Below are positions 1 to 64,000 of a stretch of 64,000 nt of DNA, in pieces. Each line of letters opens with the position of its first letter. Positions within the stretch are counted from its first letter, which is position 1. The notes beneath the pieces were generated by a model, which did not search any database, had not been told where the DNA came from, and was given only the letters and a program-made list of their open reading frames with translations. Position numbers and translations under genes: made by a program. This stretch comes from an uncultured bacterium. GTDB taxonomy: Bacteria; Patescibacteriota; Minisyncoccia; UBA6257; 2-01-FULL-56-20. The DNA is taken from the NCBI GenBank assembly GCA_963844965.1, contig CAWJQC010000007.1:160001-224000 (forward strand), given 5' to 3'.

Positions 1-38
1 GAGGTTGAGCGGGTGGAAAATTAAGTATTATGTATGTG

Positions 39-66
39 CCGTCCCTTTGTGGGACGGTATTTTTTT
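39..66 (+). terminator. rho-independent terminator hairpin (CCGTCCC-TTTGT-GGGACGG plus T-run) ending an upstream gene outside the window
   Basis: GC stem-loop followed by a T7 run, read directly. Confidence 0.45.
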
Positions 67-89
67 GTCTGACTGCTCTGAACAGCGCG

Positions 90-190
90 TTTTGCGACTG
101 CTCTGCTGTTGCAAAACGCGCGTGGGGTTTTGCGACAAATTACCGATTTGTTGCAATAACCCCCGTTTTGCGACACTTTGTGATATAATG
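90..190 (+). promoter_or_regulatory. promoter region of the recombinase gene: three direct TTTTGCGAC repeats (90-98, 128-136, 166-174) plus related GTTGCAAAAC/TTGTTGCAA sites, then an extended -10 TGTGATATAAT (179-189)
   Basis: repeats and TGnTATAAT read directly; the -10 overlaps the first ATG, so translation probably starts at the second ATG (197) as a leaderless mRNA. Confidence 0.5.
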
Positions 191-196
191 GAATCA

Positions 197-1108
197 ATGT
201 CGGAAGTAGAAAATTTGGTTCGGGACTACCTGAATTATTTGGAAATAGAACGGAATCGCTCGCCGAAGACGCGGGAAAATTATGAGCGGTATCTTAGGGA
301 ATTTTTTAAGTTTTCAAAAGCGAAAACGCCCAGCGACATTACGGAATCCGCCGTGCGGGATTTCCGCATGTACCTCGCTCGCCCCGCCAATCGTGGCGGG
401 GTAAACCGCAGCATAAAAAAGGTGACGCAAAGTTATTATGTGATAGCCCTGCGTAATTTTTTGAAATATCTCGCGAGGCACGACATAAAAGTTCTGGCGC
501 CGGAAAAGATAGAGCTTCCCAAGATTCCCGAACGGCAGATTGAAGTTCTGGAATACGGCGACCTGGAACGGTTGCTTGCCGCACCGAAAGGCACGGACCT
601 CCGCAGCCTGCGCGATAAGGCGATACTGGAACTTTTCTTTTCAACCGGTCTGCGGCTTTCCGAACTGTGCGGTCTTTCGCGTTACATTGACCTCAAGCGC
701 GGAGAGTTGTCCGTCCGCGGCAAGGGCGACAAGTTGCGCGTCGTCTTCCTCTCCGATTCCGCGAAAAAAGCGATACAGAATTATCTTGATAAGCGGACGG
801 ACGCCGAAGAGGCGCTTTTCGTGAGTTTAACCAGGGCGGGGAAGGTTATCGGCAAAATAATTCCGCGGGCGGTTGAGAGAATCATAGAACGGCGCGCGCG
901 CGAAGCCGGCATCGCGAAAAAGATACATCCGCACCAATTGCGGCATTCGTTCGCGACGGATCTGCTCGTGAACGGCGCCGACCTGCGTTCCGTTCAGGAA
1001 CTTTTGGGCCACGCGAACATTTCAACCACACAGATTTATACGCATCTCACGAACAAGGAACTAAGAGAGGTCCACGAGGCGTTCCATGCCCGCCGCAGGA
1101 AAGAATAG
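197..1108 (+). CDS. xerC: tyrosine site-specific recombinase, XerC/XerD (phage integrase) family
   Basis: C-terminal HPHQLRHSFATDLL...LLGHANISTTQIYTHL catalytic motifs with R-H-R-Y; XerD-like N-terminal SAM-like domain. The ORF-track start at 5 is unlikely because the -10 box is at 184-189. Confidence 0.8.
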   Translation: MSEVENLVRDYLNYLEIERNRSPKTRENYERYLREFFKFSKAKTPSDITESAVRDFRMYLARPANRGGVNRSIKKVTQSYYVIALRNFLKYLARHDIKVLAPEKIELPKIPERQIEVLEYGDLERLLAAPKGTDLRSLRDKAILELFFSTGLRLSELCGLSRYIDLKRGELSVRGKGDKLRVVFLSDSAKKAIQNYLDKRTDAEEALFVSLTRAGKVIGKIIPRAVERIIERRAREAGIAKKIHPHQLRHSFATDLLVNGADLRSVQELLGHANISTTQIYTHLTNKELREVHEAFHARRRKE

Positions 1109-1135
1109 CTGGCCGGTTTCCACGGATGTTTTCAA

Positions 1136-2519
1136 TCAAAGTCCGTAAGTGAACGGCGCGGCATAAAGGAAACCAGCGAAGCTCAAAATGGCGATGACGG
1201 CGAGTACCGCGCCCCGCCGAAGCGTAAGAGAATTCCAGTCGTCAACTTTCAGTATCTTCGTTATGGACCAGACGAGAAGGCCAATGGCGAAAATGTAGGC
1301 GGGGAAGTAGTGGTAAAGAAACGTGCTGCGGCGAACGATTGTGGCGAAGGGCAGGATGGATACAACGAAACCGGCGAGGAGAACGAAAAACGGCTTGTTC
1401 TCCCCGAAAGCGCGTGTTCGGAGGAATTTTTTAAGATAGCGCGGCAGGATGGCCAAGGCGCAGATCGCGGCGAGAGTACTTGAGTACCAGATGAAGGGAT
1501 TGCCGGTAAGGACAATTTGTTTCACGTGGTTCGCGACTGTCTCGTAAAAATATGTCATGGGAATTTGCATCGCCGGCCAGAGAGTACCACGGACTCTGAA
1601 GTATATTTGGACTACCCACGACATAGTTGCCGAAAGAAAAGAAGAGATCGGCAAGCGGAGCTGTGAGGTAGGGGAGACGAGGTGTTGCCGTGTAGGATAT
1701 CATGCCCAAAGATTTCAGAACGTCCAGATGCTCCATCGGCGTAAATATCGCGTAATTTACGGAAAAGACAATAAGGAACACAAGCACCGCGGCTATAGAA
1801 AATTTTTTCAGGTCGCTTTTCTCTGCAGCGGTTTCGCCGGTTTTTTTCTTCAGTAGATAATAAATCAAGAGGGGTCCCGCGAATACTACGGCCGTCATCT
1901 TCACTCCCAAGGCGAGTCCCCAGACGGCGCCCGCGGCCGTGGGCCACTGCGGTTTTTTGAAATAAAGCGCTAGAGCGGCAAAACCGAAAGCGAGGTACAT
2001 CCCGTCCATGAGAATCAGGCGCGTTTCAAGAAGCAATGCGTTCTCAAGTGTCAAAAATAACGCCCCTAAGATGGCGCCAATATTCGGCACGCCAAGGCTT
2101 CTAAGGAACCAATAAAAAATTAAGGCGAGCGCCGCGCCGAAAATCGCGCTCACTACTCTCAGAGGTATGTATGGAAAATTATTGAATGGTGAATTGCCGC
2201 CGGTAACGGTTATCTCGTCGCCGCCGGCTTTTTCTTGGCCTTTGATTATTACGAAATCGGTATTCTTGACGTTCTGCGGCGTTGCCGCGAGGGACAGGGT
2301 CGCCGAGTAGATTAACTTGCCGAACGGCGGATGGATGTCAAAGAACGGCACGCCCTTCACGTAATCCGCGGCGTAGGTCGCGAAATGCGCCTCGTCAAAA
2401 ACCGGTCGCGGCGGATAAGAAATATTCAAAAGGTGAAGATAAAAGCCGAGAGCCGTTATGGCGACAAGCGTGGCGAACGTGAAAATTTTATTTTTGGACA
2501 TTTCCGTTTTTCCGACCAC
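1136..2519 (-). CDS. membrane glycosyltransferase, GT39/PMT (dolichyl-phosphate-mannose protein mannosyltransferase)-like; reading frame broken between ORFs 1431-2519 and 1136-1654
   Basis: multi-TM N-terminus with PMT-like motifs (FDEAHFATYA, HPPFGKL); the two overlapping ORFs together span a typical ~460 aa PMT protein; apparent frameshift in the 1431-1654 overlap. Confidence 0.55.
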
Positions 2520-2613
2520 CCATTTCCCCTTTTGTTTAATCTACCAGATTATAAAACAAAATCAGCCAATCGCAAGGAGTAACAAAAACCCCGCCAGTGG
2601 GGATTTTTATTGC

Positions 2614-2633
2614 TCGTGGACCTGGGGGGAATC
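2614..2633. repeat. 20-nt direct repeat TCGTGGACCTGGGGGGAATC, a duplicate of the 3' end of tRNA-Ala(GGC); second copy at 2805-2824
   Basis: exact 20-mer present twice, 190 bp apart; candidate att-type duplication. Confidence 0.6.
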
Positions 2634-2772
2634 TCACGCGCTCGGTCGCCTGAGGCGACCTGTGCTTTTTAAAACCCTCGGTTTTTAATATTTTCCTACA
2701 CGGGGAACCGAGCGCGGTTCCCCGACCCCCTCCGCTGTTCGATTCCCTCAAAACCAGGTAACAAAAGAAAAA

Positions 2773-2800
2773 GGCGGCCGTCGCCGACCGCCTTTTTCTT
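2773..2800 (-). terminator. bidirectional rho-independent terminator (GGCGGCCGTCGCCGACCGCC plus T-run) just downstream of the tRNA-Ala gene
   Basis: GC-rich hairpin flanked by A/T runs on both strands. Confidence 0.5.
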
Positions 2801-2807
2801 TTGTTCG

Positions 2808-2878
2808 TGGACCTGGGGGGAATCGAACCCCCACCTCTTCCATGCCATGGAAGCGTTCTGCCACTATACTACAGGCCC
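2808..2878 (-). tRNA. tRNA-Ala (anticodon GGC)
   Basis: cloverleaf folded by hand: acceptor GGGCCTG/CAGGTCC with G3:U70, anticodon loop AUGGCAU, T-arm GGGGG-TTCGATT-CCCCC, discriminator A, no encoded CCA. Confidence 0.8.
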
Positions 2879-3244
2879 ATTGGCAGATTTTGATCTGTTA
2901 TTCTTGAACTCGGGAGAATGTATCGTGTCGTAGATGCTGCCGTTCGGATTGATTATTATCGCCTTTATAACGGTTTCTATTGTTGGGTTGTCTGTTATAG
3001 TTTTGCCGTCTTCATCTTCCTTGCAGATCGGGATTTTATCCATTTTCATTAGGTGGTGGGCGACGCCGTTCATTGAAATAATAAACTGCGTCGGCGTTTT
3101 TTCAATGCCGAATCTATATCCATCCTCTTTCAATTTCGCCGCCACCTTCTCCACGCGTCCATCAATCTCCCTCATCTTTTCCATTCTCTGTCTTTCTAGC
3201 TCTTTTCCTTGCTCGGCAGTTACATATCCGCCGTTTGTTTTCAT
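2864..3244 (-). CDS. hypothetical protein (126 aa)
   Basis: ORF only; the C-terminal codons overlap the 5' end of the tRNA-Ala gene, so the true stop and the gene's reality are uncertain. Confidence 0.35.
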   Translation of the reverse strand: MKTNGGYVTAEQGKELERQRMEKMREIDGRVEKVAAKLKEDGYRFGIEKTPTQFIISMNGVAHHLMKMDKIPICKEDEDGKTITDNPTIETVIKAIIINPNGSIYDTIHSPEFKNNRSKSANGPVV

Positions 3245-3258
3245 CGTCTTGCACTTAC

Positions 3259-3510
3259 TTATTTTACAGGCTGATTATCCGCGGAGGAAGATTTCTTGCT
3301 GAAAACGTAGAGATACAAAATCTCCAAAATGCCGACCGTGTTTACTACAAGCAAAACAACAAACCAAATTTTACTGCCCAAGTGTGCTGCTCTCCATAGG
3401 GCAAGGCCCTTCCACGCGAGCGACCAGATGACGAGGATGGCGAGGACGAATCCCGCGCCCGCGCTGAGCGCGCCGAAGCCGAACACGGCGCCCAACGAAT
3501 TACTCCACAT
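3259..3510 (-). CDS. small membrane protein (two predicted TM helices)
   Basis: hydrophobic 83-aa ORF. Confidence 0.4.
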   Translation of the reverse strand: MWSNSLGAVFGFGALSAGAGFVLAILVIWSLAWKGLALWRAAHLGSKIWFVVLLVVNTVGILEILYLYVFSKKSSSADNQPVK

Positions 3511-3615
3511 ATATTTGTTAATAATGTCCGATGTTTGCGACCTTTGCCTCTCAAGCCATAATCATTTATAGTTTATACGATTCGCCCCCGTAGTTCAACT
3601 TGTTTCGCATTGGTT

Positions 3616-3687
3616 CCCCTTGTAGCTCAACGGATAGAGCAGTCCCGTCCTAAGGGAAAGATGAGGGTTCAATTCCTTCCAAGGGGA
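3616..3687 (+). tRNA. tRNA-Arg (anticodon CCU), unusual C1-G72 start
   Basis: hand fold: acceptor CCCCTTG/CAAGGGG, D-stem GCTC/GAGC, anticodon stem GTCCC/GGGAA with loop GUCCUAA, T-arm GAGGG-TTCAATT-CCTTC, discriminator A. Confidence 0.55.
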
Positions 3688-3770
3688 CACGGAGTACCAG
3701 TTTCCATTTTGAAGAATCGTAGTTCGTCTTTCCCAGCGGAGCCGCCTTTTTGTTTTCGTGTTAAAATTTA

Positions 3771-3828
3771 CTTATGCCCGGTAGTAGAACTGTGATATCG
3801 GGCAATCAATAAAAATCGCAGTTCACTA
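3771..3828. mobile_element. miniature (~58 bp) copy of a MITE-like element: left TIR CCCGGTAGTAGAACTGTGATAT plus a degenerate right end ATCGCAGTTCACTATCGG
   Basis: matches the terminal inverted repeats of the 157-bp element at 16191-16347. Confidence 0.45.
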
Positions 3829-3835
3829 TCGGACT

Positions 3836-4327
3836 ATGCAGGAATATCTGGGCGAAGCCGTAATTTTGAACCGCGAGCCTGTGGGCGACCTTGACCTGCG
3901 CCTTTCTATTTTTACGAAGCGGTTCGGTAAGTTTGTGGCGAAGGCCAAGAGCGCGCGCAAGATAACTTCCAAGCTTGCCGGACACTTGCAGCCCGGAAAT
4001 CTTGTTGACGCAAGGATTGTTGAAAAGAATGGTCTGCAGATAGTTGATGTGCTGAAAAAACTGCGGCTGAGTATTGCTCCTGCCGATCTGCATCGCCTGA
4101 ATTTGATTCTCGCGGAAGCCGAGCCGGATTTGCGACTCTGGCGCGAGCTTGTAAGTGGCGAATTCGGTTGGCCGGAGGTGTTGAAAATTTTGGGGTGGGA
4201 TCCCAGCGTGGCGCGATGCGGCGCTTGCAATAGCGCGGAGAAGCTCGCTTTCAGCATTCCCGGGCAGGATTTTTTTTGCGGGAATTGCGTTTCAAAATTG
4301 GACCAGAATGAGGTAATATATATTTAA
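3836..4327 (+). CDS. recO: DNA repair protein RecO (short form)
   Basis: N-terminal OB-fold region typical of RecO and a C-terminal CxxC...CxxC zinc finger. Confidence 0.65.
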   Translation: MQEYLGEAVILNREPVGDLDLRLSIFTKRFGKFVAKAKSARKITSKLAGHLQPGNLVDARIVEKNGLQIVDVLKKLRLSIAPADLHRLNLILAEAEPDLRLWRELVSGEFGWPEVLKILGWDPSVARCGACNSAEKLAFSIPGQDFFCGNCVSKLDQNEVIYI

Positions 4328-4329
4328 TG

Positions 4330-4420
4330 TCTGTTGATTAACGAATTAACGGATTGCGTATTAACGGATTCGGTTTTTGATTCGTTAATTCGTTGATGCG
4401 TTAATAAATAATTTTTAACT
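4330..4420. repeat. palindromic TTAACG(G/A)ATT repeat array ending CGTTAATAAATAAT; same family at 20906-21012 and 46880-46960
   Basis: direct and inverted copies of ATTAACGGATT/AATCCGTTAAT read directly; shared terminal 14-mer. Confidence 0.6.
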
Positions 4421-4423
4421 CGT

Positions 4424-6252
4424 ATGTCACCGAGCAACAAGTACAACGAAAGTTATATTTCGCCTTGGGAGGGTGATAAAGACGCCATGGTGGGCAAGAG
4501 CGGAAGGTCTAAATCGGCGAAGCACCGCAACCGCGGCCCCATATTGATCGCTGTGGCGGCGCTTATCGCGGTAATAGCCGTCTTATTTTATTTCGCGTTT
4601 CTGCGGAAACCGGCGGGGCCGGATGTGGGCATGGAATTTCTGAATCCTGGAGCGATACTGGCCGGCGACGGGTTCACTCTCACAGTTTCGATTTCCAATT
4701 ATTCGGACATTGTTCTCCGGGACGCGAGGGTTTCGCTTGTTCTGCCCGACGGCGTTTCGTTTACGGAATCGCAGGCCGACCAGCGCGTTGATGAGAGAAC
4801 CATAGGCGATTTCGGGCCCGGGAGCGTCAATCAACAGTCCTTTAATTTGATAGTTACGAACGGCAGCAATGTATTGAAACATATCCAGGCTAAATTTGAC
4901 TACGCGACGGGCGGGAGCACAAGCGCCGAATTTGAGAGTGTCGGAGAATATGATCTCTCGGTTGGGCAACCGGCAATCGGTTTGAATCTGAGCGCGCCGC
5001 AGAGCATTTTCAACAGCCAGGATTTCACAGTCAAGGTTTCGTACATAAACAACACCAGCCACGATTTCAAAAATTTGCATTTAAACGTTGATTATCCGCC
5101 GATATTCGGATTCAAATCCAGCACGATGCAGCCCGAGTCCGGGAGCAATAATTCTTGGGATTTAGGGACGCTCGCTTCCGGCTCCAGCGGCGTTATATCC
5201 ATAACCGGCAGCGTTGTTGGGCCGGAAAAGTCGTTTTTCAACTTCGGCGCTTCTTTAACATCCGACCTTATGGGTAATACTTACACGATCAATAGCCAGA
5301 CGGCGTCCGTGGCCATTTCCGCGGCGCCGCTCGCGCTTCAAGTCACGCGCCGGAGCACGGCGGATAATGCACTGCATGCCGGTGACCCCGTTACTTACAA
5401 TCTTAATTACGTGAATAATTCCGATGTTACCATGCAGGACGTTACGATAAGCGCCAAACTTACCGGTGAAATGTTTGATTTCACGACGGTTGACACCAAA
5501 GCCTACTTTAATTCGCTGACCGATACGATTAATTGGTTCGCGGCGAACACTCCGGAGCTCCAGAGCATCGCTCCGGGACAGGGAGGGTCGGTTGCTTTCG
5601 CGATCAAAGTCAAAGATTCTTTTCCGATCCGGCTGATGAGCGACAAAAATTACACCTTGCGGCTGGACGCGCAGATTCATCCCCGACGGTTCCGGCAAAT
5701 ACGGCCGCGAACAAGACGGTTTCCATTGCCAGCATTGAAGACAAAGTCGCGGGAAAAATTGATCTGGCGGCGGAAGCGTATTGGCGCGACGCGCAGAGCG
5801 GGATTTTAAATCAAGGGCCTTACCCGCCGAGAGTGGATCAGCCGACGCAGTACACCATACACTGGCGGCTCACAAATTATTCCACAGACGTGGCAAATAT
5901 CACGGTTTCGGCGTATCTGCAGTCAGGCAGCCGGTTCACTGGAGTTGTGAGTTCCAATATCGCGAGTAGCACGCCGACGTACAATCCGGATTCCGGCCTG
6001 GTTACGTGGCAGGTCGGTTCTTTGCCGGCAACGAAAGGGATCACTGGAGCTCCGGCCGAAGCGGTTTTCCAGATAGAAAACACGCCGTCACTCACGCAGG
6101 TCAACCAAAACGTGTCGCTTCTGGGGGAAACGAAAGTTGAGTGGACGGATTCTTTCGTTGGAGCGGTGTACGACGCTACTGCTCCGCCGCTGGACACCTC
6201 CCTTCCGTATGATAAAACGATAACGGATACAGGCAGGACGGTGGAGAATTAG
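4424..6252 (+). CDS. large secreted or surface protein with DUF11-type conserved repeat domains; frame broken near 5683 (C4 run), joining ORFs 4424-5809 and 5533-6252
   Basis: N-terminal TM/signal anchor, repeated beta-rich modules rich in N/S/T; one extra C would join the two ORFs into a ~609-aa protein. Confidence 0.55.
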
Positions 6253-6310
6253 AAATTAGGAAGCAGAAAATAGAAAACAGGGATATGCCCAAAACAGATA
6301 AAGGCGATTA

Positions 6311-7675
6311 ATGGACAAGATTGTGTCTTTGGCGAAGCGCAGAGGGTTTATTTTCCCCGGCTCGGAAATTTATGGAGGACTTGCCAACTCCTGGGATTAT
6401 GGGCCGCTTGGTGTGGAGCTCAAGAATAATATCAAAAATTTCTGGTGGGACAGATTTGTGCACAGGCGCGACGACATCGTGGGATTGGACGCGGCTTTAA
6501 TAATGAACCCCAAGGTGTGGGAAGCGAGCGGTCATCTCAAAGAATTTATTGACCCGTTGATTGAATGCAAAAAGTGCCACGAACGCTTCCGCGCCGACGA
6601 GCTTTTTAAAAAAGGCAGCTGGAAGAAAGAGCAGGAATTCTTGGGAACGCTTTCGGAAGCCGACAAAGAGAAAAGGGTCCGCGACCTGTTTGACAAATGC
6701 CCGAGTTGCGGTGCGGAAGACCAGTTTACGATACCGCGCAATTTCAACATGATGTTTAAGACGTTCATCGGCCCCGCCTACGGCGAGAAATCCGTCGCTT
6801 ACTTCAGGCCGGAAACGGCGCAGGCGATGTTCGTTGATTTCAAGAGTATTTTGAACACAACGCGCAAGACCGTTCCTTTCGGCATCGCCCAGGTTGGAAG
6901 GGCGTTTAGGAACGAAATAACGCCGGGCAATTTCGTTTTCCGGACAAGAGAATTTGAGCAAATGGAAATAGAATATTTCATCCGCGAGAAGGACTGGGAA
7001 AAATATTTTGACTATTGGCGCAAGGAGATGCTGGATTGGGTCGGGGATCTGGGTATCAAACCGGCGCGCATCCACGAGAGCGAAATCAAAGAGGAAGACC
7101 GCGCGCATTATTCGTCAAAAACCGTGGATTTTGAATACAATTTCCCGTTTGGCAGAAAAGAACTTTACGGCTTGGCGTATAGAACGGATTTTGACCTCAA
7201 GAATCATGAAAAGTTTTCCGGCGCTAACCTGAAGTACCGCGATCCGAAAACCGGAGAGGAGTTCTGGCCGCACGTCATTGAGCCGAGCATGGGTGTTGAG
7301 CGCCTTTTGCTTGCCGTAATGCTTGAAGCGTATGCCGAGGATGGCGACAGAGTTATTTTGAAACTTCCGGCAAAATTGGCGCCGCATAAGGCGGCGGTGT
7401 TTCCGCTCTTGGCCAACAAGCCAGAACTTATAAAGCTCGCAAAGAAAATATATGACGATTTGCGCCAACAGTTCGTGGTCGCTTGGGACGACCGCGGCAA
7501 CATCGGCAAGCGCTACTACGCGCAGGATGAAATCGGCACGCCCTGCTGCATCACCGTTGATTTTGATTCGCTGGAGGAGGACGACGTTACCGTGCGTGAT
7601 AGAGATACGGCGAAACAGGAGAGGATTAAAATAGCCGAACTCGAAGAATATTTGAAAGAGCACATAGGACCATGA
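6311..7675 (+). CDS. glyQS: glycine--tRNA ligase (class II, alpha2 type)
   Basis: strong similarity to GlyRS (FPGSEIYGGLANSWDYGPLGVELK...; class II motifs; anticodon-binding C-terminus). Confidence 0.9.
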   Translation: MDKIVSLAKRRGFIFPGSEIYGGLANSWDYGPLGVELKNNIKNFWWDRFVHRRDDIVGLDAALIMNPKVWEASGHLKEFIDPLIECKKCHERFRADELFKKGSWKKEQEFLGTLSEADKEKRVRDLFDKCPSCGAEDQFTIPRNFNMMFKTFIGPAYGEKSVAYFRPETAQAMFVDFKSILNTTRKTVPFGIAQVGRAFRNEITPGNFVFRTREFEQMEIEYFIREKDWEKYFDYWRKEMLDWVGDLGIKPARIHESEIKEEDRAHYSSKTVDFEYNFPFGRKELYGLAYRTDFDLKNHEKFSGANLKYRDPKTGEEFWPHVIEPSMGVERLLLAVMLEAYAEDGDRVILKLPAKLAPHKAAVFPLLANKPELIKLAKKIYDDLRQQFVVAWDDRGNIGKRYYAQDEIGTPCCITVDFDSLEEDDVTVRDRDTAKQERIKIAELEEYLKEHIGP

Positions 7676-8664
7676 CGGAAGTAATCGAACAGAAGGAGGA
7701 GCAGGTGGAAGCAGAAAAAGAACCGAAAATGAATTTTACGATATTTTATTCGGGTCATGTCAGAGCAGGAGATTTTGATAAATTGAAAGCGCTCTTCGAA
7801 GAAGCTGATATATACGTTCCGGAATCTATTGGATGGGATAAAAGGGAAAAGGAACTCTTTAGCAGGATGTCGGCTGGAGAGATAGACGGGGAAACATTTA
7901 AAGAAATGTTGTCGAAGTTCGAAAAAGACGACCCCGTCCTAGCCGAGGAATATAAGATAATTTACAATTCACATAAACCGATAGAATTCCTCGATGTTCC
8001 CGGAGATAATCAGACACATAAAGACACCGTGATGGCTCTTGAGGGCGAGTACGACGCTTATCTCGGTTTTTTGGACGGAGAATTTGACGAGGCGGTCTCG
8101 GAAATGAAGGGAGCTTCGGAAAAGTATGCAATTGCGCAGCAGGAACGGGAAAAGTACATAAAGTCGTTGGCGAACAGCAGATTGAAAGATTTAGTCGAGA
8201 AAAACCAGGCGCTTAAAGACAAGATTAAAAAAGGAGGCGGTATAAATGTTTTAATGAGCATAGGCGCGGATCACACGGCATTGGCCAGCGGTTTAAAAAA
8301 GGATTGGCCAGGGGGCGTAGAGACGAAATTCAGCGACTCGCCCTTTATATTCGATTATGACGCGGAATTGTACCGGCGTTATATGTTCAATAAGGAAGTT
8401 GGCGATGAATTGGTTGCCAAAGCCTTACTTTCCAGAGGATTGGTCTATAAATTTCGAAATTTTTGCAGAAATCATCAAGAGATAAGCGTTGTTTCAAGAA
8501 AAATTATTTCCGGCTTGACGTTTAATGATATAAGGAAAATTTCCGAAAGTTTGGGGGCTGGCGACGATTTGCAAAAAGCTTTTGATTCGTTGGGCAGGGA
8601 TATAAAAATCCCCGAATCGCGCGAAGAAGTAGATAAAATACTAGGAAAAAATAATAAATCATGA
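7672..8664 (+). CDS. hypothetical protein (330 aa), translationally coupled to glyQS (ATGA overlap)
   Basis: ORF with a start overlapping the glyQS stop; no family recognised. Confidence 0.5.
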   Translation: MTEVIEQKEEQVEAEKEPKMNFTIFYSGHVRAGDFDKLKALFEEADIYVPESIGWDKREKELFSRMSAGEIDGETFKEMLSKFEKDDPVLAEEYKIIYNSHKPIEFLDVPGDNQTHKDTVMALEGEYDAYLGFLDGEFDEAVSEMKGASEKYAIAQQEREKYIKSLANSRLKDLVEKNQALKDKIKKGGGINVLMSIGADHTALASGLKKDWPGGVETKFSDSPFIFDYDAELYRRYMFNKEVGDELVAKALLSRGLVYKFRNFCRNHQEISVVSRKIISGLTFNDIRKISESLGAGDDLQKAFDSLGRDIKIPESREEVDKILGKNNKS

Positions 8665-8803
8665 ATCCCGTTAAAAGCCCTGCCTGGCAGGCAGGCGCGG
8701 TCGCGTTGCAATAAATAAATTTATCAATACTATACTATGAAAAAGTTGAGTGAGGTAAAAAAATGTATGCAGGGCGGTACGACCGCGACCTGCTTCTAGC
8801 GGG

Positions 8804-10069
8804 ATGAAATTCATTATCCACGGCGGTAAAAAACTTTCGGGCGAAATAGAAGTGATGGGCGCCAAAAATTCGGTTTTGAAGGCGATGGCGGCTTCGCTTT
8901 TGTTCGCGAACCCCGTGACGATAGAAAATGTCCCGCAGATTGAGGACGTGGCGCGTATGTCCGAATTGCTTATGGACTTGGGAGCCGCGATAAAGAAACC
9001 GGACGAGCGGACGCTCGTGATTGATTGTGGCGTCGTCAGAGAAACGGCGATAAAAACCGAAATTGCCAACAAACTCCGCGCTTCAATCGTTCTCGCGGGA
9101 CCGCTTCTCGCGCGGAGCGGCAATGTTATTTTTCCGCATCCCGGCGGCTGCGTGATAGGGAAACGCCCAATTGATATATTTCTGGACGGCTGGCGGGCGA
9201 TGAGGGCGAAAGTGGAGGAAAAGAAAAATCGTTTTGGGGTCTCGGCGAAGAAACTTTTCGGCGCGGATTTCACTTTCCGCGTCGTCTCGGTGACGGGAAC
9301 GGAAACGTTAATGATGACGGCGGCACTGGCGCACGGGAAGACGGTTTTGCGTAACGCCGCCTGCGAGCCGGAAATTCCGGCTCTCGCGGAATTTTTGAAC
9401 AACTCCGGAGCGAAGATAAAGGGAGCCGGAACACCGATGATTGAAATTGAAGGGACCGGCGGCAAGTTGCTCAAAGCGAAGCGTCCGTTCCGCGTCATTC
9501 CGGATAGGATTGAAGCCGGAAGTTTCCTGATTTTGGGCGCGGCTCTCGGGAAAAAAGTCAGAGTAACCGATTGCGACCCCGAGCACCTTTCGGCGCTTAT
9601 GATTCAACTCAAGGACGCCGGCGTGAATTTGAAAGTTGAAAAAAATTGGATTGAGGTCGGGCGGCCGAAGCATCTCAAGGCCGCGAATGCCAAAACAAAA
9701 GAATATCCCGGCTTTCCCACGGACCTTCAGGCGCCGTACGCCGTGCTTATGACGCAAGCCGAAGGCGAAAGCATGATTTTTGAAACGATTTTTGAGGGGC
9801 GGCTGGCTTACGCTGACGACCTGAAGCGAATGGGAGCGAATATCGTCCTATGCGACCCGCATAGGATTTTGATTAAGGGTCCGACGCCGCTCCACGGCCG
9901 CGAGATGGAAATGCCGGATCTCCGCGCCGGTCTCGCGTTTGTCATCGCCGCTTTATTGGCGGAAGGCGAATCAACGATAGGTAACGTTTATCAGATAGAC
10001 CGCGGCTACGAAAAGATAGATGAGCGACTGAGGAAGCTGGGAGCGGAGATTGAAAGAACGGAACGGTGA
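8804..10069 (+). CDS. murA: UDP-N-acetylglucosamine 1-carboxyvinyltransferase
   Basis: full-length similarity to MurA (EPT family; KNSVLK, active-site C in GGCVIG). Confidence 0.9.
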   Translation: MKFIIHGGKKLSGEIEVMGAKNSVLKAMAASLLFANPVTIENVPQIEDVARMSELLMDLGAAIKKPDERTLVIDCGVVRETAIKTEIANKLRASIVLAGPLLARSGNVIFPHPGGCVIGKRPIDIFLDGWRAMRAKVEEKKNRFGVSAKKLFGADFTFRVVSVTGTETLMMTAALAHGKTVLRNAACEPEIPALAEFLNNSGAKIKGAGTPMIEIEGTGGKLLKAKRPFRVIPDRIEAGSFLILGAALGKKVRVTDCDPEHLSALMIQLKDAGVNLKVEKNWIEVGRPKHLKAANAKTKEYPGFPTDLQAPYAVLMTQAEGESMIFETIFEGRLAYADDLKRMGANIVLCDPHRILIKGPTPLHGREMEMPDLRAGLAFVIAALLAEGESTIGNVYQIDRGYEKIDERLRKLGAEIERTER

Positions 10070-10082
10070 GTGAGTCATTCTG

Positions 10083-10107
10083 AGCGTAGCGAAGAATCTC
10101 CACGCGC
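10083..10107 (+). repeat. bipartite motif GTCATTCTGAG-N5-CGAAGAATC placed 13 nt after the murA stop and 18 nt before the GIY-YIG gene start; second copy at 54011-54046
   Basis: 11-mer plus 9-mer shared between the two sites in the same orientation relative to the downstream gene. Confidence 0.55.
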
Positions 10108-10125
10108 AGTTATTTCACATATATC

Positions 10126-10425
10126 GTGACTAACAAGTATAATTCGGTTATTTATACTGGTATCACGAACGACATCGTGCGGCGAATGGGTGAGCATGTT
10201 CGCAAAGCGGTTCCGGGTTTTACATCAAGATATAGTGTATGTAAATTGGTGTGGTTCGAAGAATTCAAGACACCGGAGGAGGCCATCACCGCAGAGAAAC
10301 GAATCAAAGGGTGGGTGCTAAAAAAGAAAGTGGCGTTGATCAAAGAGAAAAATCCTGAATTCATAGATTTATTGCATGGAGATCCTTCGGTTTTGCCTCA
10401 GGATGACAATGGGGAGAGGCGTTGA
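10126..10425 (+). CDS. GIY-YIG nuclease family protein (COG2827/UPF0213-like small protein), GTG start
   Basis: GIY-YIG motif VIYTGITNDIVRRMGEH; ~99 aa, typical size for this family. Confidence 0.7.
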   Translation: MTNKYNSVIYTGITNDIVRRMGEHVRKAVPGFTSRYSVCKLVWFEEFKTPEEAITAEKRIKGWVLKKKVALIKEKNPEFIDLLHGDPSVLPQDDNGERR

Positions 10426-10457
10426 TTTTTATACTCAAAAGATATAGATTTAAGTCA

Positions 10458-11466
10458 ATGTTCACCAAGAAAATCGGTATTGACTTAGGCACGACCAACA
10501 CCGTGGTTTTCGTGCCTGGCAAGGGATTTATCATCAACGAGCCGACTATTGTCGCCTTGATTAAGCCCGACAATACGGTGCTTGCCGTGGGTGTGGAGGC
10601 GAAGGAAATGATCGGGCGGACGCCGGAAGAAATCGTCGCCTACAGGCCGCTTAAGGATGGCGTGATTGCCGACTATTACATCACGAAGGCGATGCTTACG
10701 TATTTCATCTCCAAGGCCTCTGGCTGGTTCAATGTTTTCAAACCGGACGTTGTCATCTCGGTTCCGGCTGGAATTACGCAGACCGAGCGGCGCGCCGTTA
10801 CGAACGCCGCGAAAGAAGCCGGAGCGGGAAACGCTTTTATCGTGCGCGAGCCGGTTCTCGCCGCTTTGGGCGCTGGAATTCCAATTAACGCCCGTTCGGG
10901 GAACATGATCATCAACATCGGCGGCGGCACTTCCGAAGTCGGCGGTCATCGCTTTGGGCAGCATAGTTTCCTGGACGAGCTTGCGCATTGCCGGCAACAG
11001 ATTTGACCAGGCAGTCAGCGATTATGTGAAAAGGAAATACGCCTTGGCCATCGGCGAGCAGACGGCCGAGAACGTGAAAATTGAGATCGGCTCGGCATGG
11101 CGACAAAAGAAAAGATGGAATATGAACTCCGCGGCCGCGATTTGATAACCGGGCTGCCGAAAGATATATGTCATCAATTCCAACGAAATAGCGGACGCAC
11201 TGAATCCGTTCCTCGTGGATATCGCCGGCTCAATTCAAAGCGTTTTTAACGTGACTCCGCCGGAGCTTGTCGCGGACATCATGGAGAAGGGGATTATTCT
11301 TTCCGGCGGCAGCGTCCAGCTTCACAATATGCCGGAATTTTTTGAAAGATTTTTGGGCGTGCAGGCCTATGTCGCCGAGGATCCGTTATTCTGCGTCGCC
11401 AAAGGCACGGGGCTGATTCTGGACCACTTGGATATGTATAAGAGGACGCTTTTGAACAAGAGATAA
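10458..11466 (+). pseudogene. mreB: rod shape-determining protein MreB, interrupted by three frameshifts (~10935 extra G; ~11110 missing A in an A-run; ~11180 extra T in ATATAT)
   Basis: three ORF pieces (10422-11006, 10954-11145, 11215-11466) each align with consecutive MreB segments (GIDLGTTNT..., IGGGTSEV..., EYELRGRDLITGLPK..., C-terminal GGSVQL...); may be an assembly artefact. Confidence 0.6.
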
Positions 11467-11467
11467 T

Positions 11468-12395
11468 ATGGAAGCTGGGTTGCAAAAACTGTTTCGCTGC
11501 ATACTTCACGGGAGTTTTGGGAGGTATTTTGACGAGATAAAACGGGTTCGTCGCATTTTTGTTGCCGCCGGCATTGAAGTGCTCGCGCCGAGAGCCGAAG
11601 AGATCAAAAAGATCGAGAATGGTTTCGCGATTTTTGATGGCGACGGCGATGCGGATCCGCGTCTGATTGAACTTCGCTATTTACATAATCTTAAATGCCT
11701 TGGCGAGGACGGTTTCAGTTATTTTGTAAATCCCGAGGGATATATCGGCAAAAGCGCCTCTTATGAACTCGGCATTGCGCAAGTTTCAAACGTGAGATGT
11801 TTCTTTGTGGAAAAACTGGCCGATCATCCGGCGTATCTCCACGCGAACTCCATCTGGAAACCGGAATTGCTGGCTGAATTCATAAAAGAAAAAAAACGCT
11901 TACCTGAGCCGCAAATCAAGCCGAACGAGGTTAAGATACACAAATTATGGGAAGAGCTTATGGTACCCGGCTCGGTGGTTGCCGTCGGCGGCATTATTGA
12001 ATACGTGTCGGACAAGAAAGAAAAAGAAATTTTACTTGTGAAGACGCACAAGTGGGGCGGGCGGTACTCTATCGTCGGCGGGAGGGTGCGCAGGAATGAG
12101 CGACTTAATGATGCGTTAACCCGCGAGTATCAGAGAAGAAACTGGTTTAAAATCGTACATCGGCGAACACATATGCACCTTTGATCAGATAAAAAACTCC
12201 GGTTATTACTTGAGCGGCATTCAGCATGTTTTTGTGGATAAAATCGTGCGCGTGACAGATAAGCGTGTCCGTTTGAACGAGGAGGCGCAGGAATTTTTAT
12301 GGGTTCCGCCTAAGATTGCGCTCGGCGAATTAGACATAGAACCCAACGCGCGGCAAACCCTGAGCCTTTATTCAAAAATGACCGTTGTATCATAA
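11468..12395 (+). CDS. two-domain protein with an uncharacterised N-terminal domain and a C-terminal Nudix hydrolase domain; frameshift near 12128
   Basis: Nudix box GGRV...NERLNDALTRE / IREETGL is split across two frames (ORFs 11468-12184 and 12210-12395). Confidence 0.5.
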
Positions 12396-12403
12396 CAAAG
12401 AGC

Positions 12404-13283
12404 ATGCTCATCGGCCACGGAAAAATCATTGAGGACCTGAAACGGCTGGCAGCCGAGAAAAAACTTTCGCACGGCTACATTTTTTACGGTCCGGCGATGG
12501 TCGGGAAGCGGCTTGTGGCTCAGAACTTCGCGAATTTTTTGGAGACCGACGATTTCAGCGAACCGAAATTATTAAGAGATACTCTGCTCATTGCGCCGGA
12601 CGCGAAAGGAACGGTAAGCATTGATTCCATCCGCACGATAAAAAATTTCCTCTGGCAAAAGCCGAACACTAGTGCCTATCGCACGGTTATAATTGACGAT
12701 GCCGAACTTATGACGTCGGAGGCACAGAAACGCCCTGCTCAGAGTTGCCGAGGAGCCGCCGCATTCCACACTCCTCATTTTGATTACAAGCGATATTGAC
12801 GGGTTAGCGGAGACGATAACTTCGCGGCTCCAGAAAATTTATTTTTCTGTTGTTCCCCGGAGGGCGCTGGCGGATTGGGCGAGGCGAGAGTTTCCCGACG
12901 CCAAAAATTTGGAAGGATTTGTGGCGCGTTCGTTCGGGAAACCGGGCCTCCTTTCGGCGATGATTCGGGATAAAAAATTCCAGGCGCTTTTGAAGTTGGC
13001 CGATGATTTGCTAAAATTAAAAGGCGATAAGCGTGATTTCATAAAAAGATTGCTTGCACCGGAAGATTTTGACCTCCCGAAATTTCTTGACGCGCTAATA
13101 CTTGTTATTTCATCGGAAGCGCCTTGCCCTCCTAACTTTTTGCGAACCAAAGCGATGATTGATGCCAACTCAATCGCGCAAAAAGTTTGGAGGGTGAACT
13201 GGCACAAGTTTCTGGAGTTGAGGCGCGAAGTTGCCTACTTTAATCTCAATCCGCGTTTGCAATTGGAAAATTTATTTCAATAA
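12404..13283 (+). CDS. holB: DNA polymerase III delta-prime subunit-like AAA+ protein; frameshift near 12735 (AAA/AA)
   Basis: Walker A GPAMVGKR, then IIDDAELMTSEAQ / NALLRVAEEPP and SRLQ continue in the next frame (ORFs 12404-12799 and 12780-13283). Confidence 0.6.
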
Positions 13284-13295
13284 TCCACCGAATCA

Positions 13296-13859
13296 ATGCC
13301 TCCCATAGCAGAACAATATCTAAAAGAATTGGAATCCGCGCTTAAAACCGTCGTGGATAAATTGCACGAGGAACTTCGGGCGATTCGGGGCAACCGGCCG
13401 TCGGCGGATATTATCTCGGACATCAAGGTTAACGTCTATGACCAGTGGATGACGGTGAAGCAGCTGGGTTCGCTCTCGGTTCTTCCGCCGCGCGGCGTTC
13501 AGGTTAATGTCTGGGACAAGAATGCCGTGGGCGCTGTCGCTAAAGCGATTGAGAGCGCGAAAATCGGGCTTTCCGTTACGAATGACGGCAACAACGTGAT
13601 AGCGACACTTTCGCCTTTGGGCAACGAGCGGCGGGAAGAGCTCACAAAGCTTGTCAAAAAAACCGCCGAGGGCTACAGAATTCAAATCAGGGCGAAGCGG
13701 GACGAGGCGATAAAGAAATTGAAAGAAGCGGAGACGAGCAAGCAGGCGAGCGAGGATGAGGTTTTTAAAACGAAGGAAAAAATTCAAAAAGCTGTGGACG
13801 AAGCGAACAAGAAAGTGGAGGAGATGGTTGAAGGAAAACTGAAGGAGCTGGCGGAGTAA
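13296..13859 (+). CDS. frr: ribosome recycling factor
   Basis: full-length RRF similarity (RGNRPSADIISDIKVNVY...). Confidence 0.85.
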   Translation: MPPIAEQYLKELESALKTVVDKLHEELRAIRGNRPSADIISDIKVNVYDQWMTVKQLGSLSVLPPRGVQVNVWDKNAVGAVAKAIESAKIGLSVTNDGNNVIATLSPLGNERREELTKLVKKTAEGYRIQIRAKRDEAIKKLKEAETSKQASEDEVFKTKEKIQKAVDEANKKVEEMVEGKLKELAE

Positions 13860-13939
13860 GCGGCCAGCCCCCTGCGTTATTCATAATTCACGCGAATCAA
13901 CTCGCTAACTAATTAACCGACTAATTTAACTAATAATCT

Positions 13940-15013
13940 ATGTTAATCGTCCTTATCGTTATCATCGGTCTTTCGCTTTTGATTCTCGGCCACGAAGCCG
14001 GCCATTTTTTTGTGGCCAAACTTTTCGGAATGAAAATAGATGAATTTGGTTTCGGTTTCCCGCCGCGGATTACCGCGAAGAAGAAAGGGGAGACGGAATA
14101 CAGCGTAAATTGGCTGCCGTTCGGCGGGTTCGTGAAAATCGCCGGCGAGGACGATTCAGCGCCTTCGGGTAAAGTCGGAGAACAGGCGGACGGACAAGCC
14201 GGCGGTGTTTCGGAAGAAGAAAAGAAAAAATTGTTTAACTTCCGGCCGGTTTGGCAGAGAGCCCTCGTTCTTTTTGCCGGCGTCGCCGCGAATATGATAA
14301 TCGGCTGGCTTCTGCTGTCGCTTGTCTTTTTTGTCGGGGCACCCTCTGCGCTTGCGATAGCCGCCGTGCAGAAAAATTCTCCGGCGGAAAAAGTGGGTCT
14401 CTTGGCTGGCGACGTCATAGAACATTACGCGAACTATACGGATTTCATCAAATTTGTGGATGACAATCGCGGCAGACCGATAACCATAAGCGTCCTGCGC
14501 GCCGGCAAAGAGCTGACTTTCAGCGTTGTTCCGAGAACCGAAACCGCTCCCAACGAAGGAGCCATAGGAATTGAGATCGCGGAAGGCGGGCCAGTGGCCG
14601 AAAGTTTGCCGAGCTCGCTCTATGATGGTTTTAGGGTATCCGTTGAAATTTTGGGATTGACCTACGTGGCGTTGTATCAGCTTGTGGTCGGTTTGCTTCT
14701 GCACGCCTCTTTGATTCCCGGCGTGGTTGGTCCGATCGGCATTGTCGCGGTCGCGTCCGAGACGAGCAAGCTCGGATTTATGTACTTCGTTTCTATTATC
14801 GCGCAGATATCCTTGGGACTCGCGGCGATCAACTTCATCCCGTTTCCCGCGCTTGACGGAGGCAGATTCTTTCTTCTTTTGATCGAAAAAATCAAGGGCT
14901 CCCGCGCCTTTTCGCAAAGAGTTGAGGCCACGATCAACAACGTCGGATTGGCGTTCCTGATAGTTCTGATTCTTTTGATAAGCATCCGGGATTTTTCGTA
15001 TTACATACTGTAA
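13940..15013 (+). CDS. rseP: RIP metalloprotease RseP (site-2 protease, M50 family)
   Basis: HEAGHF zinc motif in TM1, PDZ-like middle region, multi-TM. Confidence 0.8.
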   Translation: MLIVLIVIIGLSLLILGHEAGHFFVAKLFGMKIDEFGFGFPPRITAKKKGETEYSVNWLPFGGFVKIAGEDDSAPSGKVGEQADGQAGGVSEEEKKKLFNFRPVWQRALVLFAGVAANMIIGWLLLSLVFFVGAPSALAIAAVQKNSPAEKVGLLAGDVIEHYANYTDFIKFVDDNRGRPITISVLRAGKELTFSVVPRTETAPNEGAIGIEIAEGGPVAESLPSSLYDGFRVSVEILGLTYVALYQLVVGLLLHASLIPGVVGPIGIVAVASETSKLGFMYFVSIIAQISLGLAAINFIPFPALDGGRFFLLLIEKIKGSRAFSQRVEATINNVGLAFLIVLILLISIRDFSYYIL

Positions 15014-15119
15014 ACGATTGCTGCGCCCGAGCTTTTTCTGGTTTTTTGTAGCCGGAAAAATTGTACGTTACGGGCCGAATGCTTTTGTGAAAGTTATATT
15101 TATGGTATGATAGACGGCA

Positions 15120-16121
15120 ATGAAAAAGAAAAGCGTGGTTCTTATCGGCGGAGGGGTGGGCGCGTCAACATTTACGAAGGCGTTGAAAGATTTGCCCATC
15201 AGTTTGACAACAGTTGTCAGCGTTTTTGACGACGGCGGTTCCACTGGCGCGATCAGGCGCGACTATGGCGGCATTGCTCTCGGCGACTTTCGGCAGTGCG
15301 TTTTCGCGAGTTTGGGGTTGGATGGAAAGATTTTGCAGTCGTTGAACCACCGCTTTGGGCGGGGGAATCTTTTTGGCGTGAACGCGGGAAATCTTCTGTT
15401 GCGGTCCTTTTTGGATCAGTGCGAAACGGAACGCGACGGCGTGCGCGAATTGCATTGTTTATTGGGTCTTCGGAATCGGGTAATGCCGATTTCATACGAT
15501 TTCGCGCGTCTTTGCGGGAAGTTATCCAATGGAAGGATTCTCGGTGACCAGCAGCAGATAGCCGATCATTTAAGTTTCGCGGAGGCATCTATCAAAGAAT
15601 TATATCTTGATCCCGGCGCGAGGATTAATCCTGACTTACGAAAAGTGATAAGCGAGGCGGATTATCTTATTTTCGCACCGGGTCACTTCTTCACGAGTGT
15701 TTTACCGCATATTTACGTTAAAGGTTTCGCCGCCGCGTGGAAAGAAAGTAAGGCGAAGAAAATGTGGTTTTTTAATCTATTGGCGCACAGAGGGCAGGAC
15801 AGCTATTATACGCTCCGCGATTATTTACGATGGTTTGAGCGTGTTTTGGGGAGGCACCCCTTTGATGTTCTCGTGCTGAATAAGGATGTTGATAAGAAGA
15901 TTTTGGAAATCGTGAAAGACCGATTTGAGAAAACAAGAGTCACCGACGATGATTTGCGGTACGCGAAAGGCATTGGCGTGGAAATCGTGGTTGCCGATCT
16001 CGTGTCCTCCGAACTTCGTCCACAGCAAAAAAATGACGTGATAATGCGTGCGCCGCTTTGCCACGACCCCCGGAAAATAAAAAAATTCTTCGCTGGCCAA
16101 ATTCTCGCAAAGCGACGGTAG
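15120..16121 (+). CDS. YvcK/CofD (UPF0052) family protein (gluconeogenesis factor / 2-phospho-L-lactate transferase-like)
   Basis: N-terminal VLIGGGVGAS...VFDDGGSTGAIRR motif typical of UPF0052; -10 TATGAT 8 nt upstream of the ATG (leaderless-like). Confidence 0.7.
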   Translation: MKKKSVVLIGGGVGASTFTKALKDLPISLTTVVSVFDDGGSTGAIRRDYGGIALGDFRQCVFASLGLDGKILQSLNHRFGRGNLFGVNAGNLLLRSFLDQCETERDGVRELHCLLGLRNRVMPISYDFARLCGKLSNGRILGDQQQIADHLSFAEASIKELYLDPGARINPDLRKVISEADYLIFAPGHFFTSVLPHIYVKGFAAAWKESKAKKMWFFNLLAHRGQDSYYTLRDYLRWFERVLGRHPFDVLVLNKDVDKKILEIVKDRFEKTRVTDDDLRYAKGIGVEIVVADLVSSELRPQQKNDVIMRAPLCHDPRKIKKFFAGQILAKRR

Positions 16122-16133
16122 ATTGAATCGGTG

Positions 16134-16205
16134 TTACAACTTGATTTTCTTCGCGAAGTCTTTGTAAAGCGCGATTTGTCTGAACGTGCGGGCGAGCCCG
16201 GTAGT
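16134..16205 (-). pseudogene. degraded 3'-terminal fragment of a phosphotransferase gene, encoding ...GLARTFRQIALYKDFAKKIKL*, duplicating the C-terminus of the adjacent APH-family gene
   Basis: ~70% nucleotide identity to 16350-16420 on the same strand; reading frame preserved up to a stop codon. Confidence 0.45.
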
Positions 16206-16347
16206 GATTCTGCGATTGCAATTCGGATAGTATAAATTTTGTCGAGCGAGGTGCTGTTTCTTAAATAGCTTATCTTGATTGTGGCTATGAAATTGCTCCG
16301 AATTGTGGTGGAAAATATCGCAGAACTACTACCGGGCGAGATTGTGT
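16191..16347. mobile_element. MITE-like palindromic element (~157 bp) with ~24-nt terminal inverted repeats (GAGCCCGGTAGTGATTCTGCGAT ... ATCGCAGAACTACTACCGGGCGAG)
   Basis: TIRs read directly; inserted into a tandemly duplicated 3' end of the APH-family gene; a mini copy sits at 3771-3828. Confidence 0.55.
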
Positions 16348-17435
16348 TCTTTGCGCGAGTTTGGTTTAGTTTTTTTCATTTTTCTGACAAAGTCCTTGTA
16401 TAGAGCGGTTTGCCCGAGAGCCCTAGCAAGGTTGTGCTCCTTTCTTGATTTATATCTGGACTTGTCCCAGCCGAAATAAAAATCATCAATGTAGTCGTTA
16501 AGGAAGCGGCTCGCGAGACCGAGAATCACGAGTCCGGTGGCTTTGGGCATGAGCCGCCACTCGCGTTCACTCAAGTAGTTTTTTGAGCCAAGCTTATAGC
16601 CGCGGAGGAAGGCGCGGTATTTTTTTGTATCAAATGTGTTTCGCTGGTCGTCCTCTTTTTTTCCGCAAAGGGAACGCAGGGCGTCGCCGAGATCGCAAAG
16701 AGGGGAAAGTTTCTGGATCGTGTCCATGTCAATCATGGCCACGGCGCAGTCGTTGTCGTCAAAAATAAAGTTGGAAATTTTCGGGTCGGTGTGGATGAGG
16801 CGGCGCGGCAGATCTTTCGGCAGGAAATGAGAAGGAAATTCGGAGATTAATAACTTCGCGGCGTTGTGCACACGGGCGTCCTTATCCTGAATCAATTTTT
16901 TATTGTGTTCGCGCAGTTTTTTGAGAACGGCGTCGTATTGGAACATGGGAAGTGGCTTCTTGACGGGCGTTTTAAAGTTTTTGAGTGTCAGGTGGAATTT
17001 CCCGAGCTCGCGTCCGGCCTCTTCCGCCATTTTTATATTTTTGGCTCGCGTGTACACATGGCCGGGAATCGCCGTTAACAGTCGCCAAAAACAAGCGCCG
17101 TTTTTGGCGAGGAGCTTCCCCCTTTTTGTGAGAATAATGCGTTGCGCGGGAAAGTTTTTGCTCGCGAGAAATACGGAAGCTGCCAGATAATTTTCCGTTG
17201 GTTCCTTCCGCGAAATAAGCGGATGGAGTTTCTGAAGAACGTAAACCCCGGTATTCGCGCGGACGATATACGTTTCGTTGAAAATGCCGGTCTTCACTGG
17301 ATAGAGTTTGGATATCTTGCCGATATGCCAGTTTTTGATGGCTTGCCTTGGAGACATTGTGCTTATATTACACAATTTATGGTTTTTAAAACAATACCCG
17401 GCAGGACCTGAAATTGATATAATTCTCGTATGCAA
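16329..17435 (-). CDS. phosphotransferase-family kinase (APH/ChoK-like); start uncertain (possibly M at 17358)
   Basis: Brenner-type HTDPKISNFIF and MIDMDT motifs; C-terminal tail SRKEHNLAR-ALGQTALYKDFVRKMKK-SRKEHNLAR is internally duplicated and its last codons lie in the MITE TIR. Confidence 0.6.
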   Translation of the reverse strand: MHTRIISISGPAGYCFKNHKLCNISTMSPRQAIKNWHIGKISKLYPVKTGIFNETYIVRANTGVYVLQKLHPLISRKEPTENYLAASVFLASKNFPAQRIILTKRGKLLAKNGACFWRLLTAIPGHVYTRAKNIKMAEEAGRELGKFHLTLKNFKTPVKKPLPMFQYDAVLKKLREHNKKLIQDKDARVHNAAKLLISEFPSHFLPKDLPRRLIHTDPKISNFIFDDNDCAVAMIDMDTIQKLSPLCDLGDALRSLCGKKEDDQRNTFDTKKYRAFLRGYKLGSKNYLSEREWRLMPKATGLVILGLASRFLNDYIDDFYFGWDKSRYKSRKEHNLARALGQTALYKDFVRKMKKTKPNSRKEHNLAR

Positions 17436-17926
17436 CTTTTAATGACGCTCGGAGAAAAAGATTCCCCCGGAACTATAAGATACGCAAAGCTGCGCGAGCT
17501 GTTGTTTTTGATTCAGAAGGGAAAATAGCATTACTCCATGTTACCAATCACCATTATTATAAAATTCCTGGTGGTGGCATCGAAAAGAACGAGGATGTCT
17601 TAGCGGGTCTCAGAAGAGAATGTCTAGAAGAAATCGGTTGCGATATTGAGATTGCGGGGGAGATAGGAAAGATAATCGAACATCGTCATTTTCCTGATGC
17701 CCAGGATGAGGAACAGGAATCGTTTTGCTATACCGCCAACGTAAAAGGAGAGAAGGGAAACCCTCATTTTGAGCAGGGTGAGATTGATGATGGATTTCAG
17801 GCACAATGGGTAGACTTGAAAACTGCGATCAATTTGTTGAGAAACAGCAAGCCCGATACTTATGAAGGTTCATTCATCGTTGCGAGAGATCTTAGATTTA
17901 TCGAGGAAGCCATTAAGAATACCTAA
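17423..17926 (+). CDS. Nudix hydrolase with no canonical in-frame start; probable 1-nt indel near the A5 run at 17455-17459, with the ATG at 17442 in the other frame
   Basis: continuous 168-codon frame ...RKAARAVVFDSEGKIALLHV...PGGGIEKNEDVLAGLRRECLEEIGC (Nudix box) lacking ATG/GTG/TTG; inserting one base joins it to MTLGEK...; absent from the ORF track. Confidence 0.55.
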   Translation, partial: FSYATFNDARRKRFPRNYKIRKAARAVVFDSEGKIALLHVTNHHYYKIPGGGIEKNEDVLAGLRRECLEEIGCDIEIAGEIGKIIEHRHFPDAQDEEQESFCYTANVKGEKGNPHFEQGEIDDGFQAQWVDLKTAINLLRNSKPDTYEGSFIVARDLRFIEEAIKNT

Positions 17927-18157
17927 AAATCGAGATACTTTCTTAATTTGCGGTAGCCTGCTTGCCGGCATCGCCGTCTTTCTATGAGCATAAGGCGCTT
18001 GCTCTGAGAAGCTTGCGGAGGCGATAAAAGCTGGGTTTTTGCGCAGCAAAATTTTGTCGTCGAGCGGCAGCGAAAAACTTCCGCAGGGGAAGTTTTATCG
18101 CGGTTCTTGGAGCAAACGCCCGGAGCGGGGTTATCCACACCATCCCCACAGACGCCT

Positions 18158-18186
18158 TGACAGGGTTTTGGGGAGGAGTATAATTG
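18158..18186 (+). promoter_or_regulatory. perfect sigma70-consensus promoter TTGACA-17 nt-TATAAT upstream of the tRNA-23S-5S operon
   Basis: both hexamers exact with 17-nt spacing. Confidence 0.6.
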
Positions 18187-18261
18187 AAATCAAGAATGAA
18201 CGAGCTCAAAAAACTTTCAGGTAGAAGCGGCTGATTTTCGCGCGCTTTTCGGCGCACGGAA

Positions 18262-18286
18262 AAACCGCTTTACCAGCGGTTTTTTG
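18262..18286 (+). terminator. terminator-like hairpin AACCGCT-TTACC-AGCGGTT plus a T6 run ~75 nt downstream of the predicted TSS; leader attenuator or small RNA end
   Basis: stem-loop plus T-run read directly. Confidence 0.4.
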
Positions 18287-18506
18287 GTTCTTCAGAGCCG
18301 ACCGAAGCTTGAAATAATGCCCGCCCTTATTGGCGCGGACAGCCCCGAAATGTAGAGTCGGGGTTTGTATATCGGAAGCCCTGCGTCACATCTCATTCCG
18401 ACGCAAGTCGGGATTCTCGAAAAATATATAATCGCATTATTGTTTTTCGGGACAATTTCTCGTGGCGAGCAGGGCATAGCCGAGACTGAGAGAAGGAAAT
18501 TTGTGT

Positions 18507-18586
18507 GGGCCCCGTAGCGCAGATTGGTCAGCGCGCCCGACTGTTCAAGCGGGAGGTCGCTGGTTCGAATCCAGCCGGGCCCACCA
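18507..18586 (+). tRNA. tRNA with an aberrant 8-nt anticodon loop (CUGUUCAA); best guess Asn (GUU); CCA encoded
   Basis: acceptor GGGCCCC/CGGGCCC with a 7-66 mismatch, D-stem GCGC/GCGC, T-arm GCTGG-TTCGAAT-CCAGC; the anticodon stem is only CCCG/CGGG, so identity is uncertain (possible indel). Confidence 0.45.
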
Positions 18587-18614
18587 AATCTTTAGCTCTT
18601 TGGTTTTTGTTTGT

Positions 18615-18703
18615 GGCGGGATGGCGGAGTGCTAATCGCGGCAGGCCGTAACCCTGCTCTCCCATCGCGGAGTTCGAAGGTTGAAATCCCTCTCTCGCCA
18701 CCA
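18615..18703 (+). tRNA. type II (long variable arm) tRNA, Tyr-like (anticodon GUA) with an unusual C33; CCA encoded
   Basis: acceptor GGCGGGA/TCTCGCC, anticodon stem GCAGG/CCTGC with loop CCGUAAC, variable stem-loop CTCC-CATCGC-GGAG, T-arm GAAGG-TTGAAAT-CCCTC. Confidence 0.5.
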
Positions 18704-18717
18704 AATTTTTTGGATTC

Positions 18718-18788
18718 GGCGCGGTCGTCAAGTGGCAAGACTGAGGGCTTGCAAGCCCTTATCGGGGGTTCGATTCCCTCCCGCGCCT
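18718..18788 (+). tRNA. tRNA-Cys (anticodon GCA)
   Basis: acceptor GGCGCGG/CCGCGCC, anticodon stem AGGGC/GCCCT with loop UUGCAAG, T-arm GGGGG-TTCGATT-CCCTC, discriminator U. Confidence 0.75.
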
Positions 18789-19455
18789 ACACCCTACACA
18801 TTTTTTGAAACTAAAATGTGTAGGGCTCTTTCTCTCAGTCTCGGCAACCCCGACGTAAAGTCGGGGTTAAAGTCAGCATTGGGATGGTTGGCATTTCCGC
18901 CGCAAGGCGGAAAATTAAGAGCGAATGGTGGATGCCCTTGACATCAAAAGGCGACGAAGGACGCGGCGTAGCGGCGATACGCCTCGGGGAGGTGCGTAGC
19001 AACCTGTGATCCGGGGATTTCCGAATGGGGAAACCCAATTGAGCAAACCTCAATTTTTTTGCCGCAAGGCAAAAAGCAAACCCGCTGAAGTAAAACATTC
19101 CAGTAAGCGGAGGAATAGAGAACTAATGTTATTCCCTTAGTATCGGCGAGAGAAAAGGGAAGAGCCTAAACCTAAGTTTTCGCAAGAAAAGTTTGGTGTT
19201 ATAAGGTAAAAACACTTTGGATATAACGTTGAGCGTTATCCGCCAACGGCGGAGCGGCGACCAGCGTTATATCTAAAAAGGAGTTACAAATTGATTTGTT
19301 AGCCGAAGCCCACTGGAAAGGGGCGCCAAAGGGGGTGATAGCCCCGTAGGCGAAAACGAATCAACTTCTCGTTTTTATCCTTGAGTACTCTGAGGTAAAT
19401 TAGCTTCGGAGGAATTCGCCTGTACTATCAGGCAAGGCTAAATACTTTTGATGAT

Positions 19456-19492
<37 letters not shown>

Positions 19493-19687
19493 CAGGCCGG
19501 TGAGGCCGTTGAAATAGAACCTGAAACCATTCGTTTACAAGGAATTGAACCACGAACGTTCTGCCGCAAGGCGGGACGAGTGGGACAATGTGCCTATTGA
19601 AGAATGAGCCAACGACTTATTTTGCATTGCTCGTGTAAGCATCTATAAGATGCGTACGCACAGCGAAAGCGAGTCTTAATAGGGCGA

Positions 19688-19972
19688 AAACCATCTCAAA
19701 TTTTTGGACTGAAAAATAAAAACCGGTCAGTTTTTAGCTGCCGGTCTGCGAGATACCAATTCTTGTTCTAATTTTCTGACCTGAGCGTCCAGTTTTTCTT
19801 GAAGGCCACGATGCCTCAAGTATCTCCTGCCGCTTACGTGCGATCGATGTTTTTTCCTGGTCCAGATGGAATGTTGGGCCACGCAAACTCCTTTTGTCGG
19901 GCGACTGTAGATCTGGAAGGATTTTAGGATGAGCCGAATAGAAAGTCAACAGTCCAAAAATTTGAGATGGTT
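19688..19972 (+). other. 23S IVS-a (~285 nt) at the helix-25 position, flanked by a perfect 21-nt inverted repeat CCATCTCAAATTTTTGGACTG / CAGTCCAAAAATTTGAGATGG
   Basis: conserved 23S sequence resumes on both sides; long perfect stem typical of RNase III-processed IVS. Confidence 0.65.
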
Positions 19973-20479
19973 AGGCAGTGCAACATAGACCCGAAGCCAG
20001 ATGAGCTTGCCTTGGCCAGGGTGAAATCCGCCGAAAGGCGGATGGAGGCCCGAACTGGTGGGTTGTTCAAAACCTTCGGATGAGCTGAGGTAAGGAGTGA
20101 AAAGCTAATCGAATCTGGTAATAGCTGGTTCTCTCCGAAATAGTTTTACGACTAGCGGCGCAGAAAATTTCGCGGGGGTAGAGCACTGGATGATTCGTAA
20201 AGGCCGAAAGGCCGACGAATCAATCAAACTCCGAATACCGCGATTGGAACCTGCGCTAGTCAGACTGCGGGGGCTAAGCTCCGTGGTCGCGAGGGAAAAA
20301 GCCCAGATCGTCAGCTAAGGTCCCTAAATCCATGCTAAGTGTTAAAGGTAGTCTTCTGCCATAAACAGATAGGAGGTTGGCTTAGAGGTAGCCATCCTTT
20401 AAAGAGTGTGTAACAACTCACTATTCGACGGCAGGGGGCGCGAAAATGTACCGGGGCTAAGCATGGTACCGAAGCTACG

Positions 20480-20585
20480 AATTACCTTGTGCTCCGCACA
20501 AGAATTTTCAGGTAATAATTTTCAATTTTCAAATGGTTTGGAAATTGTAAATTGCAAAATTGGAAATTCTCGCGCGCAGCGCGAG
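20480..20585 (+). other. 23S IVS-b (~105 nt) at the helix-45 position; interior is related to IVS-d
   Basis: an insertion lies between GTACCGAAGCTACG and GTAGTGGTAGGAGAGCATTC; interior aattttcaaatggtttggaaattg is similar to 21275-21330. Confidence 0.6.
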
Positions 20586-20885
20586 GTAGTGGTAGGAGAG
20601 CATTCGTATTGCACTGAAGCTCGACCCGCGAGGGCGAGTGGAGCGGTACGAAGAGACAATGTTGGTATGAGTAACCACAATCCCAATGAGAAATTGGAAC
20701 CCCGAAAATCCAAGGTTTCCGTGGCACTGGCAATCAACCACGGGTTAGGCGGCCCTAAGCCGATCCCGAAAGGGGCAGGCGATGGACAGACGGTTAATAT
20801 TCCGTCCCTTCCCTATGGTTATCTGCCGCATGACGGAGGAAATAAGCTTGCGTGCCTTATTGGTTTGGCATGGTTTGCCTCAAAG

Positions 20886-21033
20886 CGTGTCTCACTGCGT
20901 TCGACACTATAGTTAAACAATTTTTCAGTTAACGAGTTGCGAGTTAACGAGTTGAAAACAAAAAACCCGTTAACACGTTAACTCTTTAACTCGTTAATAA
21001 TTAATTATTGGGTGGCGAGCGGAGCGAGGCACG
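20886..21033 (+). other. 23S IVS-c (148 nt) with terminal stem CGTGTCTCACTGCGTTCG / CGAGCGGAGCGAGGCACG; interior made of TTAACG-family repeats
   Basis: 18-bp terminal pairing with 2 mismatches; interior matches intergenic repeats at 4330-4420 and 46880-46960. Confidence 0.6.
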
Positions 21034-21238
21034 TTGGAGGCCGACCGAAGGTTCGGTTTTTACCGGGCCGACGCAGGCGAAGAGCCTTCCAAGAAAAGCG
21101 CGGCGGTCACGCCGTAGAGAATCCGTACCGGAAACCGACACAGGTGGATTGGGCGAGAAGCCCTAGGGGAACGAGTGATTTGCCTCTAAGGAACTCGGCA
21201 AACAAGCGGCCGTAAGTTAGCAATATGGCCTGCCCGAC

Positions 21239-21352
21239 CGTGCCTCACTGCGTTCGGCGCGGAATTTAAAATTTTACAATTTTTAATTTTCAAACTGTTT
21301 GCAAAATTGAAAATTATATATTGAAAATTCCGCACGAGCATAGCGAGGTGCG
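21239..21352 (+). other. 23S IVS-d (114 nt) with terminal stem CGTGCCTCACTGCGTTCG / CGAGCATAGCGAGGTGCG
   Basis: left terminus identical to IVS-c and IVS-g at 17/18 positions. Confidence 0.6.
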
Positions 21353-21479
21353 GTTGGGCCGCAGCGAAAGTCCCTTTGGCGACTGTTTACCAAAAACACA
21401 GCTCCCTGCGAACTCGCAAGAGGATGTATAGGGGGTGACGCCTGACCGATGCGAGAAGGTCAAGGCCGACGGTGCACGT

Positions 21480-21565
21480 AGCACATAGCATGTAACACAA
21501 AACAAGAAAAAATAAATAAAACCTGCTCCATGTTACATGTTGCGTGCTGCGTGTGCTGATTGGCT
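21480..21565 (+). other. 23S IVS-e: expanded helix insertion with inverted repeat GCACATAGCATGTAACAC / CATGTTACATGTTGCGTGC
   Basis: extra ~70 nt relative to the conserved flanks AGAAGGTCAAGG ... GGTAACTATAACCG. Confidence 0.45.
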
Positions 21566-21887
21566 CAAGCCCTCGTCAATGTCAGCGGTAACTATAACCG
21601 TTCTAAGGTAGCGCAATTCCTTTTCGGGTAAGTTCCGAAGCGCACGAAAGGCGTAACGATCAAAGGACTGTCTCAGAGGCAAGCTCGGTGAAAATGCGAT
21701 TCCCGTGAAGACGCGGGATACCTGCAGCGGGACGAAAAGACCCCGGAAGCTTTACTGCAGCTTGGTATTGTTTCTAGGGCTTTGATGCGTAGCGTAGTGG
21801 GGAGCCTTTGAAGCTCCGCTCTCGGGCGGGGTGGAGGCGACAATGAAACACCCATCTTCAAAGTTTTAGCGACTAACCAGTTGGGGA

Positions 21888-21932
21888 CCCTACACTCTCT
21901 AGATAAATTTTGGAAATCCAGAGAGTGTAGGG
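21888..21932 (+). other. 23S IVS-f: hairpin insertion CCCTACACTCTCT-AGATAAATTTTGGAAATCC-AGAGAGTGTAGGG
   Basis: perfect 13-bp stem; its CCCTACAC...GTGTAGGG ends are shared with the hairpin at 18792-18825. Confidence 0.5.
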
Positions 21933-22297
21933 AAACCCAACCGGGACAGTGCTTGGTAGGCAGTTTAAATGGGGCGTTTTCCTCCAAAAAAGTAACGGAG
22001 GAGTTTATTAAGGTCGGCTTAGCCCGGATGGAAATCGGGCAGGACGTGCAAACGCAAAAGCCGGCTTAACTGCAAGGCCTACAAGCCGCGCAGATGCGAA
22101 AGCAGAAGTTAGTGACCCGACCACACATTATAGAATGGTGGGAGACACCGGACAAAAGCTACTCCGGGGATAACAGGCTGGTGAAGTCCGAGAGTCCCTA
22201 TCGACGACTTCGCTCGGCACCTCGATGTCGGCTCGGCACAGCGCGGGGGTGAAGAAGCTCCCAAGCGTTTGGCTGTTCGCCAATTAAAGTGCCACGT

Positions 22298-22338
<41 letters not shown>

Positions 22339-22456
22339 TGCTGCAGGCGTTTACACTTGAGGGGAGTTGGCCCTAGTACGAGAGGACTGGGCTGAACTGA
22401 CCTCTGGTCTACCGGCTTTGGTACCAACTGAAGCGCCGGGTAGCTATGTCGGGAAG

Positions 22457-22490
<34 letters not shown>

Positions 22491-22510
22491 ACCCCAAGAT
22501 TAGGTGTAGT

Positions 22511-22648
22511 CGTGCCTCACTATCGTTCGGCACGGTATCGATGCAAATATACTAATCGTACTAATGATGCGAATTTGATTCCATTGGTATCATTAGCATT
22601 CACTTGCATATTGGTATCGATACTCGTGATGAGCGGCAGCGAGGCACG
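22511..22648 (+). other. 23S IVS-g (138 nt) near the 3' end (helix-98 region) with terminal stem CGTGCCTCACTATCGTTCG / GAGCGGCAGCGAGGCACG
   Basis: same terminal stem family as IVS-c and IVS-d; interior is palindromic. Confidence 0.6.
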
Positions 22649-22962
22649 ACAAGGTTTCGTTGAAGACTACAACGCATATAGGCTCTAGGTGTAAGATCCG
22701 TAAGGATTTCAGCCAAGGAGTACTAATAACCTGTTTTGCCAACCATCCCAATGCTGACTTGTGTGCTGTTTTGGAGAACCGCGGTTCGATTCGCTCCAGC
22801 GGCGAATCGCCCGCTGCTTCTCGCTCCGACGGCTCGCTTCAGGCGAGACCAAGCCCGTCGGAGCTCCGAAAGCTTCTCCAAAACAGCACACTGCGTCCGT
22901 TCAGAAAGTTTAGGTGTTTTCGCGAAGCGAAAACAGCAATTTAAAGATTAAAACGACTCTTT

Positions 22963-23086
22963 GATGTCGGTGTTTTATTCTCGTGTGTCCCACCTCTTCC
23001 CATTCCGAACAGAGAAGTGAAAGCACGAGCATCCGATGATACTACCGCCTTCGGGCGAAGGGAAAGTAGGATATGCCGACATCAAA
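22963..23086 (+). rRNA. rrf: 5S ribosomal RNA
   Basis: CCCATTCCGAACAGAGAAGTGAAAGC...GATGATACTACC...GGGAAAGTAGGATATGCCGAC with terminal helix TGATGTCGGTG / ATGCCGACATCA. Confidence 0.8.
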
Positions 23087-23208
23087 GAGCCGTTTTTTTG
23101 TTTGAAAAAAAGTTTTCCTGCTCAAATTTTTGGAGATATTGACAAAATTTACTACCAAGAATTATCATTACTGCGGAACCTTTTTATGACCCAGGAGGTA
23201 AATAACCT

Positions 23209-23490
23209 ATGCGAGTTGAAGCGACACGTTTTGCTTGCGGCGATCCCAACGTTAAATCCCACATACTAATCTCTATTCTGGATGTCACGCCGGCGCCGGA
23301 CACACCAAACATTCTGCAAAGGGTCGTGACGACACTCAGGTCCGCGGCAGGATATCACGGAATCAAGTTTTCAATAAACGCACCCTACGAAGCCGGCAAT
23401 TCACTTTGGCTCCGTTTCGATGAGGGAGTGGGTCAATTTGAGGAAGATCCCATCGAGGCACTAAGAAAAGCGGGCCTTCTGGACGCTTAG
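23209..23490 (+). CDS. hypothetical protein (93 aa) with a strong RBS (GGAGG) and an upstream TTGACA promoter
   Basis: ORF plus expression signals. Confidence 0.5.
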   Translation: MRVEATRFACGDPNVKSHILISILDVTPAPDTPNILQRVVTTLRSAAGYHGIKFSINAPYEAGNSLWLRFDEGVGQFEEDPIEALRKAGLLDA

Positions 23491-23658
23491 ATTATTTACA
23501 ATTGTTACCTTGTGGCCACATCTGAATTTGACAATGTGACCACTTTTTTCTCCAAAAATTTGAGCAAGAGGATATTAAGGTTTTGATATTTTTTCTCCAG
23601 ACGACAGAGAAAAAATTTAGCCACGTTGTTTGCGTGGCTGTGTGGCGTGCTCGGAGTT

Positions 23659-23931
23659 TTACGAAATTTTCGCTTCGGTGAGGTGCATATGTTTTTTGAT
23701 GGCCGTCACCAGTAAATCATATTTATCTTGCTTGATGGTAAATCTCACATTGAACGAACTGAAGGAATGGGCGGATCGAAGTGAGCGGATTTGGAAGTCG
23801 GCTATGTTAAATTCGTTAGCGACTCCGATAAGCCTTGGTAGCCCGGTATTATTTACGTCAATGCAGACAACTCTCGTTTCGTCCGTTTTGGACTGAATTA
23901 GGCTGGCCATTGCTGCGACCTCCTTTTGCAA
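23659..23931 (-). CDS. hypothetical protein (90 aa)
   Basis: ORF; forms a tandem pair with 23987-24304. Confidence 0.4.
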   Translation of the reverse strand: MQKEVAAMASLIQSKTDETRVVCIDVNNTGLPRLIGVANEFNIADFQIRSLRSAHSFSSFNVRFTIKQDKYDLLVTAIKKHMHLTEAKIS

Positions 23932-23986
23932 GTGCCGGTTACTATAATACTTCGGGTCAAATTTTTTCGCAAACTTACCTGCCCGT

Positions 23987-24304
23987 TCAGTGGCACAGGA
24001 TTTTCTCTATAAACTCCGCCATATGGGACCGGGCTCCGACGAATCGCCAAGTATATTTCAGGTGTTTGCCGGTGCGACCCTCCGGTGAGTTTGTATAAAC
24101 GTTGTTTCCATGGCCGAAAATAACTTTCGTTTTGCAAGCAAGGCATTCAAGTTTTCCAATTTCCCCCTCCGCCTCTTTAAAACTGCCCCTGAAAGGAATT
24201 ACGAGAATTGCCAAGCTTTCCCCCTGTTTATCTTTCCACCCACCGGCCCCGCCCCGCTTTTCAATTTTCAAGGTCATTTTGCGCCCGTCTTTTAAGATCA
24301 TCAT
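23987..24304 (-). CDS. hypothetical protein (105 aa)
   Basis: ORF only. Confidence 0.4.
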   Translation of the reverse strand: MMILKDGRKMTLKIEKRGGAGGWKDKQGESLAILVIPFRGSFKEAEGEIGKLECLACKTKVIFGHGNNVYTNSPEGRTGKHLKYTWRFVGARSHMAEFIEKILCH

Positions 24305-24354
24305 CTACCTCCTCTAAGCTGCCGTGTTTATTCTACGGCGCTTTTTGTTTTTTA

Positions 24355-24804
24355 TCAAGAGCCTAATTCGTGCACTTTGCCGCGGCCGGCCTTCTTCTCG
24401 CCGGTTATCTTTTTATTTTTTAGTCGTTCTTCACGGGCCGAGTGGGGCACTTTTGTCGCGATGCGCGGGGCGCACTCGGCGAGCGCTTCGTTCACGAAGC
24501 GGTTGAGTTTTTCCGCTACAATGTCTTTGTTCTGCTTCTGCGTTCTTTGTGATTGTTCATAAAGAACTACCTCACCTACGTCATTCACACGGTTCGCGAG
24601 CGGAGCGTATGCCAATATTTTTTCTTTTTGTTCGTCACTCAGAACTTTTGATCCGCGGACATTCCAGCGCAAAACCGCCTTGGTCTCCACCTTGTTTACG
24701 TTTTGCCCGCCTTTGCCGCCGCTCCGCGCATGGGTGATCACGTATTCCGATTCGGGGATAGTAAGCTTGCTGCTCATTTCGTTGTCATTGGTTTCAAGGC
24801 CCAC
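24355..24804 (-). CDS. arfB: peptidyl-tRNA hydrolase ArfB-like (class I release-factor domain, GGQ motif)
   Basis: SGGKGGQNVNKVETKA GGQ motif; ~149 aa with a basic C-terminal tail. Confidence 0.75.
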   Translation of the reverse strand: MGLETNDNEMSSKLTIPESEYVITHARSGGKGGQNVNKVETKAVLRWNVRGSKVLSDEQKEKILAYAPLANRVNDVGEVVLYEQSQRTQKQNKDIVAEKLNRFVNEALAECAPRIATKVPHSAREERLKNKKITGEKKAGRGKVHELGS

Positions 24805-24860
24805 AATATCAATTATTTTTTATTTCCGCGATATTATCAAGTTGTGAATTATGCGCGTTT

Positions 24861-24889
24861 GACTTGTGGAGCGCGGTCGTCTATAATTT
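24861..24889 (+). promoter_or_regulatory. rpsB promoter TTGACT-17 nt-TATAAT with the ATG 8 nt downstream (leaderless-type)
   Basis: hexamers read directly. Confidence 0.5.
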
Positions 24890-24897
24890 TCTCTTAT

Positions 24898-25714
24898 ATG
24901 GCTGATATGGCTGAAGATAAATTGGCTGCCGCTGGCGGCCAGACAATTGCATATCCGGAAGAAGCTTCCCGCGAAATGATTGACGCGGGTGTTTTCTGCG
25001 GCCGCAAGAAGTCAAAGATCAACCCGAAGATGAAAGACTACGTCATCGCTAACCGCGGCGGCATCGGAATCATCAATTTGGCGAAAACCGTTGAAGCTGT
25101 GGACAAGGCCGCCGGACTTCTAAAAGAAAAAGTCAAAGGCGGCGGTCTCCTGCTTATTGTTGGCACGCAACCTCCTGCCGAGGAAGGTATTTTAAAACTG
25201 GCCAACAAATTTAACCTGCCGAGCGTGACTACGAGGTGGGCCGGGGGAACCATTACGAATTTCAAGATCATTTCCAAGCGGATCGAATATTTTAAAAAAC
25301 TTCGCGGTGACCTTGCATCCGGAGCTTTGACGGATAAATACACCAAGAAAGAACGCCTGATGCTTGAAAAGGAATTGGGCCGCCTTACGGAACTTTTCGG
25401 CGGGCTTGAAAGTTTAACAAGAGAACCGGACGTGCTGATAATTATTGATCCGAATCTTCACGAGCACTGCGGTTCGCGAAGCAAGGCGCATGAAGATCCC
25501 CGTGATTGCCCTGGCAAATGTTGATGCCGACCCGGATATGGTGGAATACCTCGTTCCAGGAAACGATAAATCGCGCAAGAGTATAAATTGGTTTTTGGGA
25601 AGGATTGAGTCGGCAGTGGAAGAAGCCGCGGCTATGCGCGCATCCGCCAAACTTGCCGAGGAAAAAGCGAAGGCAGAAACCCCCCCGGCAGATAAGGCAA
25701 AAAATAGTTTATAA
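24898..25714 (+). CDS. rpsB: 30S ribosomal protein S2; 2-nt frameshift near 25468 (CACAC collapsed?)
   Basis: DAGVFCGRKKSKINPKM...TRWAGGTITNF...IIDPNLHEH then TAVREARRMKIPVIA in the next frame (ORFs 24703-25524 and 25445-25714). Confidence 0.75.
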
Positions 25715-25726
25715 TTATTTTATACG

Positions 25727-26212
25727 GTGGCTTGCGCGGTCAAATCTGTTTTTTATGGTATGAGAAATAACGCAAAGGACATACAAAAACTACGTGAAAT
25801 TACAGGAGCCGGCGTGATGGACTGCAAGAGGGCGCTCGGTGAAGCCGGCGGCGATTTTGATGCCGCTATAAAATTAATACGTGAACGCGGCCTTGTAAAA
25901 GTTGAAAAACGGGCCGACAGGGACACCGGCGCCGGGCTTGTCCATTCCTACGTCCACAACGAAAGAATCGGCGTGCTTCTGGACTTGCGGGCCGAAACCG
26001 ATTTCGTCGTCCGCTCCGATCCTTTTCGGAAGCTCGCGCACGAACTTGCCATGCAAATAGCCGCGTCCGCGCCAGCCGATGTTGAAGAACTTCTGAATCA
26101 GTTATATATTAAGGATGAAACCCGAAAGGTAGTGGATGTCGTGAATGAGGTTATAGCGAGAGTAGGCGAGAATATCAGAGTCAACAAATTTTATAGGATA
26201 GAAATCAATTAA
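25727..26212 (+). CDS. tsf: elongation factor Ts (short form)
   Basis: LREITGAGVMDCKRAL UBA-like N-terminus and dimerisation core; the rpsB-tsf gene order is conserved. Confidence 0.8.
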   Translation: MACAVKSVFYGMRNNAKDIQKLREITGAGVMDCKRALGEAGGDFDAAIKLIRERGLVKVEKRADRDTGAGLVHSYVHNERIGVLLDLRAETDFVVRSDPFRKLAHELAMQIAASAPADVEELLNQLYIKDETRKVVDVVNEVIARVGENIRVNKFYRIEIN

Positions 26213-26243
26213 TTTGTAACTTGCCCTCGCGGGCGAAGTTGGC

Positions 26244-26555
26244 ATGTTCCAATTCATTTTCACCAATATTCTGATGATCTCCGCGGGCGCGCTTATCTAC
26301 GTGGTGGCGCGCGCATTGCCGCGGCTTGAACCCGAGCCGCAACCGGAGAAGAAAAATATTCTGGAACGCTGGATCGCGTCCGAAGTCCCGGAGAAGGTTG
26401 ACACGGCCCTGAACGGTTTTACGGTGAAGTTTCTGAGGAAGGTCAAGGTTCTGCTTCTCAAAACTGATAACGCCCTGAGCGGCCATCTGCAAAGGATCAA
26501 ACCGGAGGCGAATGGCGCACCAAAACGGCAACGACAAGCCGAAGCCACTTATTGA
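26244..26555 (+). CDS. hypothetical membrane-anchored protein (103 aa)
   Basis: ORF with an N-terminal TM helix. Confidence 0.4.
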   Translation: MFQFIFTNILMISAGALIYVVARALPRLEPEPQPEKKNILERWIASEVPEKVDTALNGFTVKFLRKVKVLLLKTDNALSGHLQRIKPEANGAPKRQRQAEATY

Positions 26556-26651
26556 TTTCAAAGAAATCGCCGCGGAAAAGAATGCGGAAAAGGAGGTTGC
26601 CAACACGGAAAATTTAGGCGATAATCAAACACAGAAGGAAGCATAGCTTGT

Positions 26652-26734
26652 GGCGCAGGTGGCAGAGCGGTCAATTGCACCAGACTGTAAATCTGGCGCC
26701 TTCGGGCTACGCAGGTTCGAATCCTGCCCTGCGC
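26652..26734 (+). tRNA. tRNA-Tyr (anticodon GUA), type II
   Basis: acceptor GCGCAGG/CCTGCGC, anticodon arm CCAGA-CUGUAAA-TCTGG (identical loop to E. coli tRNA-Tyr), long variable arm, T-arm GCAGG-TTCGAAT-CCTGC, discriminator A. Confidence 0.8.
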
Positions 26735-26740
26735 ACAAAT

Positions 26741-26767
26741 AAAAAAGCCCAAATGGGCTTTTTTATT
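26741..26767 (+). terminator. rho-independent terminator AAAAAGCCCAAATGGGCTTTTTT
   Basis: hairpin plus T-run immediately after tRNA-Tyr. Confidence 0.6.
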
Positions 26768-26829
26768 TGTGCGCCTTGCGACATTCAGTTCTGTCCCGCG
26801 CGTGAAGTGCGCCGTGCTATAATTAAGCT

Positions 26830-27012
26830 ATGAATCCCTCGCACTCTCTTACGGTATACGTGATCGGCGTTATCATCGTCCTTGCTGTTGTTAACGGCAT
26901 CACATGGCTTGTGGGTGGCATGGGAAGGTTCAGAACCATGGAATTGGTTTCTCTTGGCTTTTTATTGGGAATGCTCGCGATGTATATAGCAATGCATGTT
27001 TATAGGTGGTAA
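26830..27012 (+). CDS. small membrane protein (60 aa)
   Basis: two hydrophobic helices; TATAAT box 8 nt upstream of the ATG. Confidence 0.4.
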   Translation: MNPSHSLTVYVIGVIIVLAVVNGITWLVGGMGRFRTMELVSLGFLLGMLAMYIAMHVYRW

Positions 27013-27122
27013 GAATTGGAGCACTGTCCGAAAGATTTTTTGTCAAAATTGTTTGAGGGTCGTCTGCTTCGGAACCCTGATATTTGCGCGATTTTGCATT
27101 TGTATGCATAATTTGATGGCGA

Positions 27123-27152
27123 GGGCCAGTAGTTTAGTGGCAGAACACCTCA
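27123..27152 (+). pseudogene. 5' half of a tRNA-Ala-like gene (acceptor GGGCCAG, D-arm, anticodon-stem strand CCTCA)
   Basis: pairs with the 3' half at 27288-27325 (acceptor with G3:U70; anticodon stem CCTCA/TGAGG). Confidence 0.5.
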
Positions 27153-27182
27153 GGCGCGCAACCCCGCACCAAAAAGCAAACC

Positions 27183-27253
27183 GGGCCTGTAGCTCAGTGG
27201 CAGAGCATCCGGTTTGCATCCGGAAGATAGGGGTTCGATTCCCCTCGGGTCCA
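27183..27253 (+). tRNA. tRNA-Ala (anticodon UGC)
   Basis: acceptor GGGCCTG/CGGGTCC with G3:U70, anticodon arm TCCGG-UUUGCAU-CCGGA, T-arm AGGGG-TTCGATT-CCCCT. Confidence 0.85.
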
Positions 27254-27287
27254 CAACAAAAATTTTGCTTTTTTGGTACGGGGCAAG

Positions 27288-27325
27288 TGAGGAGATCGCG
27301 GGTCCGATTCCCGCCTGGTCCACCA
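27288..27325 (+). pseudogene. 3' half of a tRNA-Ala-like gene (TGAGG, T-arm GCGGG-TCCGATT-CCCGC, acceptor CTGGTCC, A, CCA)
   Basis: complements the 5' half at 27123-27152 across a 135-nt interval that contains tRNA-Ala(UGC). Confidence 0.5.
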
Positions 27326-27374
27326 CGTTACGGTCAGAAGGATTCCATTTTTTCCGCCGCTGCGGTAAGATATT

Positions 27375-27463
27375 TCTGAACTATGGTGGGGTGGCCGAGT
27401 GGTTGAAGGCGACGGTCTTGAAAACCGTTATACCCCCAAAAGGGTATCGTGAGTTCGAATCTC
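27375..27463 (+). tRNA. tRNA-Ser (anticodon UGA), type II
   Basis: acceptor GGTGGGG/CCCCACC, anticodon arm ACGGT-CUUGAAA-ACCGT, variable stem TATACCC/GGGTAT, T-arm GTGAG-TTCGAAT-CTCAC, discriminator G. Confidence 0.8.
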
Positions 27464-27540
27464 ACCCCCACCGCAGAGTTGGAAAAGTTCCATCTTTGAC
27501 TCCACCGATTTTGTTGGTGTATAATTTACTTACCATTCAG

Positions 27541-27951
27541 ATGAAACGTGTTGTTACAATTTTAATAGTCGTTAGTTTCGTCGCCATTTCCGTTTTCGGA
27601 TTCATCGGGGTTGAGTTTATGACGAGTCACCACGAGGCCTGCATCGTTTCCACGGTGCATGGCGGAATGTGCCCGGAAGCATCGGCGCCGTTGGATTACA
27701 TAAACTTTCACATGAACGCGCTCAAGAGTTTTTCAACGGCGGTTTTCGGTTATAGTTCGGCGCTCGGCGCGCTGCTTTTGGTTTCAATTTTAGCCCTTGC
27801 GGCCGCTTTTAAACTTGTGGCGCCCGGTTTCGCGGACACGAACCTTGCAATTGCCCGTTTCGGAGCGGAACTTGCAAAACCCAGTTCGCCGCTTACGCGG
27901 CGGCTTTTGCGTTGGCTTTCTCTTTGTGAAAACAGTCCTGCTTTTTCCTAA
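27541..27951 (+). CDS. hypothetical membrane protein (~137 aa)
   Basis: start chosen at MKRVVTILIVV; the upstream part of ORF-track entry 27214-27951 overlaps the tRNAs. Confidence 0.45.
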   Translation: MKRVVTILIVVSFVAISVFGFIGVEFMTSHHEACIVSTVHGGMCPEASAPLDYINFHMNALKSFSTAVFGYSSALGALLLVSILALAAAFKLVAPGFADTNLAIARFGAELAKPSSPLTRRLLRWLSLCENSPAFS

Positions 27952-28085
27952 GAGCGCCCGCTTGGAACCGCTTCATCCCGCTGAGGGCGGGATTGGTCGC
28001 GGCGGATTTTATCGCGCGCTCATTTTCCCGAAAAAGGGATTTTTTGTTGTTAGTTGAGCGGTAAAGTAAATCAAAAGTAAAAATT

Positions 28086-28865
28086 ATGCTGAAAAAAAGA
28101 TTATTTTGGCTGGTGCTTGTCGCCGTGGCGGTTCTCGGCGTGGGTATCTACTTCAATTCCGCCGGCGCGAATATTTTTGCTGGTGCGTCCGCGGGCGGCA
28201 AGTGGTTCCTGCTAATTCTCATCGTCGCGGCCTTAGCCGAGAGCTTAAATCCCTGCGCTTATTCGGTTTTGCTTCTTACCATCGCTTTTCTTTTCAGCTT
28301 GGGCAGGTCCAGAGCTCATATTCTACAGGCGGGAGGCGCGTTCATTTTGGGAATTTTTCTCGTCTACATCGGCATCGGCCTCGGCGCTTTGCAGGCGTTG
28401 CAGTTGTTCAACACGCCTCACTTTATGGCGAAAATCGGCGCGGTGATTCTCTTCGTTTTGGGGTCAATAAACCTCATAAACTCTTTCTTCCCGAAGTTCC
28501 CCATAAAATTGAGCATTCCGCAGTCGGCGCACAATAAAATGGCGCTGCTTATGGAAAAGGGTTTCATTCCCACGGCGTTTGCCCTGGGAGCGCTCGTCGG
28601 TCTCGGCGAATTTCCCTGCACGGGCGGGCCGTATCTCGTGGTGTTGGGGCTCTTGCACGATCAGGCGACGCGACTTGCCGGTTTGGCGTATTTGCTGCTC
28701 TTTAATTTGATTTTCATCTTGCCGCTCGTTATATTCTTATTAATAGCGAGCGAACAATCACTTCTTGCGAAAGTGCAGGAGTGGAAAAAATCAAGCACGG
28801 GAAACATGCGATTCTGGTCGGGAATCGTAATGGTCGTTCTGGGAGTGATAATTTTCTTCCTCTAA
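28086..28865 (+). CDS. ccdA: cytochrome c-type biogenesis / thiol:disulfide transmembrane protein, CcdA/DsbD family
   Basis: conserved Cys pair in TM regions (NPCAY, EFPCTGGPY), 6-TM topology. Confidence 0.75.
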   Translation: MLKKRLFWLVLVAVAVLGVGIYFNSAGANIFAGASAGGKWFLLILIVAALAESLNPCAYSVLLLTIAFLFSLGRSRAHILQAGGAFILGIFLVYIGIGLGALQALQLFNTPHFMAKIGAVILFVLGSINLINSFFPKFPIKLSIPQSAHNKMALLMEKGFIPTAFALGALVGLGEFPCTGGPYLVVLGLLHDQATRLAGLAYLLLFNLIFILPLVIFLLIASEQSLLAKVQEWKKSSTGNMRFWSGIVMVVLGVIIFFL

Positions 28866-28874
28866 CGGCTAAAA

Positions 28875-28945
28875 TTATATAATGCGAAAATTGCGAATAC
28901 TGTATGCGAATAATGCGAAAAATTTTCGCGGTATTCGCATAAATA
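28875..28945 (+). promoter_or_regulatory. array of four direct ATGCGAA(T) heptamers followed by inverted copies (TTTTCGCG, ATTCGCAT) overlapping a TATATAAT box; candidate operator
   Basis: repeats read directly. Confidence 0.4.
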
Positions 28946-28955
28946 ATTCGTAGAT

Positions 28956-29468
28956 TTGCATTATGATCCTATGGACGAAATAAAGGATTTTGAAGCGTTG
29001 GTTAAAAAAGTTGAAGCGATGAAAAAATCCGGAACGGTGGATTTGTCCACCGAAGAGGATTTGAGCATCGCGATAATGAACCTCGTCAGCTTGGAAGAAC
29101 ACTTCTTTTTCACCGGCGAGAAAACCGGCAAGGAGGAATATTTTGACCTGCTCGGCGAGGTGCGGGAAATGCGCAAGAAACTTCTCGCCAAAATGATAGA
29201 CAAACACGAAGGCGAGACGTGGTGCATTTCCAAGCATCTCTTGGCGACAACGATGCGCTTGATAGAGGTCGGGACGAAGTTGCGGGGCGACAAGAAGCTG
29301 AAAGAAGCGAAAGAAGTTTTTGAACAGGCGTTCAAGATCTATTCCATGTTTTGGGCGCTGCGCCTGAAGTTGATTGATGCTTCCGGATTTAAACAAGCCG
29401 CGGCTAGCGAAAAACCCTGGACCCTGAAAGATATCGTTAATAAATTAGTTGATTGCTGCGATGAATAG
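28956..29468 (+). CDS. hypothetical protein (170 aa); TTG or a later ATG start
   Basis: ORF only. Confidence 0.4.
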   Translation: MHYDPMDEIKDFEALVKKVEAMKKSGTVDLSTEEDLSIAIMNLVSLEEHFFFTGEKTGKEEYFDLLGEVREMRKKLLAKMIDKHEGETWCISKHLLATTMRLIEVGTKLRGDKKLKEAKEVFEQAFKIYSMFWALRLKLIDASGFKQAAASEKPWTLKDIVNKLVDCCDE

Positions 29469-29865
29469 GAAATACATTATCCTGGTATTTGTGGTTTTGG
29501 GCATCGCCATTCTCCTTATCGCTTTTCTCTTTTACCCGAGATCGCCCTATGCCAAAGGCACGCTTGACGGGTTTGCCCAGTGCCTTTCGTCAAAAGGAAT
29601 TAAAATGTACGGCGCTTATTGGTGTCCTCATTGCCAGAACCAAAAGGCGGCTTTCGGCGATTCGTTCAAGTACGTGAATTACGTGGAGTGCACACAGGAG
29701 GTAGCGGCCTGTGAATCTGCCGGGGTCGTGGGCTATCCGACATGGGTTTTTCCGGACGGCAGGCGGCTTGAAGGCGAACAGAAACTTGAGGATTTATCCT
29801 CGGCAAGCGGCTGCGCATTGCCCGGCAGCGAACCGAGCGCATCGCCTTCTTCCACAACGCCCTAA
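29449..29865 (+). CDS. membrane-anchored thioredoxin-fold protein (CPHC active site, DsbA/VKOR-associated type)
   Basis: WCPHCQNQK motif after an N-terminal TM helix; adjacent to the ccdA-family gene. Confidence 0.65.
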   Translation: MIAAMNRKYIILVFVVLGIAILLIAFLFYPRSPYAKGTLDGFAQCLSSKGIKMYGAYWCPHCQNQKAAFGDSFKYVNYVECTQEVAACESAGVVGYPTWVFPDGRRLEGEQKLEDLSSASGCALPGSEPSASPSSTTP

Positions 29866-29968
29866 CGCGAGCGGCTTCAGCCGCGTCCAATGACGCCACT
29901 TGACCCCTTCCGATGTTATTTGCTAACATCTTCGTGGCTTTGTTGCCAATCCAAGGAGGAGTATAAAA

Positions 29969-30430
29969 ATGAAGAACAGAGCGAACGGAGGGACGATTCC
30001 CGCATTTCCGAATTCATTTCCATACAACGAGTTGCTATTTCGCGGCAAGCTTTCGGCGAAAACGCGCACATGGCGCTGGAACCACACAGGGTTGACACTT
30101 CTTTACACATCTACGAGCACTGCTCGGGATGTGGCGGAGGCGCACGGTCTTGATCCGAAGAGTGCCCCCCGCAGTGTACTGGTCGGCATTGGTGAGCTTG
30201 TTCCGGTCCGTGAGCTTACCAGTGCTGAGGCGGATCAAATCGAGAAAGAATTCGCCAACGGAAGGCCCGACATTTTCATTGGCGCCGGACGATATCGCTA
30301 CGAATTCAAAAACCTGAAACGTTTCAAGAAGCCCGTTCCGTTCAAGCCGCCACAGGGAGCGGTGAGGTTATTCAACGTTCCGGTTTTCCTTGTAGCCAAA
30401 GCCCTCAAGGAAGTCGGCGTTTCTCTCTAG
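29969..30430 (+). CDS. RES-domain (ART-fold) toxin-like protein
   Basis: R...LYTSTSTARDVAEAH pattern resembling the RES/ADP-ribosyltransferase R-S-E motif; strong RBS AAGGAGG; no Xre/DUF2384 partner seen. Confidence 0.4.
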   Translation: MKNRANGGTIPAFPNSFPYNELLFRGKLSAKTRTWRWNHTGLTLLYTSTSTARDVAEAHGLDPKSAPRSVLVGIGELVPVRELTSAEADQIEKEFANGRPDIFIGAGRYRYEFKNLKRFKKPVPFKPPQGAVRLFNVPVFLVAKALKEVGVSL

Positions 30431-30457
30431 AACGTGGACTGAGCCGGACCAAGTATG

Positions 30458-30487
30458 GGACAGCAGTAATGCTGTCCTTTTCGTTTT
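30458..30487 (+). terminator. rho-independent terminator GGACAGCA-GTAAT-GCTGTCC plus T-run
   Basis: read directly. Confidence 0.6.
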
Positions 30488-30561
30488 CCTGAATCATCGT
30501 GATTCGAATATTGTCCGCCCATCAGGAAAATAATACCCGCTTCTGTTAGAATAAATAGGTA

Positions 30562-31842
30562 ATGGGTAAGATACGGAATCTTGACCAACTCGCGATAACC
30601 GAACTCCGGCGTTCGGCGCTTTTGCTCGCCGAGGCAGGACTTGAAGCCATTGATACGGAGAAAATCATAAAGAACAACGTCCGACTCAAAAACGGCACGG
30701 TTGAGGTCGGGGGACAAAGCTTTTCGCTGAAAAATATCGGCAAGATAATTTTTGTGGGCATCGGCAAGGTTGCTTCGGAAGCCGCGGCAACCGCGGAAAA
30801 GATTTTGGGAAAACATCTCGCCAGCGGGATTTTGGTTGACGTGAAACCCGCGCCGAAGCTCAAAAAAATAAAAGCGTTCCAGGGGACCCATCCTCTGCCC
30901 TCGGCGAAAAATGTTGTGGCGGCGAAGGCGATAGTCAAAACCTTGCATGGTCTTAAGGAAAACGATCTGGTTATTTTCGTGGTATCCGGCGGCGGCTCAA
31001 CTCTCTTGTGCCTGCCGTCTGATGATCGGAAAAGCGGCGAAGAATCGCGGATAATGAAAATTTTGATAGCCAAAGCGGCGACAATCCAAGAAATCAACAC
31101 GCTCCGCAAGCATTTGTCCCTCGCCCGCGGTGGATATTTGGCGAAGTGCGCCTATCCCGCGAATGTCGTTTCTCTGATCTTCTCAGACGTGCCGGGAGGC
31201 GATCTGGGCTTTGTGTCTTCAGGCCCGACGGTGAAGGACGGAACGACGGTTGAAGACGCCGAGAAAATAGTGGAAAAATATCAAGTTGAGAAACGCAAGC
31301 TCAACTTGATAGATACGCCGAAGGAAGATAAGTATTTCCAAAAGGTCAAAAACGTCCTCGTAGTTTCCAACGACACCGCGCTCACGGCGATGGAGGCGAA
31401 AGCTGGCGAGCTCGGTTTCAAGGCGCAGATCATGACGACATGCCTCGCGGGCGAGGCGGCGGACGTCGGTTTGCGCACCGTTCAAAATTTGCATGATGTC
31501 GGCGCGAAATCGGTTTTTCTATACGGCGGGGAGACGACGGTAGCCGTGAGAGGTACTGGACGCGGCGGACGGAACCTGGAACTCGCGCTCTCCGCCCTAC
31601 GGGAAGTGCGCGAAGGAGAACTCGTTCTGTCTTTGGCCTCCGACGGCCACGACAACGGCGAGTTCGCCGGCGCGATTTGTGATACAATTACAAAGGAAGC
31701 AGTGGAGAAAGCCGGTTTTGATATTGAAGCAGAACTGGAGAATAGCAACTCATATCCGGTTTTTGAAAAATCCGGGAATTATTTGCTCACCGACCATACT
31801 GGTTCAAATGTTTCGGATTTGGTGATTGCGATAAAAGAATAA
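30562..31842 (+). CDS. glycerate 2-kinase (MOFRL family; DUF4147 plus MOFRL domains)
   Basis: VGIGKVASEAAATAE, VVSGGGSTLLCLP, C-terminal SDGHDNGEFAGA motifs. Confidence 0.7.
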   Translation: MGKIRNLDQLAITELRRSALLLAEAGLEAIDTEKIIKNNVRLKNGTVEVGGQSFSLKNIGKIIFVGIGKVASEAAATAEKILGKHLASGILVDVKPAPKLKKIKAFQGTHPLPSAKNVVAAKAIVKTLHGLKENDLVIFVVSGGGSTLLCLPSDDRKSGEESRIMKILIAKAATIQEINTLRKHLSLARGGYLAKCAYPANVVSLIFSDVPGGDLGFVSSGPTVKDGTTVEDAEKIVEKYQVEKRKLNLIDTPKEDKYFQKVKNVLVVSNDTALTAMEAKAGELGFKAQIMTTCLAGEAADVGLRTVQNLHDVGAKSVFLYGGETTVAVRGTGRGGRNLELALSALREVREGELVLSLASDGHDNGEFAGAICDTITKEAVEKAGFDIEAELENSNSYPVFEKSGNYLLTDHTGSNVSDLVIAIKE

Positions 31843-31851
31843 ACATCAATC

Positions 31852-31940
31852 TTACGAAAATACGAAAATATACGAAATTACGAAAACTAAATTTGAGGTG
31901 ACCACATTTCGTACGTTCGTAAAATTTCGTACTTTCGTAA
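31852..31940 (+). promoter_or_regulatory. array of four direct TACGAAA heptamers followed by three inverted TTTCGTA copies immediately upstream of ppsA; candidate operator/iteron-like sites
   Basis: repeats read directly. Confidence 0.45.
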
Positions 31941-31958
31941 GAGCGGGCAATAGCGAGC

Positions 31959-34436
31959 ATGAAATCCAAAAAATTAATTCTCAAATTTGAAGAAGTCGGC
32001 ATCAAGGACGTTCCGCTCGTAGGCGGCAAGAACGCGTCCCTAGGCGAGATGATACGCACGCTCAAGAGCAAGGGCGTGCCCGTGCCGTCCGGCTTTGTCG
32101 TCACCGCCACCGCTTATTTTTATTTTCTGAAGAAAACGAAACTTGATAAATTCATTAAGGAAACGCTTGAAGGGCTGGATACGAAGAAGCTGAAAGACCT
32201 GCACGACCGCGGCTCGGCCATCAGATACGCCATAACACGCGCGGAATTTCCCAAAGACCTTGAGCGTGAAATCGTGAAAGCGTATCGCGAACTTGAAGCG
32301 CGCTATGGCAAGGACGTTGACGTCGCCGTGCGTTCTTCCGCCACGGCTGAAGATCTTCCCGGAGCGTCCTTCGCCGGCGAGCAGGAGAGCTACCTCGGCA
32401 TCCGCGGGGCCGCGGAAGTGTCCAAGGCCGTGCGTGCCACAATGGCTTCGCTTTTCACCGACCGCGCCATTTCTTACCGCCACGACCGCGGTTTTGACCA
32501 CTTCAAAGTCGGCCTTTCCGCCGGCGTCCAGAAAATGGTGCGTTCCGACCGCGCCTGCTCCGGCGTGATGTTCACGTTGGACACCGAGTCCGGTTTCAAG
32601 GACGTCGTTCTCATCAACGGCTCGTGGGGTTTGGGCGAGATGATAGTGAAAGGCGAGGTGACTCCCGACGAATTTTTTATCTGGAAAGAAGGGCTGAACA
32701 AGGGAGTGAAGCACCCCATCATTGAAAAGAAACTCGGAGTGAAACTGCGCAAAATGATTTACCACCGCGGCGCGGCAATTCAGCAGACGAAGATAATTCC
32801 CACGGACGAGAAGGAGCGCGATTCGTTCGTGCTCAAAGACAAGGAAATAGAAGAGCTCGCGCGCTGGGGAGTCATCATTGAAAAGCATTACACGGAGCAC
32901 TACAAAAAGTGGACGCCTATGGATATGGAGTGGGCGAAGGACGGCGTCACGGGCGAACTTTTCATAGTTCAGGCAAGGCCGGAGACCATCCACGCCAATC
33001 AGGATTTTTCAAAAGTCAAAGAATATATTCCGCTTGAACGCCGCGAGCCGATCGTGATGGGCGCGTCCGTCGGTTCCAAGATTGCCACGGGAAAAGCACG
33101 CGTGATACTGGACGCCAAGCGCATCGGTCAGTTCAAAAAAGGAGAGGTGCTTGTGACCACGATGACCGACCCCGACTGGGAGCCGATAATGAAAATGGCT
33201 TCCGCGATAGTGACGGACAAGGGCGGTCGCACTTCGCACGCCGCGATAGTGAGCCGCGAACTCGGAATTCCGGCGGTGGTCGGAACCGAGAAGGCGACGA
33301 GAATTATAAAGACCGGCGATCCCATCACGGTGGACACGACCGGGAGCGCCGGCAACGTTTACCGCGGTTTTTTGAAATTCAAAGTGGTTGAGCACGACCT
33401 GAAAAAAATTCCCCGGCCGAAGACGCACATCATGGTGAACGTGGCGATTCCCGACAGCGCCTTTGAAACCTCGTTCCTGCCGACGAGCGGCGTCGGGCTC
33501 GCGCGGGAAGAATTCATCATCGCGTCCAGGATGGGAGTGCATCCGATGGCTTTGCTCAACTTATCCAAGCAGCCGTCCGTTATCCGGCGCGCGATTGAAG
33601 CCAAAATGCGCGGCTGGAAAGATCCGAAGCAATATTATATAGATAATCTTGCTTTTGGCATCGCGAAGATCGGCGTGGCTTTCTCACCGAACCCCGTCAT
33701 CGTCCGCTTCTCGGATTTCAAGACAAACGAATATCGCACCTTGCTCGGTGGCGGACCGTATGAACCGAAGGAGGAAAATCCGATGATCGGCTGGCGCGGC
33801 GCTTCGCGCTACTATGACCCGAAATTCAGGCCGGCGTTCATGCTTGAGGCGGCGGCCGTGAAAAAAGTCCGCGAAGAGATGGGGCTCACGAACGTTATTC
33901 CCATGGTGCCGTTCTGCCGCACGGTGGAAGAGGGAATTAAAACGCAGGAAGCGATGGCCGAAGCCGGACTCATCACGGAATATATTGCCAATCGCCATCG
34001 GGACGGCACAAAAAAACTTCCGCGTCATTCCGCGTCAGTTCCGCGTAGTTCTGCGACCGTGCCGGTGTACGTGATGTGTGAAATTCCTTCCAATGTCCTA
34101 CTCGCCGACAAGTTCCTGGATATTTTTGACGGCATGTCCATCGGTTCCAACGATTTGACACAGCTCACGCTGGGATTAGACCGTGACTCCGGCATTGTGA
34201 CGAAGATTGCCAACGAAAAGAACGACGCGGTGAAAAAACTCATCGCGGAAGTGATAGCCCGCTGCCACGCGCGCAAAAAATACATCGGCATCTGCGGCCA
34301 GGGGCCATCCGATTATCCGGATTTCGCGGAGTTTTTGGTGGAAGCGGGAATAGACAGCATGTCCCTGAACCCCGACACCGTGGTGCGCACGACGGTCGCG
34401 GTAGCGGAGAAGGAGAGGGAATTGAAGAGAGGGTAG
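31959..34436 (+). CDS. ppsA: phosphoenolpyruvate synthase (pyruvate, water dikinase)
   Basis: ATP-grasp N-terminus, phosphohistidine domain GGRTSHAAIVSRELGIPAVVG, PEP-utilising C-terminal domain. Confidence 0.9.
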   Translation: MKSKKLILKFEEVGIKDVPLVGGKNASLGEMIRTLKSKGVPVPSGFVVTATAYFYFLKKTKLDKFIKETLEGLDTKKLKDLHDRGSAIRYAITRAEFPKDLEREIVKAYRELEARYGKDVDVAVRSSATAEDLPGASFAGEQESYLGIRGAAEVSKAVRATMASLFTDRAISYRHDRGFDHFKVGLSAGVQKMVRSDRACSGVMFTLDTESGFKDVVLINGSWGLGEMIVKGEVTPDEFFIWKEGLNKGVKHPIIEKKLGVKLRKMIYHRGAAIQQTKIIPTDEKERDSFVLKDKEIEELARWGVIIEKHYTEHYKKWTPMDMEWAKDGVTGELFIVQARPETIHANQDFSKVKEYIPLERREPIVMGASVGSKIATGKARVILDAKRIGQFKKGEVLVTTMTDPDWEPIMKMASAIVTDKGGRTSHAAIVSRELGIPAVVGTEKATRIIKTGDPITVDTTGSAGNVYRGFLKFKVVEHDLKKIPRPKTHIMVNVAIPDSAFETSFLPTSGVGLAREEFIIASRMGVHPMALLNLSKQPSVIRRAIEAKMRGWKDPKQYYIDNLAFGIAKIGVAFSPNPVIVRFSDFKTNEYRTLLGGGPYEPKEENPMIGWRGASRYYDPKFRPAFMLEAAAVKKVREEMGLTNVIPMVPFCRTVEEGIKTQEAMAEAGLITEYIANRHRDGTKKLPRHSASVPRSSATVPVYVMCEIPSNVLLADKFLDIFDGMSIGSNDLTQLTLGLDRDSGIVTKIANEKNDAVKKLIAEVIARCHARKKYIGICGQGPSDYPDFAEFLVEAGIDSMSLNPDTVVRTTVAVAEKERELKRG
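34386..34433 (+). repeat. copy 1 of CGCACGAC(G/C)GTCGCGGTAGCGGAGAAGGAGA... (native 3' end of ppsA); further copies at 35590-35628 and 36349-36385
   Basis: 32-40 nt near-identical direct repeats read directly. Confidence 0.65.
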
Positions 34437-34484
34437 TCAGAGTTGAGCAGGTTTTTGGCCAAAATGTGCGGATTTGAGCAATAA

Positions 34485-34517
34485 TGTATAGATTTAGAGT
34501 CTGCTTGTATAGATTTA
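34485..34517 (+). promoter_or_regulatory. two direct TGTATAGATTTA 12-mers spaced 21 nt apart upstream of the MerR-family gene; candidate operator
   Basis: read directly. Confidence 0.35.
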
Positions 34518-34563
34518 AAAAATATGCTAAACTACGCCTAAGGCACAAAGAGCCCGTTTTCTT

Positions 34564-35289
34564 ATGGAAAATGAGGATGATTTGATAACTATAGGCCAGG
34601 CCGCCGAACTGCTTGGGGTTTCTATCATGACACTTCGCCGTTGGGACGAAAGCGGGCGTTTTCTATCCATAAGGAAACGGCCCGGCGGCGACCGCTACTA
34701 CAGAAAAAAAGACGTGGAACTATTTTTAAGCGATCTGTTTCGCTTGGCGTACGACTGGGTTCTCTCGAATGCCGAATTTCCGGAAACCCTTTATTGCCAG
34801 ACGAGCGCGACCTTTCAAGCGCGCCTCACGAGAATGCAGGATGACATGATCCGCAGCGGGACCGTGAAAGAGCTATTTTCGCTTCTCGTTTCGATTGCGG
34901 GAGAGATAGGAAATAATTCATACGACCACAATCTCGGATCGTGGCCCGACACGCCCGGAATATTTTTCGGATATGACCTCAATAAAAAGCATATCGTGCT
35001 TGCCGACCGCGGACTCGGCGTTCTTGAAACATTAAAGAGAGTAAGGCCGCAACTGGACAACTTTGAAGATGCGTTGCGAGTTGCTTTTACGGAAGTGATT
35101 TCGGGGCGTGCTCCCGAAGGAAGAGGAAATGGATTAAAATACGTAAAGGAAGTAATCTCGGAAAACCCGATTAGCCTGCTCTTCCAAAGCGGAGATGCGG
35201 AACTTACGATGAATGGCAAAAGTCAAAACTTCACGGTAGCTAAAAGCAAAAATAGTTTGCGCGGCTGCTTCGCATTCATATCGTATTAA
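34564..35289 (+). CDS. fusion of a MerR-family HTH with a GHKL (RsbW/SpoIIAB-like anti-sigma kinase) ATPase domain
   Basis: N-terminal ITIGQAAELLGVSIMTLRRWDESG HTH; C-terminal N-box EIGNNSYDH, G1 DRGLG, G2 GRGNGL. Confidence 0.6.
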   Translation: MENEDDLITIGQAAELLGVSIMTLRRWDESGRFLSIRKRPGGDRYYRKKDVELFLSDLFRLAYDWVLSNAEFPETLYCQTSATFQARLTRMQDDMIRSGTVKELFSLLVSIAGEIGNNSYDHNLGSWPDTPGIFFGYDLNKKHIVLADRGLGVLETLKRVRPQLDNFEDALRVAFTEVISGRAPEGRGNGLKYVKEVISENPISLLFQSGDAELTMNGKSQNFTVAKSKNSLRGCFAFISY

Positions 35290-35294
35290 AATCA

Positions 35295-35588
35295 ATGATC
35301 ATTGAGCTCAAAAAATTCGGCACAACGCTCATTTCACGGCAAATGGGGCGCGAATCGTTCGCTGCCCTGCAGCCGCTTTTGCGCGACGTGAGAGAAGGAG
35401 AAAACATCGACATCGATTTTGATGGCGTTTTGACATTCTCTCCGTCGTGGGGCGATGAATTCCTGACGCCGCTCGGAAAGACTTATGGCAAAAGAATTTT
35501 ATTAAGGAATACGGGCAATCCATCGGTACGGGCCACGTTGGAATTACTGGAGAAAACCACGAACGTTAAGTTTTCCGTACAGGATTGA
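35295..35588 (+). CDS. STAS-like (DUF4325 / anti-sigma-factor-antagonist-like) protein
   Basis: size and pattern match STAS/DUF4325; 5 nt downstream of the GHKL gene. Confidence 0.5.
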   Translation: MIIELKKFGTTLISRQMGRESFAALQPLLRDVREGENIDIDFDGVLTFSPSWGDEFLTPLGKTYGKRILLRNTGNPSVRATLELLEKTTNVKFSVQD

Positions 35589-35589
35589 T

Positions 35590-35628
35590 GTCGCGGTAGC
35601 GGAGAAGGAGAAAGAATTGAAGAGGGGA
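35590..35628 (+). repeat. copy 2 of the ppsA 3'-end repeat, immediately after the STAS gene stop
   Basis: TGTCGCGGTAGCGGAGAAGGAGAAAGAATTGAAGAGGGG versus 34394-34433. Confidence 0.65.
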
Positions 35629-35733
35629 TAAGCGGCTGACCGGCACTTTTGGCGTCCCGTTAACCACCCGAACTGCCGTAGTTTACACGCCGGGTGGAGA
35701 TGCCGCTTTACAAAAATAATCGATGGCTGTATA

Positions 35734-36210
35734 ATGCGACCAGCCATTAATTTGATTCGGAAAGGGGTGTTTTATGGCGGTAGGGCGAAAGTGCAAGAAT
35801 ATTTTGAGGCGGCGGAGCTTGTTGAACAATATGTGGCTATGACTGAGCAGATGTATGACCAGCTACGCAGTTCCTTGGAATTGGCGGGGGACACCGCCGG
35901 CGCTAAAGCCACGAACATTCAAAAGAAAATTTACGCCGTGGTTCGTGACAGGGTTTTCGATTTTGTCTATGGAACTTACGAGGACCTTCTTACGAACGAA
36001 GAGGTGGACCAGCTTATTGAAATGGAGCGGCTTCCGATTGTTAAAAAGATGAGGGAGCTCACTCCGGAAATTCAGAACAGGATTATCGGATTCGTTATGT
36101 CTGCATATAAAGAGCTGGAAAAAGAAATAGAGAGAATTATCCACTCCGAACTCATAGGTGCCGACATCCTGCAAAAAACGTTTCCGCAGAAAACCAACCT
36201 GCCGAACTGA
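35734..36210 (+). CDS. hypothetical protein (158 aa)
   Basis: ORF with an upstream TATAAT box and a downstream terminator. Confidence 0.45.
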   Translation: MRPAINLIRKGVFYGGRAKVQEYFEAAELVEQYVAMTEQMYDQLRSSLELAGDTAGAKATNIQKKIYAVVRDRVFDFVYGTYEDLLTNEEVDQLIEMERLPIVKKMRELTPEIQNRIIGFVMSAYKELEKEIERIIHSELIGADILQKTFPQKTNLPN

Positions 36211-36250
36211 TTTCCTGTCGCGCCTCTCGTAGTGAACAATACATAATGCT

Positions 36251-36275
36251 GCCCGGTTTACCGGGCGGTTTTTTT
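36251..36275 (+). terminator. rho-independent terminator GCCCGG-TTTA-CCGGGC GG T7
   Basis: read directly. Confidence 0.65.
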
Positions 36276-36348
36276 GCTTGTATCTTATCGGGCGGCGTGG
36301 CTCAAATGGTGGACCTGCCGGCAGGCGGGGATGATACAGTCGGCCGCG

Positions 36349-36385
36349 CGCACGACCGTCGCGGTAGCGGAGAAGGAGAAGGGGA
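36349..36385 (+). repeat. copy 3 of the ppsA 3'-end repeat between convergent terminators
   Basis: CGCACGACCGTCGCGGTAGCGGAGAAGGAGAAGGGGA. Confidence 0.6.
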
Positions 36386-36408
36386 TGGGGAGGAAGTAGG
36401 ATATTTGG

Positions 36409-36444
36409 AAAACAAAAAGCGGACAGGGTTTGACGCCTGCCCGC
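36409..36444 (-). terminator. minus-strand rho-independent terminator (GCGGGCAGGCGTCAAACCCTGTCCGC plus T-run) for the gene at 36489-36749
   Basis: hairpin plus A-run on the plus strand. Confidence 0.55.
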
Positions 36445-36488
36445 CGAGTTTCTGGTCCTCGTCAGATTTGCCGTTTTGCCGTTGGAGT

Positions 36489-36749
36489 TTAACCGGAGTG
36501 GGGGTCGACTCTCGATACGAACCACCCGAAGTTAACCCCGAAGGGTTCATATTCGATCACATCCCTTTCGTGGAGTTTCTTTGCAATCGCCGGAGAAGCG
36601 ATGATGTGAAATCCGCCAAGGAATCGTGCCGGCGTCCGCGCCGTTCCAAGGCCGAGGTCGCGAATAACCTGGTCATCATCCGCCGGATATAACAGGATGC
36701 GGTCCCCGTCGTCTTCTATCTTTCCAATCGTCAAGGTTGGGTTAGCCAT
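36489..36749 (-). CDS. hypothetical protein (87 aa; MANPTLTIGKIEDDGDRILLYP...), start overlapping the stop of the upstream gene (ATGGCTAA)
   Basis: RBS GGAGGTGG, terminator downstream; ORF-track entry 36489-36947 reads through from further upstream. Confidence 0.5.
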   Translation of the reverse strand: MANPTLTIGKIEDDGDRILLYPADDDQVIRDLGLGTARTPARFLGGFHIIASPAIAKKLHERDVIEYEPFGVNFGWFVSRVDPHSG

Positions 36750-37260
36750 TGTCCACCTCCGACCTTTGGAGATAGTGCGCTTCGCGGCAGTGATAACAGC
36801 GAACCTTCTTGTCTGCCGCTGCAACTGCATCAGCGAATTGCGCAGCCGCTTCCTCGTTGTCCCATTGGCCAAGTTCGCGCTCCGCCACGGGCTCCAGGAA
36901 GAAGATTTCCTTTTCCTTGCCGGAGACCTTGCCGACATGCCCGTCAACGCCGGGGTTTTTCGCTACGACTCTCGCGATTGCGATGCGGGTATCGTTGCGG
37001 TCAGCATTGGCGAACACGAAGCAATCGCCGGGTAGTATGGCGAAAAGAGCGTGTTCGCGGTTCGCGTATCCCTTGCGTGGGACGAAGATGGGCTTTTTGG
37101 ATTTTCCTTCGCGGTCACAGATGATGACCGCATCGCCGGTGTTGGTGTACCCACCGCCGCATTCCCAAGCGGCGGTAAGACGTGACTTCGTTCGGTGGAC
37201 GGTGACGGTAGTATCCATTGTCGTGTCCTTTCTTCTCTCGCGACCGATTTGAATTAGCAC
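36741..37260 (-). CDS. hypothetical protein (~158-172 aa), translationally coupled to 36489-36749
   Basis: ORF only; likely start at MDTTVTV (37218). Confidence 0.45.
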
Positions 37261-37548
37261 GCGAAGTGCTGTCGGTTGCGGCCTTGCAGGCTCCCTTTTC
37301 GTCGGGGAATGTCTCTGAACTTATTTTCTCAAAGAGCCCTTAAAGCGGCTGCTCAAATGGCTTGTGCGTCTGTTCTCCTAGCACCGGTTCTCAAAATCCC
37401 CTCATTGGAGGGGGTTTATTTTAACAGCTAGGATTTATCGTTTTCCTTCTCCAAAAAATTGGGTTGTGGGACGTTAGGGGTCAATGCACACAAAAAAAAC
37501 GACCCACGCAGTGCGTGAGTCATAAATTTTCAGCGAGTTCTGGTTTTC

Positions 37549-38274
37549 TCAGTATAAGCCCTTCGTTCTGAGGTGAGTGATTATCTTTTTGGCGATGACC
37601 ATCGGCAGTTCCCTCCGCCACATTATGCGCGTGTCCGTTCGCGGAAAAAGTTTCCAGATAGCCGTACCTTCTTTGGGATTGCCCTTGTCGTCTATTTCAA
37701 TCCTGAAATCCTGGAGTTTGAGTTCGTTTATCAGCCAATCGGCTGTGGGACGATATTCCAGGTGGGGGCCGAATTGCAGGTCTCCGTCCTTCATTCCAAT
37801 GATAGGTGACCTCGCGAAACCGCTGCACCACTGATTGACAATGGCCCTCTGCAGTTTTTCCTGGTTGTGGATTTTCGTGGAAGACCACAAAATTATGATG
37901 TCGTTCTTGTACCTTTCGCCCACGTAATAGCCGGCCGGCCATTTGCATCCCAAACCGATAGCGAAGCAGGTGCCATTGAACCTGACGACGCTGAAATATT
38001 CGTAACGCATGTAGGCCGTGCGCGAGTTGCAGTCGCCGGGCCGGGTATCGTCGGCGATTCTTGAAAACGCGCCGTCGTAGCTCCAATGATCTCCCGGGTC
38101 TTCCTTGGGAAAGAAAACCCTCGCCAATTCATTTTCGGTGAGAAGTTTGTAAACTTCCTCCACCACTTCTTCTCCGTAGAGGCCGCGTTGATTTGTAGCC
38201 CTGAGCGCGGCATCAATGTGCCTCACAAGAACTCCCCGAAGTTTCCACTTGAATTCCCGTATGTTCTGAAACAC
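37549..38274 (-). CDS. hypothetical protein (241 aa)
   Basis: ORF with a strong downstream terminator (GACCCACGCAGTGCGTGAGTC plus T8 on the minus strand); no family recognised. Confidence 0.45.
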   Translation of the reverse strand: MFQNIREFKWKLRGVLVRHIDAALRATNQRGLYGEEVVEEVYKLLTENELARVFFPKEDPGDHWSYDGAFSRIADDTRPGDCNSRTAYMRYEYFSVVRFNGTCFAIGLGCKWPAGYYVGERYKNDIIILWSSTKIHNQEKLQRAIVNQWCSGFARSPIIGMKDGDLQFGPHLEYRPTADWLINELKLQDFRIEIDDKGNPKEGTAIWKLFPRTDTRIMWRRELPMVIAKKIITHLRTKGLY

Positions 38275-38360
38275 TGTCCACCTCCTGCGTTTCTATATAA
38301 CTGGTTAGTGCCACCTTGGATTGTAGTCGCCGAAACCACCGTCGTCAAGTTTTTAGGCGC

Positions 38361-38390
38361 CGTTTTCCTTTCCCGAAAAATGGGGTTAAA
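38361..38390 (+). promoter_or_regulatory. conserved 30-nt upstream element CCGTTTTCCTTTCCCGAAAAATGGGGTTAA; second copy at 40009-40038 upstream of eno
   Basis: 30/30 identity between the two sites, each ~20 nt upstream of a start codon; followed by TATACT 4 nt before the ATG. Confidence 0.5.
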
Positions 38391-38409
38391 ATTTTTTTGC
38401 TATACTTGA

Positions 38410-39168
38410 ATGATGGCTACAAATATCAACCCCGTTCTTGAGGTGCGTGAACTGCGGAGATTGTACGGCGAAACGGTTGCCGTGAACGATATTTCGTTTG
38501 CGGTGTACCCGAACGAGATTGTCGGTCTTCTCGGACCGAATGGCGCGGGAAAAACGACGACTATCAATATGATTCTCGGAGTTTTGGAACCCACCGGGGG
38601 TTCCATCCGGATAAAAGGAAAAGATATCGCAAAGAAGCACAGCGAGGTGCTCTCGCGTACCAATTTCGCGGCGGTCTACGCGCAAGTTCCCGGCAATCTG
38701 ACGGTCTTTCAGAATCTCCATATATTCGGGCTGATGTACGGCGTGCCGGATTTGCGCAACCGCATCGAGGAATGCCTCGGAAATTTTGACCTTAAGGATT
38801 TCAGGAATACCAAATGCGGCGTGCTTTCCTCGGGCGAGCAAACGAGGGTGGGTTTGGCGAAGGCGATGCTCAATAATCCCGACCTTCTTCTCCTTGACGA
38901 ACCGACGGCTTCGCTTGATCCCTCGAGCGCCCAGATCGTCCGCGCGAAAATTAAAGATTATGCCGCGAGCGGCGCCGGGGGAATTTTGTGGACATCCCAC
39001 AATATGCATGAAGTAGCGGACGTCTGCGACCGCGTTCTTTTTCTCTCGCACGGCAAGATTATTCTTGAAGGCGATCCCAAGATGCTTCCCGGCGAATATG
39101 GCAAAAAAGACCTTGAAGAACTTTTTATCGCGATTGCCCGCGAACCGCTCGCTTTGGAATCCGTATAA
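38410..39168 (+). CDS. ABC transporter ATP-binding protein (ABC-2 type)
   Basis: Walker A GPNGAGKTT, signature LSSGEQ, Walker B LLLLDEP. Confidence 0.85.
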   Translation: MMATNINPVLEVRELRRLYGETVAVNDISFAVYPNEIVGLLGPNGAGKTTTINMILGVLEPTGGSIRIKGKDIAKKHSEVLSRTNFAAVYAQVPGNLTVFQNLHIFGLMYGVPDLRNRIEECLGNFDLKDFRNTKCGVLSSGEQTRVGLAKAMLNNPDLLLLDEPTASLDPSSAQIVRAKIKDYAASGAGGILWTSHNMHEVADVCDRVLFLSHGKIILEGDPKMLPGEYGKKDLEELFIAIAREPLALESV

Positions 39169-39177
39169 TAATTTTAC

Positions 39178-39981
39178 ATGAGCATAAAACGCATTTACGC
39201 AATATTCCTCCGCCAAATTTATCTCATTCGCGGCAACGGCACGCGCTTCATTCAGATATTTATTTGGATTACCGTAGACATCACGCTGTGGGGCTTCATC
39301 AGTAAATACCTTACCGGAATAGCCGGCTCCGGGTTCAGTTTTGTGCCCATCTTGTTGGGTGCGGTCCTCCTGTGGGATTTTCTGATTCAAGTTATGCAAG
39401 GCATCACCATGTCATTCTTTGAAGATGTGTGGTCCCGCAATTTTTTGAACATTTTTGCGTCACCGCTGAGGATATCCGAGTATATTGCCGGCCTCGTGCT
39501 TACGGGAATTATGAGAAGCATACTGGCCCTCGTTGTCATGCTTATGTTTGCGACTCTCGTCTTCGGGCTTTCAATTTTCATCTACGGCGTTTCTCTTGCG
39601 TTATTCCTCCTCATCCTCTTTCTTTTCGGCATCTCTTTGGGAATTTTCGGCATCAGCATTGTGCTCCGGCTTGGACCATCGGCCGAGTGGTTCGTCTGGC
39701 CTATTCCTGCCCTGCTTTCCCCGTTTGTGGGAGTGTTTTACCCCTTGACGACGCTGCCTCAGTGGATGCAATACGTCGGGCAGCTTCTCCCGCCTTCATA
39801 TGTTTTTGCGGGCATCCGCAGCATCATTAACGGCGGAGGGTTTTCTCTTCCCACGCTCATCTGGGGAATTATTCTTTCCATATTTTATATTATTCTTGCG
39901 TATAGTGTTTTTACGGCGATTTACCGAAAAGCGATGCGTACCGGTCTTATCGCTCGCTACAGCGCGGAGAATGTAAGTTGA
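39178..39981 (+). CDS. ABC-2 family transporter permease
   Basis: 6-TM hydrophobic protein directly downstream of the ATPase. Confidence 0.7.
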   Translation: MSIKRIYAIFLRQIYLIRGNGTRFIQIFIWITVDITLWGFISKYLTGIAGSGFSFVPILLGAVLLWDFLIQVMQGITMSFFEDVWSRNFLNIFASPLRISEYIAGLVLTGIMRSILALVVMLMFATLVFGLSIFIYGVSLALFLLILFLFGISLGIFGISIVLRLGPSAEWFVWPIPALLSPFVGVFYPLTTLPQWMQYVGQLLPPSYVFAGIRSIINGGGFSLPTLIWGIILSIFYIILAYSVFTAIYRKAMRTGLIARYSAENVS

Positions 39982-40008
39982 CGCTATCAAAATGCAATTT
40001 CTCTAGCT

Positions 40009-40038
40009 CCGTTTTCCTTTCCCGAAAAATGGGGTTAA
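40009..40038 (+). promoter_or_regulatory. second copy of the CCGTTTTCCTTTCCCGAAAAATGGGGTTAA element, upstream of eno
   Basis: identical 30-mer. Confidence 0.5.
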
Positions 40039-40047
40039 TATTATTGT

Positions 40048-41226
40048 ATGACATACAAAATGATGTTAACCGCTCGTCAGATTCTTGATTCGCGCGGGGA
40101 ACGGACGATAGAAGTTCAACTGGTAACTGGTAACCGGAAATTGGTAACTGGTTCTGTGCCGCAGGGGAAGAGCAAGGGTTCTTTTGAGGCGCATTACGTT
40201 CCGCCGGAGGTTGCCGTGCGGAATGTGGAGAAAATTATCGCGCCGAAGCTTAAAAATTTTGACGTTACGCGCCAGCGCGACATTGATTCATTTTTGATAA
40301 GGTTGGACGGCACGCCGATGAAATCCCGCCTCGGGGCGAACGCCATTTTGGGCGTTTCCATTGCTTGCGTGAAAGCCGGAGCGGCGGTTAAAAACGTGCC
40401 GCTTTGGAAATATATTGGGAAATTGCTTGGTGGCGTTCCGGCAAAAAAATCTGCAGGCCCGCGGCCATACGTCAACATGATCAACGGCGGCATGCACGCC
40501 GGAAATAATCTGCGTTTCCAGGAATATCTTGTGATTCCCAAGGCGAAAACTTTTTCGGAAGCCGTGTGGATCGCGACCGAATTGTACCAATCGCTAAAAA
40601 TTTATTTGGAAAAAACAAAAGGCAGAAGCGCGGCTAATTTGGGCGATGAAGGTGGCTTCGCGCCGGATTTCAAGGATGCGCTTGAACCCTTCGCCATATT
40701 GGAGAAAGTCGCGAAAAGCGCCGGCCTGCGCGGCAAAATTGATTTCGGACTGGATGCCGCGGCGACAGATGCCGGTTTGAACGTGAAAAAATTTTCGGAA
40801 ACCTACGCGGTGATGGCGAAGAAATTTAATTTGTTTTATTTGGAAGACCCGCTTCCCGAAAATGATTTTAAAGGATTCGCCGCTTTGCGGCAAGAGTTGC
40901 CGCGGCATCTTCTCGTCGCCGGCGATGACCTTACGGTGACAAATCTGGAACGGATGGAACTTGCGCACGATTCGGAGAGCGTGAACGCGATGATAGTGAA
41001 ACCGAATCAGATAGGCACGGTAACGGAGGCGATTGACGCCGTGCGCAAAGCGAAAGAATGGGGCTGGGCGGTTGTCGTTTCTCATAGGAGTGGTGAAACG
41101 AACGACGATTTCATCGCCGACTTCGCAGTAGGCGTTCGCGCCGACGGTTTCAAGCTCGGCGCTCCCGCCCGCGGCGAACGGATCGCGAAATATAACAGGT
41201 TGCTGGAGATCGAACGGGAATTCTGA
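40048..41226 (+). CDS. eno: enolase (phosphopyruvate hydratase); likely start at M5 (40060)
   Basis: ARQILDSRGERTIEVQL..., SHRSGETNDDFIADFAV and other enolase signature blocks. Confidence 0.9.
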   Translation: MTYKMMLTARQILDSRGERTIEVQLVTGNRKLVTGSVPQGKSKGSFEAHYVPPEVAVRNVEKIIAPKLKNFDVTRQRDIDSFLIRLDGTPMKSRLGANAILGVSIACVKAGAAVKNVPLWKYIGKLLGGVPAKKSAGPRPYVNMINGGMHAGNNLRFQEYLVIPKAKTFSEAVWIATELYQSLKIYLEKTKGRSAANLGDEGGFAPDFKDALEPFAILEKVAKSAGLRGKIDFGLDAAATDAGLNVKKFSETYAVMAKKFNLFYLEDPLPENDFKGFAALRQELPRHLLVAGDDLTVTNLERMELAHDSESVNAMIVKPNQIGTVTEAIDAVRKAKEWGWAVVVSHRSGETNDDFIADFAVGVRADGFKLGAPARGERIAKYNRLLEIEREF

Positions 41227-41289
41227 TTATCTATTAAGTTAATTTATGTTCCAATAAAAACGCCGCGCCTGTTGCGCGGCTGTTTTGTC

Positions 41290-41928
41290 TCAGAGGATAA
41301 TTTCCCATGGGTGATAATGTATTCTGCCATGGCTTTCAAGTTCAAAAATGCCGATTTGGTTTTCCAGCGGGCTCATGATGATGTGATAGCGGGAAATACG
41401 CCTGTTCTTGCGCATCCAGTCGCGCATTTCGCGGTAGTCCTCGCCGTGGCGGTGGGTTCTCTTGTAGTAGATGTTGGAACAGAGTGCTCCGTAGCCAACG
41501 GGATGTGTGTGGCCGAGCATGACCTTAAGCCCGCGTTTTTTCGCCCGTTCCAGTGATTTCGGGAGCAGAGGTCCCTCTTCCCAATGACAATCGCCGTATG
41601 AGCCGGTGATTCCGATAAGAGTTTCAAAGATGACGCCACTTGTTTCATCTATGAGGCACGTGAACGGTATTTCGCGACAGAGTTCCGCGGCCTTTATGAA
41701 AATGTGCTCCAGGGAGTTTCTGCCGCTCAAGGATTCCAGGAACGCTTCGCGGGCGATGCCTATCGGCCGCGGCCTGGTTCCGGTCCGCAATCTATCGTCG
41801 CCTCTGTAGCATGTAATGATCGCGTCTGCCATTCCGAGTTTTTTTGCGACAAGCAAAAGGTCGTGAAAATCGATCAGTTGTTTCACCGCTATCTTCCTCC
41901 CAAAAATGCTTCCGGTATTATAAGACAT
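41290..41928 (-). CDS. hypothetical protein, possibly a JAB/MPN-type metalloprotease
   Basis: weak JAMM-like pattern E...HTHPVGYGALCS; low-confidence assignment. Confidence 0.3.
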   Translation of the reverse strand: MSYNTGSIFGRKIAVKQLIDFHDLLLVAKKLGMADAIITCYRGDDRLRTGTRPRPIGIAREAFLESLSGRNSLEHIFIKAAELCREIPFTCLIDETSGVIFETLIGITGSYGDCHWEEGPLLPKSLERAKKRGLKVMLGHTHPVGYGALCSNIYYKRTHRHGEDYREMRDWMRKNRRISRYHIIMSPLENQIGIFELESHGRIHYHPWEIIL

Positions 41929-42015
41929 TTTCGTTTAAAAAGCAAGGGCCGCACTTTTGCAGATCAAAAACCGGAAGCTCGTGCCTCCGGTTCGTTCATC
42001 TTTAATTCAGGATGT

Positions 42016-42966
42016 TTATGCGAGGATTTCTCCGGCGATTTGCCTGACCCGCTCTCTGACCTCGGCTTTCTGGCTCTTTGTCCGGATTTTCGGGCCGGTG
42101 TATTTGCCGTGGAAGTCGTGGATTCGTGCGAAATAGACACTCACTATTTTTTCGGGATAGCGGGCCTTCGTCTGCCGGAAAATTTCGGAGCATTCCGTCG
42201 TGGAGGCCGGATTCCATTTTCCCTGTCGCCAGAGTGCGTGTCCGACCGAGCCCATGCGTGGAATGCAGCAGCAGAAAGCGACCTCTTTCGCCTCCATGAC
42301 TTCAAAAGCGAATTTTGCGGTTCTGAGCGCTTTGCGGATGGGGTCCAGGATGAGTGGCGGGGCGATAAGAACGTTCGCTCCGACCTGCGCGCCGTAAGAA
42401 TGCAGAAATTCCGCGAACGCGACGTAGTCCTTAAGTTCGCATCCTTTGTTGACGAGCGCGAGGTCGGCGTCGTCGGCGACTTCAAGGCCGGTGAAGATCT
42501 GCATATATGGTTTGAGTTCGGTGTGAAGGGCCTCAAGTATTTCTTCCACGCGCGTCTCAAGGAGGTTTGCGTCGTAGTCGTCAAACGCTCCATGGTGCCT
42601 CGCTCGTATCATTATCTCCAGTTCGCTTCCCAGCTTTTTCGCGTTGACGACCGTTGCGCGGCATTGCGTATGAAGTTCAAGGCCGTTGGATTCCACGAAA
42701 CGGTAGATGTGCTGCCGCAGGCGCCTCGGGATTTCCACGAACCAGCTGCCGTTGGTTTCAACCAGAATTTTGCCGGCTTTTAGAATATCCCCATAGTTCT
42801 TCCTGTCGTTTACGAACTTGTTGAAATGCCGGATCATCTGTTCGGCGGAGAGCGGCACGGGCGATACGCAACTTTTCATCAGGTGGAAGCCGCAGAAACT
42901 GCAGCCGCCGTTGTTGTAGACGTGATGGCAGATGTTGTAAGAATACGGATAGTATCTGTGACTCAT
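42016..42966 (-). CDS. hypothetical Fe-S protein, possibly radical-SAM-like with a non-canonical Cx8Cx2C cluster motif
   Basis: CHHVYNNGGCSFCGF near the N-terminus; family not firmly recognised. Confidence 0.3.
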   Translation of the reverse strand: MSHRYYPYSYNICHHVYNNGGCSFCGFHLMKSCVSPVPLSAEQMIRHFNKFVNDRKNYGDILKAGKILVETNGSWFVEIPRRLRQHIYRFVESNGLELHTQCRATVVNAKKLGSELEIMIRARHHGAFDDYDANLLETRVEEILEALHTELKPYMQIFTGLEVADDADLALVNKGCELKDYVAFAEFLHSYGAQVGANVLIAPPLILDPIRKALRTAKFAFEVMEAKEVAFCCCIPRMGSVGHALWRQGKWNPASTTECSEIFRQTKARYPEKIVSVYFARIHDFHGKYTGPKIRTKSQKAEVRERVRQIAGEILA

Positions 42967-43096
42967 TTCGTGACATCTCCGAATCGGATTGTTTTGAGCT
43001 AATCATAGGGTAGTGCATCGGCGCCCGGCCGTCAATATAGGAGATGTGACAGGCGCGGTATTTTCCTTGTTCCGAGTTAATGATAAACTGGAACAA

Positions 43097-44416
43097 ATGG
43101 CAAAAAGAAAAATCTATCTTGACCACGCCGCGACAACGCTGATGGACCCGCGCGTTTTGCGCGCGATGATGCTGTATTTTTCGGAGGAGTTCGGCAATCC
43201 GTCAAATTTGTACGGGCTCGGGCTCAGGGCGAAAAAAGCTGTCGCTGAGGCAACGCGGAGAATAACGGACGTCCTGAACTGCGCGCCGGATGAGTTCGTT
43301 TTTACCGGTTCGGCGACGGAGGCGGATAATCTGGCGATTGCCGGCACGGCGCGGGCGAACCGTAAGGCCGGGAATAAAATTATTATTTCTAACATAGAAC
43401 ACAAGGCGGTTCTTTCAACCTGTGAGGCGCTCAAAAAAGAGGGCTTTGAAATCGTGGAATTGCCTGCCCACAAAGACGGGCTCGTCCGCCCCGCCGAGTT
43501 GCGTAAACTTCTGGACAACAAAACGACTCTGGTCTCGGTGATGTATGCTAATAATGAAATCGGTACGATACAGCCCATTTCTAAAATTTCGGAAATTATC
43601 AGAAATTTTAGAAATGGAATTTCTAATTCCCAATTTCTAATTTCTAAAAAAGATTCCAATTACCCAATTACCAATTACCAATTACCGCTATTCCACACGG
43701 ATGCGGTGCAAGCACTGCAGTTTTTGGATTGTGACGTAAACAAGCTTGGCGTGGACTTGCTCACGATTTCCTCGCACAAGATTTATGGGCCGAAGGGCGT
43801 CGGCGGCTTGTACGTGCGGCGCGGCGTTGCGATCCAACCCATAATTTACGGCGGCGGACAGCAGCGCGGTCTGCGTCCGGGAACGGAAAACGTGCCGGCC
43901 ATCGTCGGCTTCGGCGAAGCGGTGAGGTTAGCGACAAGTAAAAAGCGACACGAAACAAGTAGAGTTAAAAAACTGCGGGACAAGCTGGAGAAGGGGATCC
44001 TCAGGTCAATTCCGAAGGTTGTCCTGAACGGCCACCCGACAAAGCGCCTGCCGAATTTTTTGAACGTTTCCATTTTGGACATTGAGGGCGAGGCGCTGCT
44101 TCTTTGTCTAGATGAGAAAGGAATCTTTGTTAACACCGGCTCGGCGTGCAATTCGGAAAGCTTGGAGCCGTCTCATGTTTTGACCGCGCTTGGAAATCCA
44201 TACGAATATATTCACGGGAGCATCCGCTTCACGCTCGGCAGGGGGACGACCTCCCGCGATATTGACTACGTTCTCCGCGAACTGCCGCCCATTGTGGCAA
44301 AATTGCGAAAAATATCGCCCCTTGATCTCAAACTTGGCGCGAAGAAAAAAATATCCGAGCCCAAGGCCTTCGTCGGCGGCCAAACGCCGCATTTTCTGCG
44401 GAAAAAACATGGATGA
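43097..44416 (+). CDS. nifS: cysteine desulfurase (NifS/IscS family) with an in-frame low-complexity insertion encoded by tandem repeats
   Basis: PLP-binding [25 protein letters not shown]; ~20-aa insertion [27 protein letters not shown] relative to IscS. Confidence 0.85.
43590..43680 (+). repeat. in-frame mini/microsatellite inside nifS: AATTTCTAA units and CAATTAC x4
   Basis: tandem units read directly; reading frame maintained. Confidence 0.6.
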
Positions 44417-44909
44417 ATTTCAGATAAGCAATAGCAAAATAATTCTTGTTCTCGGCAATATCACTAAAATTAAGGCCGATGCTATAGTTAACGCAGCGAA
44501 CAATTCCCTGATGGGTGGTGGCGGAGTGGACGGGGCGATACACAGAGCGGCAGGACCGGAGTTGGACGAAGAATGCAGGAAGCTCGGAGGATGTGCGGCC
44601 GGTGAAGCGAAAATAACGAAAGGATACGCTTTGCCGGCAAGGCATATAATCCACACGGTGGGACCGGTTTGGCGGGGCGGCAAAGAGAAAGAGGAGGAAA
44701 TTCTTGCGAGCTGTTACCGCAATTGCCTCGCGCTCGCGGCGGAGAACGGCATAAAATCTATCGCGTTTTCCTCAATTTCCACCGGAGCTTACGGTTTTCC
44801 AATCGAAAAGGCCGCGCCGATCGCTGTTCGTGAGGCGTCTAATTTTCTAAAAAATAGCGAAGTGCCTTCATCAGTAATTTTTGTTTTATTTTCGGATAAA
44901 GATTCTTGA
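44409..44909 (+). CDS. macro-domain protein (O-acetyl-ADP-ribose deacetylase, YmdB-like); start overlaps the nifS stop
   Basis: [23 protein letters not shown] and [14 protein letters not shown] motifs. Confidence 0.8.
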
Positions 44910-44930
44910 AAATTTACGAGCGTTGCCTCG

Positions 44931-45635
44931 GTGCTTTGTAGTAAAATAATAGTTATGCAAACCAAGACAAAAAAGCGTAAATCCAAGCCGGACGTCGTGA
45001 ACAAATTCACCGGCGGGAGCTGGGCGTATTCAAAAACGGTGCGCGACCATTTTTTCAGTCCCCGCAATCTGCTATTGGAGAAGCCGGGGCGGGGGAAATT
45101 TGACGCGGAAGGGATTGTCGGCTCGCCGGCCTGCGGCGACGTGATGCGCGTCTGGCTCAAAATTGACCGGAAGACCGACCGCATCAAGGAATTTAAGTGG
45201 CGGACATTTGGCTGCGCTTCGGCCATCGCCGCGACTTCCATGCTCTCGGTAATGGTGACTGAAAAAGGCAGAATGAAAGTTAACAAAGCGCTGAAAATCA
45301 AGCCGCATGACATAATGAAACGCCTCGGAGGACTGCCGGACAGAAAAATTCATTGCTCCGTCTTGGGCGATAAGGCGCTCCGTTCGGCGATAAATAATTG
45401 GTTCAAGAAAACCGGACAGGTTTCGCGAATCATAATTGAGGGCTCGCGCGTTTTGGACCCGAATACCAAGACGACGGAAGCGGACATTGAAGAAGCCGTT
45501 TTGGACGGTGCAACGACGCTTGAAGCGGTGCAGAAAATGACCAAGGTCGGCATCGGCTACCCGAAATGCGTTCCGGAAGTTGAAGAATTGATTAGATTTT
45601 ACAGGGAAAAATATTTCGGGCCGGATAAGAAATGA
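44931..45635 (+). CDS. nifU: NifU-like Fe-S cluster scaffold (IscU/NifU N-domain plus BFD-like [2Fe-2S] domain)
   Basis: GSPACGDVMRVWLKI...FGCASAIA scaffold cysteines; C-terminal BFD-like CxxC region. Confidence 0.75.
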   Translation: MLCSKIIVMQTKTKKRKSKPDVVNKFTGGSWAYSKTVRDHFFSPRNLLLEKPGRGKFDAEGIVGSPACGDVMRVWLKIDRKTDRIKEFKWRTFGCASAIAATSMLSVMVTEKGRMKVNKALKIKPHDIMKRLGGLPDRKIHCSVLGDKALRSAINNWFKKTGQVSRIIIEGSRVLDPNTKTTEADIEEAVLDGATTLEAVQKMTKVGIGYPKCVPEVEELIRFYREKYFGPDKK

Positions 45636-45676
45636 AAAAAGAGCGTAAAAATAAAATATAATTAGATAGCAAGTCA

Positions 45677-46342
45677 ATGCTCGGCGGAAACGATAAAGAT
45701 AATAAAATCAAGGCGGCGGTTTTTGATATTGACGGGACGCTGTCGCCGGACATTTCCTGGACAAAAGTCACTTTGCAACTGGGATTGCGAGTATCACACC
45801 ATTTGGAGATTTATGAAAAATTTAGAAGTGGAGCCATGAGTTACGATGAGGGGAGAAAAGCAATCTTATCACTTTGGACTTCGCTCGGGCCATTGAGCAA
45901 ATCCAGGCTCACGGAAATATTTGAGAATTGGGAACTCAGAAAGGGTGCGGTTCCTATTTTTCAGTATCTAAAATCAAAGGGCTATATCACTTGTCTCATA
46001 AGCGGTTCAGTTGATTTGTTCGCGGAGGTTGTGGCCAAGAAGGTCGGCGCCGACTTTTGGTACGCGAACACCAGCTTGATCTGGGATGATAAGGGCAACT
46101 TGGTTGATATGATTTACGAGAGGAACGCTTCCTGGAAAAAACTGGAACAGCTCAAAGAATTTTGCGCGTCAAATTCCCTGAAGCTTGACGAGTGTGCGAT
46201 AGTCGGCGATGACAGCAACGATATTGAAGTGTTCAAGGCGACGGGAAAGGGGATCGCGGTGGAGTCGCCGACCTCGGAGGCGGTGGAGCCTTATGCCTGG
46301 CGGATGGCTGATGACTTGGAAGAAATAAAAAATATTTTATAG
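45677..46342 (+). CDS. HAD-IB family hydrolase (phosphoserine phosphatase-like)
   Basis: DIDGTL motif I, conserved S/T, K, DD motifs. Confidence 0.65.
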   Translation: MLGGNDKDNKIKAAVFDIDGTLSPDISWTKVTLQLGLRVSHHLEIYEKFRSGAMSYDEGRKAILSLWTSLGPLSKSRLTEIFENWELRKGAVPIFQYLKSKGYITCLISGSVDLFAEVVAKKVGADFWYANTSLIWDDKGNLVDMIYERNASWKKLEQLKEFCASNSLKLDECAIVGDDSNDIEVFKATGKGIAVESPTSEAVEPYAWRMADDLEEIKNIL

Positions 46343-46349
46343 AACACAG

Positions 46350-46577
46350 ATGGCTATTCGCAGAAAGAGAATAGAAACAGTGCTTCAAAGAGTCCGTCCG
46401 TATATCCAAATGCACGGTGGAGACGTGCTTTTGGTTGAAGCGAAAAGAGGTACTGTGAAACTGAAAGTATACGGCGCCTGCGTCGGTTGCCCGCTTGCGG
46501 ATTTGACCTATAATAAAATGTTAGGGGAACTTTTGAAGGAAGAGATACCTGAAATAAAAAAAGTCGAAATAATTTAG
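46350..46577 (+). CDS. NifU C-terminal-domain (Nfu-type) Fe-S cluster carrier protein
   Basis: GACVGCP CxxC motif in a ~75-aa Nfu-fold protein. Confidence 0.7.
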   Translation: MAIRRKRIETVLQRVRPYIQMHGGDVLLVEAKRGTVKLKVYGACVGCPLADLTYNKMLGELLKEEIPEIKKVEII

Positions 46578-46616
46578 AAAGAAAATAGAAATTAGAAAAT
46601 AGAAAATAGAATAAAA

Positions 46617-46877
46617 ATGGCCAATACCAAAGAATACCCTCGGAGCAGGCCCGGTTCCAAAATAGGGAAGATAGTCATTGACCGCGACCTTTGTATCGGC
46701 GCGGCTTCCTGTATCGCCGTTTCCGCCGAGACCTATGAATTGGACGGCGAGAATAAAGCCGTGGTGAAGGGCGCTGACGCCGTTGATGACGATGTGGTCA
46801 TCATGTCAGCCGAATCCTGTCCTGTGAAAGCGATTTTGCTTTACGACAAGGACGGAAAGCAGATCTTTCCCAAATAA
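46617..46877 (+). CDS. ferredoxin (single [4Fe-4S]/[3Fe-4S] cluster type)
   Basis: IDRDLCIGAASC...ESCP cysteine pattern. Confidence 0.65.
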   Translation: MANTKEYPRSRPGSKIGKIVIDRDLCIGAASCIAVSAETYELDGENKAVVKGADAVDDDVVIMSAESCPVKAILLYDKDGKQIFPK

Positions 46878-46879
46878 AC

Positions 46880-46960
46880 GAATTATCCAATTAACGGATT
46901 AACGCATTAACGAATTTAATCCGTTAATTCGCAATTCGTTAATAAATAATCGAGCAATCT
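46880..46960. repeat. TTAACG-family palindromic repeat (CCAATTAACGGATTAACGCATTAACGAATTTAATCCGTTAATTCGCAATTCGTTAATAAATAAT)
   Basis: same family and terminal 14-mer as 4330-4420. Confidence 0.6.
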
Positions 46961-46962
46961 TT

Positions 46963-48192
46963 GTGAATAGTTATAAGTATTTAATAATCGGCGGGGGAAT
47001 TGCGGGCACGACGGCGGCTGAAACAATACGTGCGAAGGACGCGGACGGTTCCATCGCCATCATAACGGACGAGCCGTATCCTTTGTACTCGCGCGTGATG
47101 CTTTCCAAGCCATCTTTTCTTTTGGACAGGACGGGCAAGACGAATATTTGGCTGAAAACTACGGATTGGTACGAAAAGAACCGCATTGAATTAATGAGCG
47201 GGAAGTCGGCGACCGCCCTGGATGCCAAGGCAAAAATTCTTACCGTCGGCGGCGAAGCCATCGGCTACGAAAAATTGCTTCTGGCCATCGGCTCTCGCGC
47301 AAGGAAGTGGGCCGTTCCGGGCGCGGACAAGAAGGGAGTTTGTTACCTACGCACGCTTGACGAAGCGAAAGAGATCGCGGCGCAAATGAGAACGGCAAAG
47401 CACGCCGTCGTCATCGGTTCAAGTTGTGTCGCTTTTGAGGCGATAGACAATCTGCGAGCGGCTGGCAGTGAGGTTACTGAAGTTATGCTTGAAAAATATT
47501 TCTGGGAGCCGATGCTTGACGAGGAAGGCGGGCGCATCGTGGAAAAAGCGTTTACCAATGCCGGCGTGAAAATTGTCCGCCAATCGGAAGTGGGAGAGGT
47601 TCTCGGCGGCGCAGAAGTTGAAGGCATTCTCACGAAAAGCGGCGAGAGAATTGACTGCGACATGATTTTGTGCGGCATCGGCGTCATCTATCCGCTGGAT
47701 TTTGTGAAAACGGCGGGCGTGAGGACGAATCGCGGCATTGTTGTAAACGAATTCATGGAAACAAGCGCGTCGGATGTCTGGGCAGCCGGAGACGTGGCAG
47801 AATGCAATGATATCGTGCTCAAAGAGCAATGTATTGCCGGCAATTGGATGAGCGCGCGCGAGCAAGGAAGAGTTGCCGCTTTAAATATGACTGGCGCCAA
47901 GCAACCGTTTAAATTGGTTTCGTTCTACACGAGCCACGGTTTCGGGCTCAATGTCGCTTTCGGCGGCGACATCCGTTTGTTGCCCGAGCGGACGGCTGTA
48001 AGCCGCGGCTCCGCCGAGAGCGGTTCGCATACCCGTCTTATTCTCCGAGGCGGAAAAATCGTCGGTGTCTCAATGGTAAACAGAATTTTTGAATTGGGAA
48101 CCATCGTGAAACTTATTGAGAGCCAAGCCGATGTCTCGGCGAAACAAAAAGAACTTGCCGACCCGGAGTTTGATTTGAAACAGCTCGTTTAG
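46963..48192 (+). CDS. FAD-dependent pyridine nucleotide-disulfide oxidoreductase (putative ferredoxin/rubredoxin--NAD(P)+ reductase)
   Basis: GGGIAG FAD-binding motif and a second NAD-binding GxGxxG; gene lies next to the ferredoxin. Confidence 0.75.
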   Translation: MNSYKYLIIGGGIAGTTAAETIRAKDADGSIAIITDEPYPLYSRVMLSKPSFLLDRTGKTNIWLKTTDWYEKNRIELMSGKSATALDAKAKILTVGGEAIGYEKLLLAIGSRARKWAVPGADKKGVCYLRTLDEAKEIAAQMRTAKHAVVIGSSCVAFEAIDNLRAAGSEVTEVMLEKYFWEPMLDEEGGRIVEKAFTNAGVKIVRQSEVGEVLGGAEVEGILTKSGERIDCDMILCGIGVIYPLDFVKTAGVRTNRGIVVNEFMETSASDVWAAGDVAECNDIVLKEQCIAGNWMSAREQGRVAALNMTGAKQPFKLVSFYTSHGFGLNVAFGGDIRLLPERTAVSRGSAESGSHTRLILRGGKIVGVSMVNRIFELGTIVKLIESQADVSAKQKELADPEFDLKQLV

Positions 48193-48214
48193 AGTCCTTA
48201 AACCTGCAGCCACC

Positions 48215-48799
48215 TTGAGATGGGTTCGGAGTTCGAGGAGTATTGTTATGACCAAAAAACTCAAAAAATTGAAACGTTTCGCCACGGCTTCGTTCGCCGT
48301 GTGGCCGTTTGATCCCGAGAGAGATTCGGAAAAAATCCATAATCGAATCGTAATAATCGGGCTTAATCCTTCTGCAAAGATTAAGTTCGGACAAAATTTT
48401 CACGGGGGGCGGCGTGATGGCTGGTATAAAGAAGGTTTTTCTCGGCCGCTATTCAGAGGATCTTATATGACCGATCTCATATCTCATTTTGAACCTAAAG
48501 CCAAAGTTGTAGAAAAGAAATGGAAGAAGGATGGGGAATTTAAGAGAAAAAATATAAAAAACTTAGAAAAACAGTTTAAGATTCTCGGGATTAAAAAATC
48601 TACACCTATCTTGTGTATTGGGCAAAATACAGGAAGACTTTTTTCTTCTACATTTCCAGAATATAAAGTATTCCCCATTAATCATCCTAACAGCTCCAGC
48701 TATCGCATGCCGAAAAACAATCGGGAGGTATTTCTAGAGAATCTTAGGAAAACTGGAAAGAAAATGCGGCCATATGTCCGAAGAGGATCAGCTTGGTAA
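48215..48799 (+). CDS. uracil-DNA glycosylase superfamily protein (Mug/TDG family-2-like)
   Basis: IIGLNPS...GW and C-terminal PINHPNSSS resemble the Mug GINPG / PNPSGLS motifs. Confidence 0.5.
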   Translation: MRWVRSSRSIVMTKKLKKLKRFATASFAVWPFDPERDSEKIHNRIVIIGLNPSAKIKFGQNFHGGRRDGWYKEGFSRPLFRGSYMTDLISHFEPKAKVVEKKWKKDGEFKRKNIKNLEKQFKILGIKKSTPILCIGQNTGRLFSSTFPEYKVFPINHPNSSSYRMPKNNREVFLENLRKTGKKMRPYVRRGSAW

Positions 48800-48893
48800 A
48801 ATCAGGACATACCCCGAGAGTCTTGCGGCGTAATGATTTTCAAAAAACCGCTACCAGCAGGCCAGCTAGCCTATATAATTATCCTTGCGCCCA

Positions 48894-49670
48894 CTACGGA
48901 CGCTTTTTTATTGTCTGGTTGTCCGTATTTTCCGTCGCGTTTCTGCATAGTTCTTCGGCAATGTCGCTCGCCAAAAAATAATATCCTTTTTTCTTTTTCG
49001 TGAGCAGGTCGGCGATTTTGTTGCCGAGAGCCGCCGCTTTTTTCGCCGCGTCCAAGAGGGAAAATCCTCGTGCGAGGAAGCCGGCGCAGAGTCCGGCGAG
49101 AATGTCGCCCGTGCCTGCCTTTTCCAAGCCACGGTTCACGCGGCTCATGTGGAAGGTTTTTGCCGCGGAAATGATGGCTGTAGGAAAGCCCTTTCTGACA
49201 ATAACGATGTTTTTCTTGAGAAGTTTGCGGATATTATTTTCCTCGTTGAGAATTTTCCATTCTCTTTCATTCGGCGTGAGAATGGCATTTGCCGTGGCGT
49301 TGCGGCGGAGAACTTTGAGCGCGTCGGCGTCTACCACTTTCTTGCCGGGCCGGAGCATGAGCGAACGCAGTAGCGCCGCCGTTTCCACCCGCGTGGTCGC
49401 ACCGTTGCCCAAAACAAGAATGTCGGCGGTTTTAAGCTGGCGGCATATCGCCGCAGTGTGACGCAGAGCAAGGTATTTTCCCTTCAGTTTTTTGGTGATG
49501 AGGTCAGGCGAGAGGGCGTTGATTGCCCAGGCAACTTTTTCCGGCGCCATAATGATGACCGATTCCGCTCCCGAGCGGAGAGCGGCAATTCCCACGAGAA
49601 ACGGCGCGCCTATGAATTCATCCGAACCGCCGACCACGAGAACGCGTTTTCCCATAAACAAATTATACAT
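48894..49670 (-). CDS. nnr: ADP-dependent NAD(P)H-hydrate dehydratase (YjeF C-terminal domain)
   Basis: carbohydrate-kinase-like fold with GTGDILAG motif. Confidence 0.8.
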   Translation of the reverse strand: MYNLFMGKRVLVVGGSDEFIGAPFLVGIAALRSGAESVIIMAPEKVAWAINALSPDLITKKLKGKYLALRHTAAICRQLKTADILVLGNGATTRVETAALLRSLMLRPGKKVVDADALKVLRRNATANAILTPNEREWKILNEENNIRKLLKKNIVIVRKGFPTAIISAAKTFHMSRVNRGLEKAGTGDILAGLCAGFLARGFSLLDAAKKAAALGNKIADLLTKKKKGYYFLASDIAEELCRNATENTDNQTIKKRP

Positions 49671-49723
49671 CTTCGCCGTTGTTTTTGTTTTTCTCTTCTT
49701 ACATAATTCGTTAGTATTAAGAA

Positions 49724-50215
49724 ATGGATTATCATCCGGTTACAAAGCAAATCACGGAACTTTTGCGGAGCAATAATTGCTGGTTTGAAACTTTTGAACA
49801 CGCGCCCGTCCGGACAAGCGAAGAAGCCGCGAGATTGAGGCCGGAGTTTTCTCTTCACCAGGGCGCGAAAGCGCTTATAGTGAAAACGGGAAGTTCGGGG
49901 AAAGAAACGAGGTTCGTGATGCTCGTTTTCCCAGCCGATCTCAGGTTCAACGCGAAAAAAGTGAAAGCAATGCTCGGCGTGAAAGAAATAAATTTCGCGA
50001 CCGAGGAGGAGGTCGGCGCCGCGACCGGCGGGATATTTGTCGGCGGCGTCCCGCCGTTCGGTAATCTGTTCAATCTGCCGGTTTTCGCCGACGAATCGCT
50101 TTTCGGGAATGAAAGAATGATTTTCAACGCCGGCGACAGGAGTTTCTCCGTGGCGATGCTACCCGCCGATTACAGAAAACTTGTCAATCCAACGGTTGGC
50201 AAGTTCGCGGAATAG
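49724..50215 (+). CDS. ybaK: YbaK/ProX-type aminoacyl-tRNA deacylase domain protein
   Basis: similarity to the YbaK/ProX editing domain (GGVPPFG). Confidence 0.65.
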   Translation: MDYHPVTKQITELLRSNNCWFETFEHAPVRTSEEAARLRPEFSLHQGAKALIVKTGSSGKETRFVMLVFPADLRFNAKKVKAMLGVKEINFATEEEVGAATGGIFVGGVPPFGNLFNLPVFADESLFGNERMIFNAGDRSFSVAMLPADYRKLVNPTVGKFAE

Positions 50216-50247
50216 ACGCTACGATTCGGCTTCAAACCGCCGCGTTC

Positions 50248-52188
50248 CTACGCGGTTTTCGGAGCAGCTGACTTTTCCGTAAGGACTTTTCTTATCTGCT
50301 CAACGCTTTCGGGGTTGGAGAGGGTGCTAAGGTCTCCGAGGTCCTCGCCACTTATGAGTTTCCTGAATATGCGCCGCATTATCTTTCCCGACCGCGTCTT
50401 CGGCAGGTCCTTCACGAGATAAACTTCTTTCGGCAGGAAAACGGGACCGACGCCTTTCTTCACGAGGTCGATCACTTCTTTCTTGGCTTCGTCCGGCGCG
50501 ATTTCCTTATTGTAGACGACGAACGCCACGGGCACTTCGCCTTTTATTTCGTCGGGCACGCCGATGACGGCGCATTCAATTATTTCTTCGGGAGCGTTGA
50601 TGATATTTTCCAGTTCGCCGGTTGAAACTCTGTGGCCGGCGACTTTGATGGCGTCGTCCACCCGCCCGACAACGCGTATCAGTCCGTTCTCGTCCTTGTA
50701 AGCGCCGTCGCTTGTGAGATAGATCTTGTCCCCGTACTGGCTCCAGTAGGTTTCCAAATATTTTTTCGGGTTCTTGTAAACGTCGCGCAGAAGTCCGGGA
50801 GCGAAGGGCGGAAGGATGACGAGGTTGCCGGTTTGTCCCGGCGGCAGCGATTCTCCTTTTTCGCCGAGGATGTCAAATTTCACGCCGGGGAAAGGCAAGC
50901 CGGTGAAGGTCGGTTTCATGGGACCGATCCCTGGCAGGGAAGTTATGAGGATGCCGCCGGTTTCCGTCTGCCACCAGGTGTCCAAAAGAGGACAGCGTTC
51001 GCCGCCGACTTCTTTGAAATACCAGAGCCAGGATGCCTCGTCTATAGGTTCGCCGACGGAACCCAGCACTTGAAGCGTCACAAGTTTGTGCTTGCGCACG
51101 ACTTCGGCGCCGTATTTTTCGAACATTCTAATGGCGGTCGGCGCCGTGTAGAAAGTGGTTACGCCGTATTTTTCTATGGTGTCGCACCATCTGTCGGGCG
51201 CCGGCCAGTCGGGACTTCCTTCGTAAATTATGAAAGTGACGCCGGCGAGGAGTGGGCCATAGCAGCTGTAGGTGTGGCCGGTGATCCAGCCGACGTCCGC
51301 CGTTGACCAGAAAATATCGTCTTCCTTGAGGTCAAAGATCCATTTGGCCGTGAAGTTCGCCTGGACGGCGTAGCCGCCGCAAACGTGGCAGCATCCCTTG
51401 GGCTTCCCCGTGCTCCCGGAGGTATAGAGGATGAACATCAGGTCTTCGCTATCCATCGCTTCGGCTTCGCAGGAATCACTTTCTCCTTTTACCGCGTCGC
51501 TCCACCAAAGGTCGCGGCCTTCGGCCCACTTCACTTCGTTCCCGGCACGCTTCACGACGACGACTTTTTTCACCTTGGTATCTTTCGCGCCTTCGTCGGC
51601 GGCGTCTTTGAGATTGACAACTTGTCCGCGCCGGTAGTAGCCGTCCGCAGTCACGAGAACTTCCGCTTCGCTGTCTTCAAGCCGCGCCTTGAGGGCATTC
51701 GGGCTGAAGGCGGAGAATACTACCGAGTGCACGGCGCCTATCCTTGCGCAGGCAAGCATGGAAATGAGCACCTCCGGGATCATCGGCAGATAAATGCCGA
51801 CGCAGTCGCCCTTTTTCACGCCGAGTTTTTTCAAGGCATTCGCGAATCTGCCGACTTCCCGTGAAAGTTCGTAATAAGTGAACACCCTTTCTCTTTCGCC
51901 CGTCGGTTCCGGTTCCCAGATGAAAGCGATCCTGTTCCCGTTTTTCTCCAGATGCCGGTCAATGGCGTTCAAGGTTATGTTTATTTTTCCGCCCTCAAAC
52001 CATTTGAAATAAGGTGGATTGTGAACGAAGGCCTTGTCCCACGTCTTGAGCCAGGAAAGCTCCTTCGCCAGCCCTTCCCAGAATTTAACCGGGTCCTTGA
52101 GCGCCTTTTTGTAAATGTTTTTGTCGTTTAACAAAGCTTTTTTTTGAAACTCCTCGTCCGGAAAATACAGACCTTCTTTTTTTATCAT
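50248..52188 (-). CDS. acs: acetyl-CoA synthetase (AMP-forming)
   Basis: YTSGSTGKPKG AMP-binding motif, ~646 aa, ACS-specific blocks. Confidence 0.9.
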   Translation of the reverse strand: MIKKEGLYFPDEEFQKKALLNDKNIYKKALKDPVKFWEGLAKELSWLKTWDKAFVHNPPYFKWFEGGKINITLNAIDRHLEKNGNRIAFIWEPEPTGERERVFTYYELSREVGRFANALKKLGVKKGDCVGIYLPMIPEVLISMLACARIGAVHSVVFSAFSPNALKARLEDSEAEVLVTADGYYRRGQVVNLKDAADEGAKDTKVKKVVVVKRAGNEVKWAEGRDLWWSDAVKGESDSCEAEAMDSEDLMFILYTSGSTGKPKGCCHVCGGYAVQANFTAKWIFDLKEDDIFWSTADVGWITGHTYSCYGPLLAGVTFIIYEGSPDWPAPDRWCDTIEKYGVTTFYTAPTAIRMFEKYGAEVVRKHKLVTLQVLGSVGEPIDEASWLWYFKEVGGERCPLLDTWWQTETGGILITSLPGIGPMKPTFTGLPFPGVKFDILGEKGESLPPGQTGNLVILPPFAPGLLRDVYKNPKKYLETYWSQYGDKIYLTSDGAYKDENGLIRVVGRVDDAIKVAGHRVSTGELENIINAPEEIIECAVIGVPDEIKGEVPVAFVVYNKEIAPDEAKKEVIDLVKKGVGPVFLPKEVYLVKDLPKTRSGKIMRRIFRKLISGEDLGDLSTLSNPESVEQIRKVLTEKSAAPKTA

Positions 52189-52197
52189 TTTTATAAT

Positions 52198-52971
52198 TTA
52201 TAATTGTTCTTCAAATACCGGCCTTTCCGCACTGTAAAAAATTCCGAAAGGAATTTTGTCGCCGTACTCGCGCGCTTTTTCCGTGGCCATTGTGATGTCA
52301 TTTGTCGGGAATTTTTCGTCCAGCCAATAAATGCGCTTGCCGAAGTAATCACGCGTGTCGTTGAATGTGAGACAGGGCTGGACGATGTCTACGAAGGAAA
52401 ATCCTTTGTGAGCGATCGCCGCCTTCATTATTTCCTTTGTTCTTGCGATATCCGGAGCATAGGAGCGGGCAACGAACGTGGCGCCTACTGAGAGCATGAG
52501 GAGCAGGGGATTGAACGGTTCTTCAATCGTGCCCAAGGGAGTTGACCTGCCCCTGAATCCTTTTGGACTTGTCGGCGTCGCCTGGCCGGTCGTGAGAGCG
52601 AAGACCTGATTATCGTGGATGAAAAGATTCACATCGGAGTTCCGCCGCGCGGCGTGGACAAGATGATCCAGGCCTTCATCGTAGGAGTCGCCGTCGCCGC
52701 TGAAGCCGACTACCGTGAGCGCGGGATTCGCGGCCTTGATGCCGGTCATGGTCGGGACAAGGCGCCCATGGAGGGAAGTGAACGTGTTCATATTCAGATA
52801 ATCGGTAATTTTTCCGTGGCAGCCGATGCCGGAACAGGCGACGAAGTTCTCCGGCTTAGAATTTGCATTCACAAGTTCGGTCACCGCTTCGCGGAAGGCG
52901 ACGAGTATAGCGTTGTCCGGGCATCCCGGGCACCAGGTTATTTTCTCTTTTGTTGAAAGATTGAGGTCCAT
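52198..52971 (-). CDS. korB: 2-oxoacid:ferredoxin oxidoreductase beta subunit (TPP-binding)
   Basis: WCPGCPDNAI and GIGCHGK TPP/Fe-S motifs. Confidence 0.8.
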   Translation of the reverse strand: MDLNLSTKEKITWCPGCPDNAILVAFREAVTELVNANSKPENFVACSGIGCHGKITDYLNMNTFTSLHGRLVPTMTGIKAANPALTVVGFSGDGDSYDEGLDHLVHAARRNSDVNLFIHDNQVFALTTGQATPTSPKGFRGRSTPLGTIEEPFNPLLLMLSVGATFVARSYAPDIARTKEIMKAAIAHKGFSFVDIVQPCLTFNDTRDYFGKRIYWLDEKFPTNDITMATEKAREYGDKIPFGIFYSAERPVFEEQL

Positions 52972-52972
52972 G

Positions 52973-53407
52973 TTATTTTTGCGACATATATTTATCTAAA
53001 ATTTGTTTGCTCGGGAAGAAAATAGGCGAAGGAAGATTCTTTAGGTCAAACCACCTCCATTCCGTGATTTCGTCGGGTTCCGTCACTTTCGGTTCGCCCT
53101 CGGCGTTTTTATACAGGAACCCTATCGTCACGAAATGCGCGTCTTCAACGATATTGTTGGTCACGCTTATCGTTTCCAGTTTTTCTTTGGCGATTTTCAT
53201 TCCGGTTTCTTCCAGGGCTTCCCTGCAAACGCCGTCTTCCAGCGTTTCCTTGAAATTAAGTTTTCCGCCGGGCATCGTCCATGTTCCCTCGCCGTGCAAT
53301 TTACTGTCGGCTTTCGCCGGGTCAGCGTGTCTTTTGCCTAGAAGCACTTTGTTATTTTTTAGGATCATCACGCCGAAGCCGACGCCGGGCCTTTTTGCCT
53401 CTTCCAT
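52973..53407 (-). CDS. Nudix hydrolase
   Basis: Nudix box GGKLNFKETLEDGVCREALEETG. Confidence 0.75.
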   Translation of the reverse strand: MEEAKRPGVGFGVMILKNNKVLLGKRHADPAKADSKLHGEGTWTMPGGKLNFKETLEDGVCREALEETGMKIAKEKLETISVTNNIVEDAHFVTIGFLYKNAEGEPKVTEPDEITEWRWFDLKNLPSPIFFPSKQILDKYMSQK

Positions 53408-53471
53408 GTTATTTAAAAATTTTATTTATATTTTCCTATTCGCGCGAATTAGAAAATAGGACCAATTTTGT

Positions 53472-53987
53472 TTATTTTAGAACTTTGTAATGGAGTTGTA
53501 TCTCGTCGGCGGACAATTTTTTGGTTTCAAGCAATTTCAATTTCATCTCAAAATTTTTTCCGCCGAAAAGATCAATTCCCTTGCCGAAAACGGCGGGTTC
53601 AATGTCCAGATAAATTTCGTCAATCAGGTTTTCCGCCGCGAACGAGGTATTCAGTGCTCCGCCGCCACCCAAAAGCGCTTCGCTCGTGCCGTCTTCCGCC
53701 AAAAGCGACAGTGCTTCGTGCGGCGACGTAGCCGCAAAGTGATTCGGCTGGCGAACTTCGTACGAGTTATCGTTAGTGACCACGATTATTTTAATGTTGC
53801 TGAAATTTTGAAATTCCCCGCTTTCTTCCATTAACTCATAAGTTCTTCGTCCAACGATGAGGTTACCAACTCTATTGACCATCGCTCGATAGTCATCCCA
53901 CCCTAAGGGCGAAATGAAGTTAACGTCGTCGTTCTCTCTGGCAATGAGGCCGTTCGGCGTTGTTGACATGTATAAAGTAACTTTCAT
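53472..53987 (-). CDS. dihydrofolate reductase family protein (RibD C-terminal domain type)
   Basis: similarity to the PF01872 DHFR-like fold (MKVTLYMSTTPNGLIA...). Confidence 0.65.
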   Translation of the reverse strand: MKVTLYMSTTPNGLIARENDDVNFISPLGWDDYRAMVNRVGNLIVGRRTYELMEESGEFQNFSNIKIIVVTNDNSYEVRQPNHFAATSPHEALSLLAEDGTSEALLGGGGALNTSFAAENLIDEIYLDIEPAVFGKGIDLFGGKNFEMKLKLLETKKLSADEIQLHYKVLK

Positions 53988-54010
53988 GATTTCATTTTAA
54001 TTTGCATGGT

Positions 54011-54046
54011 GATTCTTCGTCCGCCTGAGGTGGACTCAGAATGACT
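54011..54046 (-). repeat. second copy of the bipartite GTCATTCTGAG...CGAAGAATC motif (on the minus strand) with an inner hairpin GTCCACC-TCA-GGCGGAC; lies between the korA stop and the DHFR-like gene start
   Basis: shares GATTCTTCG and CTCAGAATGACT with 10083-10107. Confidence 0.55.
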
Positions 54047-54057
54047 TTATTTATTGG

Positions 54058-55779
54058 CTAAAGTATCGCATTAAGTTCTTTCGCGAGTTCAAGGGTGTCA
54101 AACGGCATTGAATCATAGCGCAGGATTTTGTCGCTTACGGCGATGCCGGTTTTTTCGCGGATTAACATGGCAAGCTGCCCCAAGCGGTTCGCTTCCACGT
54201 CTATGGTTTTTTCGGCGCCTTTGAACTCTTCCGCTACTTTTTCCGTATCAAACGGCACAAGCCAGAGAATTTGCACGAGCTTCGCCGGTTTGTTCAGATG
54301 TTTCGCGGCTTCAAGCACCGCGCCCTTAGTTGAGCCCCAGAAAACAATCACGTTTTTGCTTTTTGCGTCGCCGTAAACTTTTACCGCGGCGGCATGTTTC
54401 ATTTCGTGCTTGATCCCGGCGGCCTTGGCGAATCGCTTATCGGCCATCGCTTTTACAAGTTCGGGCTCGTCGGTTGTTATTCCGTTCTCGCCGTGCTCGT
54501 AGCTGTCGGCTTTGACGATGGCGCCGGGCGTGCCCGGGAAAGCCATCGGCGAAACGCCGCTTTCTGTTATGGCATAGCGGTGGTAGCCGTCTTCCGTGGT
54601 GCGTAGGATTTCGCCGTTTTCAACTTTGATTTTGCCTGCGTCCAGTTTCGCCGTTGATAAGCTTTCGGAAATCTGCTTGTCCAAAAGCACGATTGCCGGA
54701 AGCTGATATTTCCAGGCAAGATTCAGTGCCGCTGCACCGCATTCAAACGCTTCTTCCGCATCACCGGGTGCAATAACTATGCGCGGGAATTCTCCGTGGC
54801 CTGCGTGCATAGCGAATTGCAGATCTCCTTGTGCGGTGTGCGTGGGAACACCCGTAGCCGGCGCCTGCCGCTGCGAGAGCGCGACGACAATAGGCGTCTC
54901 CGACATTCCCGCCAGACTGAATGCTTCCTGCATCAGGGCGAAACCGCCGCCAGCGGTGCCGATAGCAGCGCGTTTGCCGGCATAAGCCATGCCTAAGGCC
55001 ATATTGATAACTGCGAGTTCATTTTCCGGCTGGATGACTTTTATATTGAAATTTTTCTGGTTCCTCGCGAGGTGGGTAAGGATGGAAGACGACGGCGTCA
55101 TCGGGTAGGCGAGATAGAAATTAAGTCCGGCGGCCACGAGCCCGTTAGCAAAAGCAGCGTTGCCCTCAATAAGTTCCTTTTTGTCGTAAACTTTTTCCCT
55201 ATACAGCTGCTTCGGATGCCTGAAGCCGAGTTTTTGCATGAACTCGTATCCCATCTTGGCGAGCGTGATGTTGGCCTCATACCCTTTTTCCTTGAATACG
55301 AGTCGCAGTCGCTCAATCATAATTTCAAGCGGCAGGTCTAGGAGATAGCAAGTCGCGCCCAAGGCAACGGAGTTGCGCATGATCGGCAGTGCGTTTATCT
55401 CTTTGGCGAAGGCTGACATCGGCAGTTCCACGGCGTGCGCGCCGAGTTTGGCTTTGTCCTCGTCCTCAAAACTATCGGCAAAAATCACGCCGCCTTCGGC
55501 GAGCTCCTTCATGTGAAATTTCACAGTTTCCTCGTTCAAGGCGACCACGGTGTCCAAATTGGAATAATCGCTCCAGATCTTTTCTTTGGAAAAACTTATG
55601 CGGCTTGAGTTGTGCCCTCCGCGGATGAGCGATGGGTAGTCAACCGACAAAAAAACATCGTAGCCAACCTTGCCGAGGAGTTGTCCCAGACTTATGCCGG
55701 CTTCGCGAACGCCGTCGCCGGCCGCTCCGCCGATAAGCACGGTGTGGATCTGTTTGTGCAGACGATGCGGTTTGAGCAT
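54058..55779 (-). CDS. korA: 2-oxoacid:ferredoxin oxidoreductase alpha subunit with a fused gamma-like N-terminal domain
   Basis: N-terminal LIGGAAGDGV...GG gamma-type domain and the large alpha/TPP domain. Confidence 0.8.
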   Translation of the reverse strand: MLKPHRLHKQIHTVLIGGAAGDGVREAGISLGQLLGKVGYDVFLSVDYPSLIRGGHNSSRISFSKEKIWSDYSNLDTVVALNEETVKFHMKELAEGGVIFADSFEDEDKAKLGAHAVELPMSAFAKEINALPIMRNSVALGATCYLLDLPLEIMIERLRLVFKEKGYEANITLAKMGYEFMQKLGFRHPKQLYREKVYDKKELIEGNAAFANGLVAAGLNFYLAYPMTPSSSILTHLARNQKNFNIKVIQPENELAVINMALGMAYAGKRAAIGTAGGGFALMQEAFSLAGMSETPIVVALSQRQAPATGVPTHTAQGDLQFAMHAGHGEFPRIVIAPGDAEEAFECGAAALNLAWKYQLPAIVLLDKQISESLSTAKLDAGKIKVENGEILRTTEDGYHRYAITESGVSPMAFPGTPGAIVKADSYEHGENGITTDEPELVKAMADKRFAKAAGIKHEMKHAAAVKVYGDAKSKNVIVFWGSTKGAVLEAAKHLNKPAKLVQILWLVPFDTEKVAEEFKGAEKTIDVEANRLGQLAMLIREKTGIAVSDKILRYDSMPFDTLELAKELNAIL

Positions 55780-55847
55780 TTTATAATTGTAGCACGAATT
55801 GGATTTAATTTTTGAAAAAGAAAATCCCTGCGAAAGCCGTGGGGTAT

Positions 55848-56609
55848 TTAGTTCGTGGCGTACTTCAAAATTAGCGATAATGCCTCATACCAGCTCGCCG
55901 CTGCTTTGACTGGATATTTGCGGCCCAATTCGGCCAGCATGATACCAGCGATGCAACCGTCGGTGACGACTATTCCTCCGGAATCTCCTGGGACAGCCTC
56001 CACGTCACAGAGCGTAGTTCGCAATTCTCTGCCGTGGTCGTTCGTTTCGTGCGTTTCTATCGTGAACCCGCCCCTCACAACGATTGAGCCGTTCCTTCTC
56101 GTCAATAAGACCACCGGTTTCTTGTGGGACTTGGAAAAAGTGTCCGTTTGCATGAAGCGGTAAAGTTTCGCGTCCGCCAGACCTTCAAGTTCGGCTTTGG
56201 CAAGAGCAATATCCGCCTTTTCATCCTTGATGCAGACGCGCGATATGCGGGCGACCCTTCCCGAGTGCATCCTTATCTTCTCGTTCGTGATGTCTTTTGC
56301 GACGCAATGTGCGGCAGTTATGAAATAACCGTTCTCGGTTATGAGAAATCCATTACCGCGGTGAGTTCCGTTTTCACAGAGCAGTTCCACTACGCCGTTT
56401 TCCACCAGTTGCTGGGCTTCGCCGACCGAGAGAGCTTCGCCGTAATAAAAGTTTTGCGTGAATTTCAACAGCGCGGCTCTGTCTTCGTCGCTCTTTTTCT
56501 CGGAACGAAGCTTTCTTGCGAGCAAGGCAAGCCAATTTTTCAAGATTGCCACCTCCTGTATCCGCCGTGTTCTGTTGCGAAGTATAATGTCGTTACAATC
56601 AACTTGCAA
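55848..56609 (-). CDS. trypsin-like serine protease (S1 family)
   Basis: catalytic triad context TAAHC, D, GDSGG. Confidence 0.75.
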   Translation of the reverse strand: MQVDCNDIILRNRTRRIQEVAILKNWLALLARKLRSEKKSDEDRAALLKFTQNFYYGEALSVGEAQQLVENGVVELLCENGTHRGNGFLITENGYFITAAHCVAKDITNEKIRMHSGRVARISRVCIKDEKADIALAKAELEGLADAKLYRFMQTDTFSKSHKKPVVLLTRRNGSIVVRGGFTIETHETNDHGRELRTTLCDVEAVPGDSGGIVVTDGCIAGIMLAELGRKYPVKAAASWYEALSLILKYATN

Positions 56610-56649
56610 GCGTATATGCGCCAGCGATTATTTGACCCGCTCCGCCGCA

Positions 56650-57205
56650 AGCCCCGGCCTTTAGGCCGAGGATAAGGCGACCCCGTAGCCCCGAGCGAAG
56701 CGAGGGGCGGAGGGCTTATTTGCCTGTTCCCACTGGTTTCTGCCGGTGCGATAATGAAGATAATGCCCTCTGGATTCTGGCCAAGCAACCACAGCTATAC
56801 GCGATGTTTGTACCACGTTGTTTTCTGCCCAAAGTACCGCCGCTCGATACTGCGAGGGGACATGGTCGGGCGACTCAAGACATTGTTCTTTCAAGCCGCC
56901 AAGATGAATAAATGGTTCATCCATGAAGCGCAGATAATGCCCGACCATGTCCATCTATTGCTTCAAATTCCTGCTACCCTGACGGTTGCCAAAGCGGTGT
57001 TTTATCTCAAAGGCGGTACGTCCAGGGCTGTCAGAAAAGAATTTCCCGAGCTGGAAGAATTCCTCTGGGGAGACAGCTTGTGGCAGGATGGTTACTTTGC
57101 CGAAACCGTTGGCCGTCAAAACGAAAAAGCGATGAGAGAATATATCAGAAACCAGTGGGAACAGGAGCCGAACACAAGCCGCGGGCTTTAGCCCGCGGTG
57201 ATTGA
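56650..57205 (+). mobile_element. IS200/IS605-family element (tnpA only) with subterminal hairpins CGGCCTTTAGGCCG (left) and GCCGCGGGCTTTAGCCCGCGG (right)
   Basis: Y1 HUH transposase gene flanked by imperfect palindromes with a shared TTTAG loop. Confidence 0.65.
56754..57191 (+). CDS. tnpA: IS200/IS605 family transposase TnpA (HUH Y1 transposase)
   Basis: YHVVFCPKYRR and HVHLLL (HUH) motifs, ~145 aa. Confidence 0.85.
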   Translation: MKIMPSGFWPSNHSYTRCLYHVVFCPKYRRSILRGDMVGRLKTLFFQAAKMNKWFIHEAQIMPDHVHLLLQIPATLTVAKAVFYLKGGTSRAVRKEFPELEEFLWGDSLWQDGYFAETVGRQNEKAMREYIRNQWEQEPNTSRGL

Positions 57206-57270
57206 CAATTGTAAAAGAGGCATGTTACAAGGTAGGAAGTTCGCCCACACCGTTCAGTGGGAGGTACGAA

Positions 57271-57573
57271 ATGACCATAACCGAAGAAGATTTCATGGTT
57301 GGAGACACCGTGGAGTGGAAAGGAGATGAATCCCTGCCAGAGGAAGATGACAGGGAAAATATCAAGCTCCTCAAGAAGCTTTTCGGCCCCGGACCATTTT
57401 CTGTAAGAAGAACTGCGCCGATAGAGAACGATGAAGCAATTCATACCAGGCATCACCAGTTTTTGGAATTAAGTGATGCTACCGGAGAAACGGTGAACCG
57501 CCTGGATTTGGGCATAGGCGGTAAGCTTTCAGGTTTTTGGTTCGTGAAGGTTTCTTCGGCCAAGCCAAACTAA
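57271..57573 (+). CDS. hypothetical acidic protein (~100 aa)
   Basis: RBS GGGAGG; start chosen at MTITEED. Confidence 0.4.
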   Translation: MTITEEDFMVGDTVEWKGDESLPEEDDRENIKLLKKLFGPGPFSVRRTAPIENDEAIHTRHHQFLELSDATGETVNRLDLGIGGKLSGFWFVKVSSAKPN

Positions 57574-57725
57574 GAATAAACAAGCCGCTACGCAATCGCG
57601 TGGACGGCTTTTTATTTTTAACTACTTTTTGCCAATTGCGCAGCAAGAGGCGCCGGAGTTTTTGGCGGGAGTGGAAATAAAAACAAGCTGCCGGTCTGTC
57701 CGGCAGCAATTGAATTTTTCTTAAA

Positions 57726-58271
57726 TCACTTTACGTTTCTGATGAGCGCGTAAGCGGCGAGGCCGCCCACGAGAGCTGTGAAAAGCTGGGGCCAGCCCAT
57801 CATCGCGAGCAGGGCAGGGGGAATCTTTACGGGGAGAATTTTGGAGATTAGGAAGTAGGCAGCTCCGTAGAGCAGGGTGAATTTGAGGAGTGCGGCGAGG
57901 CCGATACCGAGAATGGCGTTTTTCCGGCGGGCATAATGAAAAATGACAATGAGAATGGTATTTCCCAGCATTATGAAAGGAATCATAGGCGCGAGCGGTG
58001 CGGGCAAAGTTCCGCTCGCGAAAGCAATGACGCTCGGTACGAGTCCCAAGAGTATTGCGCCCGCGGGGCCGAGGATAACGGTCGCGGCAAAAAGAGCGGC
58101 ATTAACAAAAGTTCCCGTTACGGCCTGACTGTGAATTGCGAGTGGCGCCAAAACCGTCGCTGCGAGAAGTGCGAGAAATATTGAAATCTTAGTGGGAACG
58201 TTTAACGAGAGCGCATATGATTCCATTGATTTAATTTTAGATGATGGAAGCCGGAAAATCAACGGCAACAT
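57726..58271 (-). CDS. multi-TM membrane protein, possibly an ECF-transporter S component / BioY-like
   Basis: 5-6 hydrophobic helices; weak family resemblance. Confidence 0.35.
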   Translation of the reverse strand: MLPLIFRLPSSKIKSMESYALSLNVPTKISIFLALLAATVLAPLAIHSQAVTGTFVNAALFAATVILGPAGAILLGLVPSVIAFASGTLPAPLAPMIPFIMLGNTILIVIFHYARRKNAILGIGLAALLKFTLLYGAAYFLISKILPVKIPPALLAMMGWPQLFTALVGGLAAYALIRNVK

Positions 58272-58323
58272 TTCGGAATTTAGAATTGGCGGCTGTTTGT
58301 GTTAAAATCATATAAAACAAACC

Positions 58324-59112
58324 ATGAATGAAGTCGCCAAACTTATTGAACTTTTAAACAATAAAGCGAAGCTCACCGCTATGCTCGCTCCGTCGTTTCC
58401 GGTTATGTATGAGTATCCGCAAATCATCGGCAGGCTGAGGCAGTTGGGTTTTTCGCATGTTGTTGAAGTCGCGGCGGGCGCTAAAAGAACAAACGAGGCG
58501 GTCGTGAAGTTGCTGCGGGATGACCCTAAGTCGCGATTCATCACGAGTCCATGTCCGAGTTTTGTGCGTCTCGTGAGGACCAAACATCCGCAGCTTCTGC
58601 CGTACCTTGCGTTCAAGGCCGATTCGCCGATGGTCGCGACCGCGCGTATCGTGAAAGAAAAATTTCCCGACTGCCAGCCGGTTTTTATCGGTCCCTGCAT
58701 CGCCAAGAAACTTGAGGCCTCGGAGGATTATCCGGAACTCAATATTTTAGTCATAACCTACAGAGAGCTTGAGGTGGTTTTCAATACGTTCCATGTGGGG
58801 AATGCGGTTGCTCGGGTAGATGGTGGGTTTGACATCGCGGAACAGGGGACGCGCATTTATCCGACTGACGGCGGGCTCACGGAATCGAGCGGTGCGAGGA
58901 GTATTCTCGAGGACGAGGAAATAAGAATCGTTTCCGGATGGAAGAATTGCGAAGCGGCTCTCGCAGAATTTGAAAAAAATCCAAAAATTCGGCTGCTTGA
59001 TATTTTATTCTGCGAAGGCGGGTGCATCATGGGGCCGGGAATAGTAAGCGCCTTGCCGCTTGAGGAGCGCAAAAAGAAAATTATGGAGTTTTCGGCGAGA
59101 AGAGATTCATGA
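58324..59112 (+). CDS. [FeFe]-hydrogenase large-subunit C-terminal-domain-like protein (degenerate H-cluster motifs)
   Basis: TSPCPSF, GPCIAKK, EGGCIMGPG correspond to H-cluster motifs L1-L3. Confidence 0.55.
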   Translation: MNEVAKLIELLNNKAKLTAMLAPSFPVMYEYPQIIGRLRQLGFSHVVEVAAGAKRTNEAVVKLLRDDPKSRFITSPCPSFVRLVRTKHPQLLPYLAFKADSPMVATARIVKEKFPDCQPVFIGPCIAKKLEASEDYPELNILVITYRELEVVFNTFHVGNAVARVDGGFDIAEQGTRIYPTDGGLTESSGARSILEDEEIRIVSGWKNCEAALAEFEKNPKIRLLDILFCEGGCIMGPGIVSALPLEERKKKIMEFSARRDS

Positions 59113-59152
59113 TTGGAAAAATTTGCGGAAAAGCGGGAGAATGGGGATATTA

Positions 59153-59869
59153 ATGAAAATAAAAAAACCAATCAAGATTACACCCCAACGTTCCTCGACA
59201 GAACTGGACTACCACGCCTTACTCGCAAAATACCCCTGGATGGCTAAGCGAGGACAAAATTGTATCGTAAGCCCAGATAGTGATGGTCTGCTTTGCGGTC
59301 TCCTTATGTCGTACTATCTAGGATGGCGGATTTGCGGATTTTATGACGGGAAAGTTCTCGTTCTCGAAGATGGTTGCAATCCTCAAGAAAGTGTTTTTCT
59401 CGACATGGAAATATTCCGGCCGAATATCCGCAGCGTTGGACAACATATGGTCATGTATGACAAGGCGGACCTACCACCAAACTGGCAAAATTTCGACAAT
59501 TGTATTGCTGCAAATAATCTAAGGAATTACGACTTTAAAAATGATTTCAAGCTCAAATATCCGCTTGGAACAGTTCATCTCCTGCTTGCTATTTTAGGAC
59601 AGAGCAACACCATCCCTATCACCAAAAATGGAGTGAGCCCGTTATTATATACCGACGGAACTTTTAAGAATCAATTTAACTATCCAGAAAATTGCTTGAG
59701 TTGGTTGGATTTTTTGGGAGCAAATCAGGCAAATAGTCCACTTCAAAAAATCTTTCTAGACAGACATTATTCAACTTATGAATTAATGGTTGAGCTGAAA
59801 GATTTATTTTTGAAATTCAATGTCATTGGAGGAGGAAAACGTGGCGGTGATAAAATCAAGAATCTCTGA
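59153..59869 (+). CDS. hypothetical protein (238 aa)
   Basis: ORF; start chosen at MKIKKPIK with GGGGA RBS. Confidence 0.45.
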   Translation: MKIKKPIKITPQRSSTELDYHALLAKYPWMAKRGQNCIVSPDSDGLLCGLLMSYYLGWRICGFYDGKVLVLEDGCNPQESVFLDMEIFRPNIRSVGQHMVMYDKADLPPNWQNFDNCIAANNLRNYDFKNDFKLKYPLGTVHLLLAILGQSNTIPITKNGVSPLLYTDGTFKNQFNYPENCLSWLDFLGANQANSPLQKIFLDRHYSTYELMVELKDLFLKFNVIGGGKRGGDKIKNL

Positions 59870-60155
59870 TTCGCGAGGAAATATTGTTAACATCGACTCT
59901 CGTACCAACCTCCTCAAGACAGAAACTAGGACTCAAGCAGAAAATCTTTTGGAAATGTTGGCAGACAAAACTAAGTGGACATTTACGTCCGCTCATTGGC
60001 CGTGGGGTCCATATCAAACCACTCGATTTAGAAAAGGCAGCGTAAAACCTGGGAAGGCTCGTTACAACGCGCTTCTTGCTCAAAATCCCATATCTCTCGC
60101 GATTATCAGCCGAGAGAGTATTGAATATACGATAGACGAAAACGGAATGTTCTAG
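59841..60155 (+). CDS. hypothetical protein (~104 aa), GTG start with a GGAGGAGG RBS; its stop shares TCTAGA with the convergent gene
   Basis: ORF plus a strong RBS. Confidence 0.4.
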   Translation: MAVIKSRISDSRGNIVNIDSRTNLLKTETRTQAENLLEMLADKTKWTFTSAHWPWGPYQTTRFRKGSVKPGKARYNALLAQNPISLAIISRESIEYTIDENGMF

Positions 60156-61609
60156 AGCAATCTGTTTTGTGACGCCAAAACGCATTCTTCCTTCATGCGT
60201 TTTTCTGCAATCGCACAGTACTCGGGCGCAATATCAATTCCGATATACTTGTGCCCCAAATTCTTTGCCGCAACGGTAGTAGTGCCACTTCCAACAAAAG
60301 GATCTAAGACGACCCCATTTTTGGGACAGAAGCATTGTATGAAATCGTACGGCAATTGATTTGGAAATGTTGCCGGATGTTGATGTTTTAGTCGGCTGCC
60401 GTCACCGGCCGTGAGATATTCCCAAATCGTCCCCCGGCACTTCATGGGATTTATCTTGATGGGTCGGGTGTTTATCCGTGTGCCATTTGTCAGGCGAGTG
60501 CCTCCGCCTGTCAATGTTTTCCCGCCCCACTTAGACGGTATTTTGAGTGGTTCTTTATTGAAATGCTGTGGCCTTTCTCCTTTTAGGAAAATTGGCATAT
60601 ATTCGTGGTCGACACGGAAGCGTTTATTCCACCAAGCGCCCTCCGCGCCGTACTTTCTATAGATGGTGGTCTCAAAAAGTTTAAATCCTACATTATCACA
60701 CCAATCTATTATTGTTTTGAAAGAGGTCAGCGATTTCGCGAAATTTTTTGTTTGATCTTGGATGACCATTACGGCTACTCCGCCGTCTTTCAGCGCTCTG
60801 TATATTTCTCTTCCTGTCTCGTGGAGATTAAATTTCGGCCTTCCTTTGTAGTCGCGTACGGCATCGTACGGAGGCGAAGTGACTACAATATCCACCGAAT
60901 TGGGGGGAAACTCTTTCATTATATCTACCGCATCGCCGCAAATGATTTTATTTAGCGGCAATTCTTCATATTTTTTAACTTCTTTGTGCTCGGGAAGTTG
61001 TATTGTTGACGCTCCTTCTTCCCGGATAACATCAAGCACTATTCCTTGGATTGAAACATCTCGTCCGTTTCGGAAGATAAGCGGCTCCATATTTTTATTG
61101 GCCGGTTGCAAACGAATATGTCCTCGTTCTTTATAAAATTTCTTAAGTGTTGCTTCGTGATTATCAATAAGCGCCACCACTTTTTGTCCGTTCTCGGCGA
61201 TTTTCTGCTGTTTTACCAAAACGATATCTCCATCGTTGATATTCTCATCAACCATGCTATTACCGACAACCTTTAGTGCGTAAATCTGGCCAGAACCGGG
61301 TAATCTACTTTGAGGAACAGCGATGGTCTCTCTGTCTTCTATGGCCTCAATCGGTTGGCCTGCGGCTATGGTTCCCAGCAGAGAAATACTTATCATCTTT
61401 TCTGATTTTGAAATTTCTATCCCTCGCGGCTGACTCGTCGCCTTTGTCAATAATCCTTTCTCTTTCAACGATTCAATATGCTGGTGAATAGTTGAGACCG
61501 AACTTAACCGGAAATGCTTTTTAATTTCCTCAAGCGATGGAGCGAACCCCCTTTTCTTGGTAAAACTTTTTATAAAATCCAAAATTTGTTTTTGGCGTTT
61601 GGTTAGCAT
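60152..61609 (-). CDS. fusion of a full-length LexA-like repressor (HTH plus S24 peptidase) with a beta-class N4/N6 DNA methyltransferase
   Basis: N-terminal 205 aa align to LexA (cleavage site AAG, catalytic GNSM Ser and K in ATLKKF); the C-terminal ~280 aa carry motif IV TSPPY before motif I DPFVGSGTT; one continuous 485-codon ORF; TATAAT 6 nt upstream of the ATG. Confidence 0.7.
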   Translation of the reverse strand: MLTKRQKQILDFIKSFTKKRGFAPSLEEIKKHFRLSSVSTIHQHIESLKEKGLLTKATSQPRGIEISKSEKMISISLLGTIAAGQPIEAIEDRETIAVPQSRLPGSGQIYALKVVGNSMVDENINDGDIVLVKQQKIAENGQKVVALIDNHEATLKKFYKERGHIRLQPANKNMEPLIFRNGRDVSIQGIVLDVIREEGASTIQLPEHKEVKKYEELPLNKIICGDAVDIMKEFPPNSVDIVVTSPPYDAVRDYKGRPKFNLHETGREIYRALKDGGVAVMVIQDQTKNFAKSLTSFKTIIDWCDNVGFKLFETTIYRKYGAEGAWWNKRFRVDHEYMPIFLKGERPQHFNKEPLKIPSKWGGKTLTGGGTRLTNGTRINTRPIKINPMKCRGTIWEYLTAGDGSRLKHQHPATFPNQLPYDFIQCFCPKNGVVLDPFVGSGTTTVAAKNLGHKYIGIDIAPEYCAIAEKRMKEECVLASQNRLL

Positions 61610-61749
61610 AGTTTGATTATACCAGCATCCCCAATCTTTTGCCTGTGGATAACTTTCGGTTTATTTTCGGTATGGTTTATGTTATAATGTAATCAACAAC
61701 AAAAGGCGTAAGGTACCAAGAAAATAGAGCAAAAATTTAGTTTTTAAAC

Positions 61750-62226
61750 ATGTGGCAATTTACCGAACAATATAAAAGGGTTGAAAGGTGGCACGCTAGA
61801 CTAAAAGCAATCTGTCGGAAAGTTCCAAAAGATATTGGAGACGATGAAGACATTCAAGGCAGAGATGACATTTTGGCGTTTTTTCAAAATTGTTACCATC
61901 TGAAAGATTGGGTTGAGAATGATGGTTCATGCCAAATTGCCGACAAGAAAAATGTAGTCGAAAATTTCATTAAAAATTCAGAATTTTTAAAGGTGTGCAA
62001 AGATGTTTGCAATGCGTCTAAGCACTTAGAGGTGGGACATCAAAGAATAGATCCGAGCGAGATTGTTAATTATGAGTTTTTTATATCAGGACCAAGTTTT
62101 TCTAACGGTGTTGTTACGAAACGCAATTTTAAAATTAGAGAACAGTATGAGGCGTTAGATCTCGCAGATAAATGTATGGGTGAGTGGCACGACTTTTTTA
62201 ATAAACAAGGAATGTCTTGGTCATGA
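61750..62226 (+). CDS. hypothetical protein (158 aa)
   Basis: ORF only. Confidence 0.4.
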   Translation: MWQFTEQYKRVERWHARLKAICRKVPKDIGDDEDIQGRDDILAFFQNCYHLKDWVENDGSCQIADKKNVVENFIKNSEFLKVCKDVCNASKHLEVGHQRIDPSEIVNYEFFISGPSFSNGVVTKRNFKIREQYEALDLADKCMGEWHDFFNKQGMSWS

Positions 62227-62331
62227 TTGCCTACCCCATAATCCGAAAATCCCACGAATCCTGCGAAAAAGCGAAAGAATTATTAGAAGAAGCCAAACGA
62301 AAGGTCGAGGAAATGATAGAAAAGAAATAAA

Positions 62332-62628
62332 ATGCCCAAATTTAGTAGGCTCAAAAAATTTACGAAAACGAACATTGAGAAAATACCTAAAAATAAATCA
62401 ATAGTATATAAGCTTACAAATACTGCTGGCAAAAACTTATATACGGGTATTGCTGGACGTGGCAGAACCGTTAAGCGCCTGCTCGAACACAAAAAACTTA
62501 AGAAGGACGAGATAAAGGGGGCGTCTCGTTTTAAGATCGCTCAAGTATCTACCAAAAAGCGAGCGGCTCAGATTGAAAAGCAAATTATAAAAAGGGAAAA
62601 ACCAGAGTTTAACATCCAGCATAAGTAA
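62332..62628 (+). CDS. stand-alone GIY-YIG nuclease domain protein (homing-endonuclease-like catalytic domain, 98 aa)
   Basis: SIVYKLTNTAGKNLYTGIAGRGRTVKRLLEH matches the GIY...YIG...R...E pattern. Confidence 0.6.
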   Translation: MPKFSRLKKFTKTNIEKIPKNKSIVYKLTNTAGKNLYTGIAGRGRTVKRLLEHKKLKKDEIKGASRFKIAQVSTKKRAAQIEKQIIKREKPEFNIQHK

Positions 62629-62648
62629 ATTATGCTATAATTTATATT

Positions 62649-63452
62649 ATGAAAACCATTAAAGAATTACTGGAACTTTCGGGGAAAACGGCGATCGTAA
62701 CCGGCGGGGCGGCCGGCATCGGTTTTGGCGTGAGTTCGCGCCTCGCGGAAGCGGGTGCGAACGTCCTTATCGCGGATATGAACGCGGAGAACGCGGAAAA
62801 GGCGAAAAAAGAATTGTTGAGCGGCGGCTGGAAGGCGGAGGCCGTGCATGCAGACGTTTCAAACGAGGATGACGTTCGGAAAATGGTGGAGAAAGCGGTT
62901 GACGCTTTCGGCGGCGTGGACATTCTCGTGAACAACGCCGGAATTTATCCGAGCATCCCCGTGATGAATATGTCGGCGGCGGATTTTGAAAAAGTTATCG
63001 CCGTTAATCTTAAGGGCGTTTTCCTTTGCACGAAAAAAGCGGCGGAGCGGATGATATCGCAGGGGCGCGGCGGGAAAATTATTAACATCACTTCCATTGA
63101 CGCTCTGCATCCTTCGTCCGTCGGCCTTGCCCACTACGATGCTTCCAAACATGGCGTCTGGGGTTTCACGAAGAACGTGGCTTTAGAGCTCGCACCGCAC
63201 AATATCTGGGTGAATGCCGTGGCTCCGGGCGGCATAGCGACTCCGGGAGTTGCCGATTCGCAGAAAACGGCTCCGACCGCGGTCGGAGTGGATATGAAGA
63301 AAGTGCTTGAAGGATTTCTCGCCAAAATCCCGATGAAGCGGATGGGGGAGCCGGACGATATCGGCAAGGTTGTGCTTTTTCTCGCCTCGGAAATGTCTTC
63401 TTATATGACGGGCAGCCAGATAGTGGTGGACGGCGGATATTTGCTGATGTAA
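62649..63452 (+). CDS. SDR family oxidoreductase (FabG/glucose dehydrogenase-like)
   Basis: TGGAAGIG cofactor motif, NNAG, catalytic YxxxK. Confidence 0.85.
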   Translation: MKTIKELLELSGKTAIVTGGAAGIGFGVSSRLAEAGANVLIADMNAENAEKAKKELLSGGWKAEAVHADVSNEDDVRKMVEKAVDAFGGVDILVNNAGIYPSIPVMNMSAADFEKVIAVNLKGVFLCTKKAAERMISQGRGGKIINITSIDALHPSSVGLAHYDASKHGVWGFTKNVALELAPHNIWVNAVAPGGIATPGVADSQKTAPTAVGVDMKKVLEGFLAKIPMKRMGEPDDIGKVVLFLASEMSSYMTGSQIVVDGGYLLM

Positions 63453-63549
63453 TAAACGACGAATTTTCTTCGTAAAGTATTCCGCTATTGATATTTTGAA
63501 TGAAGTTAGTTATGATATGACACAGTCCTGAATTGATAAGGAGGGAGCG

Positions 63550-64000
63550 TTGAAGACAAAATATAGAATATTAGATACAAGCAGAGTTCTGGGGATAATC
63601 TGCGCCGGCGGCGACGGAACCAGAATTGAGCCGCTTTCAAGATACAGAGCCAAACCGGCCATTCCGATCGGCGGCAGCCACCGGCTGATAGACATCGCGC
63701 TTTCAAATAGCCTGAATTCCGGATCACGCACAACTGCGTGATCGTCCAGAAACGTCCCCAATCTCTTGTCGCGCACCTTGACGGCTACTCCAACGGCGTG
63801 GCGCAGATGCGCGGGCAGTTCATCCACACGCTTTCTCCTCCGAGAGAGGAGGAGAGATTTTTCGCGTCGGATGTTGATTCGTTCATCCAGCTCCGCGGCC
63901 ACCTTGTGGCTGAGGGTTTTGATATCGTCCTCATAACTATGGCCGACCAGGTGGTAAAAATAGATTACCGGCAGGTTATTGAGAGTTTACTTGAGGGGAA
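63550..64000 (+). CDS. glgC: glucose-1-phosphate adenylyltransferase (partial, runs off the window end); frameshift near 63726 (missing A), TTG start
   Basis: [46 protein letters not shown], then conserved GlgC blocks continue in the +1 frame. Confidence 0.7.

Follow-up and report, generated by a model that had tools for sequence, protein, structure and literature searches.

We found that the end of an APH-family phosphotransferase gene is interrupted by a 140-bp MITE-like element (positions 16,197 to 16,336, minus strand) of the window, by which we mean the whole 64,000-nt stretch of DNA that was analysed. Taken as a whole, the observations are probably best explained by a non-autonomous DNA transposon (MITE) bounded by terminal inverted repeats (TIRs), from a family of Parcubacteria/Liptonbacteria-type CPR bacteria, that landed in the end of the APH gene, and by a 58-bp copy at recO that belongs to the same family; a transposase acting in trans, an NATG-type target and two allelic gene tails lying side by side would complete this explanation. 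The family of tiny transposons in these Parcubacteria-type (CPR) bacteria is apparently undescribed, and a full-text literature search for the arm sequences and for MITEs in CPR/Patescibacteria returned nothing relevant. The initial annotation had already proposed that a MITE-like element lies in the end of the APH gene and that there is a mini copy near recO, and this core reading is now supported by further copies, 4-bp duplications, orthologue C-termini and empty recO sites.

The 140-bp element is supported by its inverted arms, its folding z-scores, an excision test and the recurrence of the same arms in 12 metagenome contigs. In the standard orientation of the family the "AG" arm comes first and the "GA" arm last, so that the element is read on the minus strand, in the same direction as the APH gene. 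The AG arm (CCCGGTAGTAGTTCTGCGAT in minus-strand reading) occupies positions 16,317 to 16,336, and the GA arm (CCCGGTAGTGATTCTGCGAT in plus-strand reading), recognized by arm-motif search and arm alignment, positions 16,197 to 16,216. The 21-nt arms of the palindrome (16,196–16,216 and 16,317–16,337) are 90% complementary, giving a TIR length of 20–21 nt in place of the ~24 nt first reported. Target-site duplications that read CGAG on the plus and CTCG on the minus strand flank the element at 16,193–16,196 and 16,337–16,340. A 157-bp palindrome had been described at 16,191–16,347: the long imperfect palindrome is real, and the surplus beyond 16,197–16,336 consists of the CGAG duplication plus flanking sequence. 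Its assignment to the C-terminal region of the APH gene also holds, as the palindrome lies in the 3' region of the gene, whose stop codon is at 16,329–16,331 (minus strand).

In both arms of this copy the AA of the family consensus is replaced by TT, a two-sided change that keeps the pairing. The palindrome folds far more strongly than shuffled sequence on both strands (z −5.2 and −6.3); sense and antisense energies of nine elements showed that the stronger plus-strand fold of this copy is not a family trait. The arm motif occurs three times in the 64-kb window, against 0.01 expected by chance. Neither the 140-bp nor the 58-bp element has coding capacity of its own, and the same is true of the 125–148 bp members elsewhere, which contain only short incidental ORFs. 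A search of Rfam gave no match at gathering score in the whole window and nothing meaningful at E values up to 10 in 15,900–16,600. No intrinsic terminator was called at the 140-bp element, neither arm is followed by a T run, and promoter and terminator scans around both window copies yielded nothing tied to the elements.

The APH-family gene as now read (16,329–17,357, minus strand; Pfam PF01636, E 5e-20; 100% identical to P0001) starts with an ATG at 17,357, encodes 342 aa and ends ...ALGQTALYKDFVRKMKK-TKPN-SRKEHNLAR*. Alignment of 17 orthologues showed that it contains one intact tail, copy 1 (SRKEHNLARALGQTALYKDFVRKMKK; 16,371–16,448, minus strand), in which the invariant Q, L and F positions are kept. 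Copy 1 is followed by a four-codon linker, TKPN (16,359–16,370, minus strand), where the duplication junction lies, and by the first part of copy 2, SRKEHNL and the first base of Ala (16,337–16,358, minus strand), which is still translated as a C-terminal extension. The second part of copy 2, LARTFRQIALYKDFAKKIKL* (16,134–16,196, minus strand; stop at 16,134–16,136), is no longer translated. Over 53 nt it matches the gene end of the orthologue L001 at 84.9% identity, and 12 nt lie between its end and the stop codon of a convergent CofD/YvcK-family gene (15,120–16,121, plus strand; Pfam PF01933, E 2e-51; homologues named YvcK).

When 16,197–16,336 and one CGAG are deleted, the two parts of copy 2 join in frame to the gene end SRKEHNLARTFRQIALYKDFAKKIKL*, which aligns without gaps with ...SRKEHNLARALGQIALYKDFAKKI* of L001 and is collinear with the orthologues. 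Copy 2 can thus be written SRKEHNLAR|element|TFRQIALYKDFAKKIKL*, one unit cut by the 140-bp element. Because excision restores a single in-frame gene end, there are two tail copies and not three; the previous count of two units in the intact gene plus a third, degraded one had taken the halves of the split unit 2 for a second and a third copy. The orthologue alignment suggested at that time gave the ancestral C-terminus as ...SRKEHNLARALGQIALYKDFxKK. The tail is uninterrupted in L001, L002, L013 and L014, and neither the tail duplication nor the element is present in any of the 17 orthologues aligned.

These data show that the element inserted with a 4-bp staggered cut (CTCG on the gene strand) between the ...SRKEHNLAR and ALGQIALYKDF... 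codons of the APH gene end. The stop codons that now terminate the APH ORF are a contribution of the element: the current stop, TAG, and a second TAG directly after it both lie inside the AG arm. The final LAR* had been ascribed to the TIR altogether, which is correct for the rest of the Ala codon, the Arg and the stop, whereas the duplicated target DNA accounts for Leu and the first base of Ala. What the element interrupts is a vestigial gene end; the conserved, functional C-terminus is provided by copy 1, in frame directly upstream, so the insertion was of little cost to the cell.

The second window copy, a 58-bp mini member (3,777–3,834, plus strand), lies exactly at the start codon of recO and consists of an AG arm (3,777–3,796), an 18-nt loop and a degenerate GA arm (3,815–3,834). 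A mini copy with the left TIR had been noted near recO at 3,771–3,828; the 58-bp copy exists, with corrected limits and with both arms recognizable. The left duplication, TATG (3,773–3,776, plus strand), contains an ATG that opens a 12-codon mini-ORF, MPGSRTVISGNQ* (3,774–3,812), reading into the element, and the right TATG (3,835–3,838, plus strand) holds the start codon of recO (3,836–3,838). The site is filled in the window, in L027 and in L029. In L028 and L035 it is empty, as the earlier call for empty sites had anticipated, and the sequence passes directly from a conserved TGTTAA(A/G)AT motif to the start codon. L027, an independent assembly, is identical to the window at the mini copy, and the mini element at the same site in L029 is homologous to it (50/58 nt). 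Read in frame, the L029 copy forms a 22-aa N-terminal extension of RecO. The 58-bp copy is an old, shortened member of the same family; its insertion hit the start codon exactly, and the ATG of recO was restored by the TATG duplication. Six nucleotides upstream of the duplicated ATG is an extended −10-like motif, TGTTAAAAT (3,759–3,767, plus strand), which comparison showed to be kept in L028 and L035 (TGTTAAAAT and TGTTAAGAT). Judged from its sequence and position, this motif suggests that the recO transcript is leaderless or nearly so; a simple promoter scan, which demands a −35 box, did not call it.

Further copies of the TIR, the search for which had been recommended, were found in metagenomes. 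A two-arm pattern with 28 fixed bases over both arms and a gap of 85–115 matched 12 contigs, which represent seven distinct elements. Together with the two copies in the window, this gives nine distinct elements with near-identical arms, while their interiors show random-level identity (~0.5) apart from three related pairs. One of the family-bearing loci belongs to Candidatus Liptonbacteria/Parcubacteria, and the best matches of the window proteins are to Patescibacteria, Paceibacterota and Liptonbacteria MAGs. Direct repeats of 4 bp flank both window elements and six of the seven distinct metagenome elements, where the chance of a match is 1/256 per locus. Over all these copies the duplications are TATG (five times), GATG (twice, in the orthologous pair L018/L021), CCTG and CTCG; the matching flanks recorded at six metagenome loci and at the 140-bp window copy are CATA (four times), CATC, CCTG and CGAG. 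The right flanks of L019 and L020 are altered. Loci sampled in two to four contigs each (L015/L017, L022/L023, L018/L021 and L016/L019/L020/L024) always showed one orientation. Pilin-like genes in L020 obtain their start codon and prepilin leader from related elements, and one pilin leader there contains an in-frame insert of 39 bp.

Beyond these contigs, an exact 19-mer arm scan of 185,579 species-representative genomes, among which the source genome is not included, gave eight single hits; these are in unrelated taxa and none has an inverted partner, which identifies them as chance matches. Three scans of viral contigs (one arm, two arms at full size, two arms at mini size) gave no match, and a looser arm-pair scan of the window and all loci revealed no further full copies.

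Five independent insertions abut the true start codon of a gene (recO and genes for glutaredoxin-like, RNase Y-like, NUDIX-like and 208-aa proteins), in each case with the GA arm next to the gene, and a sixth lies at the 5' end of a tmRNA gene. Against an expectation of 18% from an ATG census of the window, this preference has a binomial p of ~0.001. The target of the family would be roughly NATG, followed by C, and insertions at gene 5' ends may survive because the duplication and the terminal CCC/GGG of the element regenerate the start codon or, once, the tmRNA 5' end. A bolder version of this idea is that the family is a specialized "5'-end" transposon, whose transposase would aim, in a single orientation, at the opening bases of transcription or translation units. 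NATG together with CCC/GGG would then rebuild the start codon or the tmRNA 5' end (GGGGATG), an autonomous form could borrow the promoter and ATG of the host gene, and the small derivatives would be mobile 5' leaders with arms under selection. We consider this version speculative and rather doubtful. If it were true, the autonomous ORF could begin at the first base of the AG arm (ATG-CCC-GGT-AGT-AGA..., MPGSRTAI...), and the small derivatives would add mini-ORFs or N-terminal extensions, as for RecO in L029, and supply genes with start codons and with prepilin leader peptides (MNAEKFKNQKFTTG|FTLIELL in Liptonbacteria).

The arms are the conserved part of the family. Six arm pairs are changed on both sides and none is broken, and the non-complementary A.C and G.T positions (10–11 of the arms) are invariant in 9/9 sequences. 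At an orthologous site, the arms are 39/40 identical, compared with 70% for the interior and 82–89% for the flanks. Since the members share only the ~20-nt arms, with their fixed A.C/G.T non-complementarity, the arms presumably serve a trans-acting transposase as its recognition site, and the fixed 4-bp duplication makes a DDE enzyme most likely. An autonomous partner was sought without success: Pfam found no transposase among ~44 window ORFs, no arm pair encloses an ORF in the window or the 12 loci, and no autonomous IS with the same TIRs was found in viral contigs or in the collection scans, which reached arm pairs up to 600 bp apart. As a rule, DDE transposases prefer palindromic targets; a strict orientation with respect to an asymmetric 4-bp sequence is atypical of them and counts against our explanation. 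The number of copies seen in the 64 kb of the window, no more than two, also counts against it.

The origin of the two APH tails is its least secure part. The tails had been called tandemly duplicated, a description that is unsupported as written: copies 1 and 2 are identical at only 47/72 nt (65%), and each is closer to the orthologue L001 (51/72 and 59/72 nt, respectively). With so low an identity, this is not a recent tandem duplication. In the SRKEHNLAR codons common to both tails 9/27 bases differ, all synonymously, and the last 12 codons of copy 2 encode a protein sequence identical to that of L001 (12/12) with four synonymous changes. By these sequence comparisons, the two tails look like diverged alleles placed side by side. 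The likeliest route would be recombination with DNA from a related strain, through homology on the side of the gene and through an illegitimate junction at TKPN|SRKE; the APH gene end may thereby have been replaced or repaired while the resident tail stayed in place. When identity between the APH gene and four orthologues was followed along the sequence by sliding window, no clear recombination break emerged, and no donor lineage was identified for the tails. The neighbours of the APH and CofD genes differ in every relative examined, and the two genes stand together at none of the CofD/APH orthologue loci examined. A CobA remnant adjoins APH in L001 and CobA adjoins CofD in L030, which is only suggestive of an ancestral APH-CofD adjacency.

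Instead, an ordinary in-place tandem duplication of ~90 bp might have been followed by divergence, with the MITE later striking the redundant distal copy. This is possible, although we do not favour it. In its favour, the copies lie next to each other in one orientation and one reading frame, and share two or three sites (TAC, GAC) against the orthologues; a sister relationship of the tails is not rejected by quartet counts (2:2:2 to 2:2:4), and relative-rate tests on the 72 tail sites were not significant (p 0.08–0.13). However, as the likeness of the copies to each other is below that of either to L001, the duplication would have to predate the split from L001, yet a second tail is found in 0/17 orthologues. 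The all-synonymous differences in SRKEHNLAR also fit two selected gene ends and not a redundant extension.

For the element itself, one alternative is that the hairpin is mainly a structured RNA or DNA element maintained by the host at gene 5' ends, for processing, translation start or protein binding, perhaps a domesticated MITE whose arms are kept by host selection. Arm conservation at the orthologous site, where the interior is 70% identical, and the unrelated interiors are as compatible with selection by the host as with a selfish element. Between the window and L029, recO coding DNA has 76% identity and the AG arm of the mini copy 19/20, and the six double changes preserve pairing. The fixed position and orientation at gene 5' ends, the in-frame RecO extension of L029 and the leader at L020 would likewise be expected of a host function. 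Co-variation at both ends is, however, also expected for TIRs bound by a single transposase, and mobility is shown by the locus-specific 4-bp duplications and the empty orthologous sites. Host maintenance also sits poorly with unrelated interiors, with the lack of a consistent sense/antisense folding bias and with the absence of any Rfam match and of a promoter or terminator signature in the scans described above. Moreover, convergent genes flank the dead gene remnant that houses the main window copy, a place where no 5'-end function applies. We regard host maintenance as the main role of the hairpin as unlikely.

That the inverted repeats are sites of a site-specific recombinase and bound an invertible ~100-bp switch (inverton) for the flanking genes is very improbable. 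Such a switch would account for 20-nt inverted repeats around a segment of this size near gene starts, including those of pilin-like genes, and a tyrosine recombinase gene is present in the window at 5–1,108. This recombinase is Xer-like and syntenic in relatives, though; inversion systems do not make flanking 4-bp direct repeats, the four repeatedly sampled loci showed one orientation only, and the 140-bp copy lies between two gene 3' ends. Hardly credible at all is the idea that the palindrome and the repeated peptide arose by chance or from an assembly artefact joining strain variants. Since mreB and holB are frameshifted in the window, the assembly is not error-free and some indel errors are possible. 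Against this idea stand the chance expectation for the motif, the same arms on 12 unrelated contigs, the lack of any long exact word common to both tails that could mis-join the assembly graph, and the identical recO copy in L027, a confirmation by independent assembly that covers the recO region and not the APH region.

On the preferred reading, a mobile MITE family, very small transposons would be active, or recently active, in CPR/Patescibacteria, whose genomes are tiny and densely packed and for which the literature search found no publication describing MITEs. The tolerated sites in such genomes would be exactly start codons and RNA 5' ends, where the duplication mends the damage, and dead gene remnants. 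For annotation, elements of the family shift predicted start codons, create false N-terminal extensions such as that of the 185-aa "RecO" of GCA_040960625.1, and alter gene ends, as in the APH gene of the window. The conserved, mismatched arms offer a precise probe for the missing transposase, and the side-by-side APH tails may record the replacement of a gene end through inter-strain recombination.

Several known systems resemble the family in part. Integron attC sites are imperfect palindromes of 57–141 bp with conserved ends, a free interior and fixed unpaired stem bases that confer strand or orientation specificity. The arms described here contain no RYYYAAC/GTTRRRY core, and neither a cassette array nor an integron integrase is present; the elements lie among housekeeping genes without cassette context, the Xer-like recombinase is the sole tyrosine recombinase of the window, and 4-bp duplications are present. 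With REP/REPIN-RAYT (TnpA-REP) systems the family has in common hairpin-forming repeats with a short conserved part, a GTAG tetranucleotide in the arm and arms more conserved than neutrality predicts, as is expected of sequences on which a resident enzyme acts. REPINs, in contrast, have no target duplication and each REP is self-palindromic, whereas here there are 4-bp duplications and the arms are not self-complementary; no RAYT-like protein or Y1 transposase was found among the ~44 window ORFs scanned. Rickettsia palindromic elements (RPEs) are also small palindromes tolerated in or at the ends of coding genes and sometimes translated, as are the mini element in L029 RecO and the 39-bp insert in the L020 pilin leader. 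RPEs lie in frame within ORFs without a clear start-codon preference and show no sequence similarity to this family, in which most copies are out of frame with the gene they adjoin, exactly at its start codon.

IS-derived MITEs with 4-bp duplications descend from parents in, for example, the IS1380 or IS701 family or the IS5 group. The likeness to these lies in short TIR elements, a fixed 4-bp duplication, termini beginning CC and presumed mobilization in trans by a DDE enzyme; the family differs in that no parent IS was found, the NATG target is asymmetric, insertion is orientation-specific and the 2-nt non-complementarity of the TIRs is conserved. Correia elements (CREE/NEMIS) of Neisseria are ~100–155 bp long, TIR-bounded, non-autonomous and hairpin-folding, encode no transposase and often lie right beside gene starts, where they are co-transcribed with neighbouring genes. 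Their 26-bp TIR and TA duplication differ from the unrelated TIR (CCCGGTAGT...) and the 4-bp, non-TA duplication found here; Correia copies are homologous over their full length, whereas only the ~20-nt arms are common to the present elements, and the host phylum is another. The likeness is that these, too, are small, TIR-bounded, non-autonomous hairpins that encode no transposase and often sit at gene starts. In conclusion, these elements form a new family of MITEs, known in kind but unusual in their preference for the 5' ends of genes.

An APH-family phosphotransferase gene on the minus strand of the window (ATG at 17357, TAG stop at 16329-16331; Pfam PF01636, E 5e-20) encodes a 342-aa product identical to the database protein P0001. 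We observed that its stop codon falls within a long imperfect palindrome, in one of the two 21-nt arms (16196-16216 and 16317-16337), which are 90% complementary and enclose a second, inner repeat, CAATTCGGA. The main element folded far better than shuffled sequence on both strands (z -5.2 and -6.3). The window has three occurrences of its arm motif, with 0.01 expected by chance, and the third belongs to a small copy before recO. Read on the gene strand, AAT CTCG is followed by CCCGGTAGTAG, and CACTACCGGG at the other end by CTCG CCC GCA. The element (16197-16336) is thus bracketed by a direct 4-bp repeat, CTCG, or CGAG on the plus strand (16193-96 and 16337-40). In-silico excision of the element and one repeat yielded SRKEHNLARTFRQIALYKDFAKKIKL and a stop codon, in frame and gap-free relative to the closest APH orthologue (P0002, locus L001), which ends in SRKEHNLARALGQIALYKDFAKKI and a stop codon. 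Since the excised product is in frame and collinear with L001, what the initial annotation had counted as second and third copies of the gene tail are the halves of one copy split by the element, which leaves two tails instead of three.

The APH region is known from one assembly and may contain small indel errors, because two other genes of the window, mreB (10459-11466) and holB (DNA polymerase III delta′; 12404-13283), are each frameshifted into pieces. Both are intact at the recO comparison loci L029 and L035. These frameshifts are either assembly indel errors or real pseudogenes, and reading-frame arguments in the window therefore need caution.

Next to the two copies within the 64-kb window, we looked for further members of the family. 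The exact arm 19-mer gave only chance single matches in species-representative genomes and no match in viral contigs. A two-arm search pattern, CCGGTAGTNNNNCTGNGAT followed after a gap of 85-115 nt by ATCNCAGNNNNACTACCGG, has 28 fixed bases, so that chance matches are essentially nil; it returned 12 metagenome contigs carrying seven distinct elements of 127-148 bp. All elements found have the AG arm CCCGGTAGTAGAACTGCGAT and, read inward from its own end, the GA arm CCCGGTAGTGAAACTGCGAT. Interiors are identical only at the level of unrelated sequence, with three exceptions: the window and L015 (0.68), L018 and L021 (0.73), and L018/L021 and L026 (0.66). Flanks lie outside the search pattern. 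Locus-specific 4-bp direct repeats flank six of the seven metagenome elements (CATA at L015/17, L022/23, L025 and L026; CATC at L018 and its orthologue L021; CCTG at L016/24) as well as the window element (CGAG). One family locus was assigned, to Candidatus Liptonbacteria GWB1_49_6 and a 'Parcubacteria group bacterium'; the window proteins have their best matches in Patescibacteria, Paceibacterota and Liptonbacteria MAGs. No transposase was detected among the ~44 window ORFs or in the family loci, and scans of arm pairs up to 600 bp apart found none enclosing an ORF; a transposase partner may lie beyond that reach. Our literature search found no paper on MITEs in CPR bacteria and none that mentions the arm sequences. 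With inverted repeats, a fixed target-site duplication, empty sites and further copies, the initial annotation's mobile-element interpretation holds; the observation behind it was real and some of its details were mis-described.

Next, we aligned arms from nine distinct elements, among them a second subfamily (locus L020) in which ATTTTTGAT replaces AACTGCGAT, and scored twenty pairs. Thirteen pairs are invariant, six are altered on both sides with complementarity kept, and none is broken; the double changes comprise AA to TT in the window, four positions in the second subfamily and the terminal pair in L022. All nine elements have A.C at arm position 10 and G.T at position 11. Between L018 and L021, which share an orthologous site, the arms agree at 39/40 positions, as against 70% identity in the interior and 82% and 89% in the flanks. 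Judged from these alignments, the arms are under constraint, because double changes preserve pairing and arm identity at L018/L021 is so high. Such constraint would follow from a transposase binding both ends or from selection on a hairpin, and the data fit both. Folding energies of sense and antisense RNA showed no consistent bias, an Rfam search gave no match to the element, and terminator and promoter scans found no signature at it.

In the 58-bp mini copy at recO (3777-3834), an 18-nt loop separates a good AG arm from a degenerate GA arm, and the duplication TATG (3773-76 and 3835-38) flanks the copy. The site is filled in an independent assembly of the same strain (L027), where 271 nt around it are identical to the window. 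It is also filled in L029 (GCA_040960625.1; recO 76% identical in nucleotides), which has a homologous copy (50/58 nt, AG arm 19/20), and it is empty in L028 (80%) and L035 (GCA_041480965.1; 74%). In L029 (10001-10066) the mini copy is read in frame as a 22-aa N-terminal extension, MVPGSRTAISGNQQKIAVRYWA, of the annotated RecO (P0063, 185 aa); the extension in this assembly is an annotation consequence of the element family. In the window, the duplicated ATG starts a mini-ORF of 12 codons, which stops 23 nt short of the recO ATG. At the empty sites of L028 and L035 the sequence leads without interruption from a conserved TGTTAA(A/G)AT motif, 6-8 nt upstream of the recO start codon, to that codon. 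This spacing suggests that the recO transcript is leaderless or has a very short leader; a simple promoter scan made no call at the motif.

Oriented so that the AG arm comes first and the GA arm last, the elements have the duplications TATG, GATG, CCTG and CTCG. Five times, in independent insertions, a real gene begins with the ATG of the duplicate that adjoins the GA arm. These genes are recO in the window, a glutaredoxin-like gene of 79 aa at L017, RNase Y-like and NUDIX-like genes at L023 and L025, respectively, and a gene of 208 aa at L026. In a sixth case, found in two related organisms (L021 413-857 and L018 1-409), the element adjoins the tmRNA gene (Rfam RF00023; L021 537-857) at its 5′ end, and the terminal GGG of the element together with the duplicated GATG restores the tmRNA 5′ end GGGGATG. 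By a census of the window, start codons make up ~2-4% of all ATGs and at most ~18% of ATGs outside genes or at gene starts. Five start-codon insertions out of six give a binomial p of ~0.001 for a small sample with the window as proxy genome, an indication, short of proof, of a preference for start codons. The remaining sites are the dead gene end of the main window copy and, in the L016 group, a pilin-like gene whose 5′ leader region holds the element; there the element itself provides a start codon and, upstream of QGILELLIAL, the leader MLRKTEKQNRSSTTG. The evidence allows, without establishing it, a family of transposons that specialise in the first bases of genes and can donate start codons and leader peptides.

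In the Liptonbacteria locus L020 (6429-6549 and 4352-4394), the second subfamily, with arms CCCGGTAGTGAATTTTTGAT and ATCAAAAATCTACTACCGGG, lies at two pilin-like genes and provides the start codon and the entire prepilin leader MNAEKFKNQKFTTG directly before FTLIELL. Within one copy sits a nested mini hairpin of 35 bp that has a TTCA/TGAA duplication and forms an in-frame insert of 39 bp; the sister strain L019 (7100-7250) has at the same site a different 35-bp hairpin, CCCGCCTAAGTTTTCCGAAGGAAAATTTTGGCGGG, between TAAA/TAAA. Just upstream of frr in the window (13127-13194) lies a hairpin with 18-nt arms, 94% complementary (CCCTCCTAACTTTTTGCG, 32 nt, CGCAAAAAGTTTGGAGGG); its arm ends are similar to these 35-bp hairpins, and we saw no clear flanking duplication. 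Several intergenic palindromes of the window (28887-28957, 31850-31942, 4337-4397 and 20929-21004) are composed of the short repeated words TACGAAA/TTCGTAA and ATTAACGA/TCGTTAAT and are unrelated to the CCCGGTAGT family.

To return to the APH gene, tail copy 1 (16371-16448) is the intact one, with Q, L and F retained at their invariant positions and a four-codon linker, TKPN, after it; tail copy 2 comprises 16337-16358, the element and 16134-16196. All 17 aligned APH orthologues have a single tail. Over 72 aligned bases the two tails are identical at 47 (65%), copy 1 and L001 at 51, and copy 2 and L001 at 59, on a scale set by 76% identity of the whole gene to L001. The nine codons SRKEHNLAR, common to both tails, contain nine base differences, all synonymous. 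Over its last twelve codons, copy 2 has exactly the L001 peptide, with four synonymous differences, and the three codons adjoining the element carry five further, clustered substitutions (TFR, as against ALG in orthologues). In this small sample, the pattern fits two gene ends evolving separately under selection rather than a recent local duplication; relative-rate tests gave p 0.08-0.13 and quartet counts were flat (72 aligned bases). The tandem duplication proposed initially is better read as two diverged gene ends lying next to each other. Our preferred reading, held tentatively and at less than an even chance, is that recombination with DNA of a related strain replaced or repaired the APH gene end and left the resident tail behind. 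The junction would be homologous on the gene side and illegitimate at TKPN/SRKE. The transposon may have hit the resident tail before this recombination, which would then be a rescue, or afterwards, as a neutral hit in a remnant.

Synteny is broken around APH. The window has APH and a CofD/YvcK gene in convergent orientation, the old APH stop codon lying 12 nt from the stop of CofD. In relatives, APH is followed by a CobA remnant in L001, by a tRNA-like region and a membrane protein in L002 and by other genes in L013 and L014; CofD comes after CobA in L030 and after ribosomal protein genes in L031-L034, and rseP stands without CofD after it in L029 and L035.

The window has further unusual features. 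Its 23S rRNA match (18905-22743) spans 3839 nt for a 2925-nt model, with ~900 nt of insertions that may be introns or intervening sequences; among them are an ORF of 168 aa without a Pfam match (20406-20912) and, between 20929 and 22650, several long palindromes. Two tRNA genes upstream (18508-18586 and 18718-18788) passed the Rfam tRNA model, and ARAGORN gave them abnormal anticodon loops with 4-nt and 2-nt 'anticodons'. Near a tyrosine recombinase gene (5-1108), a 44-nt inverted repeat (2737-2828, 77% complementary) extends over the end of the minus-strand tRNA-Ala (2807-2878); it resembles an inverted partial copy of a tRNA (T-arm and 3′ end) together with a terminator-like stem. A single 485-aa ORF (60152-61609, minus strand) joins LexA DNA-binding, Peptidase_S24 and N6/N4 DNA methyltransferase domains in an unusual fusion.

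By size, inverted repeats, fixed target-site duplication, empty sites and absence of coding capacity, the element is a bacterial MITE, a new member of a kind already known. Identity with REPINs was rejected on the target-site duplications and on arms that are not self-palindromic, with attC sites on the absence of core motifs and of an integron context, and with invertons on the direct repeats and the single orientation at every repeatedly sampled locus. Correia elements of Neisseria are hairpin MITEs adjoining gene starts and offer the closest likeness in way of working; they differ from this family in inverted repeats and target-site duplication, and identity was rejected. The element is also similar to the MITEs that descend from IS families producing 4-bp duplications. 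Unlike typical MITE families, this one has only its arms in common among members, its arms bear a fixed two-base mismatch, and at NATG on gene 5′ ends it inserts in an orientation-specific manner.

Follow-up and report, generated by a model that had tools for sequence, protein, structure and literature searches.

Is a tRNA gene whose two halves lie on either side of a complete tRNA gene simply a gene broken by insertion, or is it a gene that is kept in this interrupted form? The question is raised by a locus at positions 27123-27325 of a 64,000-nucleotide stretch of DNA from an ultra-small bacterium of the Patescibacteria, or CPR (hereafter the window, i.e. the whole stretch that was analysed), where one complete alanine tRNA gene, borne on a base-paired stalk, lies within the anticodon loop of another. 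Reading of the sequence gives two halves of a complete tRNA-Ala cloverleaf at 27123-27152 and 27288-27325, with G3:U70, A73 and CCA, these and all other features described here being on the plus strand. The outer 5' half (27123-27152, paired with 27288-27321) comprises the acceptor strand GGGCCAG (27123-27129) followed by U8 and A9, the D arm GTTT/AGTGGCA/GAAC (27132-27146) followed by A26, and the anticodon-stem strand CCTCA (27148-27152). The outer 3' half (27288-27322), recognized by its sequence and by pairing and covariation with the 5' half and inside the T arm, comprises the anticodon-stem strand TGAGG (27288-27292) followed by the variable AGATC, the T arm GCGGG/TCCGATT/CCCGC (27298-27314), the acceptor strand CTGGTCC (27315-27321), which makes 7/7 pairs including G3:U70, and the discriminator A (27322); the encoded CCA of the outer tRNA follows at 27323-27325.

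The gap separating the outer halves is exactly 135 nt and consists of a 19/20-bp stalk bearing an intact tRNA-Ala(UGC). From its 5' side the insert contains the internal-loop strand GGCGCGCAA (27153-27161, delimited by sequence and by alignment with the relative L136 described below), which holds the anticodon-loop remnant N34-G-C-A-A, where N is C27157, and has no U33; the stalk 5' strand CCCCGCACCAAAAAGCAAA (27162-27180, seen as inverted repeats I4 and I7 and in the folds); an unpaired CC directly 5' of the inner tRNA (27181-27182, conserved in L136); the inner tRNA itself, complete except for an encoded CCA (27183-27253); an A-rich unpaired linker, CAACAAAAAT, on its 3' side (27254-27263); the stalk 3' strand TTTGCTTTTTTGGTACGGGG (27264-27283, from folds and inverted repeats); and the internal-loop strand CAAG (27284-27287, identical in L136). 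The cassette of stalk and tRNA-Ala(UGC) is placed between positions 38 and 39 of the outer tRNA-Ala, and the junction is a 9-nt by 4-nt internal loop between anticodon stem and stalk. The stalk carries one C-A mismatch in the window that is a C-G pair in L136. A 4-nt GCAA lies on both sides of the insert, and removal of the insert with one GCAA still does not restore a 7-nt loop. The nested structure is the minimum-free-energy fold of the locus. An earlier sequence-only reading of this DNA had proposed split tRNA-Ala halves around an intact tRNA-Ala(UGC), with a nested or intron-like arrangement among the possible explanations; the halves were placed correctly to the base and the nested, intron-like arrangement is real.

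The inner element scores 71 bits with Rfam RF00005 (threshold 29), is called tRNA-Ala(UGC) by ARAGORN, and has the contiguous cloverleaf and 7-nt anticodon loop of a canonical bacterial tRNA. The acceptor, D, anticodon and T stems of the outer tRNA form 21/21 pairs in both the window and L136, which also share its U8, A14, G18-G19, G53-C61 and C56; no contiguous 7-nt anticodon loop with U33 is obtained, whichever flanking nucleotides are joined. AlaRS recognition requires only the acceptor-stem G3:U70, and this pair together with A73 is found in outer and inner tRNAs of both genomes. The acceptor strands of the outer and inner tRNAs have the same bases at positions 1-5, and their only differences are at 6-7 and 66-67. 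The outer T arm had been termed perfect, which holds for its stem but not for its loop, UCCGAUU (C55), non-canonical yet common among CPR tRNAs. ARAGORN with intron and pseudogene options, the check then suggested, does not call the outer tRNA, a limit of the tool and not evidence of absence; the halves once joined are called tRNA-Ala. An intact tRNA-Ala(CGC) at the same position in relatives, also suggested, was not found among those compared, and a CGC anticodon at 34-36 taken from GGCGCGC is disfavoured since the same register in L136 gives CGU (Thr).

A custom scan for split tRNAs (T arm plus acceptor strand, with the complementary strand plus D arm >100 nt upstream) over both strands of the window and of 127 loci matched, among bacterial sequences, only the window site, L041, and a tRNA-Pro array in L068, and the rarity of such matches excludes chance for the pairing of the outer halves. 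The tRNA set of the window also includes Ala(GGC) and Ala(UGC). Its tRNA-Ala(GGC) was considered as a gene-conversion donor for the outer halves and rejected, the stems being dissimilar. In metagenomes, each of the closest intact homologues found for the outer tRNA is a tRNA-Ala(UGC) with CCTCA-TTTGCAA-TGAGG and the same D arm.

On our own reading of the sequence a possible, weakly inferred sigma-70-like promoter (TTGCGC, 17 nt, CATAAT; 27084-27112) lies upstream of the outer half, its 3' end 10 nt before outer G1. It is the sole candidate, was omitted from a consensus promoter scan because its -35 hexamer matches only 3/6, and cannot be aligned in L136. Downstream is a co-oriented tRNA-Ser(UGA) (27385-27474, by ARAGORN and Rfam), syntenic in L136 with 92% identity; the window scan found no terminator between it and the nested gene, and the two are probably co-transcribed. 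Of the ~40 ORFs of the window (64 kb of genome) none encodes a ligase or splicing endonuclease, and exact-protein look-ups for two small neighbouring ORFs gave no match. The assembly does have errors, with apparent frameshifts in rpsB and a truncated mreB in the window.

The evidence that bears most directly on maintenance comes from an orthologous nested locus in L136, a relative represented by an independent JGI assembly from another sample. Window and L136 share the downstream order tRNA-Ser then ccdA, and the junctions GGCG[C/T]GCAA-CCCCGCACC and CGGGG-CAAG-TGAGG. Their ccdA genes have a dS of 1.16, near saturation, with 57% identity at four-fold sites, and identity upstream of outer G1 is ~45-50%; conservation begins at G1 and stops at A73. 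The encoded outer CCA is not conserved, L136 having CAA followed directly by tRNA-Ser. The outer halves are ~75% identical (5' half 80%) and 0/21 pairs are broken. Five double compensatory changes occur in the outer stems, at 6-67, 7-66, 11-24, 49-65 and 51-63, two of them transversion swaps (G-C to U-A, G-C to C-G), and one further pair is changed from U-G to C-G; every stem change in the outer 5' half is compensated. A control in which the 3' partners were slid by 1-3 columns gave 0-2 double changes, and RNAalifold recovered all four outer stems and the stalk unaided. Co-variation or pairing of the halves in relatives, the point on which the sequence-only reading had staked the idea of a split gene, is thus observed in L136.

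Divergence between the two genomes is uneven: ~25% in the outer halves, 6% in the inner tRNA (94% identity in L136; 96% in L001) and 8% in tRNA-Ser. The stalk and junctions are the most conserved parts, the stalk 5' strand being nearly identical save for one extra A in L136, and the linker at 27254-27263 is the least conserved part of the insert. Across the 13 loop nucleotides the sole difference is C27157 to U (CGC vs UGC, both Ala), so that a loop read as the last 7 nt, CG[C/U]GCAA, holds an Ala anticodon in both. Because pairs are kept with compensatory changes although synonymous sites of ccdA are near saturation, the outer tRNA is probably kept by selection rather than being a pseudogene of recent origin, a comparison that rests on two orthologues, the window and L136; at dS ~1.2 no outer pair is broken, which separates the outer tRNA from tRNA pseudogenes provided that the nested state is orthologous. 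Origin as a pseudogene by tRNA insertion, raised at the outset, is weakened by this covariation, but a mobile cassette that entered two tRNA-Ala genes would look identical, and the pattern of outer versus inner divergence in the sequences also fits a cassette entering two different tRNA-Ala genes.

Among other relatives the outer tRNA can be missing: L001, whose MAG appears to be the closest relative of L136 (91% CcdA identity), has a single inner-type tRNA-Ala, and L144 has a single mosaic tRNA-Ala. The outer tRNA is therefore dispensable. A synteny walk from tsf found L001 closest by Tsf identity, with the inner tRNA only, and the others without tRNA-Ala there; the nested element was not found in L135, L137-L143, L145 and L146. 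A scan with a D-arm 17-mer proved non-specific (generic for CPR tRNA-Gly, Ala and Trp and for DPANN tRNAs) and exposed other nested or remnant loci. Loci with a tRNA inside a tRNA occur elsewhere in CPR, in L082 (Pro), L092, L112, L126 (Gly) and L144 (Ser), always with a same-amino-acid tRNA inside; their outer parts are mostly decayed or missing (decayed in L082, L092, L112 and L126), and L082 and L126 resemble the window in having the insertion at or close to 38/39. L001 and L068 show the classical att-type pattern of partial tRNA sequences beside an intact tRNA gene. Complementarity of the flanks as a general trait of CPR tRNA genes was rejected (149 tRNAs, p = 0.41).

The insert fits none of the known intron types considered. 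Within 27050-27400 Rfam finds no group I core or other intron, either at the gathering threshold or at E <= 10, and no ribozyme; the inner tRNA is its one match above threshold. A group I core (P3-P9) takes roughly 200 nt or more, and of the 135 nt here 71 nt are tRNA, so that the sequence-only judgment of an insert too short for such an intron is borne out. Inspection of the sequence and folds found no register of the BHB 3-4-3 motif (two 3-nt bulges, 4-bp helix) that fits the junction, and readings of the internal loop as a K-turn or GNRA loop were not convincing. ARAGORN detects no tmRNA and the insert is too small for a tag ORF; a permuted-tmRNA match at 28.6 bits (threshold 47) covers the T arm and acceptor end only and is a resemblance. 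The non-overlapping 5' and 3' halves and an insert devoid of ORFs set the locus apart from an att footprint. The cassette encodes neither an endonuclease nor a transposase or integrase. A MITE-like transposable element would be expected to have its terminal inverted repeats in multiple genomic copies and to show a target-site duplication; the 64 kb hold a single copy of the stalk sequence, with up to 3 mismatches allowed, and the insert has a GCAA at either side. Junctions and stalk have no match in viral contigs, and phage records match the inner tRNA only.

The reading that we favour, with a probability of about 40%, is that of a conserved nested tRNA gene whose outer part gives a two-piece RNA that accepts alanine, cannot decode, and comes from a single precursor. 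The whole unit, probably with tRNA-Ser, would be transcribed as one precursor that would fold as two tRNAs joined anticodon arm to acceptor arm. Ordinary end-processing enzymes could then free the essential inner tRNA: RNase P would cut at G27183, after the unpaired CC of 27181-27182 (the expected cleavage site), and RNase Z after A27253, followed by CCA addition to the inner tRNA; RNase III may also cleave the stalk. The outer RNA would be left as two pieces of about 60 and 71 nt, annealed by about 36 base pairs. This L-shaped RNA should be charged by alanyl-tRNA synthetase since it has G3:U70, A73 and a CCA end, but with so open and extended an anticodon loop it is predicted to be incapable of ribosomal decoding; it would consequently serve some anticodon-independent function. 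Against this reading, we know of no role for a two-piece tRNA, the outer CCA differs in L136, the outer tRNA is missing from L001 and L144, and the outer remnants of L082, L092, L112 and L126 are decayed.

Different accounts of the same locus give weight to different parts of this evidence. A selfish or accidental replacement cassette, i.e. a tRNA-Ala(UGC) between inverted repeats that inserted in a resident tRNA-Ala and took over its function, would leave the exons as relics, their intact look being due to recent homing or recombination into different tRNA-Ala alleles and their differences being pre-existing tRNA covariation. This we consider doubtful, though a serious contender: similar nested loci recur in CPR with outer parts mostly decayed or missing, insertion is at or close to 38/39 in L082 and L126 as it is in the window, a GCAA stands at either side of the insert, L001 and L144 have no outer tRNA, and the exons are far more diverged than the cassette, with two transversion-type swaps and a T arm that is essentially different. 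The identical junctions and downstream synteny in window and L136 argue instead for one ancestral insertion, and at dS ~1.2 a neutral relic should be unrecognisable, yet 0/42 outer pairs (21 per genome) are broken. Nor does a homologous-recombination crossover fit, positions 24 and 26 differing beside an identical anticodon stem; there is no 7-nt loop on removal of insert and one GCAA; and against mobility stand the lack of an encoded endonuclease, transposase or integrase and of a second repeat copy in the window, in viral contigs or in phage records. If the halves act only in cis, pairing as leader and trailer of the essential inner tRNA with no role after processing, then a leader that is a near copy of the inner 5' half, and could otherwise mispair with the inner tRNA and upset its processing or stability, would be held in check. 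The positions at which outer and inner acceptors differ, 6-7 and 66-67, are exactly the co-varying acceptor positions, the only promoter candidate is upstream of the outer half, and stalk and junctions are the most conserved parts, all as expected of such a scaffold. But simple decay of the leader would remove the risk of mispairing, a clamp has no need of the D and T hairpins and tertiary nucleotides that are kept (3/5 of the double changes fall there), and complementary flanks are not general in CPR tRNA genes (149 tRNAs, p = 0.41); the chances of a scaffold alone are small.

Removal of stalk and inner tRNA with ligation of the outer halves to a decoding tRNA-Ala (CGC in the window, UGC in L136) would make the insert a true intron, not of group I, released by RNase P/RNase Z or another endonuclease with trimming and joined by a ligase such as RtcB or an Rnl-type enzyme. 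The sole loop substitution is at the would-be wobble position, giving both Ala anticodons followed by AA at 37-38; the entire L-shape and identity set are maintained; a CGC species would complete the usual set alongside the Ala(GGC) and Ala(UGC) of the window; and the 3'-OH and 5'-P ends that RNase P and RNase Z produce are substrates of classical RNA ligases, so that they would be joinable. However, no combination of flanks yields a 7-nt loop with U33, the candidates having G33 or extra nucleotides; there is no BHB motif, ribozyme or group I core, and no ligase or splicing endonuclease among the ~40 window ORFs; the outer tRNA is dispensable in relatives; and no such tRNA splicing pathway is known to us in Bacteria. 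We judge a true intron unlikely, and still more so its specific form in which the embedded tRNA is a tRNA-shaped intron that RNase P and RNase Z, both present in every cell, cut out, after which an RNA ligase would join the outer halves to a functional tRNA-Ala (CGC here). An assembly chimera or sequencing artefact has a negligible probability: the rpsB frameshifts and truncated mreB show imperfect assembly, but the independent JGI assembly L136 has the same nested arrangement with a different outer sequence.

Several known systems share features with the nested gene. Archaeal tRNA introns can house another RNA, e.g. the box C/D guide RNA in the Haloferax tRNA-Trp intron, and BHB introns lie at 37/38. 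As in these, the insert here is 3' of the anticodon in the loop, carries a second functional RNA, and leaves pairing to unite the exon halves; here, in contrast, the host is a bacterium, there is no 3-4-3 BHB, the cargo is a same-amino-acid tRNA, the loop lacks U33, and ligation is a candidate step only. The architecture is identical to that of engineered tRNA scaffolds, with an intact tRNA body and a structured recombinant RNA grafted on its anticodon stem, whereas the present case occurs naturally and has as its graft a second tRNA in need of release. Such release has parallels in tRNA punctuation, in rRNA-operon spacer tRNAs with RNase III stems, and in fragmented rRNAs with excision and no religation: as proposed here, an embedded tRNA is cut out by RNase P/RNase Z and the flanking RNAs are freed, RNase III could plausibly act on a long duplex at the flanks, and unligated pieces may function. 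What differs here is that the RNA on either side is a tRNA too, divided within its anticodon loop. Integrative elements leave duplicated 3' tRNA fragments at att sites, and thus likewise partial tRNA sequences beside an intact tRNA gene; those are direct repeats of the same 3' part, unlike the complementary non-overlapping halves and 135-nt insert without integrase seen here. Split and circularly permuted tRNA genes occur in Nanoarchaeum equitans and Cyanidioschyzon merolae (review PMC3978253). There too a long complementary helix by the anticodon loop unites the halves, and the intervening sequence of the permuted genes is a target of RNase P and RNase Z, as proposed here; those genes are separate or permuted and use BHB cleavage and ligation, whereas the halves here keep their usual order, probably in a single transcript, with a whole tRNA between them. 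Patescibacteria tRNA genes can also have group I introns in their anticodon loops (Nakagawa et al. 2026, PMC13011429), which share with this locus the phylum, the anticodon-loop location, and escape from standard tRNA finders, but are self-splicing, a few hundred nt long and detectable by Rfam, in contrast to a 135-nt stalk plus tRNA with no core.

Literature searches found no published description of a tRNA nested within a tRNA. Interrupted tRNA genes (intron-containing, split, permuted) are known in archaea and eukaryotes, and to our knowledge self-splicing group I introns are the only interruptions known in bacterial tRNA genes. Since the separated halves still co-vary in a relative, the locus probably represents an interrupted tRNA gene of a kind as yet undescribed, which is being maintained and is more than a broken gene; in it a bacterial tRNA is interrupted by a complete tRNA for the same amino acid. 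Should the outer RNA have a function, it would represent either a two-piece alanine-accepting tRNA-like RNA with a non-decoding use in bacteria or an unrecognised bacterial splicing route that combines RNase P and RNase Z with a ligase. Were the tRNA-shaped intron true, it would mean protein-enzyme splicing in Bacteria distinct from the group I and BHB pathways, and the nested Gly and Pro tRNAs in other Patescibacteria would add to its examples. If, instead, the outer RNA has no function, recurrent same-amino-acid insertion of a tRNA in a tRNA in Patescibacteria would point to an undescribed mode of tRNA gene replacement. As the outer gene is missed by standard tRNA finders, the tRNA inventories for these reduced genomes may have gaps.

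A tRNA-Ala gene on the forward strand of the window is split into two halves that flank an intact tRNA-Ala(UGC); this arrangement, first described in a sequence-only reading, is exact to the base. The outer 5' half (27123-27152) starts with GGGCCAG as acceptor strand and continues through U8-A9, the D arm GTTT/AGTGGCA/GAAC and A26 to the anticodon-stem strand CCTCA. The outer 3' half (27288-27325) runs from TGAGG through five variable nucleotides and the T arm GCGGG/TCCGATT/CCCGC to CTGGTCC as acceptor strand, the discriminator A and CCA. All seven outer acceptor pairs form, G3:U70 among them. The outer T loop UCCGAUU is non-canonical, yet it is common among tRNAs of the phylum and is therefore not a sign of decay. 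The halves are separated by 135 nt, within which lies the complete inner tRNA-Ala(UGC) (27183-27253, forward strand; called by ARAGORN and scored at 71 bits by the Rfam tRNA model), whose CCA is not encoded. Missing from the sequence-only reading was the mutual complementarity of the flanks of the inner tRNA: 27162-27180 (CCCCGCACCAAAAAGCAAA) pairs with 27264-27283 (TTTGCTTTTTTGGTACGGGG) as an inverted repeat, a 19/20-bp stalk stacked beyond the outer anticodon stem. The predicted fold is thus of one tRNA borne on the anticodon arm of a second.

Judged from its elongation factor Ts and CcdA homologues, the window organism is a member of the Patescibacteria (CPR; Parcubacteria/Paceibacteria-like). 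The surroundings hold housekeeping genes; at the locus the order is rpsB, tsf, tRNA-Tyr, a 60-aa ORF, the nested tRNA-Ala, tRNA-Ser(UGA), a 136-aa ORF and ccdA. A weak candidate promoter, TTGCGC-17-CATAAT, ends 10 nt upstream of outer G1, and there is no terminator between the nested gene and tRNA-Ser. The tRNA-Tyr 3' end lies within a perfect 21-bp palindrome (26731-26774) resembling a bidirectional terminator, and a 17-nt inverted repeat, 82% complementary, brackets tRNA-Ser, its 3' end included (27350-27486). Farther upstream, the 23S rRNA gene (18905-22743) is 3839 nt long against a 2925-nt model, an insertion of ~900 nt, and holds a 168-aa ORF (20406-20912) without Pfam match. Three tRNA genes directly precede it (18508-18788), all above the Rfam tRNA threshold: one with an apparent 8-nt anticodon loop and the ARAGORN anticodon 'gttc', another tRNA-Tyr(GUA), and a third with a 6- or 8-nt loop and an anticodon given as 'gc'. 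rpsB (24703-25714) is in two reading frames, with a break near 25440-25520, and for the MreB ORF (10422-11006) coverage of the family profile stops after the first half; the cause is either genuine frameshifting or indel errors in the assembly.

Relatives were sought by walking outward from tsf and then from ccdA. The tsf walk yielded relatives in which the nested arrangement is missing; L001, whose Tsf is 88% identical, has an inner-type tRNA-Ala at 96% identity and no outer halves. Downstream of this single tRNA-Ala (5407-5565), at the place taken in the window by the outer 3' half, is scrambled tRNA debris: an inverted T-arm/acceptor-like fragment at 5439-5457 and, at 5547-5565, the final 17 nt of the tRNA-Ala repeated exactly in direct orientation and followed by CC. 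The ccdA walk yielded L136, a JGI contig from a different sample (CcdA 82% identical), in which 1076-1277 aligns with window 27122-27323. Architecture and junction sequences are the same, the stalk is nearly identical, the inner tRNA is 94% identical, and a tRNA-Ser 92% identical lies directly downstream. The matching junctions and synteny argue that the two loci are orthologous.

The outer halves of the two loci are ~75% identical. The sequence-only reading had made its claim depend on the halves pairing or co-varying in a relative, and in L136 they do both: 21 of 21 outer base pairs are kept, with five double compensatory changes (6-67 A-U to G-C, 7-66 G-C to U-A, 11-24 U-A to C-G, 49-65 G-C to A-U, 51-63 G-C to C-G) and one change of U-G to C-G. 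When the 3' partners were slid by 1-3 columns as a control, 0-2 double changes and 33-57% pairing were obtained, against 99% for the real structure. RNAalifold, with no structure supplied, recovered the stalk and all four stems of the outer tRNA. It also picked an alternative pairing of 27174-27184 (GCAAACCGG), where the 5' stalk strand runs into the opening two bases of the inner tRNA, with the complementary inner anticodon arm at 27209-27217 (CCGGTTTGC); in this pairing the UGC anticodon faces an Ala codon (GCA). Adjacent ccdA has dS 1.16 and 57% identity at four-fold sites; upstream of outer G1 the loci are essentially unalignable, and conservation spans G1 to A73. G3:U70, A73 and the positions that make tertiary contacts are kept in both. 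If the two loci are orthologous, the outer fold has apparently been under purifying selection since they separated, and the outer tRNA is unlike a pseudogene in its behaviour.

A metagenome scan with the outer D arm, A26 and CCTCA matched six loci, every one an intact tRNA-Ala(UGC) gene with CCTCA-TTTGCAA-TGAGG; the outer gene thus belongs, in split form, to a normal CPR tRNA-Ala lineage. Insertion at 38/39 follows from the end of the outer 5' part at GCAA, positions 35-38. GGCG stands in place of the two nucleotides at positions 32-33, and the 3' junction reads ...GGGG-CAAG-TGAGG, so that GCAA flanks the insert on both sides. The resulting internal loop, 9 nt (GGCG[C/U]GCAA) facing 4 nt (CAAG), differs between window and L136 only at C27157. 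The register C32-G33-N34-G35-C36-A37-A38 yields an alanine anticodon in each genome, CGC in the window, UGC in L136; the register in which the sequence-only reading had placed CGC fails, giving CGU (Thr) in L136. U33 is absent in every register of the loop, the locus has no 3-4-3 bulge-helix-bulge motif, and Rfam finds no intron or ribozyme there even at E <= 10, so that no known bacterial route could lead to a normal decoding tRNA.

Nested and remnant tRNAs are found in other CPR loci. A custom scan of the window and 127 other loci, for a T arm and acceptor strand with the complement and a D arm >100 nt upstream, gave as bacterial matches the nested site, L041 and, in L068, an array of tRNA-Pro sequence. 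L041 (3302-3497, unclassified MAG) is a second fully preserved nested pair, a tRNA-Gly within a tRNA-Gly: both outer halves are intact (GCGGAAT...GAAC and GGGAG-TTCGATT-CTCCC-ATTCCGC-A), the outer anticodon arm is scrambled, and the intact inner tRNA-Gly(CCC) (3377-3448) has its acceptor stem lengthened by U plus AACAAAG/CTTTGTT (fold z-score -7.6). In L068 (4489-4734, minus strand) tRNA-Pro(CGG) is followed by tandem ~88-nt units, each made of a pair of hairpins, a T arm and the 3' strand of an acceptor stem (CNCCCCGA); serial integration footprints are one possible origin, a family of tRNA-derived repeats another. L082 (6737-6900, Paceibacterota MAG) has a tRNA-Pro(GGG) 5' part through the anticodon loop, GGTTGAATATAAAGT, an intact tRNA-Pro(UGG) within a 15-bp inverted repeat, ACTTTATATTCAACC, then a hairpin, and last a degenerate 3' part; a short distance upstream, at 6649-6720, is an intact tRNA-Pro(GGG). 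L126 (4861-5060), L092 (1065-1215) and L112 (2993-3140), from Parcubacteria and Saccharibacteria MAGs, carry tRNA-Gly 5' remnants, cut at 38/39, at 31/32 and in the D loop, with a complete tRNA-Gly(CCC) 20-60 nt farther on in each case; L126 and L092 yielded no 3' half to match. In L144 (352-640) a single tRNA-Ala(UGC) shares its acceptor stem with the L136 outer tRNA and its anticodon arm with the inner one. After 3 nt comes a tRNA-Ser 5' remnant that has an interruption in its D loop and ends in a cut at the anticodon loop, and after that a different complete tRNA-Ser(UGA).

The recurrence of such arrangements, always with an enclosed tRNA for the same amino acid and in most other nested loci with decayed outer parts, favors a replacement cassette flanked by relic outer exons, as do the absence of the outer tRNA from L001 and L144, the apparent position of the L001 MAG as nearest relative of L136 (CcdA 91% identity), and the two transversion-type pair swaps and essentially different T arm that separate the window and L136 exons. 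This explanation is only somewhat less likely than the preferred one given below; against it stand identical junctions and synteny in the two loci, zero broken outer pairs at near-saturated neutral divergence, no mobility gene, and no other copy found in the window, viral contigs or phage records. True splicing of the outer halves to a tRNA-Ala(CGC/UGC) would accord with the substitution at the wobble position, but lacks U33 and any known machinery and is improbable. A purely cis-acting leader-trailer clamp leaves the upkeep of the D and T hairpins unexplained and is about as improbable, and an artefact, refuted by L136, can be practically dismissed.

The tentatively preferred reading, at a probability of about 0.4, is that a single precursor yields a two-piece outer RNA that accepts alanine and does not decode. 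Anatomy, orthology and covariation come from the analysis itself, and the processing steps are drawn from established enzymology. The promoter-like sequence and the lack of a terminator before tRNA-Ser suggest that the whole unit would be transcribed together; RNase P and RNase Z would free the inner tRNA, and RNase III perhaps also cuts the stalk. The outer RNA would be left as two pieces annealed over ~36 bp, L-shaped and with an alanine-accepting end. Because G3:U70 of the acceptor helix is all that AlaRS requires, the two-piece RNA should be charged, and since it cannot decode, any role would be anticodon-independent; that it donates alanine outside normal decoding is a speculative idea.

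Among known systems, the nearest in kind are archaeal anticodon-loop introns carrying another RNA, split and permuted tRNA genes with halves aligned by a helix, the tRNA punctuation and RNase III stems of rRNA operons, engineered tRNA scaffolds, and the group I introns that occur in Patescibacteria tRNAs (PMC13011429). The locus fails defining features of a group I intron, a BHB intron, a tmRNA and an att-site footprint. Full-text literature searches returned no account of one tRNA nested within another, and the feature, which is real and conserved in two orthologues, appears to be undescribed so far; the nested locus takes its place in the known class of interrupted tRNA genes.

Follow-up and report, generated by a model that had tools for sequence, protein, structure and literature searches.

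Small gene cassettes with flanking copies of the ppsA 3′ end or the eno leader in the ppsA–eno interval of an uncultured Patescibacteria genome

Introduction

In Streptococcus, CIMEs and microCIMEs show tandem accretion at the 3′ ends of the genes fda, rpsI and rpmG (PMC7563491). CIMEs measure 1.2–13 kb and the gene-less microCIMEs 130–220 bp; CIMEs are decayed ICEs or IMEs, which occur in tandem with integrase-bearing elements or share att sites with them. Decayed elements accompanied by partial tRNAs are also found in the tycheposon islands of Prochlorococcus (bioRxiv 10.1101/2020.12.28.424599), where the genome is streamlined and repeated integration at a single site moves the older elements inward and scatters partial copies of the target. 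Tycheposons encode tyrosine recombinases and insert at tRNA genes.

Minimal mobile elements and integrase-free hot spots between core genes carry no mobility genes, and their spread is attributed to transformation and to homologous recombination of the flanks. The former were reportedly described in Neisseria by Saunders and Snyder in 2002, and the latter are said to have been described by Oliveira et al. in 2017. In both, different whole-gene cassettes occupy one slot between two conserved genes, which they enter by double-crossover replacement, and no gene ends are duplicated.

Short homology also drives Campbell-type integration, homology-facilitated illegitimate recombination and transformation-induced duplications (PMC3784515; PMC3240628). 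Their outcome is an insert between two homologous copies, or an insert with one homologous and one illegitimate junction, and they have been seen chiefly in laboratory constructs or as rare events. To our knowledge, none of the three has been described as a recurrent natural builder of cassette arrays at gene termini.

Here, the interval between ppsA and eno was analysed in a 64-kb stretch of DNA, the whole of which is called the window. The array found there resembles CIMEs in that integrase-less cargo segments, the sizes of which overlap the CIME range, are stacked beside a conserved gene and separated by direct repeats of its 3′ end. It appears to differ from them in that the identical segment varies between independent events. 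It differs from tycheposons in that protein-gene ends and a leader, rather than tRNA genes, are the targets and no recombinase is associated with them, and from minimal mobile elements and hot spots in that the insertions are additive and leave displaced gene ends behind.

Results

The host of the array is an uncultured ultra-small (CPR) bacterium, and the array lies between two glycolysis genes. As shown in Table 1, the interval is anchored by ppsA, which belongs to a glycerate kinase-ppsA-enolase arrangement conserved in the synteny of relatives, and by eno. An earlier reading of the sequence alone (the sequence-only reading) had listed an HTH-GHKL gene, a DUF4325 gene, a 158-aa ORF, a translationally coupled pair and a 241-aa gene, and this gene content was confirmed. 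It had missed a second repeat family, in which the leader of eno recurs upstream of the ABC-2 transporter genes with 30 nt perfectly conserved (0 expected); the hyp241 and ABC transporter cassettes are bracketed by eno leader copies, and the array reaches enolase. The same reading had described the island as GC-richer than its surroundings, which holds for 36200–37400 (54–58%) but not for cassettes 1 and 2 (46–51%), which lie below ppsA (52–61%).

Table 1. Features of the ppsA–eno interval (positions in the window).
Feature	Position	Strand	Remarks
ppsA (PEP synthase, 825 aa), left anchor	31959–34436	+	Pfam PPDK_N, PEP-utilizers, PEP-utilizers_C; 80 relatives, 62–83% identity
Copy A	34385–34436	+	functional ppsA 3′ end; core 34395–34416, tail RELKRG and stop
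Spacer, 48 nt	34437–34484	+	ppsA stop to conserved cassette 1 start; not common to homologous cassettes elsewhere (alignment)
Cassette 1 operator/promoter	34485–34533	+	conserved boxes in aligned homologous loci
Cassette 1 gene 1, HTH fused to GHKL	34564–35289	+	
Cassette 1 gene 2, DUF4325 (STAS-like) partner, 97 aa	35295–35588	+	Pfam DUF4325
Copy B	35590–35631	+	displaced ppsA 3′ end; core and tail KELKRG and stop
Cassette 2	35632–36347	+	promoter-like site 35707–35735; 158-aa ORF 35734–36210; terminator-like hairpin 36248–36269
Copy C	36348–36399	+	displaced ppsA 3′ end, 52 nt; tail KGMGRK and stop
Cassette 3a	36418–37218	−	terminator-like hairpin 36445–36418; hyp87 36489–36752; hyp158b 36742–37218
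E1, weak eno leader copy	37439–37465	+	23/27 nt
Cassette 3b	37499–38348	−	hyp241 37549–38274; terminator-like hairpin 37523–37499; promoter-like site 38348–38320
E2, eno leader copy upstream of ABC ATPase	38346–38396	+	30 nt perfect, 51 nt at 84%
ABC-2 transporter cassette	38410–39981	+	ATPase 38410–39168; permease 39178–39981; Pfam ABC_tran, ABC2_membrane
E3, resident eno leader	39995–40045	+	ends 2 nt before the eno start codon
eno (enolase), right anchor	40048–41226	+	NCBIfam TIGR01060, 4e-108

The last 42–52 nt of ppsA are present as three direct copies, which bears out both the recurrence seen by the sequence-only reading near 35590 and 36349 and its division of the island into modules. 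The copies contain an identical 22-nt core, GTCGCGGTAGCGGAGAAGGAGA, which occurs exactly three times in the window and in none of 100 shuffles (0 expected by chance); the 22-mer was not found in the metagenome and viral collections. Each copy is in frame and ends with its own stop codon, after AVAEKERELKRG in copy A, AVAEKEKELKRG in copy B and AVAEKEKGMGRK in copy C, and the homology stops at this codon in each of them. Only 1 nt separates the DUF4325 stop codon from copy B. In copy B, the mismatches number 0/22 in the core and 5/20 in the tail (Fisher p = 0.018), and the corresponding values for copy C are 1/32 and 9/20 (Fisher p = 0.0004). Diverged in-frame tails after an identical core are expected if the tails represent different ppsA alleles, but are not expected from the drift of a filled-in duplication. 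The pattern is consistent with serial recombination, in which each incoming DNA may have brought its own ppsA end, and copy C would then be the oldest, originally resident end. Independent Logan contigs of run ERR10755942 match the window at 100% over 34946–37290 and at 99.9% over 37296–38592; they span copies B and C with both flanks of each, and none spans copy A.

An integron cassette array was rejected since no integrase is adjacent and the copies are not attC-like, as the single-stranded folds of copies A, B and C gave no hairpin signal (z-scores −1.1, 0.2 and 0.1) and no inverted repeat was found at them. The repeats also lack dyad symmetry and are not dif-like, which rejects a Xer-dependent integrative element (IMEX); a dif-like site is 28 bp long with two inverted arms. 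An identical core between diverged arms is also the exact appearance of integrase att sites.

The sequence-only reading had proposed a search for a relative with an intact junction between ppsA and the ABC transporter, and such a junction was seen in the closest relative found (L001, 82% ppsA identity), where only 11 nt separate the ppsA stop codon from the ABC start. Because ppsA is directly joined to the ABC transporter in this relative, the DNA after ppsA in the window is an insertion; the six island proteins gave zero tblastn hits in the 80 related ppsA loci. The ABC transporter also lies downstream of ppsA in three other relatives (L003, L024 and L005), eno follows ppsA after 14–51 nt in 14 relatives, and the gap holds unrelated genes in others. 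An independent second case was found in L014, where a MntA/HepT toxin-antitoxin pair right after ppsA is followed by a ppsA remnant with a core of 31/34 identical positions and a tail four codons shorter. The identical segment lies at −69 to −35 of ppsA in L014 and at −42 to −20 in the window; that is, the core common to the three copies in the window and the segment in L014 are different parts of ppsA. Brackets of this kind also enclose other cassettes, for example a restriction-modification pair in L085, genes that follow eno in L076 and, in L044, a 334-aa gene that precedes it. The occurrence of the same bracket on unrelated cassettes points to a host-level process.

Scans of all six island proteins with Pfam, NCBIfam, PHROG and PADLOC found no recombinase, integrase or transfer genes, in agreement with the sequence-only reading, which had seen no integrase inside the island. 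With XerD and resolvase seeds, jackhmmer detected neither a tyrosine nor a serine recombinase up to 10 kb from ppsA in the 80 relatives, and none appeared among the top 25 Pfam families of the 138 ORFs downstream of ppsA, although a divergent integrase could escape detection because the tyrosine-recombinase search used one seed and the top-25 family list. The sole recombinase of the window is a tyrosine recombinase at 5–1105 (Pfam Phage_integrase, 8e-43), 33 kb from the array. The array has the target-derived direct repeats and the lack of integrase and transfer genes that characterize a CIME, but a cognate integrase-bearing element was found neither near ppsA in the 80 relatives nor in the island.

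Cassette 1 represents a conserved module that is common in Patescibacteria, with 60–84% protein identity across many lineages, and is known from hundreds of other, unrelated contexts; it lies next to ppsA in 0/89 loci. Homology at the DNA level begins at the operator and ends precisely with the stop codon of the partner gene, and the flanks are unrelated between loci. The median pairwise DNA identity of the copies is 82%, and no near-identical copies occur in different contexts. Tight direct-repeat brackets (28–300 nt) were found at 11 of the 60 testable other loci compared with 13 of 4749 control windows (0.27%), an enrichment with p = 1e-15 and an odds ratio of 82. The repeats differ in sequence at each locus and derive from the adjacent gene, of which an intact copy is always retained. 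The 13 repeat-flanked loci have no conserved element termini or shared terminal sequence and their duplications, 28–300 nt, are not of fixed length; a transposon or insertion sequence was therefore rejected.

At these loci, the two target copies are nearly 100% identical in their left part and about 55–65% identical where they abut the left end of the cassette, in 8 loci against 1 with the opposite direction (sign test p = 0.04). This mosaic, which spans 50–100 nt of diverged homologous sequence unlike att arms, fits a junction whose left part is resident and whose right part comes from a foreign allele, and the identity pattern suggests a crossover of resident and incoming alleles. In 5 of the 13 loci, the target resumes 0–9 nt from the stop codon at the right end of cassette 1, and in 3 of these 5 the duplication begins 1–3 nt before the downstream ATG. 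Such right junctions are neater than would be expected from random illegitimate joining and may reflect a defined end or strong selection.

As for the other modules, the 158-aa ORF of cassette 2 has no homologue besides itself among 5.8 billion proteins. The genes of hyp87 and hyp158b overlap by 11 nt; hyp158b has 32 distant homologues, all unannotated, and neither protein of the pair matched Pfam, NCBIfam, PHROG or PADLOC. For hyp241, only 6 homologues were found among 1.84 billion representative proteins. The predicted products of modules 2 and 3 are, by these searches, orphan or near-orphan proteins.

Discussion

The ppsA–eno interval (34437–40047) can be read as an accretion array of small horizontally acquired cassettes, formed by homology-driven additive insertion without a dedicated integrase, and we give this reading about an even chance of being correct. 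Incoming DNA would carry its own end of the flanking gene, i.e., the last 40–50 nt of ppsA on the left side or the eno leader on the right side, and this copy would recombine with the resident one within a short identical stretch. Since the crossover would fall in the identical stretch, the functional gene would still have a complete end, but one contributed by the incoming DNA, and its earlier end would be displaced to the far side of the cassette. Repetition of these steps would yield the order ppsA(A)-cassette 1-(B)-cassette 2-(C)...(E1)-hyp241-(E2)-ABC-(E3)-eno. We infer host homologous recombination as the agent. The route may be a single Campbell-type crossover of a circularised fragment, or homologous anchoring on one side combined with a microhomology join on the other, a possible sequel of DNA uptake. 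Transformation can yield duplications through alternative pairing of a donor fragment (PMC3784515). The homology-driven model assumes that the organism is competent. The identical core of the window, only 22 nt long (35 nt with two mismatches), counts against it; 22 nt is at the lower limit for RecA-dependent crossover. Neither a donor arrangement, with ppsA bearing tail A and then cassette 1, nor a circular junction was found.

The main rival is that a tyrosine or other integrase acted in trans and that the cassettes are integrase-less, att-flanked remnants or satellites resembling CIMEs, which accreted in tandem at an attB in the ppsA 3′ end. In favour of this reading, the direct repeats give the target gene a complete 3′ end again, three copies have the identical core with diverged arms, the newest element would lie beside the functional gene as in tycheposon islands, and integrase-less elements of the CIME and microCIME sizes are documented. 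The window itself encodes the distant tyrosine recombinase and contains a structure of microCIME size, in which 30 nt (the last 18 nt of tRNA-Ala and 12 nt of flank) are repeated 191 nt away. However, an integrase-bearing element adjoins ppsA in 0/80 relatives, L014 uses a different part of ppsA, and the brackets of cassette 1 differ in target and length at each locus without a common core. With a different target at every repeat-flanked locus, this explanation would have to invoke a new integrase for each, followed every time by precise decay, and the long mosaic is unlike att arms. These points also go against the classic integrase targeting of the ppsA terminus that the sequence-only reading had put forward, and we regard an integrase in trans as rather unlikely.

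It is improbable that cassette 1 is a new kind of autonomous mobile element, in which the HTH-GHKL and DUF4325 proteins, or an unrecognised partner, insert the DNA with long variable target-site duplications. The enrichment of tight flanking duplications, the wide distribution of the module in unrelated contexts, the tight right junction at five loci and the excisionase/IS607-type HTH would agree with such an element. Nevertheless, gene 1 has an RsbW-type kinase fold and no nuclease or recombinase domain, and neither conserved termini, a fixed duplication length nor near-identical copies across contexts were found. The same brackets occur on unrelated toxin-antitoxin, restriction-modification and ABC cassettes, and the diverged tails in the window oppose a fill-in duplication.

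An origin in situ, in which the ppsA 3′ end and the eno leader were duplicated locally in tandem and then drifted, with the cassettes as old intergenic genes, is very improbable. Tandem direct repeats are a product of unequal crossing-over and transformation-induced tandem duplications are documented, but the DNA of each interval is unrelated and missing from relatives, the mismatches concentrate abruptly in the tails, cassette 1 is plainly of foreign origin, and the empty site of L001 contradicts this origin. An assembly artefact, with strain variants chimerically joined at the shared 22-mer, is hardly credible even though the source is a metagenome-assembled genome and a Logan contig breaks within the HTH-GHKL gene at 34945, because an independent Logan contig (L170) is exact over 34946–37290 across copies B and C, the 22-nt exact repeat is, as we reason, shorter than the k-mers usual for final contigs, and analogous structures occur in many unrelated assemblies.

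Apart from its origin, cassette 1 is a self-contained and probably autoregulated operon. Gene 1 combines a MerR/excisionase-type HTH (residues ~7–56) with a SpoIIAB/RsbW-like GHKL (Bergerat) domain of the small anti-sigma kinase type (~100–241), in which E114/N118, D148-x-G150-x-G152 and G188-N-G190 are invariant in 30 homologues; on our own reading, these are the N, G1 and G2 ATP-binding boxes. The DUF4325 gene lies directly 3′ of it in 83/89 loci, and 5 of the other 6 end at a contig end. The window protein matches Pfam DUF4325 at 5.5e-4, and 63/67 homologues match it too, the best at 1e-8. Upstream, two TGTATAGATTTA boxes at 34485–34496 and 34506–34517, 21 nt apart, are followed by TATGCTAAACT, which we read as a −10-like element. 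The boxes are kept in every aligned homologous locus; within 150 nt upstream in 79 loci, at least one box was found in 69 and at least two in 54, against a background of 0.03 per 150 nt, with a dominant spacing of 20–21 nt. The HTH most likely binds the two boxes, and the most likely ligand or phosphorylation target of the RsbW-like domain is the DUF4325 protein.

Compared with the partner-switching modules SpoIIAB-SpoIIAA, RsbW-RsbV and SiaB-SiaC, the kinase is fused to an HTH, the cassette contains no sigma factor or phosphatase, and the pair behaves as a mobile cassette. For the partner, hhalign detects no relation in sequence to SpoIIAA (probability 0.07%; its single-sequence model, pLDDT 54, is too poor for a fold search). 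If the kinase does act on DUF4325, the pair would form a partner switch whose target is DNA binding and not a sigma factor. Among the PADLOC defence models, only the HTH matches (mad1), with nothing else at E < 0.001. High conservation in many lineages, together with a location in variable regions rich in defence genes, suggests that cassette 1 is selfish or defensive.

Structure of the array between ppsA and eno

As listed in the table, the last 52 nt of ppsA recur twice as direct repeats in the island, that is, in the DNA between the ppsA stop codon and the ABC transporter genes. In copy B, true homology to the ppsA end begins only at 35590. The 22-nt core common to the gene end itself (copy A) and copies B and C, GTCGCGGTAGCGGAGAAGGAGA, has three exact occurrences in the window and none in 100 shuffles. 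All three copies keep the reading frame and each terminates at a stop codon of its own (RELKRG*, KELKRG* and KGMGRK*, respectively), where the similarity among them stops; the identical core is followed by diverged tails (p = 0.018 and 0.0004). Two independent Logan contigs (run ERR10755942) match 34946-37290 at 100% and 37296-38592 at 99.9%, and because of these matches the junctions at copies B and C do not depend on a single assembler. The three copies of the ppsA 3' end described in the sequence-only reading are real, and the gene content of the island agrees with the listing given there. The higher GC content claimed there is confined to 36200-37400. Cassettes 1 and 2 have 46-51% GC, which is under that of ppsA itself, and GC-richness was rejected as a marker of the island for these two.

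The 51 nt preceding eno (E3) are repeated before the ABC ATPase gene (E2), where 30 nt are perfect and 0 would be expected by chance, and a weaker copy (E1) matches at 23 of 27 positions. The resulting order is ppsA (A), cassette 1, B, cassette 2, C, hyp87/hyp158b, E1, hyp241, E2, ABC transporter, E3 and eno, with displaced ppsA ends in the left part and displaced eno leaders in the right part. Here, cassette 1 consists of the HTH-GHKL gene and its DUF4325 partner gene, cassette 2 is a 158-aa ORF, hyp87/hyp158b is an overlapping pair on the minus strand, and hyp241 is a 241-aa minus-strand gene. Cassette 2 and both minus-strand units have promoter-like and terminator-like sites of their own. 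Since the eno-leader repeats continue to eno, the array exceeds the extent first described.

Positions of the features discussed, in the window and in the loci compared with it
Locus	Feature	Position	Strand	Details
Window	Tyrosine recombinase ORF	5-1105	+	Pfam Phage_integrase, 8e-43
Window	tRNA-Ala direct repeat	2604-2633 / 2795-2824		30 nt, 90% identical, spaced 191 nt
Window	tRNA-Ala(GGC)	2807-2878	-	
Window	tRNA genes	18508-18788		
Window	23S rRNA match	18905-22743		3839 nt; model 2925 nt
Window	ORF in 23S rRNA insert	20406-20912		168 aa
Window	Repeat in 23S rRNA region	20886-20917 / 21239-21270		
Window	Inverted repeat 5' of ppsA start	31850-31942		36 nt, 86% complementary
Window	ppsA	31959-34436	+	825 aa; Pfam PPDK_N, PEP-utilizers, PEP-utilizers_C
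Window	ppsA-end copy B	35580-35631		
Window	ppsA-end copy C	36348-36399		
Window	eno leader E1	37439-37465		
Window	eno leader E2	38346-38396		
Window	eno leader E3	39995-40045		
Window	eno	40048-41226		TIGR01060, 4e-108
L014	MntA/HepT and displaced ppsA 3' end	12394-13172		
L038	Direct repeats	3814-3865 / 4619-4670		bracket two small ORFs
L044	Direct repeats	17139-17180 / 18267-18308		bracket 334-aa gene preceding eno
L076	eno 3'-end duplication	6191-6262 / 8201-8272		
L076	Dehydrogenase 5'-end duplication	7519-7567 / 9033-9081		
L085	Direct repeats	1618-1680 / 3967-4029		bracket N6_N4 methylase and MvaI/BcnI restriction pair
L089	Phage-like region	625-6720		IMG/VR contig
L112	Two repeat families	5148-5443, 5722-5760, 7174-7212, 7211-7514		

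Neither inverted symmetry nor a dif-like site was found in the repeats, structure resembling attC hairpins was no greater there than in shuffles, and no Rfam family was found in 31.5-40.5 kb. These results exclude attC sites of the hairpin type, sites resembling dif and known RNA elements. The exact 22-mer core had no match in metagenome and viral contigs, and the ppsA protein of the window gave no record when looked up as an exact sequence. Just 5' of the ppsA start lies an inverted repeat with TACGAAA-like units, a candidate operator of the glycolytic gene cluster.

The ppsA-eno slot in related genomes

The window is from a Patescibacteria (Paceibacteria-type) bacterium, and each of the 80 related ppsA loci was likewise found in a MAG of this type; the gene order glycerate kinase-ppsA-enolase is conserved. 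The gap between ppsA and eno is 14-51 nt in 14 relatives and approximately 1 kb in about 20, where it mostly holds a 2-hydroxyacid dehydrogenase, the commonest family downstream of ppsA (18 of 138 ORFs); in the remaining relatives, it measures 1.2-6.2 kb and contains assorted genes. An intact ppsA-ABC transporter junction without the island, which the sequence-only reading had proposed to look for, is present in the closest relative (L001), where the ABC ATPase start codon lies 11 nt past the ppsA stop codon. A tblastn search of the 80 loci with the six island proteins gave no match. These findings identify the island as an insertion, and the slot that it occupies is variable in this group.

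Proteins and operator of the cassettes

The HTH-fused RsbW-like kinase and its DUF4325 partner form a large, highly conserved family, for which no functional study was found in the literature searched. When the HTH-GHKL profile was compared with the PDB by sequence, the HTH alone was matched, and the kinase domain was recognized through a fold search. The second gene encodes a DUF4325 'STAS-like' protein, and 63 of its 67 homologues match DUF4325. No sequence relation between this partner and SpoIIAA was detected using hhalign; a by-eye alignment equating the invariant S51 with Ser58 of SpoIIAA was dropped because hhalign gave it no support, and a single-sequence AF2 model of the partner was too poor in quality to be used. 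In terms of fold and architecture, there is good support for the earlier proposal of a partner switch joined to a DNA-binding domain. Such a pair would represent a new type of partner-switching output that acts directly on DNA binding, and it is a candidate selfish or defence module.

In the operator of cassette 1, two TGTATAGATTTA boxes lie 21 nt apart upstream of the HTH-GHKL gene. Related boxes with a spacing of 20-21 nt precede the pair in the majority of 79 loci; the background frequency is 0.03 per 150 nt. The five unknown proteins of the island gave nothing informative in PADLOC, PHROGs and NCBIfam. The cassette-2 ORF was an orphan in the homologue search, and hyp158b and hyp241 have just a handful of unannotated relatives each.

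Spread of cassette 1

More than 568 metagenomic stretches encode cassette 1. Each of the best 120 homologues spans the full length at 60-100% identity, and those among them with source names belong to several Patescibacteria lineages. The partner directly follows the HTH-GHKL gene in 83 of 89 fetched loci, five of the other six being cut by a contig end. DNA homology among the loci extends from the operator to exactly the stop codon of the partner, and the flanks are unrelated. Cassette 1 is a mobile unit with a wide distribution. Its neighbors are of the types found in variable regions (R-M genes, Fic, RhuM, toxin-like ATPases and large serine recombinases). A large serine recombinase lies within 3 kb of the pair in 7/89 loci compared to 0/80 ppsA loci (p = 0.015), at distances of 0.1-3 kb (L089, L097, L103, L115, L118, L120 and L168). 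In L089, a phage-like region encodes a replication initiator, TerS, TerL and a serine integrase, followed by the pair; phages may either carry the pair or integrate beside it. No full-length homologue was found on GenBank phages or PLSDB plasmids.

Recent transposition, which would appear as near-identical copies in different contexts, was not seen; cassette pairs that are at least 99.8% identical appear to be one locus sampled again, with the flanks checked for some of these pairs. Two cassette-1 loci, L082 and L083, share the same allele (identical from about 3361) and the same downstream AAA_5/VWA genes, and their upstream contexts differ: one assembly has ribosomal protein genes there, the other a P-type ATPase. 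The contrast reflects either rearrangement at the strain level or chimerism of a contig.

Direct repeats bracketing the cassettes

A tight direct-repeat bracket (28-300 nt) surrounds the pair in 11 of 60 testable loci, compared to 13 of 4749 control windows placed at shifted positions within the same loci (p = 1e-15). The repeated sequence differs at each locus and always derives from neighboring DNA. In L085, L131, L134, L161 and L165, the downstream gene supplies its 5' end; for the window, L116 and L152, the upstream gene supplies its 3' end; and in the remaining repeat-flanked loci, the source is intergenic DNA. An intact copy of the bracketing gene is retained in every case, and neither conserved element termini nor a fixed duplication length was found among these loci. 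At the right junction, the repeat begins 0-9 nt past the stop codon of the partner in five loci, in three of which it starts 1-3 nt ahead of the downstream ATG. The target copies are usually near-identical on the left and 55-65% identical where they abut the left end of the cassette (8 loci vs. 1, p = 0.04); by our own reading, the diverged part in L134 still encodes a similar peptide. The core and tails of the ppsA-end copies in the window follow this pattern too.

Brackets of the same type surround other cassettes, namely MntA/HepT (L014), an R-M pair (L085), genes after eno (L076) and a gene before eno (L044). In L014, MntA/HepT (a type VII toxin-antitoxin) stands right after the ppsA stop codon, with a displaced copy of the ppsA 3' end (ISLNPDTVVKTIMMLSRK*) behind it; this locus is an independent second case at ppsA. 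In L076, duplicates of the eno 3' end are interleaved with those of the 5' end of the 2-hydroxyacid dehydrogenase gene that lies downstream (A..B'..A'..B), with small ORFs between them, which is the order expected from additive insertion of a fragment with the whole eno-dehydrogenase junction. The brackets listed for L085, L044 and L038 are near-perfect direct repeats of 42-63 nt. Two repeat families flank the cassette in swapped order in L112 (A..B..cassette..B A), an arrangement not accounted for by simple tandem duplication.

Mechanism of insertion

Additive homology-driven insertion is the best fit to these observations. The incoming DNA would carry a cassette together with a piece of the neighboring core gene from an earlier host, and this piece would cross over with the resident gene inside a short identical stretch. 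For a circular fragment, the second junction would be made by the same crossover (Campbell type); alternatively, it may arise from a microhomology join, and AAATAA is shared at this junction in L134. A second join within the homologous stretch would create a duplication and one outside it would leave no trace, which would explain the repeat-less majority of the slot cassettes and 80% of the cassette-1 loci. In S. pneumoniae, transformation induces duplications via alternative pairing of one donor fragment (PMC3784515). The weak points of homology-driven insertion are the short 22-nt core and a suspiciously tidy right junction, and neither a donor arrangement nor a circular form of the cassette was found.

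The main rival, which we consider rather unlikely, is an integrase acting in trans, where the cassettes would be remnants resembling CIMEs (integrase-less att-flanked elements of streptococci) or tycheposons (island elements of Prochlorococcus); in its favor, the tyrosine recombinase of the window lies near a duplicated tRNA-Ala 3' end of microCIME size. The sequence-only reading was right in describing serial insertion with displaced gene ends, no integrase in cis and a partner-switch-like module. The site-specific integration that it proposed as the mechanism is not supported: the many targets, variable repeat lengths and lack of conserved termini, the absence of any recombinase at ppsA in 80 genomes together with the different identical segment in L014, and a mosaic that resembles a join between resident DNA and a foreign allele all argue against a dedicated ppsA integrase as well as a classical transposon. 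Compared to att-flanked integrase-less cassettes, integrase-free hot spots and partner-switching pairs, the array is a variant of these known kinds.

Implications for genome flexibility

The CPR/Patescibacteria have tiny genomes in which classical mobile elements are largely lacking, and their acquisition of accessory genes is poorly understood. It is conceivable, if improbable, that Patescibacteria build their flexible genome by recurrent integrase-free 'insertion-duplication', with the HTH-RsbW-like/DUF4325 pair as its most successful rider, or that the pair itself is a new mobile element making long, variable target duplications beside start or stop codons. Under insertion-duplication, a short piece of a core gene would travel with a small cassette and serve as a portable attachment site. 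If gene-end duplications mark homology-driven additive insertion, they would provide a simple sequence signature, with no integrase needed, of recently acquired cassettes and their order of insertion in uncultured genomes, and conserved metabolic genes would be seen as landing pads. What makes the array of interest is that brackets of duplicated gene ends recur around a single, very common cassette that is unstudied.

Additional observations in the window

The tRNA-Ala direct repeat consists of the last 18 nt of the tRNA gene and 12 nt of flank, lies 1.5 kb from the tyrosine recombinase ORF, and encloses only hairpin-rich, non-coding DNA; it resembles an att remnant, or 'microCIME', of the kind left at tRNA genes.

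The span of the 23S rRNA match relative to the model indicates approximately 0.9 kb of inserted sequence, which includes an ORF; the repeat listed in the table also lies in this region. Introns encoding homing endonucleases are frequent in CPR rRNA genes. Of the tRNA genes just upstream, two have odd anticodon loops according to ARAGORN.
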